Assembly (NCBI GenBank): GCA_016748015.1
Contig: JAAOMT010000222.1
Coordinates: forward strand, 375,924 to 439,923
DNA length: 64,000 nucleotides
From: Geosiphon pyriformis uo1
Lineage: Eukaryota > Fungi > Glomeromycota
Direction of reading: 5' to 3'
In this document: positions 1 through 64,000 of the stretch, piece after piece
How positions within the stretch are numbered: position 1 is the first letter of the stretch
Layout: each line of letters begins with the position of its first letter
Notes under the pieces: model-generated
Told to the model about the DNA's origin: nothing
The model's database searches: none
Seen by the model: only the letters and a program-made list of their open reading frames with translations
Translations under genes and position numbers: made by a program

Positions 1-2021
1 ACGTGAGAATGCAAGAGGCCACCACCGTACCCCATATTTTTTAAGGTGATTTTAGAACCATAAGCCAATTCTAGAATAATTAGAATACATACATGCTTGT
101 AAGTTGTTTAGGAGGATAAAATTGAGTAAAAAGTAATGGATAAGTACTTAGAGGATTTTGATCAAAGTCATTTCCATTTAAACTAGCCTGGAATAGGGAA
201 CTCATTTGAGCATCACCCGGGCCACTATTAGAAAGAATTGCAAAATGAATTACAAAGCTCAATATATAGAGAGTGATAGGTAGAATAATCAAACATCCAA
301 TTCTGGCGACCCAATGTTGTAGGTAGACAATCTATTGAAAGAAAATTTGAATATTGAGCGCTAGAGAGCATAAAATGAGGTTGAATAGAAAAAAATCTCA
401 ACCTTGGGTATGGTTAAATCCCCAAACTTTTCCCACAGATCCTCAATGGTGTAAAAACCAACCAAAGCGGTTACAAATAGCCCAACCCACTTTACGCTGC
501 ATTCAAATAAGGTTAACATTTAATCAAACATATTGGATTTAAGTAAGGTAAAATTAGTTGGTTACCTGGACACACATCCGATAGATATCCCCGTCAATGA
601 CAACCATGTCCACCAATCTATGGAAAATGGACTAAAACCCTATTATTTGGATATCACTTTTGAACTGATTGATCATCTGCAAGCACTTACTTATTACGTT
701 CATTATGAAACTTTGTCAGGCAGTATACGGTGGTTAAGGTAAAAAACAAGAGCATCGAGTCAAGGAGAATAAAGCGACTGATGGCAATATATGCGGTGTC
801 TACAAGAATTTGGCTGTAGCTTTGAGTAAAGAGGAACTTCACACGTCACTAATTAGAAGTATGAGATATGAAAAGATATTCAAATAATCTCTTACCTAGT
901 AAAACCATCAAAGCCACAAGGGCAACTGCATGTTGGGAATAATCAAGTTCGATAGCAGTGAAATAGGCAAGCGGAGTCATCCACGCACCAAAAGATGCGA
1001 GGAAAAGCCGCATAACAAAATAATTAACATTTTCAGGATATGGGTCTCCCGATTTGAAATCGAAAGATCCATCATATCCGCTAAGCAATCCCGCTAATCC
1101 GACCAACATTTTTCCAAGAGGTGGATGCACATCGAAATAAAATTCACGCTTTAGATAATGAGAGCCGAACTATATGGTAATGAATGAGCGAAATAGAAGT
1201 TTCATGAGCAGCTAATTCACATCACCTCTTATAAAATTCCTTTCCTAGTTGAATTATTCCAATTAATAAGGTAAAGTGAATTATATACATACCTTTCCAA
1301 AATGGGCCTTAAGATTTTAATGAATAGAAAATCAATGTTAACCAAAATTTCCTACTTTAAGATAAAATTGAACCATTTACGGACATAAATCGAAAGGCAT
1401 ATTGTCTAAAAAATGATCTTGACATAAATCTCAATTGAATAATTTTCATATTGAAGGCATAATTAATGTCTTTGACCAGTATGCATGGTGTCGAAATTTT
1501 CGAATAAAACAAATGATCGACCTGATGGCTTGTAAAACAATATTAATGATTTCGAGAGCTAATCTTGTAGGTTTTGAAAAGGCAGTCAGATTAAAGTGGG
1601 GATTTGGAAACTTTCTGTAGAAAAGTAAGTCACCAAGTTTTCAAATTTTTGCCAATGCAATTTTGCCTTTCGACCTATGTTGAGTTTGTAAAAAGTGACA
1701 GTACCTCATCCCAGACAACTAATTTGGAAAGAGAAATCAGATAAAAACGCGTCCAAAAGGACAATATTGTAAAACCGAAAGGTATAAGGAAATCTTGATA
1801 GTCATGCCAAAAAGCTAGAAGCTTAAAAGTAAAAAGGGTTTAAGAGTTGGTCTTAGTGTATGGTTGCGTGGATTGCCCAATGCTTCTGGAAGCACTACCT
1901 TTTTAGAAGTAATTTTATCTGGTTTATATTCTTTTGAGTTCTCATCGTTATCGAGCGGCTCGGTGGAGGGAAGTGGTTCATAGTCTGACGCAGGCGGTTT
2001 GCGGCGTCTAAAGGCTTCCAT
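1..2021 (-). CDS. PMT2: Dolichyl-phosphate-mannose:protein O-mannosyltransferase, PMT2 subfamily (multi-exon; 3' part continues beyond window start)
   Basis: Manual splicing with GT..AG introns gives exons 2021-1899, 1821-1705, 1307-1293, 1169-896, 799-691, 631-566 and further exons toward position 1. The protein reads [17 protein letters not shown]|AHFGK|[27 protein letters not shown]...[14 protein letters not shown]...[14 protein letters not shown]...[14 protein letters not shown]...[11 protein letters not shown] (start of MIR domain). These are PMT2-type motifs. Confidence 0.93.
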
Positions 2022-2241
2022 GTTGAAAACATCAGTTAACTTTTTTCAAAGCTTAAATGTAAATAAAAATTTTAAAGATCCAGCAATTTGGTGACACGTA
2101 TCAAGATTCCAGTCAGGAAATCTATTATGAAAACCGAGCTATTTTCGGAAACTAATCCAAAAATAATTTCTTTGTGATTTATTTATTTTTAGAAAGAATC
2201 TGAAAAATTTTAAACATCCTGGTTTTTTACAGATCCACAAA
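2022..2241. promoter_or_regulatory. Short (220 bp) divergent intergenic region, putative bidirectional promoter for PMT2 and ERB1
   Basis: The start codons of the two genes face away from each other (ATG at 2021 on -, 2242 on +). The region contains TGAAAAATTTT at 2201-2211. Confidence 0.55.
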
Positions 2242-5200
2242 ATGGCATCAAAAGCTCCTAACAAAAAACTCGATATAACTGGCGCTTCTGGCCAAGTTAA
2301 ACCCAACAAGGAAAGGATAAAACAAACCCAAAAGGTTGTTTTTGATATTCAGAAACCCTACAGTGATAAAGAGGCAGTTGACAGACCACAGTTTGCCAAG
2401 GCTAAAACTATCAACAAAGTAGAAACGAAAAAGTTAATATCAAAAAATTTAAACTTTGGTCAACACAAAGAATTAGAAAATCCTTCGTTGCCCCAGCAAA
2501 ATTCTCACGAGAAAGCTAATCGAGTTTTTGGTCAAACCAGCTCAAATCCGATAATTAAGCCCGAGAAAGCAAAAAATCCCAAATCGGGAGATGATCATCT
2601 CATTTCACGCTTTCGAAAAGAAAACACTTCCTTATTTGAATTGTTACCTTTAAAACGGAAATCAAAGGCTCAATCATCTTCATCTGAAGATAGCAACAGT
2701 GAAGATTTGGAAAATATTCAAATCAATATACAGTCTGACGAAGAAAGTGAAGCAGATGAGCAATTAAATTCGACTGACATCAAAGGATTAGTAATTCCTT
2801 TGCAGTCAATGGGATTCGATGATCAACAGGAAAAAAACGAATATGATGACGCAAAGGAAATGATAAATTCAGATACCAGTGGAGAAAACGATGAATATAT
2901 TGCTGGAGATAGCCTGGAAGAAAGTGAGCTCGAGGATGAAGAAAAACAAGAGTAAATTTCAAATCTAAATGAAAATTTGGCTGTATTTACGATTTCTATA
3001 ATAATCATTCTTGTTGTAATCAGAGAAGAAAACGAAAGATATTGTTTGGGGGCCAATGGCTATCCACGAAAAATATTCCCCGAAATTGATGCTGTCTATG
3101 ATAGCGATTCTTCCACAGATATTGTAAGTCCCATTTTATTTCGATTTCATGAATATTTTGGGCAAATCTTGAATTTCATTTGTTTGACCTTTCATAGCCC
3201 CCCAATACTGTTGGGAACATTCCAATGAAATGGTATGATGACTATCCCCATATTGGTTATGATATAGATGGCAAAAAAATAATGAAGCCAGCAAAAGGAG
3301 ATGAATTGGATAAGTTTCTCGATAAAATGGAAGACCCAAATATGTGGTATGAGTAAATATAATTTACCCCTTTTTCAATATCCCTGGGAATAATCTCGAT
3401 ATTTTCATTACATGAATGTAGGATTTCAGTCAAGGATAATCTCACTCAACAAGATGTTAAATTGACTGACGAGGAATTAGATATAATTCGTCGTATTCAA
3501 ATGCAGGAGATTCCTGATGCTAATTATGATCCATACGAACCGATGGTCGAATGGTTTACAAGTAGACCAGAAATAATGCCATTAAGTGGAGCTCCCGAAC
3601 CGAAACACAGGTTCATTCCTTCCAAATGGGAAGCGAAACGGGTACCTGATTTGAGTTTCTGATAAAATCACTTCCTTAGCTGTAAATAAACTTATAATCA
3701 TGTTCAAATTTTCTATCTTTAGATTATGAAACTCGTGCGAGCCATTCGCGAAGGGAGAATAATATCTGGGAAGACTCGAGTTGAAAAACCTCGCTTTTAT
3801 AATTTATGGACCGATAGTGATCAACCGCGTGAAGATCATCCCACACATATTCCAGCTCCTAAAGTGAAGCTTCCTGATCATGATGAAAGTTATAATCCAC
3901 CGGCCGAATATTTGCCAACAGATAAAGAAAAAGAAGAATGGGAACAAATGGATCCTGAGGATAAAGAAAAAAACTATTTACCACAAAAGTATTGCAAAAA
4001 TTTTGTCCAGTTAATTGTGGGTTATCATAATTCATATTCAATTATTTGTTTATTATTTAGATTTTCAAGTTTGAGAGCTGTTCCAGCTTATGGAAAGTTT
4101 TTACAAGAGCGTTTTGAAAGAGCCCTTGATCTTTATTTGGCCCCTCGTGTTCGCCGAAACAAAGTAATTCAATTATAACCCAGGATTTTTTAAACCCTCA
4201 AACTATTTAACTTTTGAATTCTTTTTCATAGCTTAACATTGATCCAGACTCTCTCATTCCCAAACTTCCCAGTCCCAAAGACCTTCAGCCCTTTCCCACT
4301 TCGCTATCCTTTTCTTATAATGGACACAAAGGTCGGATAAGATCTTTTTCCATTGATCCTATAGGGTTATGGCTGGTATCCGGTTCAGATGATCAAACCA
4401 TTAGAATGTGGGAGATTACAACAGGGCGTTGTGTTAAATCATGGAATGTAGGAGATACTGTTCATTCAATTGCTTGGTGCCCAAAAAAGGATGTTTTTGG
4501 GTTCGCAGTATCCTTGTAAGCTATCATTCATTAAATGAAATTTATCCGGTTACAATTATGTTGATAACTTTTATCCTTTTTTATATATAGTGGCAATAAA
4601 GTTGCGTTCATCTCGCCACCTGACATGTGTGACGATGAAATGAGTCAATTCACCTCTCAATATGTCTTACTAGGAACCCCAGTCGACCAACAAGATGGTT
4701 TTTTATTTTAAACTGAATATTACTTGATATACACGATAATATTTCTTGTAGGACTTAACCTAATACCCCAGGTTTTCGATTGACCCTTAGAAAAGTCTAA
4801 GTCTAAGGTCGTTAAATGGCACCAACCAAACGAAGCTGAACAAGGAGAAGGTTATCTTTTAATTATTACACATTCCCATCAAAAGGTATTAGTTTTCGGG
4901 TATTAATCATCAAAATTCATCTTTGCAGATTTTTTTATGCTAAAAATCCATCTTTATACAGACTGTCAAACAAGTTACATGGCATCGAAAAGGAGATTAT
5001 TTTGCTTCATTAGCTCCCGATGGTATCTATTACTAATATCAGGATACGCTGATTCATTTTATGTTTTAATGCTTTTAAAAAGTTTTTATTCCACTTTTTT
5101 GATTTAGCTGGCAATCAAGGCATTTTGATTCATCAGCTAACGAAAAGCCAAACACAGCAGCCTTTCCGTAAAATCAAGGGTCTAATACAACGTATTATGT

Positions 5201-6012
5201 TTCATCCCATCAAACCACTTTTTTTTGTTGCGGTGAGGCTTTAACCAATCAATTGATTTTTAGTCGTAATTTAAATATTTTAATTTATTGAATATCTTCC
5301 CATCATTAGACCCAGAGGCATGTTCGAATATACAATTTGATGAAGCAAGAGGCGACAAAAACCCTTCAATCTGGTGTTAAATGGATTTCCAGCTTGGATA
5401 TTCACCCTTTGGGTAAGTTAATTATTCTGAAAGAACCAAATTTATAAATTTATTTAGTCTTTCCCTCTTCATTTTCCTTCTCTAGGTGACAACGTCATTA
5501 TTGGAAGTTATGATAAACGGTTGTGCTGGTTTGATTTGGATCTATCCATGAAGCCATATAAAACTTTACGGTAATTACTCGTATTTTAAAATCCTTACGC
5601 TTTAAGCCAAATGAAAATATTTCATAAAGTGGGATTGGAACCCAATTCCTCATTTTTTAGGTATCATGGAATGGCGGTTCGTAGTGTTGCTTTTCATAAA
5701 ATATTACCATTGTTTGCCTCGTGTAGTGACGATGGTACCATACAGATATTTCATGGTATGGTATACAATGATTTGCTGCAAAATCCCTTAATAGTCCCTG
5801 TAAGAATATTGAAAGGGGGACATAAGGTGGTGGAAAGTCTAGGTAAAGAAAGTTTTCTCTTCATCATTATCAGGCATTTAAGTTTAAGGGAGAACTCATC
5901 CACTGATATTTTATATCGTGGCATATTAGGTGTTTTACATTGTGAGTTTCATCCAATACAACCTTGGATTTTTTCATCTGGAGCTGACCATACTATAAAT
6001 TTATGGACTTAA
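2242..6012 (+). CDS. ERB1: Ribosome biogenesis protein ERB1/BOP1 (acidic N-terminus, BOP1NT domain, WD40 repeats), multi-exon
   Basis: Spliced peptides include [91 protein letters not shown]...[39 protein letters not shown] and [14 protein letters not shown]. Introns are canonical and ~70-110 nt (first 2952-3023). Stop TAA at 6010-6012. Confidence 0.95.
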
Positions 6013-6548
6013 ACCATTTTAATTTTGTAAATCCCCAAAATTGAAATTTTTAATCAACAAAACCAAAGTAATGTTGTTACTGCTTGAATCATCATTAGTT
6101 AATCGTTGTAATTCATTACCAGTCAATGAGTGATTGAAGTATCTTCAAATGTTACCTAGATCGATCGGTTTAGGAAGAAACTTGGTTTGTCTTGATGAAT
6201 TAAGTCATAAACCTCAAATCATTAACTAGCAATTGGTCAATTTCACAATTCTTAAAAGGAACTATCGAGTTTTTGACTCAAGGACTTTCAAGTTTAAAGT
6301 GATCTTTTACATTTTTAAGGTTGAAACCCAATATTGGTCACTCATTAGATAATTTCATATATATGCTGCTAGAGAATGGTAACTATAAAACGATTCGTCG
6401 TAAAATTAAAGCTGCCTAGTCAATGTGTTAGCAAACTGCAATGAGATTTACCACTGATATATATTACTTTCCAATACGTTATTTGTCGGCCCTCTTAGCT
6501 GAGCTAGCTCTATTCCCATACCTTGATTTTAGCAATAGGCGCAGAATA

Positions 6549-8019
6549 TCATGAACGTCTTCTCTTTTTTGCCATCTCTTGCATTTTGGCTTCGGCTTCT
6601 TCACGAGGCAATGGCTTATAATATAAGGATGGGGTAGCTGTGGTCTTGTTAAATAAATTTTCCAAAGGTATAAACGATACATTTTGACGAGGAGCTTCTT
6701 CTTCTTCTATTCCTCACAGAATATAAAGGGAATTTGGTTAAAATTTCTAGATGAGAGAGATTTAGAATTTCGATAAAAATAATACCGGTACGATTGATGG
6801 TGGTTTTTGAGGGAGCACGCGATCTTGTTGCGTTTTGTTTGGCCTCTTCCTGATTGATTGCTTCTAACGCTTTTTCAAAATTGAAAAAATCAAGAACTAA
6901 AGATCTTCCCGTTTCTGGCGGCCATTTTACATTCCAAAGCGAGTTTCGAGTAATGACGGCCGATTCTACAGATTCGAACTGAATTTGGACAAAACCAAAG
7001 ATTTATAAAAGTTAAGATTGAATCAAAAAGGAGTTTATCTTTCACCAATTTACTACCTTTACATAACAATGCGACTTAATTTTATTCATCCAGAAATATT
7101 CAATCACTCCATATTGTTCCAAAAGTGCCCTAACAGCAGGAAGCGTAAGAGGACGCACAAAGTTTGTGATATAAAGTGTTGCTGAGGGTTCATGGTTAGA
7201 AGGTGGGGCACCTGATCATCAGTAGCACAGAAGATATTTAAGATAAGTTTGATTGTATATTTCGAAACAATTATTAATTATTGAGTGATGAATCTCGATT
7301 ACACTAACCTTCTGGTCGCTTCCCTTTATTTTTTTGCGATTCGGAGCCATTTTGATAAACCTGTTCAAATATTATCAAAAGAAGCAAACAATATTAGCAC
7401 TCCGAAAATTGTGATTTAATGTTGGTCTCTTTGGGCCTTTCCTGTGTATGAGAAAAGACTTTTGAAGTCGAATCAAATGTATCATCTTGAAAGGTCTCCC
7501 GAATTGTAAATGATGAGCATGTCGGGTTTCACAACCTGACAAATTTGTGATTGGTTTTTTTTAATTTTCGAAAATTTGAATTTTATAAATAATTCACTAA
7601 AGACTAATGGCTCACCTTTTCGGCGTCCAGATCCTGCGGCTCATCATTCGATGGCGGTGGCAGCTTGGAAACATCAAGAATATCCTGAGATATGATTTTT
7701 AATCTCAGCAAAATTGAATATTAACAAGTTTTGTATTTCAAAGAAAACAAAAAGCTAACCTTGAGACTATCTGTAGTTAGAGTTTCTTCCTCTTCTTCGA
7801 AATCAGGCTGTAGCTTTACCTCTTGATGTGCTTCCTTATTTGACTCGTCAACACTATTACGGTGTGTCTTCAAAACTCGACGTTTCTTTGATTGCTCCAC
7901 CACCTGATGTTCGATGGAGCGTTCTGTACTGGCTTCTAAAATTGAACAATCTTTGTTAAGCAAGTTCTACTGTAAAATAAGGGTTTCAAGTTAGCCTGAC
8001 CTGATGTAGCTTCGGTCAT
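6549..8019 (-). CDS. Acinus-like (ACIN1/ASAP complex) RNA-binding protein: RRM plus C-terminal RSB motif, multi-exon; 5' end uncertain
   Basis: Spliced translation gives TLYITNFVRPLTLPAVRALLEQYGVIEYFWMNKIKSHCYVK|FESVESAVITRNSLWNVKWPPETGRSLVLDF (Acinus-type RRM). The last exon reads LENLFNKTTATPSLYYKPL (RNPS1-SAP18-binding motif), with stop TGA at 6551-6549. The best in-phase start is ATG 8019 (MTEATS, intron 8000-7936). An upstream ATG plus GTAAGT donor at ~8201-8170 may belong to a 5' exon. Confidence 0.8.
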
Positions 8020-9469
8020 AGTTTTAAAAGGTTGGAATTGCAAGAAAAAATATCCAAGCAATCACTCAAGCAAAAAGCAAAAAATGTCGGTGGGTCTAAA
8101 AGTCTGAGATATGAACACTAATAATACTAGAAAAAACGGGTTAACAAGAAAGGCCTCTAGGGTAAAGTCACTTACAAAAAAGGCGCGCAAGATTTTGCCA
8201 TAGCAAATTGCTAGTGGCCTTTTAAATTTTTATAGATAAAAGTGATCTTAATATTTTGTCTTCGCTTTTTCCACGTTTTTTACCATCTGATCACTAATGT
8301 CTTTGTACTCCAGTGTAAGAAGATTGTCGGGGTTTTTTGTCAAACACCGGAGAATTCCGGTAGGCTCGGTTTCAATAAACAAAAATCATAATATATTCTT
8401 TTGGCAGTTATTAAAAAATATATTAAAATAATTTGTAATTATTAACAAAATAACATTATTGCTATTTTACTCTCTTTTATATTTTTATAACCACTATTAT
8501 GAAACTGTTTTCTTAATATATTAATATTACAAGTTCCAGTTTATACTATATTTAGTTTTTCATGAGTTTTTTAATTTTGATTACTTAATATTATTTGTTG
8601 TTATATAAAAAGTTTTTTGTTAAAATTAATAAATAAGTTTTTTTTCTAATTTTTGTTGCTTTATATGTACTAAATTTTATTTGTTATTATTAAGATTTTC
8701 TTTGAAGTTAATTTTTGCAATTAGCTAAAGTGTTTTTCTAATTTAAAAACACAAATATTAATAGTTTTAAAATTTTTTCTAATAAAACAATAAATATTTT
8801 TATTAATTAATAATAATATAAATAATTAAAATTAAATAAAAATTTTTAATAAATTTAACTAATAATTAATAGTTTTATTTTATAATAAATATAAATAAGT
8901 TTATAATAATAATTTTATTTTATTTTTTTGCTTAATTATAAGACTTATTAAATATTATATATATTTTTTATTAAAAAAATTTAGTATTTTGAATTTGAAT
9001 TTTTTTTATATTAAAACTATTATACATATATATATTTGTATTTTTACAAGATAATATTCTATTTTTGTTATTTTAAAATAATGTTTACTGTTATTACAAA
9101 ATAATATTTGTTGTTATTATAAATTAATACTTGTTATTATTATTATTTAATAATTGTTATTATGTAAATTATTATTTTAAAAAAATTATTATTGTGTTAT
9201 TTTATAATTAATTAATATTTGCTAATTTTTAACTAATAATATTACTTTTAAAATTAAAATTAAATTAGTTATAATATTATTTTTACCAATTTTAATTTTT
9301 AAAATAAAAAAACTAAACAATATTTTTTTAAAGTATTTTTTTAGATAATATAAAATTAAAATAATTTTTAGTTGTTGTTAAAATATTATTTTTGGCTTTA
9401 AATAAAAGTTTTTTTTTAAATAATTAACTAAAATTAGTATAAAAAAAACTCTTTTGTTTTCTTAATTTT

Positions 9470-11610
9470 ATGACTATAACCAGAGCAAAGAGTAAAAAAG
9501 CTGTACCTAATATCTTTTTTGAGATATCTAATAAAATTTTAATCAGAAGAGCTTTCTTTGTAATAGAAACAACTAGGCAGAAAATTTTAAAAGTTTTTTC
9601 TTTACCTAATAATCATAAAAAGCTATCTTTAGTAACTATTAAAGCAACTTCTTCATTTTTGGCTGGTTTTTCATCAATCAAAGTTCTCTCAAAGAGACAT
9701 ACTTAAATTAGTTCCAGTATTACCTTTACCCCAACTAAGAGCCCAAAAGTTTTTAATAATAGACCAGTAAATAAGCTGGTCTTTCTTTTTTTAGCTTCAA
9801 TACCTGGTGCTGTTAACACTACTTCTTCAAAAAAAATGGTCAAAAAAACCAAAAGTTTAGAAAAGTAAAAGCAATTACTTGCCTCTGTTATTGTTACACC
9901 GAACTCTTTTGTGGTTCCCAATAAAATCTTAAATAAGATCTCCATAGTATCTTCTGGTATATTATTCAAGATGGACCAAAATCAACTACTGGCTATATTG
10001 CTAAATATGGTGTTTTTTGGCAGATTATCACTGGTTTTAGAAACAAAACAATTATCTTCTGTGATGTTACTTGTTCTTGAAAACTGAATTGACCAGATGG
10101 AAACTAAATTATTCTTTTCTTTGGTTTCTGGTGCTATTTCTAATGGTATTTAGAAAACTATTACTAATTATTAAAGATTTGCTGGATAGGTGGTCTCTAT
10201 TTTAGTGTCTGGTATTATTTTCAAAATTAAATTGGTTTATGTTAAGGCTGTTTTTTAGTCTGTGCATGGTTTTTTGAATATTAAGTCAGTGTCAAAAGAC
10301 AATATAAAGCTGTTTTATATGAAGTTTGTTTCTCAAAGTTTTCTAAATACTGCATTTTTGGTTAAGCTTATAAGCTCTGTTTACTTTACTATTCTTAAGA
10401 TTGCCAAGTCTTTAATGGTTTCTAAATTTGGTTTTTTTCTTGCTGCTGTTGTATTACATGATATGTCTTTGAATATGTCTGTTGTTGATATTAAGTCAGT
10501 TTTTGGTGTCTTTGGTAAAATTTCTTATATTCAGTTAAAACCTGTTGGTATTTGGCAATATGTTGTTGTTTACTTTAAAACTTTGGATGCTGCCACATCT
10601 GCTCTTAATTACTGGTCAGTTTTGGTGGACAAAGATAATGTTTAGATCCTTCTCTTTGTGAATTAACAGGAAACAATTTTGTCTCATAATAGATTTAAGA
10701 CTAAGTTGGTTAACCTTTTTCCTGGCTGTATTGTCTTTAAAATTAGTAATATGATTTCTTAAGTTAGTAGTTGAACTTGTTTTATTTCTTAGTCTCCTGA
10801 TTCTAGTCATTGTTTCTACTTTGTTCTGGTTATATTTGGCTCCCAAGCTGATTTGACTCTCAAGCTAATTTGGATTTTGCTGTTGTCAAAACTAATATAC
10901 TAAGAAAGTGTCATATCTAGTAGAAAACCCCTGGTTGTTAGTGTTGTTTTCAGTGTTAAGAAATGGGCCACTTGGCTGTGGACTGTAAAATTACTTCACT
11001 TCCCTTTTCTAAGGCTTTCAAGGTGTTTAAACCACATTTTATTGGTTCTTTGTCTTATACAAAAGCATTTGCTCCTCTTGTTCTTTCTGAATTTCCTTTT
11101 TTGGTGGCTTCTGCTTCTCTTGTAGCTGTTGTCAATCCTTTGATATCTTCTTAGCTAGCTAATCTGGAATCTGAATTGGCCAAGTTTTCTGTTTTGGTTA
11201 ATTTTATTGTCAAGCTTATTGGCTCTATGATTAAAGTTTTTGAACAATTTATTAATAATAATCTGGTTTTAAGTGCTGCTCTTGGTCTTAGGGTCAATGA
11301 AGTTTTGGTTTACATGAGTACTTTTAGCAGAGCTGTTGGTAAGTTGGAACAGAAAATGATTGCTTTAAAAATAGAATGTGGTTTTGAGAACATTGATATG
11401 TTAGGTTCCTATGTAAATTTGTCATCTTTTAATAATGATATGTTTTCTAATTTAATGTCTCTTTAAAAACATGAATTTGCTGCTATAAAAACTAATGCCT
11501 TTAAAACAGCTGAGTAGTTAGTTGGATTGGTTAATAATAATGTTAGATTATTTGAGATTGTTCAAAGAATGTCTTCTTTGGGTAAGTTTTCTTCTGATAC
11601 ATCAACATAA
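9470..11610 (+). pseudogene. Degenerate non-LTR retrotransposon ORF1-like (gag-like) gene: RRM-like region, CCHC zinc knuckle, C-terminal coiled coil; no ORF2 follows
   Basis: ORF fragments at 9470, 10262, 10963 and 11176 join into one ~710-codon frame interrupted by stops that look like C>T/G>A products. The single frameshift coincides with a 17-nt tandem duplication at ~10840-10873. Motifs: LHDMSLNMSVVDIKSVFGVFGKISYIQLKPVGIWQYVVVYF (RRM-like) and CFQC*EMGHLAVDC (CX2CX4HX4C). Confidence 0.7.
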
Positions 11611-12268
11611 TATAGCTTAAATTGACTCAAGTAGCTGGTTACATATAGTAAACATATAAGCCATATTTAGTCCTGGATCACTTAGTTTGGTCCTAATTTC
11701 TAGATAGTAATTGGGCCATACTTATTAAAATTCATAATAATAAAAAATTAGTTTTAATATAATTATTACTATTATAAAAATTTTTAAAATTTTTAATAGT
11801 AAATTAAAATTAAAACTATTTTTTTTTACAACTTTTTTTATATTTGTTTAAATATTTAAAAAAACAAAAAAATTATTTCTTTAAAATACCAAAAAAAATT
11901 ATTTCTTTTAGTTTTTTTTAAAACATTATTTCTTTTAATCTTTTTTAAAACATTATTTTTAAAGTTTTTTTTTTATATTTATATCAATTTTGTAATTATT
12001 ATACTAATTATAATACTTAATTTAAATTTGATTATAAATAATAATAACAATAATATATTTACCAAGTTAATTTTTATTAATACATAAAACAAATTTATAT
12101 TTTTATATATAATTTTAAATAATTAATTTATTAGTTTTTATTTTATTTTATTTTTTATAAGTACAATTTAACTATAATTTAAAACAATATAATTAAACAA
12201 AATTCTAAATTAAATATGATTTATACTTTTTCTATATATAACCAACTATTTAAATCAATTAAACAATA

Positions 12269-12561
12269 TTATATATTTAAACTATTAACAATTATAAAAC
12301 TATTAAAAAAACAAAATAATATTAAAAGCAAATATATTTCAAACCAAAATTAAAATTAATATCCAACTTTAAATCAAATACACAAGTTATAGTTAAAGAC
12401 TACATTAAAGACAAACCAAAAATTTAAGAAATCTTCAAGTTATTTGCTAGAATCAGACCATATTTTTTATAGTAAGTTTGCAATTTAGTATTAAGTAGTT
12501 ATATATTAAATTGGTGCTTTTTTGTAAACCTATATATAAAATCAATTATTTTTTTAACTAT
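12269..12561 (-). pseudogene. LINE ORF2 extreme C-terminus (piece 3 of a split LINE)
   Basis: Minus-strand translation VKKIIDFIYRFTKKHQFNI*LLNTKLQTYYKKYGLI...FGL...NSLNI* resembles LINE ORF2 C-termini recalled from this fungal group. It continues the frame from 31089-31235 once element A and its CTAT TSD are removed. Confidence 0.6.
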
Positions 12562-14095
12562 TGTTATGGATTGAAGTAACAAATTAATGGATAGCAAGAG
12601 AAAACAAAATTGTAGAATGATGAAAGAAATCAAAGAGAATTCAATTTCAAAGAGCAAATTGAATGAATATAGATTCAATATGCAAAATCAGTCTTATAAA
12701 ATATCTTAGTTGCTATACTTTTTAAAAGATAACCAGGGAATCAGAAGGTAAAAGAATAGTCCATACTGTCAACAAATAATCACATACTGGTATAATTCTA
12801 TGTTTCATATTAGCACTCTTAGAATTCAATATCAGGTATTAGATGTTGTTACTTATAAAATATAGGAAGTATATTAGCATATAAATTAGCCAATTAAAAA
12901 TAGCCATAGTAAATATAAAATTCCAGGATTCCTCTCAAGAAGAATCATAGGATTCCAGAAATTTCAGGATTCTTATATAAAAAATCGCAGGATTCTAGAA
13001 TTCCAGAATTCCTCTCAAGAGGAATTGCAGAATTCCTGATGTGAAAAATTGAGGAATTGAGGAATCTTAATTATGTATATATAGCAGTAGTGCTAAAAGT
13101 AGAAAAGACAGAATCTTTTAGTTAGAAATCTTCCATTCACAAATATTAATAAATAATTATTATTCTTTATCTCAATCCATTCTTCATTATTAACACTTCA
13201 TGTTGATAGTAATTGATACTTAACCATACTAAAACAATAACTTTTAATTATGGCTATTGACAGAATACTAACTTGTAATTGCTTTTGTTTATTTTGTTTA
13301 TTTTCTTTTATTTCTTTGTTTTACTAATTGATTAAGAATTAAAGCACTGAATTATTGATATTAAGGATAGTCTGGTAAAAAACCCAGAAATAAGGGTAAA
13401 ATTATATATATTAATAAATAGCTTACCAAAAGGGCATGACTGCCAGATTAAACCAGCCACCACACTGAAGACAGAAATTGGGAAAACAACTTGAGAAATC
13501 AACCAAAACCAATTATAGTAAATTTCTGTCTATTATACAAAGAATTCAACTCTAAAAACCTTCAAATACAACATACCAGTATTATCAGCATTATCAAGAT
13601 ATTGAGCACCAAGTTACAGATTTGTTATTTAATCTGAGATCCCAAATAATCATTTGTAACAATGTACTCTTCAATCACATTTTATTCAATAATCTTCAAA
13701 TATTGTAATTACACATTTCAGAAAAAGAGTAAAAAATAACCAACAAGTAATCTTTTATCTCAAGATATTCAGATACTTGAAGATAGAAAAAGAGAAATTA
13801 GCAATAAGAGAATGATTAAGATAAAAGTTGTTATTTTATTTTTTTTATTTTTTTGATTCTTATATACTTTTCTACAGCTAAAAAATTTATTACTTATATA
13901 GTTATCAAAAGTGGTCAATAATCAGATCAATAATTAGGTCAATGATTAGGTCAATAATCAGGTCAATGATTAGGTTAATAGTCAGGTCATTAATCAGGTT
14001 AATGATTACTATTTAAAAATAGAGTGGCTAATTATATAACATTAATGGCTAATACATATAATAATTAATAAAAAGTGTGAGTTTTAACTGTAATA
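12562..14095 (-). repeat. 3' LTR of element A (interrupted by solo LTR 12847-13661; contains eight 12-bp tandem units at 13913-14008)
   Basis: Aligns with 30394-31084. Its net length is 715 bp versus 691 bp, and the 24-bp difference equals two extra 12-bp units. Confidence 0.9.
12847..13661 (+). mobile_element. Solo LTR (B/D-type superfamily) inserted in the 3' LTR of element A
   Basis: TGTTAC...TGTAACA termini and an ATGT 4-bp TSD on both sides. Its 3' half is homologous to the LTRs of B, D, E and G. Confidence 0.9.
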
Positions 14096-14757
14096 TCATC
14101 CTTTTCAAAGAGATTAAGCTCCAGTAAAATCAAGCTATTCATGAGATAATCTAATTAAAAAGTCTTGTTTAACTCAAAGTTAACTAGTTTGTTAAAGTTT
14201 TTTGTAGATAGGGTATATAATACTTGTGATAAAATAAGTTTTGTATCCAAGAGATTAAATTTTTGTATTAAAGTTTTGGCTCTTTTAGCAATAGTTAAAA
14301 CTCTTGAAACATCTAACTGTATAATGCCCAAAATTTTTGCCTGTATCTCTGAAGTTGTTTTCTTTATAAGTTTTATATTCTTTATGATTTTTTTAAGATA
14401 ACCATAGAGTTCTAATTGTCTTTCATATGACAGATTTTTGTCTATGAGCAAAATTTCTTGGATTGTTTTTCTAATTATGCTAAAAAGTGAGAATATAGCT
14501 GCTGTTATACTTTCTAACAGATATTTATTTATTTTGCTATCAATTTTTTCCCTTCTGGTAGTGGTTTTCTTTGGTCTAATAACAATATATGTTTTACTGT
14601 TATCAGTTATAGTGGTCTGTTTTTCAATAGTCAGAGTAACATTTGGATAGTTTTGATCCAATACTTATGAAGAGTATAAAAGGCATTTTGAATATTTTGA
14701 TCCAGAAAATAATTGTTTATGTTGATTAAAAATATCTCTGTTTTGGAAATGGTACAT
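14096..14757 (-). pseudogene. Extra ORF (ORF3) of element A, between integrase and PPT; function unknown
   Basis: ATG at 14757 lies 4 nt after the integrase stop. The frame reads MYHFQNRDIF...*VLDQNYPNVTLTIEKQ...VLTIAKRAKTLIQKFNLL...LSTKNFNKLVNF and includes the 168-aa open stretch 14155-14661. Confidence 0.65.
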
Positions 14758-14761
14758 TTAT

Positions 14762-17700
14762 TTATACTTGATTTTTGCTGATTAATTGGATTGGTATTAC
14801 TACAACAGGCAACCAATCAGATCGTTTATGATATTTTTTAAATCATATATCATAAACAAAACAATCATTGAAAATTGTTCCAGATTGATCTTGAAGAATA
14901 TAAGAACCATTGTTCAAAACTTTGTTAACTATAAAGGGTCTTTTCCACCAGCTAGAGAATTTATCACCATAAATATTGTCTCTGTCTGAATAGTATTCCA
15001 ATACCAAGTTATTAATACTTAAAAAAAGTGTTTTATAGGTTTTCTTTTTTTTAAGCTTTTCTTGAAACTGTTTTATTTTTTCAAAAGCAATTATTCATGC
15101 TTCTACCAAGGAATCAAGAATGGTATCAAGTCTTTTTTGCAAAATGTCTTTGTAATTTTCTATTGTGATTTTTTCAAAAGATATTGTCTTAATGTCAGTT
15201 TTTATTGGTAGTATTGCCATGTATTTATAAAGCAGATAAAAAGATTCATAACTTATTATGTCATGATTTACAGTTCTATAAGCAAACAAAGCTAAAGACA
15301 GTATTTTGTCCCATAAGTTTGTTTTTTTACTGGTTTTAGCTAAGGTTTCACATAGTTTTCTATTGAAACATTCTACTAAGCCATTTGTTTGAGAGTGGTA
15401 AAGAGAAAAAAGTTTATGACATATTCCCATTTTTCTCCAAAGTTTTTCAACCAGTGTACTGAGAAAAGCTTTTTCTCTATCAAATAAAAGTTTTTTGGAG
15501 CAGCCATGATGACAAATGATATCTTTATAAAAAAATTGGCTATTAAGACTGCTGTTTGGTCTGGAGTGGCTCTTGCTTCTACCTACTTTGTAAGATAGTC
15601 AGTAGCTGTGATAATGTATCTGTTGTTATCAAGAGTTATTATTAAAAGTCTAATAATGTCTATACCAATTCTGTCAAATAGTTGACCAACAGAGATTGAA
15701 TGGATATTTTTTTTGTGATTGAATTTGTCTTTTCTTTAGCAAATATCACAGATTTTGATGTATTCAGCAATGTTTTTTCCCAATATAGGCCAATAATAAT
15801 GAGCTAAAGTTTTTTGAATTGTTTTTGTTTTTCCAAAGAATCCAGCTAATAGATCAGTGTATATGTTGTATATTACAATTTCTCTTTCTTCAAATCTGAT
15901 AACTCTCTGGAAATAGTCAGAATATTTTCTGTTTTTTTTATATAATTAGTTCTGGCAGATCAAATAGAAATTTGATTGTTTGCACAAATATTCTCTTTGT
16001 TGTTGAATGTATTCTAATGGGTATTGTTTTTTATCCAAAAATTCCATTAAGGCAGAATAGTTGTTCAAGTCCATTATCATGTTTGTTTGTGAAAGAGTTA
16101 CTAATAATTAGATTGATTTGGTTTGAGAAGTTGTACTATCACTGGATGGTAAGTTTAGAAAGAATGTTGGCATTTTGATGATTTGCTCCTTTGTGGTATT
16201 AAATATTATAGTTAAATTTATCCAAATGGAGTATTCAGCAAGTTATTTGTTTGTGTTCTAGCTTCTTTTTATTGCATAGCCAAACCAAGACTTAATCTGT
16301 TATTACTAAGAATTTCACACCAAAAAAATATTGATCCCAGTAACTAGTAGCCCAAACTACTGCTAAATATTTTTGTTTAGTAACAAAATAGTTCTTTTTT
16401 GCTGGTATAAGAGATCTACTGACATATGCTATAACATGTTCTTTGCTATTTTCATCTTTCTGTGAAAAGACACCACCAAGTCCATAACCAGATGTATTAG
16501 TGTGGAAGATAAAAGGTTGGTTCAAATCAAGTTGCTTGATAATTGGTTTAGTAACAAGTTTTTTCTTCAGAATTTCAAAAGCTTTTTGTTAATGAGTGTC
16601 TCAATAATAGTTGACATTTTTTCTGAGTAGCTGATTGAGAGGAAAGACGATTTTGGAGAAATCCTTGATAAATTTGCAATAGTAAGAAGCCAAACCAAGA
16701 AAAAAGTGTAGTTTAAAAATATTCATTGGTTGTCTAATGTTTTGAACTTTCTTAATTTTAGCTGGGTCAGAGAAGATTTCATTTTTTGTAATAAGATGAC
16801 CAAGAAACTGGGTAAATTGACATCCAAAGAAAGATTTGATTAAGTTGATCTTAAAGTCAGCATTTCTGAACAGATCAAAAACCTTCTGCAAATATTCAAA
16901 GTATTTATCTCAGGTTTTTAAGTAGACTATTATGTTGTCTAAGTAGACCAAAACAAAGTTTTTTTTTACTGATTCAAATACTTTGTTTATTAGGCATTAA
17001 AAGATAAAGGGGCATTAGTGAGACCAAAAAACATAACTGTAAATTCATAGGTACCATACTTGATGATAAAGACAGTTTTTTTTCTGCTTTCTGGATCTAT
17101 CTCTATTTGTCAGAATCCAACAGTTAAATTAATGATTAAGAAGAAAGCAATACCATTGAATTTATCTAACATTGCATCAATTTTGAGAAGTAGATACATA
17201 TCTCTTATAATAATGGCATTTAGTTGGCAGTAGTCAATACAGAAGTGTAGGGTTTCATCTTTTTTGGATACCACTACAACTGGGAAAGACTATTTATTCT
17301 TGGTTTTTTATATGAATTCAAGATTTTTTATCTGGTTTATTTCTTTCTTAATAAACTTATTATTGTGTTGATTGAATTGATAAGACTTCAAATAAATAAA
17401 ACAAGTTTCTTTTGTGGTAATAGTATGTTGTATTACATGGGTTTATCTAAGAGTATTATCTTTTTTTGAAATAACTGAGCTATTTCTAGTCAACAAATTT
17501 TCAATGTCCACTTTTTTTTCTTCAAGAAAAGGTTTTTTTTGTTTTGTAACTAATGATTGAATTTCAGGTAGTTCATTCTTAAAGAATTTTTGTACTTTTT
17601 TTAGTTTTTCTCTGGGTATCAAACTAATTGGCTCCCAATCTTTGTAATAGATCAGACAGAACTTATATTCATCACTAAGAGAATACAAGAGTTTATTACA

Positions 17701-18746
17701 CCAGCACTTGGCACAAAGACCATGCTACTAATAACTGTATTTTGCTTTCTTGCCAAGTTTTCTATCAAAAGTTTTTCTAAGAGTATCATAGTAGGGTCAG
17801 CAGATTAGCTTGTCATTTACCATGATTCTATTTTTATTAGCTTTAATATTGTCCAGTAACTTGCTATTGCTAATAAAGATAGTATAAGTGAATTTAATAG
17901 TTTTTTTTTATTCTTCTTGATCTTTTTTTTCATCACTCTTATCATTATCTGATTCATCTAATTGTTCTTTTTCTTGGTTCTTCTTGAGTATTGGAGAAGT
18001 TGTCCAATGGTAATATTTAACCATGATGGGTTTCTTACTATATCTGATAATTAGTTCACAGAGTTTATAATCAAGCAAAGCTTTTGCTTTCTTAAGCCAT
18101 TCATTGTTAACTATTATGGTGTATTCTTTCATTTCAGATACTTTTATGTCAGTTTCAATGTTGATACTATTAATTCGGACAGGAACAGCTTTGGCTATGC
18201 CCAGATTTTTCTTCTTGTCACCATGTACATTGGTTATTAGTCTTGTGGATGGTTTATTAATTTTTCTGCCAATTGCTTCTAAGAAGTGTTTGACAATAAT
18301 ACTAACAGATAATCCACTGTTCAGGATTAAATCAATAAAATAACCAGCCACTTGGGCTTTACAAATGAGAGGAGTAACATTGCTGTTGTTAGCAAGTCCA
18401 GCTTGGCGTGAGTGCTTGTTAGTTTTTGATGTCTTTTTTTTGGAAATCAAAGATTTGTGAAGATTTTTTCTGAATTGGGAATGGGTCATTAACTGGCCAA
18501 AGATAATATAAGCAGATGTTTCTATAAAATTTTTGACAACAGAATAAGAACCAGATTTTTGTACTATTTCTGGGGATTTTAACTTTAGAGAATTCTTAAA
18601 AACTTTGGTCTTTGGTGGCTTATTGTTATCAACAATAGAAGTTAAGACTTTGTTGGGATCTAGAATGAAATCAACCTTGGCTTTCTTTTTTTTTCTTGTT
18701 AAGTCAGAGGAATTAATAGCCAGTTTATCTATATTCTGGTTATTGT
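14762..18746 (-). pseudogene. Element A gag C-terminus and pol (protease, short Cys-rich spacer, RT, RNase H, integrase)
   Basis: Protease LILNSGLSVSII (decayed DSG) ~18310. RT ~16600-17400 (FVLVYLDNII). RNase H FIFHTNTSGYGLGGVFSQ...HVIAYVSRSL ~16290-16525. Integrase core ~15095-15700. GPY/F-like region ~14900-14960. Confidence 0.88.
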
Positions 18747-19627
18747 TGTTATTCATAAAGAAAACAGTTATAGAAAATAGTAGACCAATAAGGGAGTAGT
18801 AGTTAGCACATAAGCATATTGCTTAGCAATATGGAGCAATATCAGAAATTACAGCACATTGCTCAACAATGTAGAGCAATGTTAGAAAATTAGGGCATAT
18901 TGCTTAGCAATATAAGTATTGCTCAAGAAATTATAGCACATTGCTCGAGAATATGAGCAATCTCATAAAACATAAATTAAGTATATATAACAGTAGCATT
19001 AGAAACAGAAAAGACAGACTCCTCAGTTTAGATTTGATTTAAGCAATCTTTTACATTACAAATATTAATAAATAATTATTCAATATCTTAAATCCACTCC
19101 CCACTATTAACACTTTATGTTGATAGTAATTAATACTTAACTACACTAGAACAATAGCTCTTGATCATAACTATTGATGGAATACTAACATTCATTGCCT
19201 TGGTTTATTTTTTTATTTTCTTTTATTTTCTTTTGTTTTGTTATTTTTTGTTAGGTACTAATTGATTAAAGGATTAAAGTATTAAGTTACTAATGTCAGG
19301 ATATAGCATTGATAAAAAACCCAAGAATAAGAGTAAACATTCAGATTTGAGGATAGCTTATCAGGAAATTGCCAGCCACTACACCGAAAAAAAAATTGAC
19401 AGAATTGTGATTCCAGAAAGTAATAGACAACAACTACTTAACCTATGAGTTAACATTGAAAACACTATTTAAAGAAAATTACATTAGAATCTCTGTTCAT
19501 TATACAAAAAACTTAACCAAAATTTTCAGATATAGTTAACTGTCAGAAACCAACATCATTATATCAATTAAGCACCAAGTTATGAGTTTGTTATTTGCTT
19601 TAAGACTCCAAATAATTACTTGTAACA
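18747..19627 (+). repeat. 5' LTR of element B (four ~40-bp palindrome-containing units at ~18814-18965)
   Basis: TGTTA...TGTAACA termini; colinear with 27835-28715. Confidence 0.92.
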
Positions 19628-19629
19628 TT

Positions 19630-19646
19630 TGGTGCTTCCTGTGAGG
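19630..19646 (+). promoter_or_regulatory. Primer-binding site of element B (TGGTGCTTCCTGTGAGG)
   Basis: Starts 2 nt after the LTR with TGG, complementary to tRNA CCA. Decayed homologues follow the 5' LTRs of A, C, D and E. Confidence 0.85.
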
Positions 19647-22600
19647 TATAATTTTACAAAAAACCAGCACCAACAAACAATTATCCAAAAGTAGCAGAAT
19701 CAAAAATAATAGGAACAAATTATTTAGGATTCACTAAATTTTTATTTCAACAGTACAGCCAACAATTGGGCTTAACCAACAACTATTATTCAGCAGAATT
19801 AGCTTTCAACTTCTATGTTAATGAAAGAATTACAGATTTTTTGAGAAAACCAGTTAACATTGAGTCAGCAAGAGAAAATTTTTATACAGAATTAATCCAA
19901 TACATTAGCTTACTATGAAATTACAGTTTTGCACCAATCATCAAAAAAATTAATCATGAAATTGAAAGATACACTTAACAACAATTTCTCATTACCTACA
20001 CAGATAAAGATAAAGGAAAGTTACAAATACCAACAGCAACTTTAAAAGAAATACAATTACCAATGTGGAAGAAACAAAGAATCAAATCTTTACTATATTC
20101 ATCATACTATTACATATCTGGAAGTACCATCAATATTACATCAGCAGACATGTCCACATCAAATATGACATCAACATTTGAACAACTTCCATTTCAAAAT
20201 AAACAAAAAAAAGCAGAGTTATTGGGAACATATGACAATTACTTTAAAAGATTCAAATCACAACCCCCAACATCATCAGGATTCTGATCACTACCACCTC
20301 CACCAGATTTCGGAATTGCAAGTCCTTGGGAGATAATGGCATTAGAAAAAAAAAAAAAGAATCAAGAATTTAATTATAAAAATTTGATTGCAGAAAATCT
20401 GGAAGTTGAAACTCCAAATATTCAAACCCAGCAAACTTAGAACAATTCAAACTCCGAGTTAATTAATCAGCAAAACTTACTTCCAAAAATCATTATTAAT
20501 CAACAACCAATTGATCTGATTGCTGAACAACTTTAACAGCCACCAATACTATTTCAACAATTATCATCTCAACTACCACAACAACCAAACTTGGATTTAA
20601 TGGTCTATGCCCCAATAGCAAAACTCAAAAAATTCACAGGTGAAAATGATGATGTCCAAGTGTGGCTGAATGATGTGAAAAAAGCTATTACAGCCAATGG
20701 ATGAAATAATGCATAAGCAATACAAACCATTCCATACTTCTTTTAAAATACTACTGACTTATGATATTAGAGCTTGGTCAACAAACCTTAGAACTTTAAT
20801 GCATTTAAGCTTGAGTTCTTAAGATATTTTAGCAACAACAACAGTATTAATTGCTTAGCCAATACCTTCACCACTATCAAGCAAGGAGAAACTGAAGCAG
20901 TTACTACTTACTTAGAATACTTCCATAGAAACTTGTGCCAAATATAAGCAATTAATGTGAATTACTTTACAACATCACAAATTTTAAACCAGTTTATCCA
21001 TGGACTGTGTAGTAGTATTCTCCAATGCATATGCCTAATGCACTCACAAATTCTTCAAGACACAGTTACTAATGCACAGGATTTCAAATTTGCAAAACTC
21101 GAAGCTAATCATGCTCAAACCATTAATCTAGTAATGAACAGATTATCTGAACTGGATTCCAAATTAAAACAACTCAGTAATTCAATTAATCAGAAATTAA
21201 AAGGATACTTAGCTAATAATTGTGCAATTTATCAGCCATTCTAATGATGCAATAATTCTGGAAACATGAATCACTCCCAAAATCAGGTGCTTTTTCATTA
21301 TTATCCAATCAGTTATGGCAGCAAAAGACATATAACTGCCACAATTGTGATAAACAAGACCATTTGAGAATTGACTGCCATTTTTATAATAAGAACTTAC
21401 AATCAAAAAATCAATATTAAAACCTCAATTGCAGGTTGCAAACTCTGAATTAATATCCAAATCAGAATTAATACTTACCTCATTATATCCAAATGATACA
21501 ATAGCCAATTTATTAACCACCAGTATATTAAGTTCCAATTTATCAGCTAACAAACCCTGTCATTTATCAGCTATAGCTGCAAGTAATATACCAGTCCCAA
21601 CAAATTCAAACACCACCACAAAACTTATCTCAAACTGGAACACAAAGGCTGAAAATGATACAACAAAACTGAAGATCAGCAATAATTATCTATTAACCAA
21701 TTTTCAGTTCTTCTACCTAACAATTAGGAACATGCTCTCAGAATTTGGAGACTAGGTACACCCAAAACCCAAGTTTTTAGAACTATTTAAGTCTTCTAGT
21801 AACTCCAGAAAATGCCTTATCCAACAACCAGAAGCCCAATCAAACACTACCACTTATCAACAACATATCTCCAGCCACTATTACCAATAACAAATTATTA
21901 GCAGCAATTTTTTCATTCAAACTTGAGGAATTGTTATTTATGCTTTTGTTTAGTGGAGCTGCTCTTAAAAAAAAACCAATTACCATCATGTACACTGATA
22001 CTAAAGTTGATGGCCATCCCATCAAACTCATATTAGATAGCAGATTAGCAAGCAGCATTATCACCCAACAACTTATAGACCAATTAGGTTACTGAGTTGA
22101 TTGCACTGCCAGCACCAAAATAATAATAGCTAATAGAGTAACCAAAACTCTAATTGGCAAAATAGACAAATTACTTATTAAAATCAACAGCATTATTATA
22201 CCTATTAAAGTTCTTGTAATAGAAGCAACTTAGTACCAAGCTTTTGTTGGGAATAACTGGCTGTCCAAAGCCAATATCATGCTCAACTGAAACACTCAAG
22301 AACTACAGCTCAGCCAAAATGGCCATCACACATGTGTGCCAGTTACTTGTGGTCATTTTAAAACTACTATCAACAATAAGCCATTCATTAAATTAAAAGA
22401 AGAAAAAAAAATCTACCTGGGAAGTCTACCAAGTCTTATGGACCAACACCAAACACAATAAGTTACCACTAATACTCTTCTGGAACAACAAAAGAAAAGG
22501 AAAAAAAAAAGACACACTAAAAGAAAACATTGCTACAGAAAAAGTAACAAGTGGCTGGAAAAGATTTTACTTATACAAACCACTAAAGCAACCACCATAT

Positions 22601-23500
22601 ATCCCACTCAAATACCAAGATTGTAACAAGAAACTCTCTTCTATGGGAGCTTAGATTGTGCCCAACAAAGATTACTAGACATGAACACATTATTACTGTA
22701 AGCTGTATCACAAAGAACAGTATGGCTATTCAAAACAACAAGGCAAGTAGGACAACAAATTATGTTTTGCTTGTGAAAAATAGTTGCTTGACAAAGAAAT
22801 GTGGAATGACATTTTTGGTTAAGGAAAAATGTATGACACTTCATGCCAATACACAATCCTCATAAACAACTGAATCAGTTGTGATACTCCTATTACTGCA
22901 GTCTGGCATCAAACAATAACTCGCTTGAACAGTTACCCACATAACAAAGACAAGATCTAAAGAATGACAAATGCCAAAGTAGAAGAAGCCACATTCAGCA
23001 AAATCTTGGAAATTAAAAATAATCTTCCAGAACCAGTCGACATCATCCTCATCCCAAATCCAGATGCTTTTCTTGACATAGAAACAGGTCCAAAAAAGTT
23101 TCATAAGCACTATCAAAATTTGGCACCAACAAGAAAAGAGCAAAAACAATATTTAGAGAAAATAAACATCCAATTATGTGACCACTGTTTGATTTCATGT
23201 AACTTTCAATATTGTAATAAGTGTGACCTTATTTACAATCCACCATCACACATGATTTACACAATCTCGGAAAAGGAAGAACCAATCAGCAGCTATGTAT
23301 CAGAATTGGAATCAACTTTTAATTCTGATTCAAACTTTGACAACAATAATAACAAAAACAATAGTTCTAGCTCTATGCAAATTAGCAATGATAAAAATGA
23401 CAATTCAAACTCAGATTCAAATTTTGAACAATACATCACACTTTTTGATCTCTCTAAGAAGCAAAAACTCAGATAGTTCAGTGACAATGATAAAAGTATT

Positions 23501-23890
23501 ATGCCAGAATGTGTACATAATACCAATGCCAGGTTTGATTTGAAATATTTAAGAAAAGATGCCATCAAATTGGAACCACATTTACATACTTGTATCAATC
23601 ACAAAATAGCACTAGAAATCCCAGCAACAACAATGATTTAACTAGCATCTAGGAGTAGCTTAGTAAAAAAAAAATCAACATCAAAGGAGGAATAATTGAT
23701 GCAAGATATTTGGAAAATATTATTACAATATTACAAAATGACTTAGAAAAGGCCTATATCATAGAGCCAAATGAAAAGATAGCACAGACAATATTTCTGC
23801 CTCAGATTAAAATAGCTCAATTAGTCTTAGTAGAAAACAGAGAAAAATTGGGGATTACAGCTAGAGAGATATAGAGATTTAGATCAACAG
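23501..23890 (+). pseudogene. dUTPase domain within pol of element B
   Basis: All five trimeric dUTPase motifs are recognisable in decayed form: ARFDL (AGFDL), LASRSSL, GGIIDARY (GGIIDAGY), EKIAQTIF, and REI*RFRST (RGxxGFGST). It lies between the protease (~22000-22360) and RT (~24450). Confidence 0.85.
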
Positions 23891-24449
23891 ATAGAATAGA
23901 TATATCAATTAATATGACAGAAAAAAAAATTGCTGACAAGAGAGAAATTATTTCCACCCATCAATCAATTTTCATTCCACTATATGACCAGTACATAGTA
24001 ACCATAAAAAGAAAAGTAAAAAATCAGGTACAAATTTTTAAGACAGAAGCAACACTTTGTAAATTAAGAGAAATTGAATTAGTCAATCTACACATACCAG
24101 CCAAGAACTACAGTCACATCAAAATTCCTATTTACAACAACATGGAAAACACCATCAAGATACCAGAAGGAACCACCATTGGATATTTAATCACTGAAAT
24201 TGAAAACCAACTGCCAAGCACCATTCCAAACTTTTCACAACTGTGTAGATATGTAGATATTACATTTCAAACAATATATAGATGAGAAAAATGTTATCTG
24301 CTCTAACCAGAACAATTGGAACAGATGAACTTAGAAAATCTAGACTTACTACAATGTATGCAGCTCAAGATATTACTTAACAACTTCAATGACATTTTTG
24401 CTAGCAAAAATAAATTTGGCAGAACTGACATAATTCAGCATCAGATCAA

Positions 24450-27119
24450 GACTAGAAATGTAATACCAATTAAACAAAGAGCATACAGAGTACCACCAGC
24501 CAGCCATAACATCATTTGTTAAGAAATCAATTGGATGCTTGACAACAGGCTAATTCAGTCATCAATAAGTCTATAGTTATTATGAGTGATACTAGTTCAT
24601 AAGAAAAATGAAAAAATCCACTTTTGTGTGGATTATCAAAAACTGAATAGAGTAACAAAAGGAGATAGCTATCTAATTCCAAAGATTTAAGAGCTGTTTA
24701 ATGCTTTTGGAGGAAAGAAATGGTTTTCAACTTTAGATTTAGATAGTGGTTATTAACAAGTAGCCATGAACCCAGAAGACAAAGAGAAAATAGCTTTTAT
24801 GACTCGAGAAAGAAATTTTGAATTTGAAGTTATGCCATTTGGCTTAATAAATGCTCCAGCCATATTTTAACAACTCATAGAAATTGTTTATATTGGACTG
24901 CTATAGAAATCAGTAGTCATGTATCTAGATGACACCAACATGTTCTCCAAAACATTTGATGATTATTTACATTATCTTCAACAAGTATTTGAAAGACTAA
25001 GAAGAGCCAGATTAAAATTAAATACAACTAAGTGTTTCTTTGGAAAAACTGAACTCAAGTTTTTGGAACATATTATGAGCAAAGATGGAATCAAAACAGA
25101 TCCAGACAAAATTGAGATAGTTAAGAACTTTCTAGTACTTACCAACTTAATAGAACTATGAGTATTCTTAGGATTTGCAGGTTACTATCACCATTTTATC
25201 AAAAATTTTTCTAAATTGGCTTAGCTATTATATCAGCTTCAAACAAAGAACACCAGATATAAATGAACAGAAACTCAGCAAGAAGCTTTTGATACATTAA
25301 GAAAAAAGCTTATTCAAGCTTTAGTACTAATCTATTTAGATCATAGCAAGTCATTCATAATTACAACAGATGTATTTGGTCAAACATTAGGAACAATACT
25401 ATCTCAGAAAAGACTGGATGGATGAGAACACTCAGTAGCTTACACTAGCAGAAGCTTAAGTCCAGCTAAAAAGAACTATAGAACTTTAGCACTAGAACAC
25501 TTAGCTATCTATTGAGCAGTCATAAAATGAAAAAAATACTTGAATCAAAAGTTTGATGTGTACACTGATCATAAAGAATTGACTTCAATCTAAAAGCAAA
25601 AATTTGGAGATGATCATCATGCCAGATAGAAAATAGAACTGTTATCATTTAACTATATAGCATATTACAAAAAAAAAAATGGAAATGCTAATGATTTGTT
25701 ATAAATAAGACAAATCTAAAAACATTTCATCCCAAAAATATAACAAAAGATGAATATACAAAAATACCAACAACTCCAATATTACATAAATACACAATTG
25801 TTCAAGGAGAAATTATCTTAAAAGAAACAAAACAACATAAAACAACAATCAAAATATTTTATCAACCATTAAAATATACTTTACCAAAAAAACAAAAAAA
25901 ATTCAGATCAACTAATCAGAGTAATTACAGAATAAGAGAAAGAGACAATATTATTCAATATGCACTCAGATCCAATAGCAGAACATTTTTACAAAGAAGC
26001 AATCATGGAAAAAATCAGAAAAAGATACTATTGGCCATCTATGTATTTAGATATTATTCAATATATCCAAAATTGTGATGCTTGTCAAAAAAAAAAAGAA
26101 ACAAAACCCAATAAGCCATTGAGACCAATCAAAGTGGGACAACCATTTGATTACATTGGAATTGACTTAGTCAAACCATTAACAATCACCAGTAGAGACA
26201 ACAGATATATTGCAGTAGCCATGAACTATCTCACAAAATGGCCAGAAGCAAAAGCCATTTAAAGAGCAGATGCAGAATCCATTGCCAAATTTGTTCATCA
26301 AGATTTGATCTGTTAATATAGATGTTCAAAAAAACTATTATTAGATCAAAAAACTCACTTTGTGAATAGAACATTGACAGAATTAAGTCAAAATTTTGGA
26401 ATAAAAAGACTATTATTATCATCATATCATCTACAAACAAATGGGTTAGTTGAAAGGTTTAACAGAATATTGTGTAAAGCAATAGCCAAAATCAGCCAAA
26501 AAAACCAGAACGAATGGAATTTGTTTATATCATCAATATTATTTGCTTACTGGACAATGAAGTAAGACACTACACAAACAACATTATTTGAATTAGTATA
26601 TAGTAGAACAACAACATTATCAGTTGAGATAGAAGTCAAAACATATCCAACAAAACCAATAACAGAAGAGAATTTTCAAAGAACATTGTTGAAAAGAACA
26701 TATAACTTAATAGAGATACTAGAAAACAAATAGTGAAAAACAGCTAATAATATCCAAAAGTCACAAAAAAAACAAAAAAAAAGACATAATAACTAATTAC
26801 TAAATAAACCAATCAAATTTAAAATTGGAGACAAAGTATTTTTACATTGTACCAAATGAAAAAACAATGGAATGGAAAATTTGACCTCAAATAGGATGGA
26901 CCATTTCACATAGAAAAAATTCTAGAAAATAGAGCTTATAAATTAAGATTGAACAACAAAATTTTAACCAAAGCAGCATATAGAGATCAACTGAAACTAT
27001 ATCAAAACATAGTATTAGCATCTACCAGTAATATTCTACAATTGAGAGCACAGAGAATACTAGTTCAACCAGATGAGATTCCACAAGATCTGGAACCAAT
27101 CATAGTTATTGAACCAAAC
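24450..27119 (+). pseudogene. Element B RT - RNase H - integrase
   Basis: Motifs in order: PIKQRAYRVP, FEVMPFGL, MYLDDTN, RNase H FIITTD...VAYTSRSL, integrase HHCC region (HSDPIAEH...YYWP...CDACQ), core IGIDLV...YHLQTNGLVERFNR, and GPF motif. Confidence 0.9.
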
Positions 27120-27821
27120 ATGTCAAATTGAACAACCAAAAAAGTATATAAATACACAGTATATGCAACAAAAGCAATAAAGAAAAAATGTAAATACCAG
27201 ACCATATTCACACTTTAGTTTAACAAATGTTTTAGGCTTTAAATTAACAACAAGTAAACATAGAAATTATCATCAACAACCAAACAATCTGTTATTGAAA
27301 CACCAAACAAAAAAAAAAGTACACCATACTAGCGACCACAAAAACAATCAATAAACTGGTCAAATAAAATAGTAGAGAAAGTAAAAAACACTTTTGGAAA
27401 GATAACCATTATCATTCTAACAGAAGAACTAACAAAAAAAAATTGGAATTAATGAATAAACCAACTTTTAATACCATACTGCTACTATCAATTGGAACAA
27501 AAAATAGATATTCAAAAGTTATATCTTGATAAATCCAAGAGAATCTTCAATTAAAAGATAATCCAGAATATTGAAGACATTATTAGAAAGAAAACAAACT
27601 TGACACTATACATTAAGACCATTTATTGACTACACACTATATTTCAAAACTACCCAGAAGTATTGTTACATTCTGACATGGAAACAATAATCATTAATCA
27701 ATAGAGAAAAATGAACAATTCACAAATTAAAGAAATAAAGAATAGGGTGGAACAGATACTACTTAAAAAAGAAGTATTTAACATAATTCAAAATAAAGAT
27801 TTCAATAGAGTTCAACATTAA
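27120..27821 (+). pseudogene. Extra ORF (ORF3) of element B, between integrase and PPT
   Basis: ~230 decayed codons starting MSN (in frame with the pol end) and ending ...YIKTIY*LHTIFQNYPEVLL...KMNNSQIKEIKNRVEQIL...DFNRVQH* immediately at the PPT. A homologous region lies in D at ~45260-45966. Confidence 0.55.
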
Positions 27822-27834
27822 AAGGAGAAGATAA

Positions 27835-28715
27835 TATTACTCATAAAGAAAACGGTTATAAAAAATAGTAGACCAATAAGAGAGTAGTAGTTAGCATGTA
27901 AGCATATTGCTTAGCAATATAGAACAATGTCAGAAATTATGGCACATTGCTTAGCAATGTGGAGTGATATTAGAAAATTAGGGCACATTGCTTAGCAATA
28001 TGAGCATTGCTCAAGAAATTATAGCACATTGCTTGAGAATGTGAGCAATCTTATAGAACATAAATTAGGTATATATAGCAATAGCATAAGAAACAGAAAA
28101 GACAGACTTCTTAGTTTAGATTTGATTTAAGCAACCTTCTACATCACAAATATTAATAAATAATTATTCAATATCTCAAATCCACTTCTCACTATTAACA
28201 CTTTATGTTGATAGTAATTGATACTTAACTATACTGGAACAATAGCTCTTAATCACGGCTATTAATAGGATACTAACATTTATTGTCTTGGCTTATTTCT
28301 TTATTTTCTTTTATTTTCTTTTGTTTTGTTATTTTTTGTTGGGTATTAATTAATTAAAGGATTAAAATGCTGAATTACTGATATCAGGATATAGCACTGA
28401 TAAAAGACCTAAGAATAAGAATAAACACTCAGATTTAAGGATAGCTTATCAGAAGATTGCTAGCCACCATGCCAAAAAAAGAATTGACAGAATTGTAATT
28501 TCAGGAAGTAACAAACAACAACTACTTAATCTGCAGGTTAATATTGAAAACACCATTTAAAGAAAATTACATTAAAATCTCTGTTCATTATACAAAAGAC
28601 TTAACCAAAACTTTTAGATACAGTTAACTGTTAAAAACCAACATCATTATATCAATTGAGCACCAAATTACAAGTTTGTTATTTGCTTTGAGACTCCAAA
28701 TAATTACTTGTAATA
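27835..28715 (+). repeat. 3' LTR of element B
   Basis: Colinear with 18747-19627; preceded by the PPT AAAAGGAGAAGATAA. Confidence 0.92.
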
Positions 28716-30342
28716 TCATCAATTAGATTAAAAGCATAAAAGAGATTTTTTTCTGGTTGGCTTGTACTCTCACTTTTTGGAGGTACACCTACTAGTTTAA
28801 AAGCTGATAAACAGTAGCTTTAATTAAGGGATTCTTTTCAAAAAAATTGATATTGACATGATTGGATTTTTGATTGGAGACATTGTTGTTAACAGTTTTG
28901 TTGTTTTTAATTGTCATTGTTTCTAAGAACTGGAGAAGACAAAGGAGAATTGTTGCAATTTCTGGAAAAATGTTTAGTTAATCCACAGCAATAACACACA
29001 AGTGGGCCATGATTTTGTTGTTTTTGATAAGAAGATTGCTGGGACTGATTAAAACAGAGTTCAAATCTGGATTTTTGTGGTTGTTAATTCTTTCTGACTG
29101 CTTGGGTTAAGAGTTCTAGTAACTGTGCAAGATTAGCTGTGAGTCTATCTATTAACTGTTTATTTAGATCTTGAATTTGGGCAGCAAAAGAGATAGCAGC
29201 TATTTGGGGAGCAAAAGCCATAACAAGAGCAAAAGCAAAAACTGGAAAAGTGGATCTCAGATGCATTTTTTGGTTATCTTCTATTTTTTGGGCAAGTTCA
29301 ATAGCCATATCCATTGTGTAATTATCTTTCAAGACCAAGAAAAGCCAAAAAGCATATAAAAGATTGGTTCTTAATTTTTTTGTAAAGAAATGTATTTTCT
29401 GTTCTTCCATCCAATTTTTTCCTAAGTCTACCTGTTTAATTAGCTTTCTTATTGCTTTGGCATATTTAGTTATTATTTTTCTTGAGCCTTGAGTTCTTTT
29501 TTCTAATTCTATGTGCCACTTGGATATCAAGATTGGAGTTTTGAACTTATTTTCAAACTGGATAGTAAAAGAGGTGTTGTTTTCTTCAGCATTTGCAGAT
29601 TTCTATCTAATAATTCTTTGATGAACATTGGCATCTGTTTCTTGTGAAAACCAGATAGCAGGAAAGTTTTGGAGATAGCCACCAACAATTTGGAACTTGT
29701 ATTTATTATCATATTGATTGGCTGTAGCAGTTCTTTCAAAGTCATCCAACCATTTAATTAGATCTTGTACATTACCTTTGAATAGTGGTAGTGAGATATT
29801 GTTTTTTCTTTCTAAAGCAGTTTGTATATCTTGGAGAGTGGCCAGGATGTTTACTTGTATGAAGTCATTAGCCATTGGTTTAGGGGTAACTGTTTGTGTG
29901 GATGAGTTTGATTTACTTGATAAAAAGTCAAAAACAAAAACAGTTTAGTAGCTTTCTTTTTTTGTTTCAAAGGGAGTTTTAATTGATTGATGAGCAGCAA
30001 TCCAAATATGGATTTGATAATTCAGATATTCGAAATCAGAAAGCTGTTGTTCAAAAATTGTAGAGTATAAAAGTTGATTAATACTGTTGTTTTTTTTTTA
30101 AAGTTGTCTTTAAAATAAGCTTGGTCAAAGTAATAAGTTGTATAAGCTGTGTAAATTTCAGCTGAATGCTCATTTAAAAACCAGTTCCAAAAGTTTTGAA
30201 ATTGTCTGCTAGATTGTTTTTTAATAGGGAAGCAAATTAAGCAGGAGAGCAAAAAATTAAGTTCAATAAAGTCTAAATTGTTTTTGTTGTGTGCTTCAAA
30301 ATATTCTTCTAATTGTTGTGGCAAATATGAATAATCATTCAT
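28716..30342 (-). pseudogene. Element A gag (capsid-like region and CCHC zinc knuckle)
   Basis: LPLFKGNVQDLIKWLDDFERTATANQY and LEKRTQGSRKIITKYAKAIRKLIKQVD. Zinc knuckle CYCCGLTKHFSRNC at ~28950-29000. Confidence 0.85.
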
Positions 30343-30393
30343 ACAATAGAAAACAAGTGGATTTTGACAACCTTACAGAGAGCACTACTTTTA

Positions 30394-31084
30394 TGTTACA
30401 GGTTGGAGTAACAAGCTAACAGATAGCAAAGGAGAACAAAATTGTAGAATGATGAAAAGAATCAAAAAAAATTTAACTTCAAAGAGCAAATTAAATAAGT
30501 ATGAATTCAATATGTAAGATCAGTCTCATAAAATATCTCAGTTACTATACTTTTTAAAAGATAATTGGAAAATCTAAAAATAGAAGAATAATCCATATTG
30601 TTAACAAATAATCACACACTGGTATAATTCTATGCCTTATATTGGCACTCTTAGAATTTAATATTAGATATCAGATGTATTCTTCAATCACATTTTATTC
30701 AATAATCTTTAAATACTGCAATTACACATTTCAGAAAAAAAGTAAAAAATAACCAACAAGTAATCTTTTATTCCAAGATGTTCAAATACTTAAAAAGAAA
30801 AAAAAGAAAATTAGCAATAAGAAAATGATTAAAATAAAAGTTGTTATTTTATTTTTTTTCTTTCTTTGATTCTTACATACTTTTTTACAACTAAAAGATT
30901 CATTGCTTATATAGCTATTAAAAGTGGTCAATGATCAGATCAACAACTAAGTCAATAATCAGATCAATGATTAGGTTATTGATCAGATTAATAATCACTA
31001 TCTAAAAATAGGATGGCTAATTATATGACATCAGTAGCTAATACATGTAATAATTAATAAAAAGTGTGAGTTTTAACCATAACA
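30394..31084 (-). repeat. 5' LTR of element A (six 12-bp tandem units at ~30926-30997)
   Basis: Homologous to 12562-14095; adjacent to the PBS (revcomp TAGTGCTCTCTGTAAGG at 30371-30387). Confidence 0.9.
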
Positions 31085-31088
31085 CTAT

Positions 31089-31231
31089 ATTTAATTAAAA
31101 CTTAATTACTAAAACTATCTTTAACAGCCAATTTTTAAAAACAAAACTTTTAACCAGTATTATATAGAGTTTATTTAACAATTCAATCTTAGCAAAATAC
31201 TTAACTATTACAGAAAAAATAATAAGAACTT
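31089..31231 (-). pseudogene. LINE ORF2 near-C-terminal fragment (piece 2 of the split LINE)
   Basis: Minus-strand translation SVIVKYFAKIELLNKLYIILVKSFVFKNWLLK (a decayed LYxxLAKGFVxxxW-type motif). It is sandwiched exactly between the LTR ends of A and C. Confidence 0.55.
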
Positions 31232-34200
31232 TTATTGTTACTAGTAAAATTTTAGCCATTAATTAACATAAAATTACTCTTATAATTTTTATTAATAATT
31301 AGCATATATTATTATTATTTTAATTATCACTTATTAATTAACCAAATTATTGAATATTACTATTTAATTAATAATTTAATTAATATAATACACAAATATA
31401 ATAATCAAATTATGCAGTACATCAAACTTTATAACATTCTAAAATTTGCAAAAATTTACAAAATATCTTAATAGTTTACTGAAATTATTTATAGTTTGTT
31501 AAAATAACTTGTAATTTGTCAAAATATATCTTTAATTTATTAAAATTATAGCAAAAAAAAAATTCAAGCTTAAAAAATAGTACTATGACAAGTTATATAA
31601 AAAAATAGCTTCTTTTTTTGAAAAAAATATATTTTATTTTAGTCAGAAATATCTTATCTATCTTAGAAATACTTTTATTTTTATTAATAAAATAAATATT
31701 TTAAAAACAAAATTATTAATTATTTGTATTTAAAATTTTCTAAAACTCAACTAACATTTTAAAATTGATTAACTATTAATTTCAATAATTTGTTAATAAC
31801 TTTAGATCTGAACAAAAAACAATTTTTTTAACAAAAATCTTTTTTCTTTATATTTTTTTTATTTATTTTTTACTTTTTTTATTATATATTAAAATAATCT
31901 ACAAACAAGATTTTGTAAAAAAGTTGATTTTTATAGCAAAGTAACTACATATTTTTAGTAAGCTTTTAGATAAGCAATTCTTAAAAAAAAATTGATTTTC
32001 ACCACAAAGTAATTACACATTTTTAGTAAGTTTTTAGACAAGAAATTTTTAAGAAAGAGTTAACTTTTACTACAAAGTAACTATATAAGTAATTAATATA
32101 GAATTGGTCATTTTACTTATAAGTCCAGTAGTTCAAATTATAGAAAATAATTTAAAAATAAATTCAGTTATTAGAAATTTAATAGCTTCTAGTAATAGCA
32201 AATTCACAACAAAATAACATTAACAACATTCAGAAAAAAAGACCAAAAATCTCTAATAATATTTAGTGTCTTTCTATAAAAATAATACAATAACAACAAT
32301 TTCAAAGTGATACTATATCAAATATAACAACTCTAAAATACTATCAGTTAATTTACACTTACTACAAACAATAATTTGAAATCCAAAACAGAATAATAGC
32401 TTTTAAGAAAACATTTTTTTAATATATTGAAACCAAATCAATAATTATCTTTTTAAAAATTATAATATCACAAAAGTCAAGTAAAATCTTCTTAAAAATT
32501 TCATTTATTATTTAAATAAAGACCCAAAAAACATTAGTGCTAACAGTTGTGTTACTTACTTTTAAGAACTTAATTATAACATTATTAAATTTTGTGAAAA
32601 AAATATTTTGCCAATTTATAATTTATTTTTAAACTTGAATTTGAATCCAAAACAAGCAAAAAATACATAACCAATTTATACAATATTTAACACACCAAAA
32701 ACAAATTTTCAACATTTGCAAACACTAAAACAAAAAACCAGTTCCAAACTACTATTTTTAATTACACACTTTTTAGCTTCTCTTATACAAACTTAAATAC
32801 CAAATTCATTATTTAACTATTTTTCAAAACCAAAAGACTTTATATTACCAAAAAACCCAATATAACAGCCTAAATAAATTTTTATCAGCACAAATTTTCT
32901 CAATTTCTTAGCAGAAAACCAAAGTAATTACTCTAATAACAATAAAAATGTTTTTGAATTTACTAAAAAAAACTACCAAAAATAAAAATACAAAAAAAAT
33001 AGTAATTACTTATATTACAAAAATTACTGAATTTATAAAAAAAAATATTAACATTAGTTTTCAAGAATAGTTTAACAAAGTCTTAAAAACAGAAGATACA
33101 AATAATTGAAATGCAATAAGAATGTTAAAAGTAAAAAATTACTTTTTTTAATAAACAACAGAAAAATAGTTCGAGAACTTAAACACACTTTTTAAAAACT
33201 GAGAAGTATTTAAAGATGCTTTTTCAAAACAGTTTATTAACAACAATACTTCTATTACTCTTTAAAACCAGTTCCAAAACATCAAACAAGAATTTTTTAA
33301 ATCTATTATAATCTATTTTAAGAAGTTTAACAAACTTTTTAGAAGAATTTGACAATTAAAACCAATAATTACTATTTCAATGCTCAAATTTTGAATTAAT
33401 TTATTGTAAAACTAAAGAATAAATTAATTAAAAAAGTTTGTTTATATGCACCAGAAGATTTGGCCACTGTTATTTAACATGCTAAAGCCTATGAAATAAC
33501 AATAGAAAAAGCAAACTGCATAAAATTTGTCAATTTTACAATTAGCAAAATTACTTTAGTAGCTAAAAAAAAATCAACCAACTGACCAAAAAAATAAAAA
33601 ACTATTTTACAAACCAATAACAATAGTTACTACAGAAATATTAACTGCTATAACAATAAAACCAAAGCAATTTTTTACTATTACCAAACAACCAATCTTA
33701 AAGCTATTATTATTGTAAAATTTTAGAGCATTGAAAATAAGACTGCTAAAAAATACAACAAAATTAGCAGCCAAAAAATAATTAATATTATTTTCAATCT
33801 TAACAGTTATATTATTAACTATTATTACCTATTTATTACTTGTCAAATCTTAAAACAATTATTATCAATCTGCTTTACAACTAATATAACAACAATATTA
33901 GCAACTATTACAGATTTAACAATATTAATTACCACCCATCTAACAATATCAAGTATCTGTTTGAAAATTGGTTCAACAAAACTAATTTACACCACAAAAT
34001 CAATTCTTAAATAACAATAAAATTAATTTTAACAATTAACTAATTTTTTGAAATTTAATACAACAAAAACCTAATTACTACTATATACAACCCAGTTATT
34101 TAACAATGTTTAAAGAACAGAATTTTTATTAAACTGTATTTTTTGAAAATAAAGCTACAACACTAAGACAAAATCTTTTTTGCAATAACTATATTATTTC

Positions 34201-34464
34201 ATCAGTCAAGATTGCTGAAAATTCCAATCTTTTTGATATTTTTCTATTTGAATTTGAAGCAAACAAATTACTATTTTTGCTTAGTAATACAGCAATTAAT
34301 GAACAAAAAGCAATTATAACTATGTATATTAAAGCTAAAGTAGAAAAAAAACAAATTTGATTAATTTTAGACAATAAATCTATTAGAAGTATTATTATTT
34401 ACTAATTAATACAACAGCTTAAATGAAATATAAATAAACCAGTTCAAACAGTTTTTGTCACAAC

Positions 34465-34866
34465 TGATAATATAAGCCAGAAAAAGTACATAAAATTGAT
34501 GCAAAATATGATTTATAATATTCAAGAAAAAATACTTTGGTCTTTTAATCAAAGTTTTTAACAAAAATCAATTTCAAAATTGCTCTCAAAATTTTATCAG
34601 AAGCAATAGTCCAAATTGCTTCTTGATTATCTTTGGTTAGCAAAAGAATCAATATTAAAGAAAAAGTTATAAATACAAGATACATTAAAGATATTACAAT
34701 TATATTACAAAATAAAACAGAAAAACTATTTAAAATTAAACATGCTAAGAAAATTGCTCAAGCAATTTATTTATTCTTAATCAGTATTTTGAATTTACAA
34801 TCAGTTATATTAAGAGAACAATTAAACAAAAGCAAAAAAAGAATCCAAGATTTTGGTTCAACTGAA
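34465..34866 (+). pseudogene. dUTPase domain of element C
   Basis: PEKVHKIDAKYDL...IVQIAS*LSLVSKRINIKEKVINTRY...KKIAQAIYL...KRIQDFGST: the five motifs in order, in a family whose LTR and gag differ from B. Confidence 0.75.
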
Positions 34867-36322
34867 TAATTTACAGTTTTAGTTAATATAACTCTTAATA
34901 TATAGAATAAATCTTATCAGATTCTTTGATTTCTATAACCAATTACTATTTTATTCTTTAAAAAATATCAAAAAATTTATATCTGTTCAAAACTTATTAT
35001 TATACAACAAATATTTAAATTATATAAACAAATTTGTTTGAAGCATAAAATTTTAATTTTAAACATTTATATTTCTAAGAAATAAAAAAGTTTCAAGTTA
35101 TATTCTATAATTTTAAAAATTACCTAATTATTTTATTAAATAGGCTAGAAATTAAAATTATATATAGCAATATTTTTTAAGAAAAAATTTTTTAAATTGT
35201 TTTAAATTTCATTAAAATTGTAAGACATATATTATTTTCAAACTCAAAAATTATTTTTATTATTAAAAACTACTATATTCATAAAGAAAAACTTTTGCAA
35301 ATTAACATGGGTTCTTTAGAACTCTAACAACAAAAACAACTAAAGCAACTTATTACAAAATATGCTGATATATTTGTCAAAGACAATAATAATTTAGAAA
35401 AAACTGATATTGTTTAGCATTAGATTTACACTAAAAATGCTCTACCAAAATATTAACAATCTTATTAAGTTCTACTAGTTAGTTATCAATTTATTAGAAA
35501 AAAAGTACAACAAATAATTAATAATAGCCTTATTTAACTATCTAAAAGCTTCTGAATTTTACCAATAGTCTTTGTAAAAAAAAAAAAAAATTGTTTTTGT
35601 ATTAACTATTGTCAACTGAACAGTATTATAATTAGAAATGCATATTTTCTTTCAAGAATTAACAATATGCTAGATGTTCTAGAAAAAGCCAAGTTTTTTC
35701 AACTTTAAAATTGAAAACAAATACTGGCAAGTTAAAATAGATCTAAATGATTGAATCAAAACAGTCTTTACTACTCAAAAAAAACTACAAATTTAATATT
35801 ATAATTTTTGGACTTTGTAATATACCAATAAAATTCTAGTAACTTATAAATGTTATTTATAAAGAATTTTTATAGCAATCAGTAGTTATTTATTTTAATA
35901 ATACTAATATGTACTCTTTAACTTTTGAAGTTTATTTAATTTATTTGTGAAAAGTTTTTTAATAACTATGAAAAACAGAATTAAAACTAAATATTAAAAA
36001 ATATTACTTTGAAAAAACAAGTTTAATCTTTTTTGAATATATTGTTAGCAAAAATGGAATCCAATTTAATTCAGAAACTATTAATACTGTAAAAAATTTC
36101 TAAGTTTCTCATAATATTACAGAATTAAAAAAATTCATAAAATTAGTTTTTTATTACCAAAAATTTATTAAAAAATTTTCAAAAATTACCAAACTATTTA
36201 ATTATCTAACCAATAAAAATGTTAAATACCAATAAATTAAAAAACAACAAAAAGTTTTTAAAATTCTTAAAACCAGACTGATAACAGCTTTAGTTTTTAT
36301 CTATTCAGATTTTAACAAATAG

Positions 36323-39300
36323 TATTACTTATAAAAAAATAGAAATTATAATAAATCAGTATAGTAAAAGAAAAGATTTCAGGATTTTTCTTAAAAAATT
36401 TTAAGAAAGTTTATATAATAGAAATTATGTATATATAGCTGTAATATCAGAAAAAAAAATAGTTAATTAGATTCAGACAAATACTCAGACAAATAATTAT
36501 AAAAATTTATCTTTCTTTTATTAATAATTACTATTATTCAAAGTAAAATTATATTAAATAAAATTATTCAATTTAATTATTTATTTTACATTATCATATA
36601 CTAATTAATACACTTATTGACTATATTTTATCAGCAATTAATGTTAATAATATCTGATACTTAACTATATTAGAACAATAGTTTTTGATTATGGCTATTA
36701 ATAAGATACTAATTTTTATTTTTATTTCTTAATTTCTTTATTTTTCTTTTATTTTTCTTTTATTATTTACTAATTAATTAAAAAATAAGTGCTAAAATAT
36801 TAATGTTAAAAATAGTTTAATAAAAAACTCATAGAACAAAGATAAAAAATTTAAGGATAGCTTATTAAAAAGACATAACTACCAAATTAAACTAATTACT
36901 ATTGTTACTGAAGATTTTTGGTCTATTTTTTTTGAATGTTATTAATGTCTGTTTGTTGTGAATTCGCGTTTTCTGAAAGCTAGTAAACTTCCAATAACTG
37001 AATTTATCTTCAAATTATCTTTTATAATTTAAACTACTGGGCTTATAAGTAGAATAACCAATTTTATGTTAATTACTTTGTGTAGTTATGCTGTAGTAAA
37101 TGTTAACTCTTTTCCAAGAATTGCTCATCTGGAAGCTTACTAAAAATGTATAGTTACTTTGCTATGAAAGTCAATTCTTTTACAGAAATCTTGTCTATAG
37201 GTTATCTTAATAATTATAATAAAAAAAATAAAAAAAAATAAAAAAAATGTAAAAGAAATAGAATTTTATCAAGAGAAACGTTTTTTATCCAGACCTAAAA
37301 TCACTAACAGATTATTAAAATTGGTAATTAATTAATTTCAAAAATATTAGTTTGGGTTTTCAAAAAATTCTAGTATAATAATTAAAATTTTGGGTTTTTG
37401 AATATTTGATTTTTATTTAATTTTGTAAAGATGTGTAAGAGGTGATTTTTTTAATTAAGATATTTAAAGTAAAATATATTTTTTTAAAGAAAAAAGCTCT
37501 TCTTTTATACAACTTGTTATAGTACAAGTCTTTGAACTTGCACTTTTCTCTTTATTATAATTTTGGCAAACTAAAGATATATTTTAGCAAACTACAAGTT
37601 ATTTCTACAATTATTGATTATTTCGGCCAATTTCTACCAATTTCGGCAAATTTTTGAATATTAAATGGTTCAGAGTATTGTGTAATTTAATCATCTTAAT
37701 TTTTATGATACAAATTAGATTATTAATTAAATAATGATATTTAATAATTTGATTAACTAATAAGTAATAATTAAAATAATAATAATATATACTAATTAAT
37801 ACTTGAAATTAAAAGAATAATTTCATGCTAATTAATAACTAAAATTCTACTGGTAACACCATGCTAAAAACAGAAATTGGAAAGAAACTATTAATTAAAT
37901 CTCTGTTTATTATACAAAAAACTCAACCAAAATTTTCAAATTACAAAAACCTTCAGAAATCAACAGTATTATTAGCTATTAAGCACCAAATTACAGGTTT
38001 GTTATTTATTTTAATATCCAAATAATTATCTGTAATATTTGGTGCTTTTTGTAAAATATAATTCAACAAAAAATCAGCATTAGTATTAACTATTTGAAAA
38101 AGTAACAGACCAAAAAATTATAGGAGAAAATTACTTAAAATTTGTGAAATTTTTATTTTAGTATTACCAAACTCACTTTGAACTAACAAATAATTATTGG
38201 CCAGCAGAATTAGTTTTTAACTTTTATGTTAACAAAAAAATTGGATACTACTTGAAAAAACAAAAGATCCAAAAATTGTTATTAAAAATTTTTATAATAA
38301 GTTATTATAACATACCAATTTTTCACAAAATTATAGTTTTATCCTAATAATTACAAAAATAAATTGTGAAATTAAAAAATACATTAAACAAAAAATTTTT
38401 ATCATTTTTATTAACAAAAAAAAAGCTACAAACTCCAGCAAAAACCTTAAAAAAACCAAGAATTGTTTTATTTATTAATTTATTATACTATTATATACTT
38501 AAAAGCACTATTAATATACCAACAGAATTTATATTATTGTCAACTATAAAAACACTTATAACTTAAGTTTTATTTCAAAACAATTAAGAGAAATTATGCT
38601 TATTAAGAACTTATAGTAATTACTTTAAGGAACTTAAATCATAATTAACATACTATTAAGACTTTATTTACTACTATCTTAACTTAATTTCAAATCCACT
38701 AATAATTGAGTAGATATTAAATCAAAGAAAAAAAAAATAGTAATTAAAAAAATAATAATCAAAATCTGATTCCAAAAATTGTTAAAAATCAAATTTTGAT
38801 TGTTTAAACTTAATAAAATTCAAACAATTCAAATTTTGTTCCTATTATCCAACAAAACTTATCTCTGATTATTTGAATCAATTCATTATCAATTGTATCA
38901 ACATTAAAACATTAACAATAACAACTACTATCAGTATTAATATCTTATATATTAATTGTAAAACTAAAAAAATTCACTAGCAAAAAGAACAATATCTAAG
39001 TTTGGTTAAACAATATTGTAAAAGTCATTGCAGTTAATAGTTGAAATAATGTTAAAGCCCTTTAAGCAATCTCATACTTTTTATAAAATACTGTCAATTT
39101 ATAGTATTAGAGCTTAATAAATAAATCACAAAATTTTAATATGTTTAAAATCACATTTCTACAATACTTTAGTAATTACAACAGTATTAATTGTTTATTA
39201 ACTAGTTTTATTACAATTAAATAAGACAATACAAAAACAATTATTATTTACTTAAAATACTTTTACAAAAATCTGTACCAAATCCAAACAATTAATACAG

Positions 39301-42300
39301 ATTACTTTATAATACCACAAATCTTGAACCAATTTATTTGTAGATTATATAGTAGTTTTTTATAACAAGTATGCTTATTATATCCAAATATGCTTTAAAA
39401 CACAATTACTTATACCAGAAATTTTGAATTGACAGAACTTAAAGCCAACTATGTCCAAGTTATAAATTTAGTGATAAATAAAACATCTAAATTAAAATCT
39501 AAGCTGAAACAATTTAGTGACTTAATTAATCAGAAATTAAAAAAATACTTAACTAATAATACAGCAATTTATTAATTTTTTTAAGACTATAATCATCAAA
39601 AAAACCAAAATTGGTTCCAAAATTAGTTATATTTATTATCATCAATAGCAAATCAATTATGACAACAAAAAACACATAATTACTATTACTGTAATAAACA
39701 AGAGTACTTAAAAATAAACTATAAAGCAAAAATAAATAACCAATAATCAGAAAATCAATATTAAAACTCTGATTGCAGATTCCAGACTTCAAATTATGTC
39801 AACAATTTAACAGAATTATAATCATATTATTATGTACTAATAACATCACAGTCTATATATATATTACTAATATATTAAACTTCAGCTTTGATCATATATT
39901 AAACTCTACAACTCCAAATAATTTATTAACCCCAATCAATTCAAATCTCATCTTAAAATTTAACTCACAATAGAAACCAAAAACCAAAAATTACTTACAT
40001 TCAACAAAATTAGAGATTAGCAATAGTAATATATCAACTAATCTTCAATTTATTAAACCAGTCAGCAAAATTCCATTAGCAGAGTTTAGAAAATAGGTAT
40101 GCCTAAAACATAAATTCCCAAAGCTATATAAGTTTCTTAATAACTCCAGAAATTACAACACTTAACTTGTTAAAAACCAAGCAAATATTATTTATCAATA
40201 ATATTTTACTAATAATTATCACTAAAAACAAATTACTTACTATTATATTTTTTTTGAATTAGAAAAATTAGCAACAATATTTTTATTTAGTAAAACCACT
40301 TTTAATACCAAACTCATTACAACTATGTATACAGATGCTAAAATAAATGATTATTCTATTAAATTTATCTTTAATAATAATTTAACAGACAGTATTATTA
40401 CTTAATAACTTATGAACCAATTAAATTATTAAGTTAATTGTGCTGCCAATACTAGAATTATTATCATTAATAAAGCAACCAAAACTTTTATTAACAAAAT
40501 TGACAACTTTTTGTTTAAAATCAACAGCATTATTGTGTCAATTAAAATATTGGTAATAGAAACCATATAGTACTAAGCTCTTGTTGGTAATAATTGGTGG
40601 TTTAAAACCAATATTATGCTTAACTAAAACACTTAAAAACTACAGTTTAGTTAAAATAATTAGCATATTTGGGTTTTAGCTACTTGTAGTTACTTTAAAA
40701 CTACCACTAGCAAACAACTATTTATCTAATTTAAAGAAAAAACAAAAAACCTACTTGAAAAACCTATTAAGTTTTCTGTTAAAAAAAACTATTATAAGTT
40801 ATTACCAGTATCTACTTAAAAAAAAAGACAAATTTTAAGTCATTATTTTTACCAATAAACTAGTAAATAGTTAGTATATTCTATACTCAATACTAGTACC
40901 AAAAAAACACTCATTTTATATTCCACTTAAGTATATAGATTGTAATAAGAAGCTTTTATTTATGAGAGCTTATATATTACTTAAAGAAAAATATAAAATA
41001 TATATCTGTTATTACTATAAAGCCTATTACTAAAAACAATTTAAATGACCAAAATAACAAAAAAAATAGAACAATAAACTTTGTTTAATCTGTAAAAAAA
41101 CTTTACTTAATAAAAAAATATAAAATGACATCCTTAATTAAAAAAAACATATAATAAATTATGCTAATACACAATTCTTATTAACAATTGAGTAAACAGA
41201 AAAATGTTTTTCAATACTATATAAAACAAAGCTTTTTTATGTTTGAACAGTTATTCTTATGATGAAAACAAAATCTGGAAAATAACAAGTGCTAAAATTA
41301 AAGGCATTTTACTCAGTAAAATACTAATAATCAAAAACAATCTACCAAAATCTATTGAAACTATTTTTATTCCAAATTTAGACATTTTTGTTGACATTAT
41401 AGATGATTTAAAACAATTTTATAAACATTACTAAAACTTAGTGTTAATTAAAAAAAAGTAAGAGCAAAAATTAGAATAGCTAAATAAGAAATTATACAAA
41501 TACTATCTAATTCTTAGTGACTTTAAATATTGTAATAATTGTAACTTTATTTACAATTTATTATCATGTATAATCTATTTAATTTTCAAAAAAAAGAACC
41601 AATTAACAATTGTATTTTAAAATTAAAATTGGAACTTAATTTTAATTTAAACTTTAATAATAATGACAATAATAGGTTCAATAGTATTAACAATAGCAAT
41701 AATAATAATTCAGACTCCAAACAATATATTATGTTTTCAAATCTTTCTATAAAACAAAAACTTAAATAATTCAGTAATAATAATAAAAGTATTATGTCAG
41801 AACATGTACATAATACTGATACAAAATTTGATCTCAGATATTTCAGAAAAAATGTTATTATCTTGGAATCCAATACATGTATTTACATAGATTTAAAAAT
41901 AGCCTTGGAAATTTCAACAACAATAATAGTTTAATTAGTATTTAAATCTAACTTAACCAAAAAAAAATTAGCTTAGAAGAGGAATAATTAACACAGAATA
42001 TATAAGAAATATTGTTGTAATATTATAAAATGAATTAAAAAAGACATATTATTAAACTGGATAAAAAAATAGCACAGGCAATATTTCTATTTCTAGTTAA
42101 AATAGTTTAATTAGTGTTAATAAAAACAAAAAAAATTAAGAATAACAAAACAAGAGATAAATAAGTTTAGATTAATAGAAAAAATAAAGTTATTAGTTAA
42201 TATAACAGAAAAAAAAATTATTGATTAGGGAGAAATTATCTTTATCTATTAATTAATTCTTATTTTATTCTATAACCAGTATATATTAATTATATAAAGG

Positions 42301-45300
42301 AAAATAAAGGATCAATATCAATTGTTTATAGTAGAATTTACCATTTGCAAATCAGGAAAAATTACAATTACTAATCTGTATCTGCCAGTTAAAAACCACA
42401 AACACATTAAAATTCCAATCTATAATATTACCAAAGATCTAATAGAATTATTAATTAGAACTATTATTAGGTACTTAAACATTAAAGTTGAAGATTAAAC
42501 ACCAACTATTATTCCAGATTTTTTATAACTTTGTGAATATGTAGACATTATATTACAAACTATTTATGGACAAAAAGAATATTATTTGCTATAACCAGAA
42601 TAGTTAAAACAAATAAACTTGGAAAATCTAAACCTATTTTAATGAATGTAAATTAAATTGCTGTTTAATAATTTTACAGATATTTTGCAAGTAAAAATGA
42701 ATTTGGCAGAACTAATATTATTTAGCACTAAATCAAAACTGGAGATACAATGCCAATTAAACAAAAAACATATTAAGTATTACACACCAATTATAAAATA
42801 ATCTAACAAAAGATTAACCAAATATTGAACAATAAGTTAATTTAATTATTAATAAGAATAGTTTTTCACATTAAATTTAGATAATAGTTATTAGCAAATA
42901 GCCATAAATTCAGTTAACAAAAATAAAATAATATTTACCACTAGAAAAAAAAACTTTGAATTTGATATTATGTCTTTTGGTTTAATTAATATCTCAGTCA
43001 TTTTTTAATAACTAATAAAAATCATTTATATTGGATTATTATAAAAGTTAGTAGTAGTTTACTTAAATAACATTAACATGTTTTTCAAAACATTTGATAA
43101 CTATTTTCATTATTTCCAATAAATGTTTAAAAGATTAAGAAAAGCAAAATTAAAGTTAAACACTATTAAATGCTTTTTTAAAAAAACAAAACTCAAGTTT
43201 TTAAGACATATTGTAAGCAAAAATATCATAAAAACAGATCTAAATAAGATTAAAATAGTAAAAAAATTTTCAAAATTTACTAACATAACAGAATTAAAAA
43301 CATTCTTAAAATTTGTAAAATACTATTACTGTTTTATTCAAAACTTTTCCAAATTGGCTTAATTATTTTACCAGATTCAAACCAAAAACACCAAATATGA
43401 ATAAATTAAAAAACAACAAAAAGCTTTTAATACATTAAGACAAAAGCTTATTCAAGCTTTAATGTTGATATATTTAAACTATAGCAAATTATTTATTATT
43501 ATAACTAATATATTAAACTAAACATTAGGAATAGTATTATTGCAAAAAAAATTTAATAAATAAGAACATCTAGTAACATATGCCGAAATATGAATTTAGC
43601 CAAAAAAAACTATGGCACTTTAACATTAAAACATTTAGCTATTTATTGGATTGTTATTAAATAAAAAGAATACTCAAGTTAGAAGTTTAATATTTATACA
43701 AACCACAAAGAATTAATGTTAATTCAGAAGCAAAAATTTGCAGATAATTGTTATATCAAATAGAAAATATAACTTTTATTATTTTTATATATTGTACATT
43801 ATAAAAAAAGAAAAAAAATAGAAATATTAACAGTTTATTATAAATAAAACAAATCTAACAATATTTCAATTCAAAAATAAGTTAAAAAATAAATACACAA
43901 AAATATTAACAACTTTAATATTATATTAATACTTAAAAGTTCAAAAAAAATTATTTCAAAAAGAACAAAACAAAATAAAACAACAATCAAAATATTTTAT
44001 TACTTACCAAAATATATTATATTAAAAAAACAGAAAAAAACCAAACCAATTACTCAGAGTAATTACAGAACCAGAAAAAAAGACAATACTGTTTAATATG
44101 TATTTAGATCCAATAGCAAACCATTTTTATAAAGAAGCAATCATAAAAAGAACTCAGAAAAAATACTATTGGCTATTAATATATTTAAATATTATTTAAT
44201 ACATTCAAAACTGTAATGTTTATTATATATAAAAAAGGAATAAGACTTAATAAACCACTAAGACCAATTAAAATAGAACAATTATTTGATTAAATTAGAA
44301 TTAACTTAGTTAAACCATTGATAATAGCTGACAAAGACAATTAATATATAGCAATAACCATGAATTATCTTATAAAATAGCCAGAAGCAAAAGCAATTCA
44401 AAGAACAGATACAAAATTCATAACCAAATTTGTATACCAAAATTTAATTGGTTAACATAAATGTCTAAAAAAATTGTTATTAAACCAAAAAACTTATTTT
44501 GTTAACAAAACATTAACAGAATTAAGTTAAAAATTTAGAATCAAAAGACCATTATCATTTTTATACTACTTATAAATAAATGATTTAATTAAAAGATTTA
44601 ATAAAACATTATGTAAAACAATAACCAAAATTAGCCAAAAAAACCAAGACAAATAGAATTTGTTTATACTATTAGTATTATTTGCTTATTAAACAATAAA
44701 GTAAGATATTACATAAGCAATATTATTCAAATTAATTTATAGTAGAACAACAATATTATTAGTAAAAATAGATATTTACACATATTTAGTAGAACTAATA
44801 ACAGAAGCTAATCTTTAAAAAACATTATTGTAAAGGACATATAACTTAATAAAAACATTAGAAAACAAAAAAAAAGAACAGTTAATAATATATAAAGAGC
44901 ATAAAAAAAACAAAAAAAAAACAATATAATAGTTAATTATTAAATAAACCAATTAAATTCAAGATTAGAGACAAAGTACTTTTATACTATACCAAAATAG
45001 AAAAACAATAAAGTAAAAAATTTGCTCTCAAATAAAATGGTCTATTTTATATTAAAAAAATATTAGAAAATAAAGCATATAAGCTAAAATAGGACAACAA
45101 AATCTTAGCCAAAATAGTACATAATAATTGACTAAAACTATATTATAATATAATATTATCTTTTACCAATAATATTTTACAACTGAAAATACAACAAATA
45201 TTAGTTAAATCAAATAAAATCTTATAAGATTTGGAACCAATTATAATTATTAAAACAAATATGTTAAATTAATCTACCAAAACAGTATATAAAGAATTAA

Positions 45301-46741
45301 TATGCAATAAAAATAACAGAAAAATGAAAATTATAAAAAATATTTACTTCTCCAACAACTATTCTAATTTATTAAATATTAGAAATTAAACATAAAAATT
45401 ACAATCAATTAACAAACTATTTAATATAAAAACACAGAAAAAAAACCGAAACTTTAATATAATTTACAATATAAAATATATATAAAATCTAAAAACATAG
45501 TAGATAATATAATAACAAAAGTAAAAATATTATTAGAAATATTAATATTAACAGTATCATATAAGAAGTTAACTAAAAAAAATTGAAAATAGTGAACACA
45601 ACAATTTTTTAGAAACTTTTGTTATTACTACTTAGAACAAAAGCTTAATATTTAAAACTTATATATAAATAAAACAAGATAAATATTTAGTATAATGATA
45701 TTACAACAAATAAAACAATTTGTGAAGAAAAATAATTTATTTATACAGATATAAGTAATATACTAGTTACAAACAAAATTTTAAAACTGTTTAGAAATAC
45801 TACTATATCCAATAATAAACACAGTAACTATTAACCAATTGGAAAAAATTACTAATGCATAATTTAAAAAATTACAAACTAGAATTATTCAAGTAATTTT
45901 AGAAAAAAAAGTAATAAAACTAATTCAAAAAAAAAATTTAAAAGATTTCAATAAAGCTCAATATTAAAAAAAAATAATGTTACTTATAGAAAAGTAGAAA
46001 TCATAATAAATAAAAAAATAACCAATAAAAAATTAGCATAATAAAAAGAAAAATTTTAGGATTTTTTTCAAAAAATTTTGTATACTGAAAATTATGTATA
46101 TATAATTATAGTATCAAAAAAAAAAGTAATCAATTAAATTTAGACAAATACTTAGACAAATAATCATAAAAATTTATCTTTTCTTTTATTAATAGTTATT
46201 ATTACTCAAAGTAAAATCATATTAAATAAAATTACTCAATTTAATCATTTACTCTATATTATTATATATTAATTAAAACACTTACTTATTACACTTTATC
46301 AATAACTAATGTTAATAATATCTAATATTTAATTATATTAAAACAATAATTTTTGATCATAACTATTAACAAAATACTAATTTTTCTTTTTTTTTCTTAA
46401 TTTTTTTATTTTTTTATTTATTTTTGTTATTTATTATTTAATTAAAAAATAAGCACTAAAATATTGATATTAAGAATAGCCTAGTAAAAAACCCATAAAA
46501 CAAGAATAGAAAACTTAAAAATAGCTTACCAAAAAGATAAAACTACTAAATTAAACTGGTTATCATATTAAAGACAAAAATTGGAAAGAAACTATTAATT
46601 GAATCTCTGTTTATTATACAAAAAACTTAATTAAAATCTTCAGATCATAAAAATCTTCAAAAATTAACAGTATTATTAATTATTAAGCATTAAATTATAA
46701 ATTTGTTATTTATTTTAACACCCAAATAATTATTTGTAATA
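36323..46741 (+). mobile_element. Element D: full-length, more decayed relative of element B, inserted in the RNase H of element C
   Basis: LTRs 36323-38037 (interrupted) and 45978-46741; TSD ATAG/ACAG; PBS TGGTGCTTTTTGT at 38040. Colinear with B through gag, protease, Cys-rich region, dUTPase (~41794-42180), RT, RNase H, integrase and ORF3. Confidence 0.88.
36903..37858 (-). mobile_element. Solo LTR of the element C family, inverted, inserted in the 5' LTR of element D
   Basis: TGTTAC...GGTAACA termini and TSD CTAT/CCAT. The reverse complement matches 31236-32261 with one fewer ~68-bp unit. It still retains several CpGs. Confidence 0.88.
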
Positions 46742-49700
46742 ACAGCTTTAATTAGTTATTAATATTTTATACATAGCTTTTGGTGTTATTTTATCATAAT
46801 TAAATAACAATAACAATAAATAAGTAATTGCCTATGCTAGCAAAACACTCAAATCAACTGAATTTAAATATGAATTTATTGAATTAGAAGCAACAGCAGT
46901 TATCTGAACTCTTAAACACTTTTAATAGTACCTAAAAAAAAGAAAAAAATTTGACATTATTACTAATAATATTGGTCTCAAATAGCTTAATAAAAAAAAT
47001 TTGAACTCAGTGCCAAATAATTTTAATGGACTGATTTTTTAGTCAATTACAAATATATTGTTTATCATAAAACCAGAAAATTACATACCAATATTAATAG
47101 TCTTTTAAAAATAAGACAAGATTAACACCAATATCAACTTTACTATTATCTATCAGCTTAATAATAATAAACAATAAACAAATAATAAATCCTAAAAACT
47201 ACAACAACATTAAAAACTATTTGAAGACTTTTATTATACCAAAAAATTAATTTTCAATCAAAAAACATCAATTACTAATCAAAACAATATTTTTTTTATT
47301 ATAACAAAATTTATTATCATAATTATAAAAATTTAACCAACCCACTTAGATTAGTACAAGAAAATAAGAAAAAAACCATCTTTTACAACATATATACTAA
47401 TCTATTATTAGTATATTAAGAAAAAAATAATACAATTCAAAGAATATTAAAACATTATTTTTGGCTTAACATGCAAAAAAACATTTGATAATACATAAAA
47501 TTATGTAATAATTATTAAAAAAAAAAAAGAAATTTACCTCACCAAAATTTTAAATTCAATCAAAATTGGACAACTCTTTAATAAAATAAAAATTGATTTA
47601 GTCAAACCACTATTAATCACCATTTAAAAAAATTATTATATTACAATTACAGTAGATTATTTAATTAAATAGTCTAAAATCAAAGCTATTCAAAGAATAG
47701 ATGCAAAATCAATAGCAAATTTCATTTATAAAAACATTATTTGTAAACATAAATGCTTAATTAAACTTTTATTCAATCAAAAAACACATTTTATGAACAA
47801 CTTAATACAAAAAATTTGTGAATAATTTAATATTAAATAACTATTATTATTACTTTATTACTTATAAACAAATAGACTTATAAAACAATTCAACCAAACA
47901 TTGTGTGAATTATTAGCTAAGATTTTAACCAATTTTGAACAAAAATAAAATATTTTTATTTTATTAGTGTTACTAGTCTATAAAATATTAAAACAAAATA
48001 CTATAAAACACATATTATTTAATCTTACTTATAAAAAAACAGCAATATTACTAATTAGTTTTATAGTAAAAACATATTTAGTACAATCCATTACAAAAGA
48101 AAACTTTTAAGAAACACTTTAATAAAGAGCTTATACTCTTTTTAGCACATTAAAAAAAAACAACAAATTGTAATTATTTATATTAAATATTCTTAAACTT
48201 TACAAAAAAAATGGCATAATAACAAATTGCCATTGGTTACAAACGAATTTAAAGTTAAAAATAAAGTTTTTTTATATAAAACTAAGGCTAAAAAACAATA
48301 GAGTAAAAAATTTGATATAAATAAGATAGATTATTTTATATTTACAAAGTTCTAAGCAATGAATTAACCAAATTAAGATTTAATGACAAAATTCTAACAA
48401 AAGTTGCACATAAAAATTGATTAAAACATTATTATTTCAAAACCAATTTTGAATCATTTATTTTACAAATTGGTATACATTTTTTTTTAATCAATCTTGA
48501 AGATATTTTCTAAAATTTAAAACCAATAGTTATAATACAACAACTACCAAATTTGAACATTTAAATTATTTATTTATATTAATAATTTCTTTTAAAATAA
48601 CACAGAAATATTAAACAAAAATAGTAAAATAATTACCAAAAAATATCTAATTTCAAAAATATATAAAAACCACTATACCAAAAATAATTTTTTTTTTATT
48701 CTTTTATTTTATCAAATTTTATATTCTCTTTTCAATTTTATAATACTTATTTTTCAAAACATTTAACAAATATTCCAAAAATTAATGTTAGCTTTAAAAA
48801 CACTTTTTGACTTATTTATAATAATTAATAAAAGTTAAATTAATTATATTTAGAAGAAAACTATAATTTTAGTAGTAAATAATTTTCAAAATTATTACTT
48901 TTATAAAAAAACACAAAAAGTTATTCTAAAAGTCACTTATTAGAACTTTTAAAACAAGTTTTAAAAAAACCTTATTGTTTACTCTTATAAACATTTTCCT
49001 AAATATTACAATACAACAAAAACTTCAACTGTGTTTTAATAAAAACAGTAAATATACTCTTATTTATTGATATTTTCAAATTGAAAAAATATTGTACCAA
49101 CGAAAACTAGAACTTAAAGCAATTAATCTTACTCCTAAAGCTATATAAAAACAAATTTACAATGAATTTAAGACAATAATTAGACCAACAAATACTTATT
49201 ACAAACTTAAAACAGCTTTTAAACTTTATAATTTATTTAATATTTGTAAAAATATTCTACAAAATCCAATACTCTAATCAATAAAAATTCAATATATTGG
49301 CAAACTTACAAAACTAAAATTTTAACAATTTTCAGACCAAATTACATTAATAATTTTGAATTATTATCTTGATATTATAAATAATACTTGGACTTTAATA
49401 AAGCTCAATTTTAAAAAAAAATTATATTACCAGTAAAACTTTAATTATTAATTAACATAAAATTACTCTTATAATTCTTATTAATAATTAGCATATATTA
49501 TTATCATTTCAATTATTACTTATTAATTAACCAAATTATTAAATATTATCATTTAATTAATAATTCAATTAGTATAATACACAAATACAATAATCAAATT
49601 ATGGAGTATACTAAACTCTATAACATTCAAGAATTTGCCCAAAATTTGCAGTAATTTGTAAAATATTTTAATAATTCATTAAAATTATTTATAATTTATA

Positions 49701-50162
49701 GAAATAATTTGTGAGTTTGTTAAAATATATTTTGAAATTAATTAATTACTAATTTCAGTAATCTGTTAGTAACTTTAGGTCTAAACAAAAAACAATTCTT
49801 TTAACTAAATTTTTTTTTCTTTATATTTTTTTTATTTTTTTATTATATATTAAAGTAGTTTACAGACAAGATTCTTGTAAAAAAGTTGACTTTTACAGCA
49901 AAATAACTACATATTTTTAGTAAGCTTTTAAACAAACAATTCTTGAAAAAGAATTGACTTTTACAGCAAAGTAATTACACATTTTTAATAAGTTTTTAGA
50001 TAAGCAATTCCTGAAAAAGAGTTAATTTTTACTGGAAAATAATTATATAAATATCTGGTACAGAATTGGTTATTTTATTTATAAGCCTAGCAGTTTAAAT
50101 TATAGAAAATAATTTAAAAATAAATTTAGTTATTAAAAATTTAACAGCTTTTAATAATAGTA

Positions 50163-51650
50163 ATATAAGATTTTTATGAAATAAAACTGTAGTACAATTA
50201 ATAATACACTAGTAAAATCAGATTACATGTAATTATCAAAATATTATATTTCAAAAATCTTATATATGTCAAAACTACCACATAAAGTTCTGTCCAAAAA
50301 ATACTTAATATATTTAACTTTCTAAATTACATAGTTAATAAACTCAAACAAATCTCTTATAAAATAACAAATATTTTCAAAAACTAATCTATTTTCAATG
50401 TACAAAAATCAGTATTTTATATCAAAAATCAAAACAAAAAAAAACCAAGTTATTATGTTTACAAAAAAGTTAACTTTCTTATTATTATAATTATTTTAAT
50501 AACTTTTAACTTTTTTTATGTGGCTAACAAATTTTTTAATATAATAATATTATAAATACATTTACACTTAATTCAACATTTATTTCAAAAGTCAAAACTA
50601 ATAGAGTTTGTAATTAAACTATACACATTCAGAAAAATTTGATTGTTTATAAATAAAGTAATCAAGCAAAAAGCTGGAATACATTTAAGAATAAGAATTA
50701 TAGTCTGTAATTTAGCCAAAGTCAAAAAAAGCAAATCCAAAACTTTAACACCAATATTCAAATTTATTTTAAGAAAATAAATAATAGCATTGTCATAAGT
50801 ATTTACAAACCCAAATTGTTTGACCAAATTATTAGTATATACATTTATTTAATCTAATTTAGCACTTGTTAAATAAGTTTTAATAAAATTAAAGTTATGA
50901 AAAGCATTTATAAAAGCATATTGGATGGCTAATATATATTTATTAATTAATTTATCATTTTCAATAAACTTGATTAAAAACCTAAATCAAGCTAAAATTA
51001 AATCTTTAAGACTAAGTTTCTTTTATTTTTAACATATACTCTAAATAAAACACATGCCACAACAGTTTAAAAACTGGTTTATAAACATAATTTCAAACTT
51101 TTTTAACAAAATAATTGTATTTGTATAAATTTTTAAACCCAGCACATCCATAATAAAAATATTATTACCAAATTTAAACATATTAAACAACTTATCTCCC
51201 AAAAACAAATTGCAAACTAACAATATACCAGTAATATTAACCAAGAAATTATTTATGAAATTAATAAATAATTCAACTGAAAATTAAAACAATGCTTAAG
51301 TATTTAGCTAATCATCTGTAAATCTATTGTTTTATGTACAAATAGGTTATTAAGAATGTTCTTGGTATTAGCAAAATTAACAGCACCAATAATCAAATTC
51401 TTAAATTGTATTTGTTTAAATAATTTTAGATTATACAAAACTAAATAGAAAATAGTCTTAATAAAAAAGTTTCTTGGCAAATTAGTCTTAGATTTAAGCT
51501 TTTTCTTTAACAATTTATCTTATTCATTATATATATTTTCAAAAAGAATTGAATTATATCTTATAATTAATAATAAGCTGTAATATAGCAAAAATCAAAT
51601 ATAAAAATTGCTTTAAAATAGTGTTATCTAATAAAAATTAACAAAAATCA
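50163..51650 (-). pseudogene. LINE (non-LTR) ORF2 fragment: post-RT region and RNase H-like domain (piece 1 of the split LINE)
   Basis: ORFs 51304-51513, 51041-51244 and 50585-50827 read as decayed LINE ORF2 (KQFLYL..., LKSKTNLPRNF, LTLAKLQTIILILKC = AELQAIALALEC RNase H helix). The piece ends ...FTSVLLIVLQFYFIKILY at the C LTR junction. Confidence 0.7.
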
Positions 51651-52699
51651 AAAATAATAATATAATAGCACATATCAACAAATAAAATTAGAAAACATAA
51701 TATGCATATAATAATGTAAAAAATGTACACAAATACACACAATTTAATATAATTATAAACAAATAAGTTAAAAAATACTTACAGTTAAACAGAAGACTTA
51801 ATAACTTAGCAATTATTTACTAATCAATTAAAATAGGCATAATTATATATAACTCAAAATATGAATATATACAATAACTTTTTAATTAGAAAAAAAACAG
51901 ACAGAAAGAAAATAATAAAAAATAAAAAAAAAAGTCAATTAAATAAAATAAATAAAAAAAGATAGAAAAATTAGATTATAATTCAAAAAAACCTAAAAAG
52001 TGTGTTTTTCAAGCTTTGTATTATAATATTTACTAATACTAAGATCAATAAAATTGAAGATCTTCTCTCTTGATAATCCAATTTCTTACTAATAATCAAA
52101 AGAGTCATTATTTTTTCTTCTACTATTGTCTTTCTATTAATAAAAACAACAATAAAAACATTTAATATACTAATAAAAACAGAAATAAAATCTAAGCTTA
52201 AAAATATTAAAAACATATTAAAAAGAATATTAATTATATAAAATTTCTTAAAAATTATTCATAATAATATCTTGGCCAAAATTAACAATTAACTTAAAAA
52301 TTCAGAATAAGCTCTTTATATTTTTAGAAAATAATTTCTAATCAAGATTATTTTACAAATAATAATTTTGTTGAATTCTACTTTTTATTTTTATTTTTTT
52401 TAAATTTATTAAAAATAAGATATTACTTTACTACAAGTAAAGAAATACAGACATCTGGTATTAATACAAGATAAAAAAAAGTATTTTTACAGAAATTTTA
52501 AGAAAAGACACAATTGAAAATATAAAATATAGAAATATGACAAAAATTTTTCTTAAAAAACTAGCATAGCAGTAGCTATTAACAGCAATTTTGATAGAAA
52601 TATTATGCTACACACTAAATTTAATAAAAAAAATACTTAACAAAAAATATTATCTAATATCTGCTAGAAAATTAGAAAAAACTTACTAAGTTAATTTTT

Positions 52700-55600
52700 A
52701 AAGACTTATTAATAGTTAAATTAATCTATTGTCTAATATACAGTTTATTTTTTACTAAATGATTTTATGACTAGCAAGTGGTATTTGGTATGCTTTTTAT
52801 TTAATTAACATAATATTTTTAGTTTTAATCTAGTGTTAGATAATATCTGTTCTACCAAATTTATTTTTACTACTAAAGATATTATTAAAGTTATTAAGTA
52901 ATAGCTTAAGTTTTATTCTTTAAAATATATCTAAATTTTCTTATTTGTTTTAACTGTTTTGGCTATAGCAAATAGCATTTTTTTTGTTCATAAATAGTTT
53001 ATAATATAATGATTACATATTCACAAAGTTGTAAAAAATTTGGAATAATAATTAATATTTAATTTTTAATTTTAACATTTAAGTATTCAATGATAGTTTT
53101 GTTTGGTATTTTTATTGAGTTTTCAATTATGTTGTATATTAGAATTTTGATGTGTTTATGATTTTTGGTTAGTATGTATAGATTAGTAATAACAATATCT
53201 CTTAACTTACAAATAGTAAATTCTACTTTAAAAATCTGAAGTTGATTTTCACTTTTTTTTCAATAGTTAATATATAATAATTATATAATAGAATAAAAAT
53301 TAATTAATAAATAGAAATAATTTTTTCCTGATTAATTATTTTTTTTGCTATGTTGACTGGTAATTTTATTTTTTTTGTTAATCTGAACTTATTTATTTCT
53401 TTTGCTCTTATCCCTAACTTTTTTTTGTTTTTATTAACACTAATTAAGCTATTTATATCAAAGATAAAAATATTATCTGTGTTATTTTTTTATTTGGTTC
53501 AATAATATATGCTTTTTTTAATTTGTTTTATAATATTATAATAATATTTTTTATATATTTTACATTAATTATTTCTTTTTTAATGTTAATTTTTTTTTGT
53601 TAAACTAGATTTAAAAGCTAATTAAATTATTATAGTTGTTGGAATTTTTAGTATTATATTTAAATTTATGCTGATATGTAAATAAGATTCTAATATAATA
53701 ACAGCTTTTTTGGAATATCTGAAATTAAACTTTATATCAGTATTATTTATGTGTTTTGGCATAATATTTTTATTATTATTACTAAATTATTTAAGTTTTT
53801 ACTTTATTAAAAAATCTGAAAGTGCAATATATTGTTTAGAGTTAGAATTAAAGTTTAAATTATTATTGCTGTTATTGTTATTATGAATAGTATTAAAACT
53901 ATTATTGTTATTATTATTGGAGTTTGAATTGTAATTAAATTTTGATTCCAATTTCGAAATACACTTATTGATTGGTTTTTCTTATTTAGAAATTAAATAA
54001 ATTATGTATGATTGTGAATTGTAAATAAAGTTATAATTATTACAATATTTAAAATTACTAGAAATTAGACAATATTTACAAAGTCTAATGTTTAATTATT
54101 TTAAATACTACTCTTGTTTTTCTTATATAGATATTAGATTTTGGTAATATTTATAAAATTGTTTTGAATTACTTATAATATCAACAAAAATGTTTGAGTT
54201 TGAAATGAAATGGTTTTGACAGATTTAAGTAGATTGTTTTTAATTGTTAATATTTTATTGGTATTTGTTATTTTTCAGATTTTGTTTTTGTTATGTGAAT
54301 AATTATTATTACAAGTAATTAATATTTTTTAATCAAACAATAATAACATGAATGAAATAATAATGGATAATTTTATTGATATAAGTATTATTTTACTTTA
54401 AGTTATAGAAAACTATTTTTTGTAGAAAGGAATATTAAATAATTATTGATTTTTAACTACTGTTCTGTTTTTTCTGCTTCTAATACTTTTACTATATATA
54501 CATAATTCTTATTATACAAAATTTTATACATTCTTAAACAATATGCCATAATTTTTTAATAATGTGTTTATTTGTTGAGTATTATTTTTCTATTGGTCTA
54601 TTTTTATTATTTGTTTTTTGTACTTTTTTTTTGTACTTTTTTTCTATGAGTAATATTATTTAAGCATAAAAAAGCTTTGTTCTATGTAGTATTAAAAAGC
54701 ATTTTTTTGTTTACTTAATTACTAATAAGAATCATATATTGACATATTTTTTCTTAACCAATAATGTTATTTTACATTCTTTTATTGAGTAAAGTTTCTT
54801 TACAGGCTAAACAAAATTTATTGTTCTATTTTTTTTGTTGTTTTGGTTATTCAAATCGTTTTTAATAACAGACTTTGTAATAATAATATATTTTTTTTAT
54901 ATTTTTTTTAAGTAATATACAAGCTTCTATAGATAAAAGCTTTTTGTTACAATCTATATATATTAACTATTAACTGGTTTATTTGTAAAGATAATAATTT
55001 GAGATTTGTTTTTTTTTTCTTTTGCTTTTTTTTTATGTGAATATTGGTGACAATTTATTGTATTTTTTTTTGGCCCATAATATTTGGTATGCTTTTCAAA
55101 TAGGTTTTTTTTTCAAATTTGATTAGTAATATTGATTAGGTAGTAATAATTGTTTTAAAGTGAATATAAATATCTAAAACCTGATTATGCTGTTTAACAA
55201 AAGTTTTTGAATGTTCTAGTTGAACACAGTATTGGTCTTAAATAGTTAGTTATTATTAATTAAAGCTTAATATTGTGTGGTTTTTATGACTAAAACTTTA
55301 ATTAAGACAATAATATTATTGACTTCAAAAAAAAAGTCATTAATTTTATCAATAGAAGTCTTTATTGCTCTATCAACAATAATAATTTTAGTATTAACAG
55401 CTTAATTAATTTTGCAAACTAACTGGTTTATAAGTTGTTATATAATAATGCTGTCTGTTAAACTATTATTAAGAATTAGTTTAATAGATTGGTCATTAAC
55501 TTTGATATTAGTATATATAACAGTAATTGGTTTAGTATTAAGAATGATTTCACTAAATAACAGAGTTTTAATTTGGTCTTCCAGCTCAAAAGAAAATATA

Positions 55601-58600
55601 ACAACAAATAATTTATTTTTAATAATAGTTGTTAATAAGATATTGTTAATAAGTTGTAGTTTTAGTTTTTTTGGGTTGTTGAATTGGGTATTTTTTGGAG
55701 TAACCAAGAAGCTTAAATAGTTCTGTGAATTTGGGTTTTAAACATATCTACTTTTCAAACTTGGCTGGCATAATTTTAATGACTAGTTCAATAAACTAGT
55801 AATTAGTTAGTATATTATTATTGCTGATTTTTAATTTTGTTGAGTATACATAATTTTTGGCCTTTGATTTCTGATAAGTATTTAAGTTGGATGTTAAAAC
55901 AGTAGTTAAATTTGCTAAAGTTAATATATTACTTATGATTATAGTGCTTAATAAATTATTAATATTGAGACTTAATAGATTAAAAATAAATATATTAGTT
56001 GTTGTATTATTTGTATATAATGAGATTAATATTAATATTGTTTTGTTACTAAGTTGTTAACATAGTTTAAGATCTGAAACTGTGATTGGAATTTCAGTAT
56101 TGATTTTCTGATTATGAATTATTAAACCTGAAGCAGTAATCTGTTTTTAGATGATTTTATTTATTATAATAATGACAATTGTGCATTTTTTGTTGTCATA
56201 ATTGATTTGCTAATACTAATAATAATAATAAATATGACTGATTTTGGAATTAATTGGAGTTTTTTTAATTGTTATAACATTAAAAAGACTAATAAATTGC
56301 TTAATTGTTAACTAAGTATTCTTCTAATTTTTGATTAATGAATTTACTAAACTACTTTAATTTTAAATTCAAATCAAATATTTATTTATTATTAAGTTTA
56401 TGGCTTAAGTATAATTGGCTTTAAGCTTGGCTAATTTAAAATCTCTGACATAAGTTACTGTATTTTATAGAGTATTTAGATATAATAGCCATATTTATCA
56501 CAAAAAATTGCTGTATAATCTGTAGATAAACTGATTTAAAATCTGAGATGCTATAAAATAGTTAGTGTTAATTGTTTGAATTTGGCACAAATTTTTATAA
56601 AAACATCTTAAATAAATTGTACTGCTTTAGTATTATTTTGTTTAAAAGTAATAAAGCCAGTTAATAAGTAGTTAATCTTATTATAATCATTAAAATACTA
56701 TAGAAATACAGTTTTAAATACATTAAAGTTATTAAGTTTATTTACATGACTTTAATATTATAAGTTGGTAATATTTTGTAGAAAATATGAAATTACTTGG
56801 AAGACTCTAGCATCATTCCAATCATTGGCTGCAATAGCTTTTAGAATATTGTTTAACCAGGCTTAAATATTGTCTTTTTTACCAATAAATTTTTTTAATT
56901 TGGTAATTAGTGTGTATATTATTAGTGCAAATAGTTATTGTTGTGGTTGTTAAAAAATAACTATTAATGTAATTAGTGGTAAATTGGTTTTAATAATTGG
57001 AAGTATGTTTTATTAAATAATAAGGATAGAATTTGAATTGTTTAGGTTTTGCTAAATTTAAACAATTGGAGTTTATATTTCTGGTGAAATCAGGTTTTGC
57101 TTATTATTTTTCTGATTATTGTCTTTTTTTTTCTGAATTGATGTCTGTTCAATTACTGATAGATCTGAAATTAGGTTGAAATAATGATAATCAAAGTTTT
57201 AATAATATTGTTAATTATAATTTAAATTCTTTAAAATAATTGCTATAGATTTCTAGCAGTTTAGATTTTTTTTGATTGTTTTAAAATAAAACTTTTGCAA
57301 CAATTGGTTTTGTTGTTAATGATAATACAAATCTTAATAGTATGTTGATAGTACTTTCAAAAGTATAATAGTAAGATAAATATAATAAAAAAACAACTTT
57401 AGGTTTCTTCTAATTAGGTAGTTGTATTGATTTAAGTATATTTGTTAATATTTGTATTTTGTTTTTGTCTTTGTCTGTAAATATAATTGGAAATTTTTGC
57501 TGAGTATATCTTTTAATTTCGTAATTTATTTCAATAATTATTGTAATCAAATTGTAATTCTGTAATAAGTTAGTATGTTAAAATAATTTGTTATAAAAAT
57601 TTCTTTTTGCTGATTTAAAATCTGCTTGTTTTCTTAGAAAATATATAATCTTTTTGTTAATGTAGAAATTAAAGACTGATTCTACTAAAAAATAATTGCT
57701 GGTTAATCAACTGTTTTTAATATTGTTGGAATAAGAATTTTGCAAATTCCAAGTAATTTGCTTTTATAACTTTTAAATTTGCCACTTTTCTGGATGATTA
57801 ATAATAGTGTTTTGTTTTTTGCTAGATTATATTTTATAGAAAGCACCAAATATTACAGATGATTATTTGAAGTGTTGAAATAAATAACAAATTCATAACT
57901 TGGTACTTAATATTTACTTATAATATTGATTTTTGAAGGTTTTCAGAATCTAAAAATTTTGGTGGAGTTTTTTGTAAAATAGATAAAGATTTAAATAATA
58001 GTTTTTTCTATAAAGTTCTTTCTTTAGTGTAATGGCTGATTTAATCTGGCAGTTATGTCCTTTTAGTAAGCTATTTTTTTATTTGAATTTATTACCCTTG
58101 TTTTATGGTTTTTTACTAAACTATTTTTAACATTAATATTTTAATACTTAATTCCTTAATCAATTAGTAAATAACAAAAAAACAAAAAAACAAAAAAAAT
58201 AATAAGTTAATATTTTATTAATAATTATAATTAAAAGCTATTGGTTCAGTATAGTTAAATAGTAAATACTATTAACATGAGTTGTTAATAAAGTTGAAAA
58301 ATGAGAATATTAATTTTATAAAGAGAATAATATGAATTAAATAATAAAATAATGATTTTATTTGATATTTGGATAATTTCATTTTAAGATATAGAATACT
58401 ATTTTTTAAAAAGAAGAGTATGTTATAAATATTTATTGTTAATTAACTACAAACTTGTTTAAATATGAATTGTGTAAATTGTATCTCAATTAAATAAATA
58501 AATTAAATTTCTCAATTCTAATACTACTGCTATATATACATAATTTCTGTTATATAAGATCTTATATATTTTTATTTTTTTTTATATTATTTTCTAAAAC

Positions 58601-58826
58601 TGTGTACATTCTTGAACAATATGTTATAAATTTTTAAAAATATGCTTATTTTTTGTAAATGTGCACATTCTTGAGCAATGTGCCATAATTTTTTAAAAAT
58701 ATGCTTATTTTTTGTGAATATATATATTCTTAAAAATGTTTTTACATATTAAGTCTTATTTTTTTATTGGCTTATTTTTTTAATCTGTTTTTTTTATTTT
58801 TTTGTATCTTTTTTCTATGAGTAACA
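52700..58826 (-). mobile_element. Element E: 3'-truncated B/D-family Gypsy (5' LTR, gag, PR, Cys-rich, dUTPase, start of RT)
   Basis: 5' LTR 57851-58826 with ~59-bp tandem units at ~58600-58730; PBS (revcomp TGGTGCTTTCTAT) at 57836-57848. The reverse complement is colinear with B/D. dUTPase at ~53375-53762. The element breaks off early in RT at ~52700. Confidence 0.82.
54307..54655 (-). mobile_element. Internally deleted solo LTR (349 bp) inserted in the Cys-rich region of element E
   Basis: Both LTR termini are retained (TATTACAAG... / ...GAGTAATA) with a TTAT TSD on each side. Its removal restores sequence matching element G at ~61700-61720. Confidence 0.75.
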
Positions 58827-60344
58827 ACATTAATACCAGAATAAATTATTACATAAAAAAAAATCACACAAAACAAAACTCTAATTATATAAAAAATTAT
58901 TTTAGTTTATTACAAAAAAAATAATAGTAATAGCTATGACTATTGTTTAAATTTATTACAAAAATAAGCAATATGTTAATAAAAATTATCTAATATTTAC
59001 AAAAAACATCAGAAAATACATTTACTATTCAGAAATTAATTATAAAAAAAATCAGCAAAAATTAAAAACATCTATTTAAATGCTCAAGAATAATATTATA
59101 TAATTAGTAAAAAACAATATCTTTATTTACCAAAAGAAAGATTTTACTATTTTTCTCTAAATAATAAAGTCTAATTTTTATTAAAAACTATATGATTATT
59201 TATATTAACTTTACAAATACCAAAATTTTTTAATTATATTAAAAAGTTTAAACAATATAATTAGAAAAATATACCAATTACAAAAAAAATTTATTGTTAT
59301 TCTAAAAACTTTTTTTCAATTTAAATTCAGAGCAAAATTTAAAAATTATAAAGAAAAGTTTAAATTAAAATTTAAAAAAAAAATCAGTAAAAAAACAATT
59401 ACAATACTAATTACTAAAACAAAAAACCAGTTTAAAAACCAAAAAACTTATGACCAAAAAAAACCCAAATATAAGAGAAGTTATCTTTAAGAATGTTTAA
59501 AAAAATATTTTTTCATTTTTTTTTAGACTAATAAATCTATTAACAAGAAACAACAATAAAATGATTACATTATATATTATATAATTAACAGATTTCTTGG
59601 AAAAAATAAATAAATGTGTATATATGATTTAAAAAACACAAAATGCTATTTAGACAAATAATTAAAATAATTAAAAGACAACCCAAATATTTTTTTTTTT
59701 CTAAAAAACACTGCTAACTCGTAATATTAAAGCTTAAAAACAAAACTCATAAACTTTGTTCAATTTAAAAACATATTTTTAAAGTATTTTAGCAATCTAA
59801 ATATTATAATTCAATTATAAAACAAATTTAATATTATTAAGCAAAGTACAAATAAAACTGTTATTTAATATCTTGCTTAATTTAATTATTAAATTAAAGC
59901 AATTAAGCAAAAATATTATACTGATTTTCAGGTTTTAAATTAATTTATTAGAGAATTAAAAAGCAGTATTTTAAAAAAAGTATGTTTTGCTTACTTTAAT
60001 TTTTTATTAAAAGTTATTATATCTATTAAAACTTTTGTATTAGTTGAAAAAAAAGCTAATTATAGTCAAACAATTAACATAGTAATTAAGAAAAACAAAA
60101 CTAAAACTTTAAAGAAAAAAATAACACAATTAAGAAAAAAGCTTTTAAAAAAAATAGAAAATTATCTTGTTTTAGATTTAAAAAAAAATATTTTTACCAA
60201 ACATCTTAAAGATAAAACCAAGAATTTTATGACAGTTCACAAAATTAATTATTATAACAAAAATATAAAACTAAAACATATAACTATTATTATTACAAAG
60301 ATATTAAATATTTAATTAGTTAATATTAAACATAAATAATATAT
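58827..60344 (+). pseudogene. Element F: gag fragment of another Gypsy family
   Basis: Decayed capsid-like motifs, e.g. FFFLKNTANS*Y*SL, FNIIKQST, VLN*FIRELKSSIL, EKKANYSQTINIV, related to the gag of B/C/D. Confidence 0.6.
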
Positions 60345-63300
60345 TGTTACAAATAACAAACTCATAATTTGGTGCTCAATAGCTGTTAATAATAGTAATT
60401 TCTGAAGATTTTAGAGTTTAAAAGTTTTGATTAAGTTCTTTATATAATAAACAGAAATTTAATTGCTGGTTTTCTTTTGTGAATTTTTTTTTGGTGTGGT
60501 GGCTGGTTTATTTTGGCAGTTATGCTTTTTTGGTAAGTTATTTTTAAGTTTTTCTATACTTGTTTTATGGATTTTTTATCAAACTATTTTTAATATCAAT
60601 TACTTAGTGCTTAATCTCTTAATTATTTAATAATAATAAAAAAATGAAACAATAAAAAATAAAAAAAATAAAAAATAAAAATAAAAAATTAGTATCTTAT
60701 TAATAACCATGATTAAGAGTTATTGGTTTAATATAGTTAAGTATTAAATTCTATTAACATAAATTGTTAATAGTGTAAAATGAATTAATATTTCTTAATT
60801 AAGCAATGATAACATGGATTAGATAATAATAGATATTTTTATTGATATAGTTATGCTTTCATTTTAAGTTATAGAAAACTATCTTTTGAAAGAAGAAATA
60901 TTAGATAATTATTTGTCTTTAACTGTTCTTTCTAATTTTGAATTAAATACTTTTTTCTGTTTCTAATATTTTTACTATATATACATAATTAGTGTTATAT
61001 AAGATTTCTTAAAATCTTTTAATTCCTTTAAAAAAAATCCTAAAATCTTGAAATTTTGAAATTCTGCAATTTTTTTTTTACTATGCTCCTTTTTTATTGG
61101 CTATTTTTTACTTATTATGATTCTTATTTCTATGAGTAATAATATATTTTTTTTTAATATTAAGTTCTATTAAGATTTCTTAAATTTTCTAGTTCTTTTA
61201 AATCATTTTTTTGGATTAATTCTATTGTTTTTGTCATTGGTATTTTTACCATTATTATTTTTTATATATTGCTATTGTAAACAGAATTGGGATTTATTGT
61301 TATTATTATTATCAAAATTTGAATTATAATTGAATTTCAATTCTGATTTCAAAGTGTATTTACTAATTGGTTTTTTTTTAGAAATCAAATAGATTATGCA
61401 TAATAATGAATTGTAAATAAGATTACAATTATTACAATATTTGAAATCACTAAAAATTAAGCAATGTTTATAAAATTTAGTATTTAATTGTTTTAAATAC
61501 TACTCTTATTTTTTTTTAATAAGTATTAGATCTTAGTAATATTCATAAAATTGCTTTGAATTATTCAATATGTTAACAAAGATGTCTGGATTTGGGATAA
61601 AAATGGTTTTGATGGGTTTTGGTAGATTGTTTTTAATAATTAATATTTTGCTAAATGAAGTGCCTTTAATTTTGGCACTTGTTATTTTCCAAATTTTATC
61701 TTTATTGTGTAAATAATTATTTAAACATAAAAAAACTCTGTTTTATACAACATTAAAAAACATTTTTCTACTTATTCAATTGCTAATAAGAATTGTGTAT
61801 TAACTTAATACATTACATGTTTTTCCACAATCAAGAATGTTATTTTACATTTTTTTATTGAGTAAAGTTTCTTTATAAGTAAAACATAATTTGTTGTTCT
61901 ATATTTTTTGTTATTTTGAATAATCAAAGTGTTCTTAGTGACATGTTTTACAATAATAGTAAGTATATGTTTTATAGTTTTTTTTGAATAAGATCTAAGC
62001 TTTTATAAAAAAAAGTTTTTTCTTGCAATTTTTATATTTGAATACAATATAAAGTAGTTGTTTTCTTGGTTTTAGAGTCAAATATAGTTTATGTCAACTG
62101 CTGGCTGTGTTTTTAATAACAGTGGCTTAAGATTTGTTTTTTTTTTTTTTTTTTTTTTTTTTGTCATTCTAAGAAAATATTAGTAATAATTTGTTGTGCT
62201 TGTTTTTAATCCATAAAATTTAATAGACTTTTCAAATAGGTTTTTTTTTCTTCTTTTAATTTTATTAGTAACTGTAATTGAATTGTTTTAAAGTAACCAC
62301 AAATAGCTAGTATCTGAATATGCTAACCATTTTGACTGAACTATAACTTTTGAGTATTTCAGTTAAACACAATATTAGTCTTAAACAGTTAGTTATTACC
62401 AATAAGAGCTTAGTATTGTATGGCTTTCATAACAAAAACTTTAATAAGTGCAATAATGCTATTGATTTCAAAAAGACAATTATCAATTTTACCAATAAGA
62501 GTTTTAATTATTTTATTAACTGTAATGATTTTAGCACTGATAGTACAATTAACTCTGTAACTTAATTGGTTTATATGTTGTCATGTGATAATGCTGTTTA
62601 CTAACTTATTATTAAAAATTAGTTTGATAGATTGGCCATTAATTTTGGCATTAGTATATATTGTAGTAATTGATTTAACATTAAGAATAACTTCATTAAA
62701 TAAAAGTATTATTGTTGATTCTTCTAATTTAAAAAGAAATATGACTATTAATGACTTATTTTTAGCTACTATTACTAGTAAAATATTATTGGTGAGTGGT
62801 TTTGAATTGGTTTCTAATGATTTGGGTGTTGTAATTTTTGGAGTTATTAAAAAACTTAAATAGTTTTGAGAATTTAGGTTTTAAGTATACTTATTTTTGG
62901 AATTTCTTAAATGTGATCCTGATGGCTGGTTGAATAAACTGAAGATTAGTTGATACATAACCATCACTAATATTTAATATTGTTAAGTGTAGTTAATTCT
63001 CAATCTGTAGATTCTACTTGATATTAGCACAGTATATTAAAGTAATATTTGAATTGGTTGGAACTAATAGATTACTTGTAATTATAATTAATATATTATT
63101 GGTGCTGGAGTCTAATAAATGGGAGATGAGTATTATTACTCATAAAAATTAAAGATTATAATAAGTAAATAAAATAGCCAATTAGAAATAGGCATAATAA
63201 AAAAAGGAATTGCAAGATTTCAAAATTTTTTTTAAGAAATTGTAAGATTCTAAATTTTCAGAATTTCAGAATTCTTTTTAAAAAAATTAAAAGATTTTAA

Positions 63301-64000
63301 GAAATTATATATAACATAAATTATATATATATAGTAAAAGTATTAAAAACAGAAAAATTATTCAATAGAGTTCAAATTAATTTAAAACAATAATACTTTT
63401 CTTTAAAAGATAGTTTTCTATGACTTGAAGTAGAATTATATTAATATTAATAAAATATCTAATTATTATCTAATTTATGTTATCATTGCTTAATTAAAAA
63501 TATTAATTATTTTTTTTACTATCAACAACTTATGTTGATAAACTTAGATACTTAACTATATTGAAACAATAACTCTTAATTATGATTATTAATAGAATAT
63601 TAATTTCTTATTTTTTTATTTTCTTTTGTTTTATTTTTTGTTGTTTACTAATTAATTAAAAAGATTACTGTGTAATTGATGTCAAAAATAGCCTAGTAAA
63701 AAACCTGGAAACAAGAATAAAAAACTTAAAAATAGCTTATTAAAAGGATACAACTGCCAAAATAAACTGGTTATCATGTTAAAAAAAAATTTACAGAAAA
63801 AACTATTAATTAAATTTCTGTTTATTATACAAAAAACTTAATTAAAACTTTTAGACTTCAAAACCTTCAGAATTACCAATATTTTTAGCTATTAAGCACC
63901 AAGTTACAAGTTTGTTATTTGTTTTAACATTCCAAATAATTATTTGTAATAGTATATTGGTTGTTGTATTATTAATATATAATAAAACTAATATTAATAT
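60345..64000 (-). mobile_element. Element G: B/D-family derivative lacking dUTPase-RT-RH-INT (3' LTR, short 3' tail, Cys-rich region, protease, gag continuing off window)
   Basis: 3' LTR 60345-61141 with an adjacent PPT-like tract at ~61142-61156. The Cys-rich region starts only ~120 bp further on (61260-62050), then protease ~62300-62700 and gag C-terminus beyond. Confidence 0.75.
63134..63951 (+). mobile_element. Solo LTR (B/D-type) inserted in the gag of element G
   Basis: TATTACTCATA...TGTAATA termini and a GTAT TSD on both sides. The flanks rejoin into sequence matching element E at ~55980-56040. Confidence 0.87.

Follow-up and report, generated by a model that had tools for sequence, protein, structure and literature searches.

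Broad-context C>T decay of transposons in Geosiphon pyriformis likely reflects slow mutation driven by methylation, not classical RIP

RIP acts in strand-coordinated bursts in each round, and CpG or TpCpG hypermutation of transposons was reportedly described by Clutterbuck in 2017 for Basidiomycota and some lower fungi. To our knowledge, non-CpG repeat hypermutation has been treated as a Dikarya trait. Dim2-dependent mitotic C>T mutation of Zymoseptoria transposons is described in excerpts of two papers (PMC8016269, PMC8497519), and excerpted text on AM fungi describes RIP signatures as undetected (10.1101/2021.03.30.436303). A literature search whose scope left aside two Geosiphon genome/metagenome papers found no report of all-context repeat C>T decay for Glomeromycotina.

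We analyzed a 64,000-nucleotide stretch (the window) of contig JAAOMT010000222.1 from Geosiphon pyriformis. A sequence-only reading had proposed RIP-like, broad-context C>T hypermutation of repeats in a non-Dikarya fungus, with adjacent genes untouched. The host indeed belongs to Glomeromycotina, and the gene block has a CpG observed/expected ratio (o/e) of 0.78 vs 0.02-0.06 in the larger repeat blocks, its CpGs ending sharply beyond position 8367, at the block edge. The GC content is 0.352 in the genes, 0.28-0.30 in elements A and B, and 0.185 in 31087-64000, in agreement with the graded decay that had been noted. Introns (n = 25, 1,709 nt) keep CpGs (18 vs 30.5 expected) at a GC content of 0.267, a control that presupposes compositional equilibrium. 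For the control gene ERB1, one splice joint is present in RNA contigs. The restriction of the bias to repeats is clear for CpG, and intron GC argues in its favour.

Table 1. Features of the window
Feature	Position	Strand	Details
Gene block (PMT, ERB1, third spliced gene)	1..8400	none	CpG o/e 0.78
ERB1/BOP1 gene	2242..6012	+	13 introns; control region and species marker; exact exon translation = G9A89_018058
Decayed LINE (non-LTR) ORF1 fragment	9470..11720 (boundaries approximate)	+	CpG-free; family with 147 database matches
Element A, Ty3/Gypsy	12562..31084	-	host of B; TSD CTAT/CTAT
A LTRs	30394-31084 and 12562-14096	-	second one split by solo LTR
Solo LTR, B-related family	12847..13661	+	within A LTR; TSD ATGT/ATGT
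B 4-bp target-site duplication (TSD)	left 18743..18746, right 28716-28719	+	left TTGT, right TCAT
Element B, decayed Ty3/Gypsy LTR retrotransposon	18747..28715	+	LTR pair; RVT_1, Integrase_H2C2, dUTPase Pfam matches
B 5' LTR	18747..19627	+	TG..CA; derived allele at 20 C>T, 31 G>A sites
dUTPase fragment, B pol region	23659..23871	+	PF00692, E 7e-07
B reverse transcriptase (RT)-RNase H region	24337..25698	+	454 codons, 15 in-frame stops, YLDD kept
B integrase	25936..26733	+	interrupted by stops
B 3' LTR	27835..28715	+	TA..TA; derived allele at 23 C>T, 25 G>A sites
Element C	about 31236-50165		D nested inside
Element D, B-related	36323..46741	+	nested in C; more decayed than B
Solo LTR, C family	36903..37858	-	within D 5' LTR; 5 CpG left

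C>T changes in LTR retrotransposons and a LINE family

Element B, which interrupts the gag-protease part of A, has the features of a Ty3/Gypsy element (TG..CA LTR ends, a TSD, and RT 5' of integrase). An Effector_1 Pfam match in its gag was weak, under the cut-off, and was taken as chance. A homologue search with the B RT fragment gave 58 candidates, none with E<=1e-8, and no reads of runs X2 and X4 fell on the LTR, which was not counted as expression evidence. The two halves of the B TSD match save for reciprocal decay of one inferred ancestral CpG, and thus the LTRs stem from a single insertion and mutated later. Since all six TSDs may be decayed NCGN sites, TSD mismatches were set aside and not counted as non-CpG evidence.

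Over 881 nt, the alignment of the two B LTRs shows 99 transitions and 1 transversion and needs no gap. In the first 260 nt we recovered the 28 transitions, 1 transversion and 0 gaps of the sequence-only reading, and the reported change of termini from TG..CA to TA..TA was seen in the 3' LTR. Treating the C/G allele as ancestral, we counted mismatched cytosines on both strands at 17/20 CpG, 42/120 CpA, 27/111 CpT and 13/44 CpC positions. Of the 99 transitions, 17 fall at ten inferred CpG sites and 82 lie outside inferred CpG, as had been claimed for many of them. Because CpC and CpT sites are never CpG-derived, 40 transitions (40/155 such sites) are strictly non-CpG.

The same pattern was observed in the LTR pairs of A (94 transitions, 3 transversions in 691 nt) and D (108 transitions, 8 transversions in 741 nt); a global alignment of the C LTRs (91 transitions, 30 transversions) crossed the LTR end, contained a long gap and was excluded from the rates. 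Strictly non-CpG cytosine loss per copy was 0.15 in B, 0.30 in A and 0.48 in D, with 1, 3 and 8 transversions, and the ratio of this loss to the transversion rate was 283, 164 and 122, respectively (95% lower bounds 51-62), in LTR ancestors that are maximum-GC reconstructions and miss sites lost from both copies. The innermost solo LTR (C family) is less decayed, as proposed from its remaining CpGs (o/e 0.49), yet it is not pristine: its GC content is 20.8%, and at 19 positions that are still C/G in both LTRs of C it has the A/T allele. Conversion of purine tracts to poly(A) is visible by eye in the D 3' LTR, whereas the B tract retains G.

Judged by family contigs and protein outgroups, the direction of decay is C>T. 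Among the best 40 of 330 family-contig rows, 19 have a 5' LTR that departs both from the family majority and from the 3' LTR; 16/19 are C>T/G>A and 3/19 the reverse. At columns conserved in relatives, 217/354 changes are explicable by C>T/G>A alone and 17/354 by the reverse alone; the 118 changes that need a transversion include family-level differences, the relatives being merely 50-60% identical, and so were not read as post-insertion. Conserved Trp residues were retained in 6/25 cases and became stops in 15/25, while retention was 74/80 for Phe, 20/22 for Asn and 39/44 for Tyr. The RT motif is YLDD in B, YLDN in A, YLNN in D and YFNN in C, and the A protease motif reads NSG, bearing out the Trp stops and the YLDD>YLDN/YLNN and DSG>NSG changes of the sequence-only reading. 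The Trp stops and the strictly non-CpG sites of B support the broad context that had been claimed. Among 31 related elements from other hosts, 11 have a GC content of at least 0.385, and CpG o/e spans 0.21-1.22.

LTR and non-LTR families show the same C>T bias, the LINE across many contigs. Changes of C>T/G>A type numbered 4,835 in 120 LINE ORF1 copies, against 681 in the reverse direction and 492 of transversion type, with H>Y at 71/679 vs Y>H at 5/376, P>S at 522/2949 vs S>P at 102/7048, and S>F at 663/7048 vs F>S at 1/2292 (F>Y 0/2292). C>T exceeded both other classes in 119/119 scored copies. Changes were shared among copies to the extent expected by permutation (Jaccard 0.089 in both cases); the C>T changes are therefore independent in each copy, and subfamily inheritance of variants was rejected. 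Variants in just one or two copies were nearly as often transversion-type (159) as C>T-type (168), a near-parity that we attribute to the recurrence of C>T variants in three or more copies. The C>T load was 4-20% and rose with transversion load (Spearman 0.59). As a separate observation, many Geosiphon "hypothetical proteins" in the annotation are decayed LINE copies.

Probable methylation-driven decay and its alternatives

The pattern likely reflects a slow methylation-driven mutator, not classical RIP: repeats probably undergo all-context cytosine methylation and gradual deamination, akin to the mitotic Dim2 mutator of Zymoseptoria. To account for the loss of cytosines after insertion, on both strands and in all contexts, silenced repeats would bear 5-methylcytosine within as well as outside CpG, and the products of its deamination would be fixed gradually over vegetative time. 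A putative DNMT1/DNMT5-type enzyme would methylate CpG nearly fully, giving near-total CpG loss at roughly 17-20 times the non-CpG rate (our own estimate, which assumes an ancestral CpG o/e near 1 as in relatives), and a putative DIM-2-type enzyme would methylate CHG and CHH in part. Deamination, spontaneous or methyltransferase-assisted, would bring C>T to at least 50 times the per-site transversion rate, and copies would be inactivated irreversibly.

The mutation hierarchy resembles a methylome (CG 25/28, CHG 29/84, CHH 133/384; CHG and CHH 0.35 each). Excerpts of PMC8298701 give 32.5-49.5% of all cytosines as methylated in Rhizophagus irregularis, a share that by our reckoning is larger than the CpG sites of an AT-rich genome could account for. 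The same excerpts attribute DNMT1, DNMT5, DIM-2 and RID to the AMF clade, and Phycomyces transposons carry CG and CHH methylation (PMC11258239). The load order B<A<D tracks transversions, though many weak rounds would give the same. Against this mutator stand an excess over transversions that is very high for CHH sites methylated only in part and deaminating passively, the CpA specificity and CpG sparing of the Zymoseptoria mutator, the near-parity of rare ORF1 variants noted above, and a 5' context bias with short-range same-strand excess; a deaminase could also give context bias.

True RIP, in the form of a homology-sensing, RID-dependent, premeiotic process with relaxed context and many weak rounds atop CpG decay, would imply a cryptic sexual cycle and is unlikely. 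The near transition-only C:G>T:A change of repeats that marks RIP is present (99:1, 94:3 and 108:8 in B, A and D), both LTR and LINE families are affected, RID is said to be kept in the AMF clade (PMC8298701, in excerpt), and strand skew would be erased by many weak rounds. However, CpA was not preferred (hit cytosines 75/207, with CpC 32/77 and CpT 60/191; p=0.26), CpG was by far the hottest context, the composite RIP index was negative (A -0.44, B -0.56), and runs tests for strand tracts were null in 6/6 LTR copies. Copy-level strand skew was absent in 92 ORF1 copies (chi2 97, 91 df), and also in the 23 lightest (chi2 21.9). A weak same-strand excess in ORF1 at 1-2 codons (0.548 vs 0.506, sd 0.014) was gone past 5 codons, C>T load correlates with transversions, and RIP signatures are reported absent from Gigaspora margarita in the excerpted source (10.1101/2021.03.30.436303). 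RIP proper is thus not supported, and "undescribed system" was too strong, since the Zymoseptoria mutator is already published and possible RIP outside Dikarya has been proposed from index data.

Similarly improbable is a scheme in which 5mC explains CpG only and the non-CpG changes come from unmethylated C>U, through a repeat-targeted cytidine deaminase or heterochromatin without uracil excision. The preference for TpC (77/172) and CpC (27/67) over ApC (44/145), with avoidance of GpC (19/91; p=0.0006), is consistent with such a source, as are the equal CHG and CHH fractions, the same-strand pairing at very short range and the size of the excess far over transversions. The context bias is merely about two-fold, however, purine-C-A sites are still affected (24/99), strand-coordinated clusters are absent, and the high bulk 5mC of a related AM fungus points to a simpler origin. 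TpCpG (4/5) was not hotter than the remaining CpG (21/23).

A dedicated repeat-directed hypermutation without dinucleotide preference, RID- or deaminase-based, in Geosiphon and perhaps other early-diverging fungi, to which RIP indices would be blind, is conceivable if doubtful. If it depended on RID and acted before meiosis, it would document cryptic sex in the arbuscular mycorrhizal lineage at the molecular level, and RIP-type defence would be older than Dikarya.

It is very unlikely that a C>T-dominated spectrum acts genome-wide, with neutral repeats exposed and genes spared by selection or GC-biased conversion. This reading draws on some copy pairs of related elements from other hosts that also show a strong transition bias, with non-CpG transitions to transversions of 32:1 (L023/L024), 23:3 (L020/L029) and 20:4 (L026/L027). 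Sequencing runs X1-X3 gave no base variants in the gene block. Yet introns have 27% GC and four-fold sites 35% vs 15-18% in 1-kb windows of old repeats, CpG loss halts sharply at the gene block edge, and a C>T:T>C ratio of roughly 25:1 per site (a rough estimate) would take neutral DNA to about 4% GC.

Ordinary CpG-only 5mC decay is refuted and artefact is scarcely credible: CpG is the hottest context, but B carries its 40 strictly non-CpG transitions against 1 transversion (P = 1.3e-6 at ts:tv 2, 0.005 at ts:tv 5) and Trp, His and Pro>Ser changes arose without possible CpG involvement, while recombined, chimeric LTRs were rejected on the TSD matches, reverse-transcription errors or cDNA editing on the equal involvement of both strands and the mutated B TSD, and UV on the affected non-dipyrimidine purine-C-A sites.

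Transposon ages and comparison with known systems

The K2P distance of the B LTRs is 0.129, or 0.107 with inferred CpG masked, vs 0.0011 from transversions only; at an ordinary ts:tv of 2, the single transversion would imply a divergence near 0.003 (95% upper bound 0.019). Kimura-type dating is distorted, as anticipated in the claim that LTR-divergence dating is invalid, and the decay would make Geosiphon transposons appear far older than they are. Archaeosporales Kimura landscapes are read, in excerpts of PMC11952901, as LTR bursts from the common ancestor; these bursts could be much younger, their apparent age being due to C>T decay. Although the transition bias of this glomeromycete is of RIP scale, the standard index is negative for both A and B, and surveys that rely on it would overlook such decay.

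Geosiphon shares with the RIP of Pezizomycotina, Neurospora crassa among them, a near transition-only change that affects both copies and several element classes, leaves AT-rich remnants and appears to be confined to repeats; it differs in its lack of CpA preference and strand-coordinated tracts, its negative index and its apparently clock-like load. Transposons of Basidiomycota and certain lower fungi, as given in excerpts of PMC3318451, undergo hypermutation at CpG or TpCpG and share the near-total, repeat-confined CpG loss, whereas most B transitions (82/99) lie outside inferred CpG and TpCpG is no hotter. RIP has also been proposed outside Dikarya for Entomophthorales, e.g. Zoophthora radicans, from a composite dinucleotide index and with the authors' caveats in the excerpted text (PMC11105155); the Geosiphon evidence consists of aligned, polarised substitutions, and a composite index would overlook A and B. 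In R. irregularis, of the same subphylum, repeats are CG-methylated and bulk 5mC is very high, and the excerpted sources (10.1101/2021.03.30.436303, PMC8298701) describe no hypermutation there and, in the former, RIP signatures as undetected in G. margarita.

The Dim2 mutator of Zymoseptoria tritici, in excerpts of PMC8016269 and PMC8497519, resembles Geosiphon in its GC-lowering C>T mutation of transposons, non-CpG sites included, and its gradual course is probably matched as well. It differs in being an ascomycete system, experimentally shown, CpA-specific and sparing of CpG; in the glomeromycete Geosiphon, CpG is hottest, CpA, CpT and CpC are alike, and the enzyme link is a putative one. 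Relative to a Zymoseptoria-type mutator, what appears to be new is therefore a CpG-hottest, all-context decay in a glomeromycete.

Transition decay between LTR copies

The two LTRs of B, a Ty3/Gypsy-type retrotransposon nested inside a second such element, A, form a gap-free alignment of 881 nt in which 99 transitions and 1 transversion separate them. Of these, 28 transitions and the transversion fall in the first 260 nt, reproducing exactly the count of the sequence-only reading. B's 4 bp target-site duplication (TSD) reads TTGT on one side and TCAT on the other, a difference explained by a single inferred CpG that decayed reciprocally in the two halves, indicating that both LTRs stem from one insertion and mutated after it. 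Transitions and transversions stand at 94:3 between the LTRs of A and 108:8 between those of D, an element inside element C. With the C/G allele assumed ancestral, B differs at 17/20 CpG, 42/120 CpA, 27/111 CpT and 13/44 CpC sites; CpA sites may conceal CpGs lost in both copies, which CpT and CpC sites cannot. The earlier claim that transitions in B extend beyond CpG is borne out by the 40 CpT and CpC events against 1 transversion (P = 1.3e-6, 0.005 and 0.10 for transition:transversion ratios of 2, 5 and 10). Loss per copy at CpT/CpC cytosines was 0.15 in B, 0.30 in A and 0.48 in D; relative to transversions per site, these rates are at least 51-62-fold higher (95% bound). Across LTR site classes, CG (25/28) far exceeded CHG (29/84) and CHH (133/384).

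All six TSDs checked are 4 bp long with a central TG, CA or TA, a pattern that fits insertion into CpG sites followed by their decay. In B, a dUTPase lies between the protease and the reverse transcriptase (RT), and integrase and RT-RNase H occupy different frames; in L005 and L018, related elements from metagenome loci, integrase likewise has its own ORF. The solo LTR at 36903-37858 retains 5 CpGs although it already reads A/T at 19 positions that are C/G in both LTRs of C; such retention would not be expected if CpG decays ~20 times faster.

Features of the window (window coordinates)
Feature	Position	Strand	Detail
ERB1/BOP1 gene (ERB1)	2242-6012	+	
Spliced gene	6160-8220	-	alternative splice joint, runs X2 and X3
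AT-rich flanks	8400-9440, 11740-12560		~20% GC
LINE fragment	~9470-11720		ORF1 only
Element B	18747-28715		LTRs 18747-19627, 27835-28715
dUTPase of B	23659-23871		
Integrase of B	25695-26733		
Solo LTR	36903-37858		
Six TSDs	12558-63955		CTAT/CTAT, ATGT/ATGT, TTGT/TCAT, ATAG/ACAG, CTAT/CCAT, GTAT/GTAT

Direction and recurrence of change

The decay is real and strong, and occurs in two unrelated repeat classes, LTR elements and LINEs. Of 851 pol columns conserved in relatives from 31 metagenome loci, 354 are altered in A-D. C>T/G>A alone accounts for 217 of them and the opposite change alone for 17; 2 are mixed, and 118 require a transversion, many of these being family differences. Conserved Trp was kept at 6/25 positions and is now a stop at 15/25, both Gs of TGG lying outside CpG; conserved Phe was kept at 74/80. 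In run X1, which may be the window's own source, 11,816 contigs matched the B 5' LTR region, with variant places comprising 88 C>T, 80 G>A, 58 T>C, 54 A>G and 50 transversions. Row-level polarising of the best 40 of 330 variant rows placed 36 inside the LTR, and in 19 of these the B 3' LTR and the family agreed against the 5' LTR (16 C>T/G>A, 3 reverse).

The CpG-free LINE fragment matches 147 proteins; the 120 matches listed are all from Geosiphon, spread over many contigs. Domain matches found among seven scanned proteins (RRM and zinc knuckle, with endonuclease, RT and RNase H further downstream) identify the family as a LINE. In the annotation these 120 matches figure as 'hypothetical' host proteins, and the Geosiphon gene count is thus inflated by decayed transposons. 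Copies of ORF1, the first LINE ORF (annotated ORFs retrieved with a decayed query and compared at the amino-acid level only), depart from the family majority at 6,727 of 50,381 residue-copies. Of these differences, C>T/G>A alone explains 4,835, the opposite change 681 and transversions alone 492, while 719 are ambiguous or need several steps. Changes that cannot involve CpG are commoner than the change the other way: H>Y (10.5%) vs Y>H (1.3%), P>S (17.7%) vs S>P (1.5%), S>F (9.4%) vs F>S (0.04%) and R>K (10.6%) vs K>R (1.2%). The C>T bias is present in 119/119 scored copies; its load ranges from 4% to 20% and rises with that of transversions (rho 0.59). Copies share variants as often as the permutation null predicts, so the changes are independent and recur per copy; among variants in 1-2 copies, transversion types (159) are about as many as C>T types (168).

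Related elements from other hosts mostly still have long ORFs, with a CpG observed/expected ratio of 0.21-1.22. Ten close alignments were scored: CpG changes lead in L020/L029 (65/360 vs 23/1028 non-CpG, 3 transversions), L023/L024 (32/330, 1 transversion) and L026/L027 (20/281, 4 transversions) show a non-CpG excess and L005/L006 shows no CpG effect, figures that selection may inflate (L023/L024: 18 synonymous, 14 non-synonymous). Given these biased pairs, the process may not be unique to Geosiphon.

Gene block and host

Three spliced genes occupy the initial 8.4 kb and nested transposons the remainder. The CpG observed/expected ratio falls from 0.78 in the gene block to 0.02-0.06 in the larger repeat blocks, CpGs ending abruptly after position 8367. 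Introns (n = 25) have a GC fraction of 0.267 and 18 CpGs vs 30.5 expected, and ERB1 four-fold sites are 35% GC; by rough estimate, neutral DNA under the repeat spectrum would fall to a few percent GC. Base composition is thereby indirect evidence that the decay may be confined to repeats. No base variants were found in the gene block among contigs of runs X2 and X3. These contigs also show an alternative joint in the minus-strand gene (7358-7614 vs 7533-7614), for which the single exon scanned had no Pfam match. The AT-rich flanks share weak inverted and direct similarity (~70%) and possibly represent an older element or decay spreading out of the repeats, a reading made uncertain by their low complexity.

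One ERB1 exon matches Geosiphon pyriformis G9A89_018058 at 100% (Ambispora second, 85%), and translating the 14 mapped exons gives exactly this 919-aa protein. Since Geosiphon is placed in Glomeromycotina (Archaeosporales), its description as a non-Dikarya fungus was right.

RIP, methylation and known mutators

RIP proper was set aside, as both CpA preference and strand-coordinated runs or skew are absent. In the LTRs, CpA, CpC and CpT are equally affected (p = 0.26), with an about two-fold effect of the 5' base (TpC 0.45, GpC 0.21, p = 0.0006), and C>T vs G>A runs are random in 6/6 LTRs tested. Per-copy strand skew was not detected in 92 ORF1 copies (chi2 97.3, 91 df; 21.9 for the 23 lightest), and adjacent events slightly favour the same strand (switch fraction 0.461 vs null 0.478, sd 0.007), most clearly at 1-2 codons and no longer beyond 5. 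The composite RIP index is -0.44 in A, -0.56 in B and ~0 in older elements. Of the earlier "RIP-like broad-context" description, the broad context stands and the outcome is RIP-like; with two tested RIP features failing, the process is not filed as RIP.

A literature search covering work other than the two Geosiphon genome papers, which are possibly relevant to novelty, found neither repeat hypermutation for Geosiphon nor non-CpG hypermutation in Glomeromycotina. 'RIP' does not occur in a Gigaspora 3D-genome paper, nor 'RIP' or 'transition' in the text of an AMF transposon survey. Clutterbuck is said to have described, in 2017, CG hypermutation in 'some lower fungi'. Dallaire et al. did not detect RIP signatures in G. 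margarita or Mucoromycotina (10.1101/2021.03.30.436303), and Badet and Croll describe repeat-enriched signatures as almost exclusive to ascomycetes; Geosiphon was not found in the 12 of their 19 supplementary files that were searched. Other papers report possible, index-based RIP in Zoophthora, with caveats (Stajich et al., PMC11105155), and Pucciniomycotina hypermutation at TpCpG (Horns et al., PMC3318451).

We infer that Geosiphon repeats would be methylated at cytosines in all contexts, and that these would deaminate gradually to give C>T. One source gives 32.5-49.5% of R. irregularis cytosines as methylated (LC-MS), probably more than CpG alone could hold in an AT-rich genome, and attributes DNMT1, DNMT2, DNMT5, DIM-2 and RID to the AMF clade (PMC8298701); others describe CG and CHH methylation on transposons of Phycomyces, whose genome encodes DIM2 and DNMT1 (PMC11258239), and, in a 2026 review, C>T in repeats linked to DIM-2 (PMC13297926). 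An unlikely alternative to such gradual deamination would be a dedicated system that relies on RID or on a deaminase.

The Geosiphon pattern is probably methylation-linked repeat hypermutation, apparently novel in context and host lineage. It differs from RIP in lacking CpA preference and per-copy strand skew. In Z. tritici, mitotic C>T in transposons is driven by Dim2, with the mutation rate raised ~15-fold (PMC8016269, PMC8497519); that mutator acts at CpA only, whereas Geosiphon decay affects CpA, CpC and CpT alike, with CG hottest.
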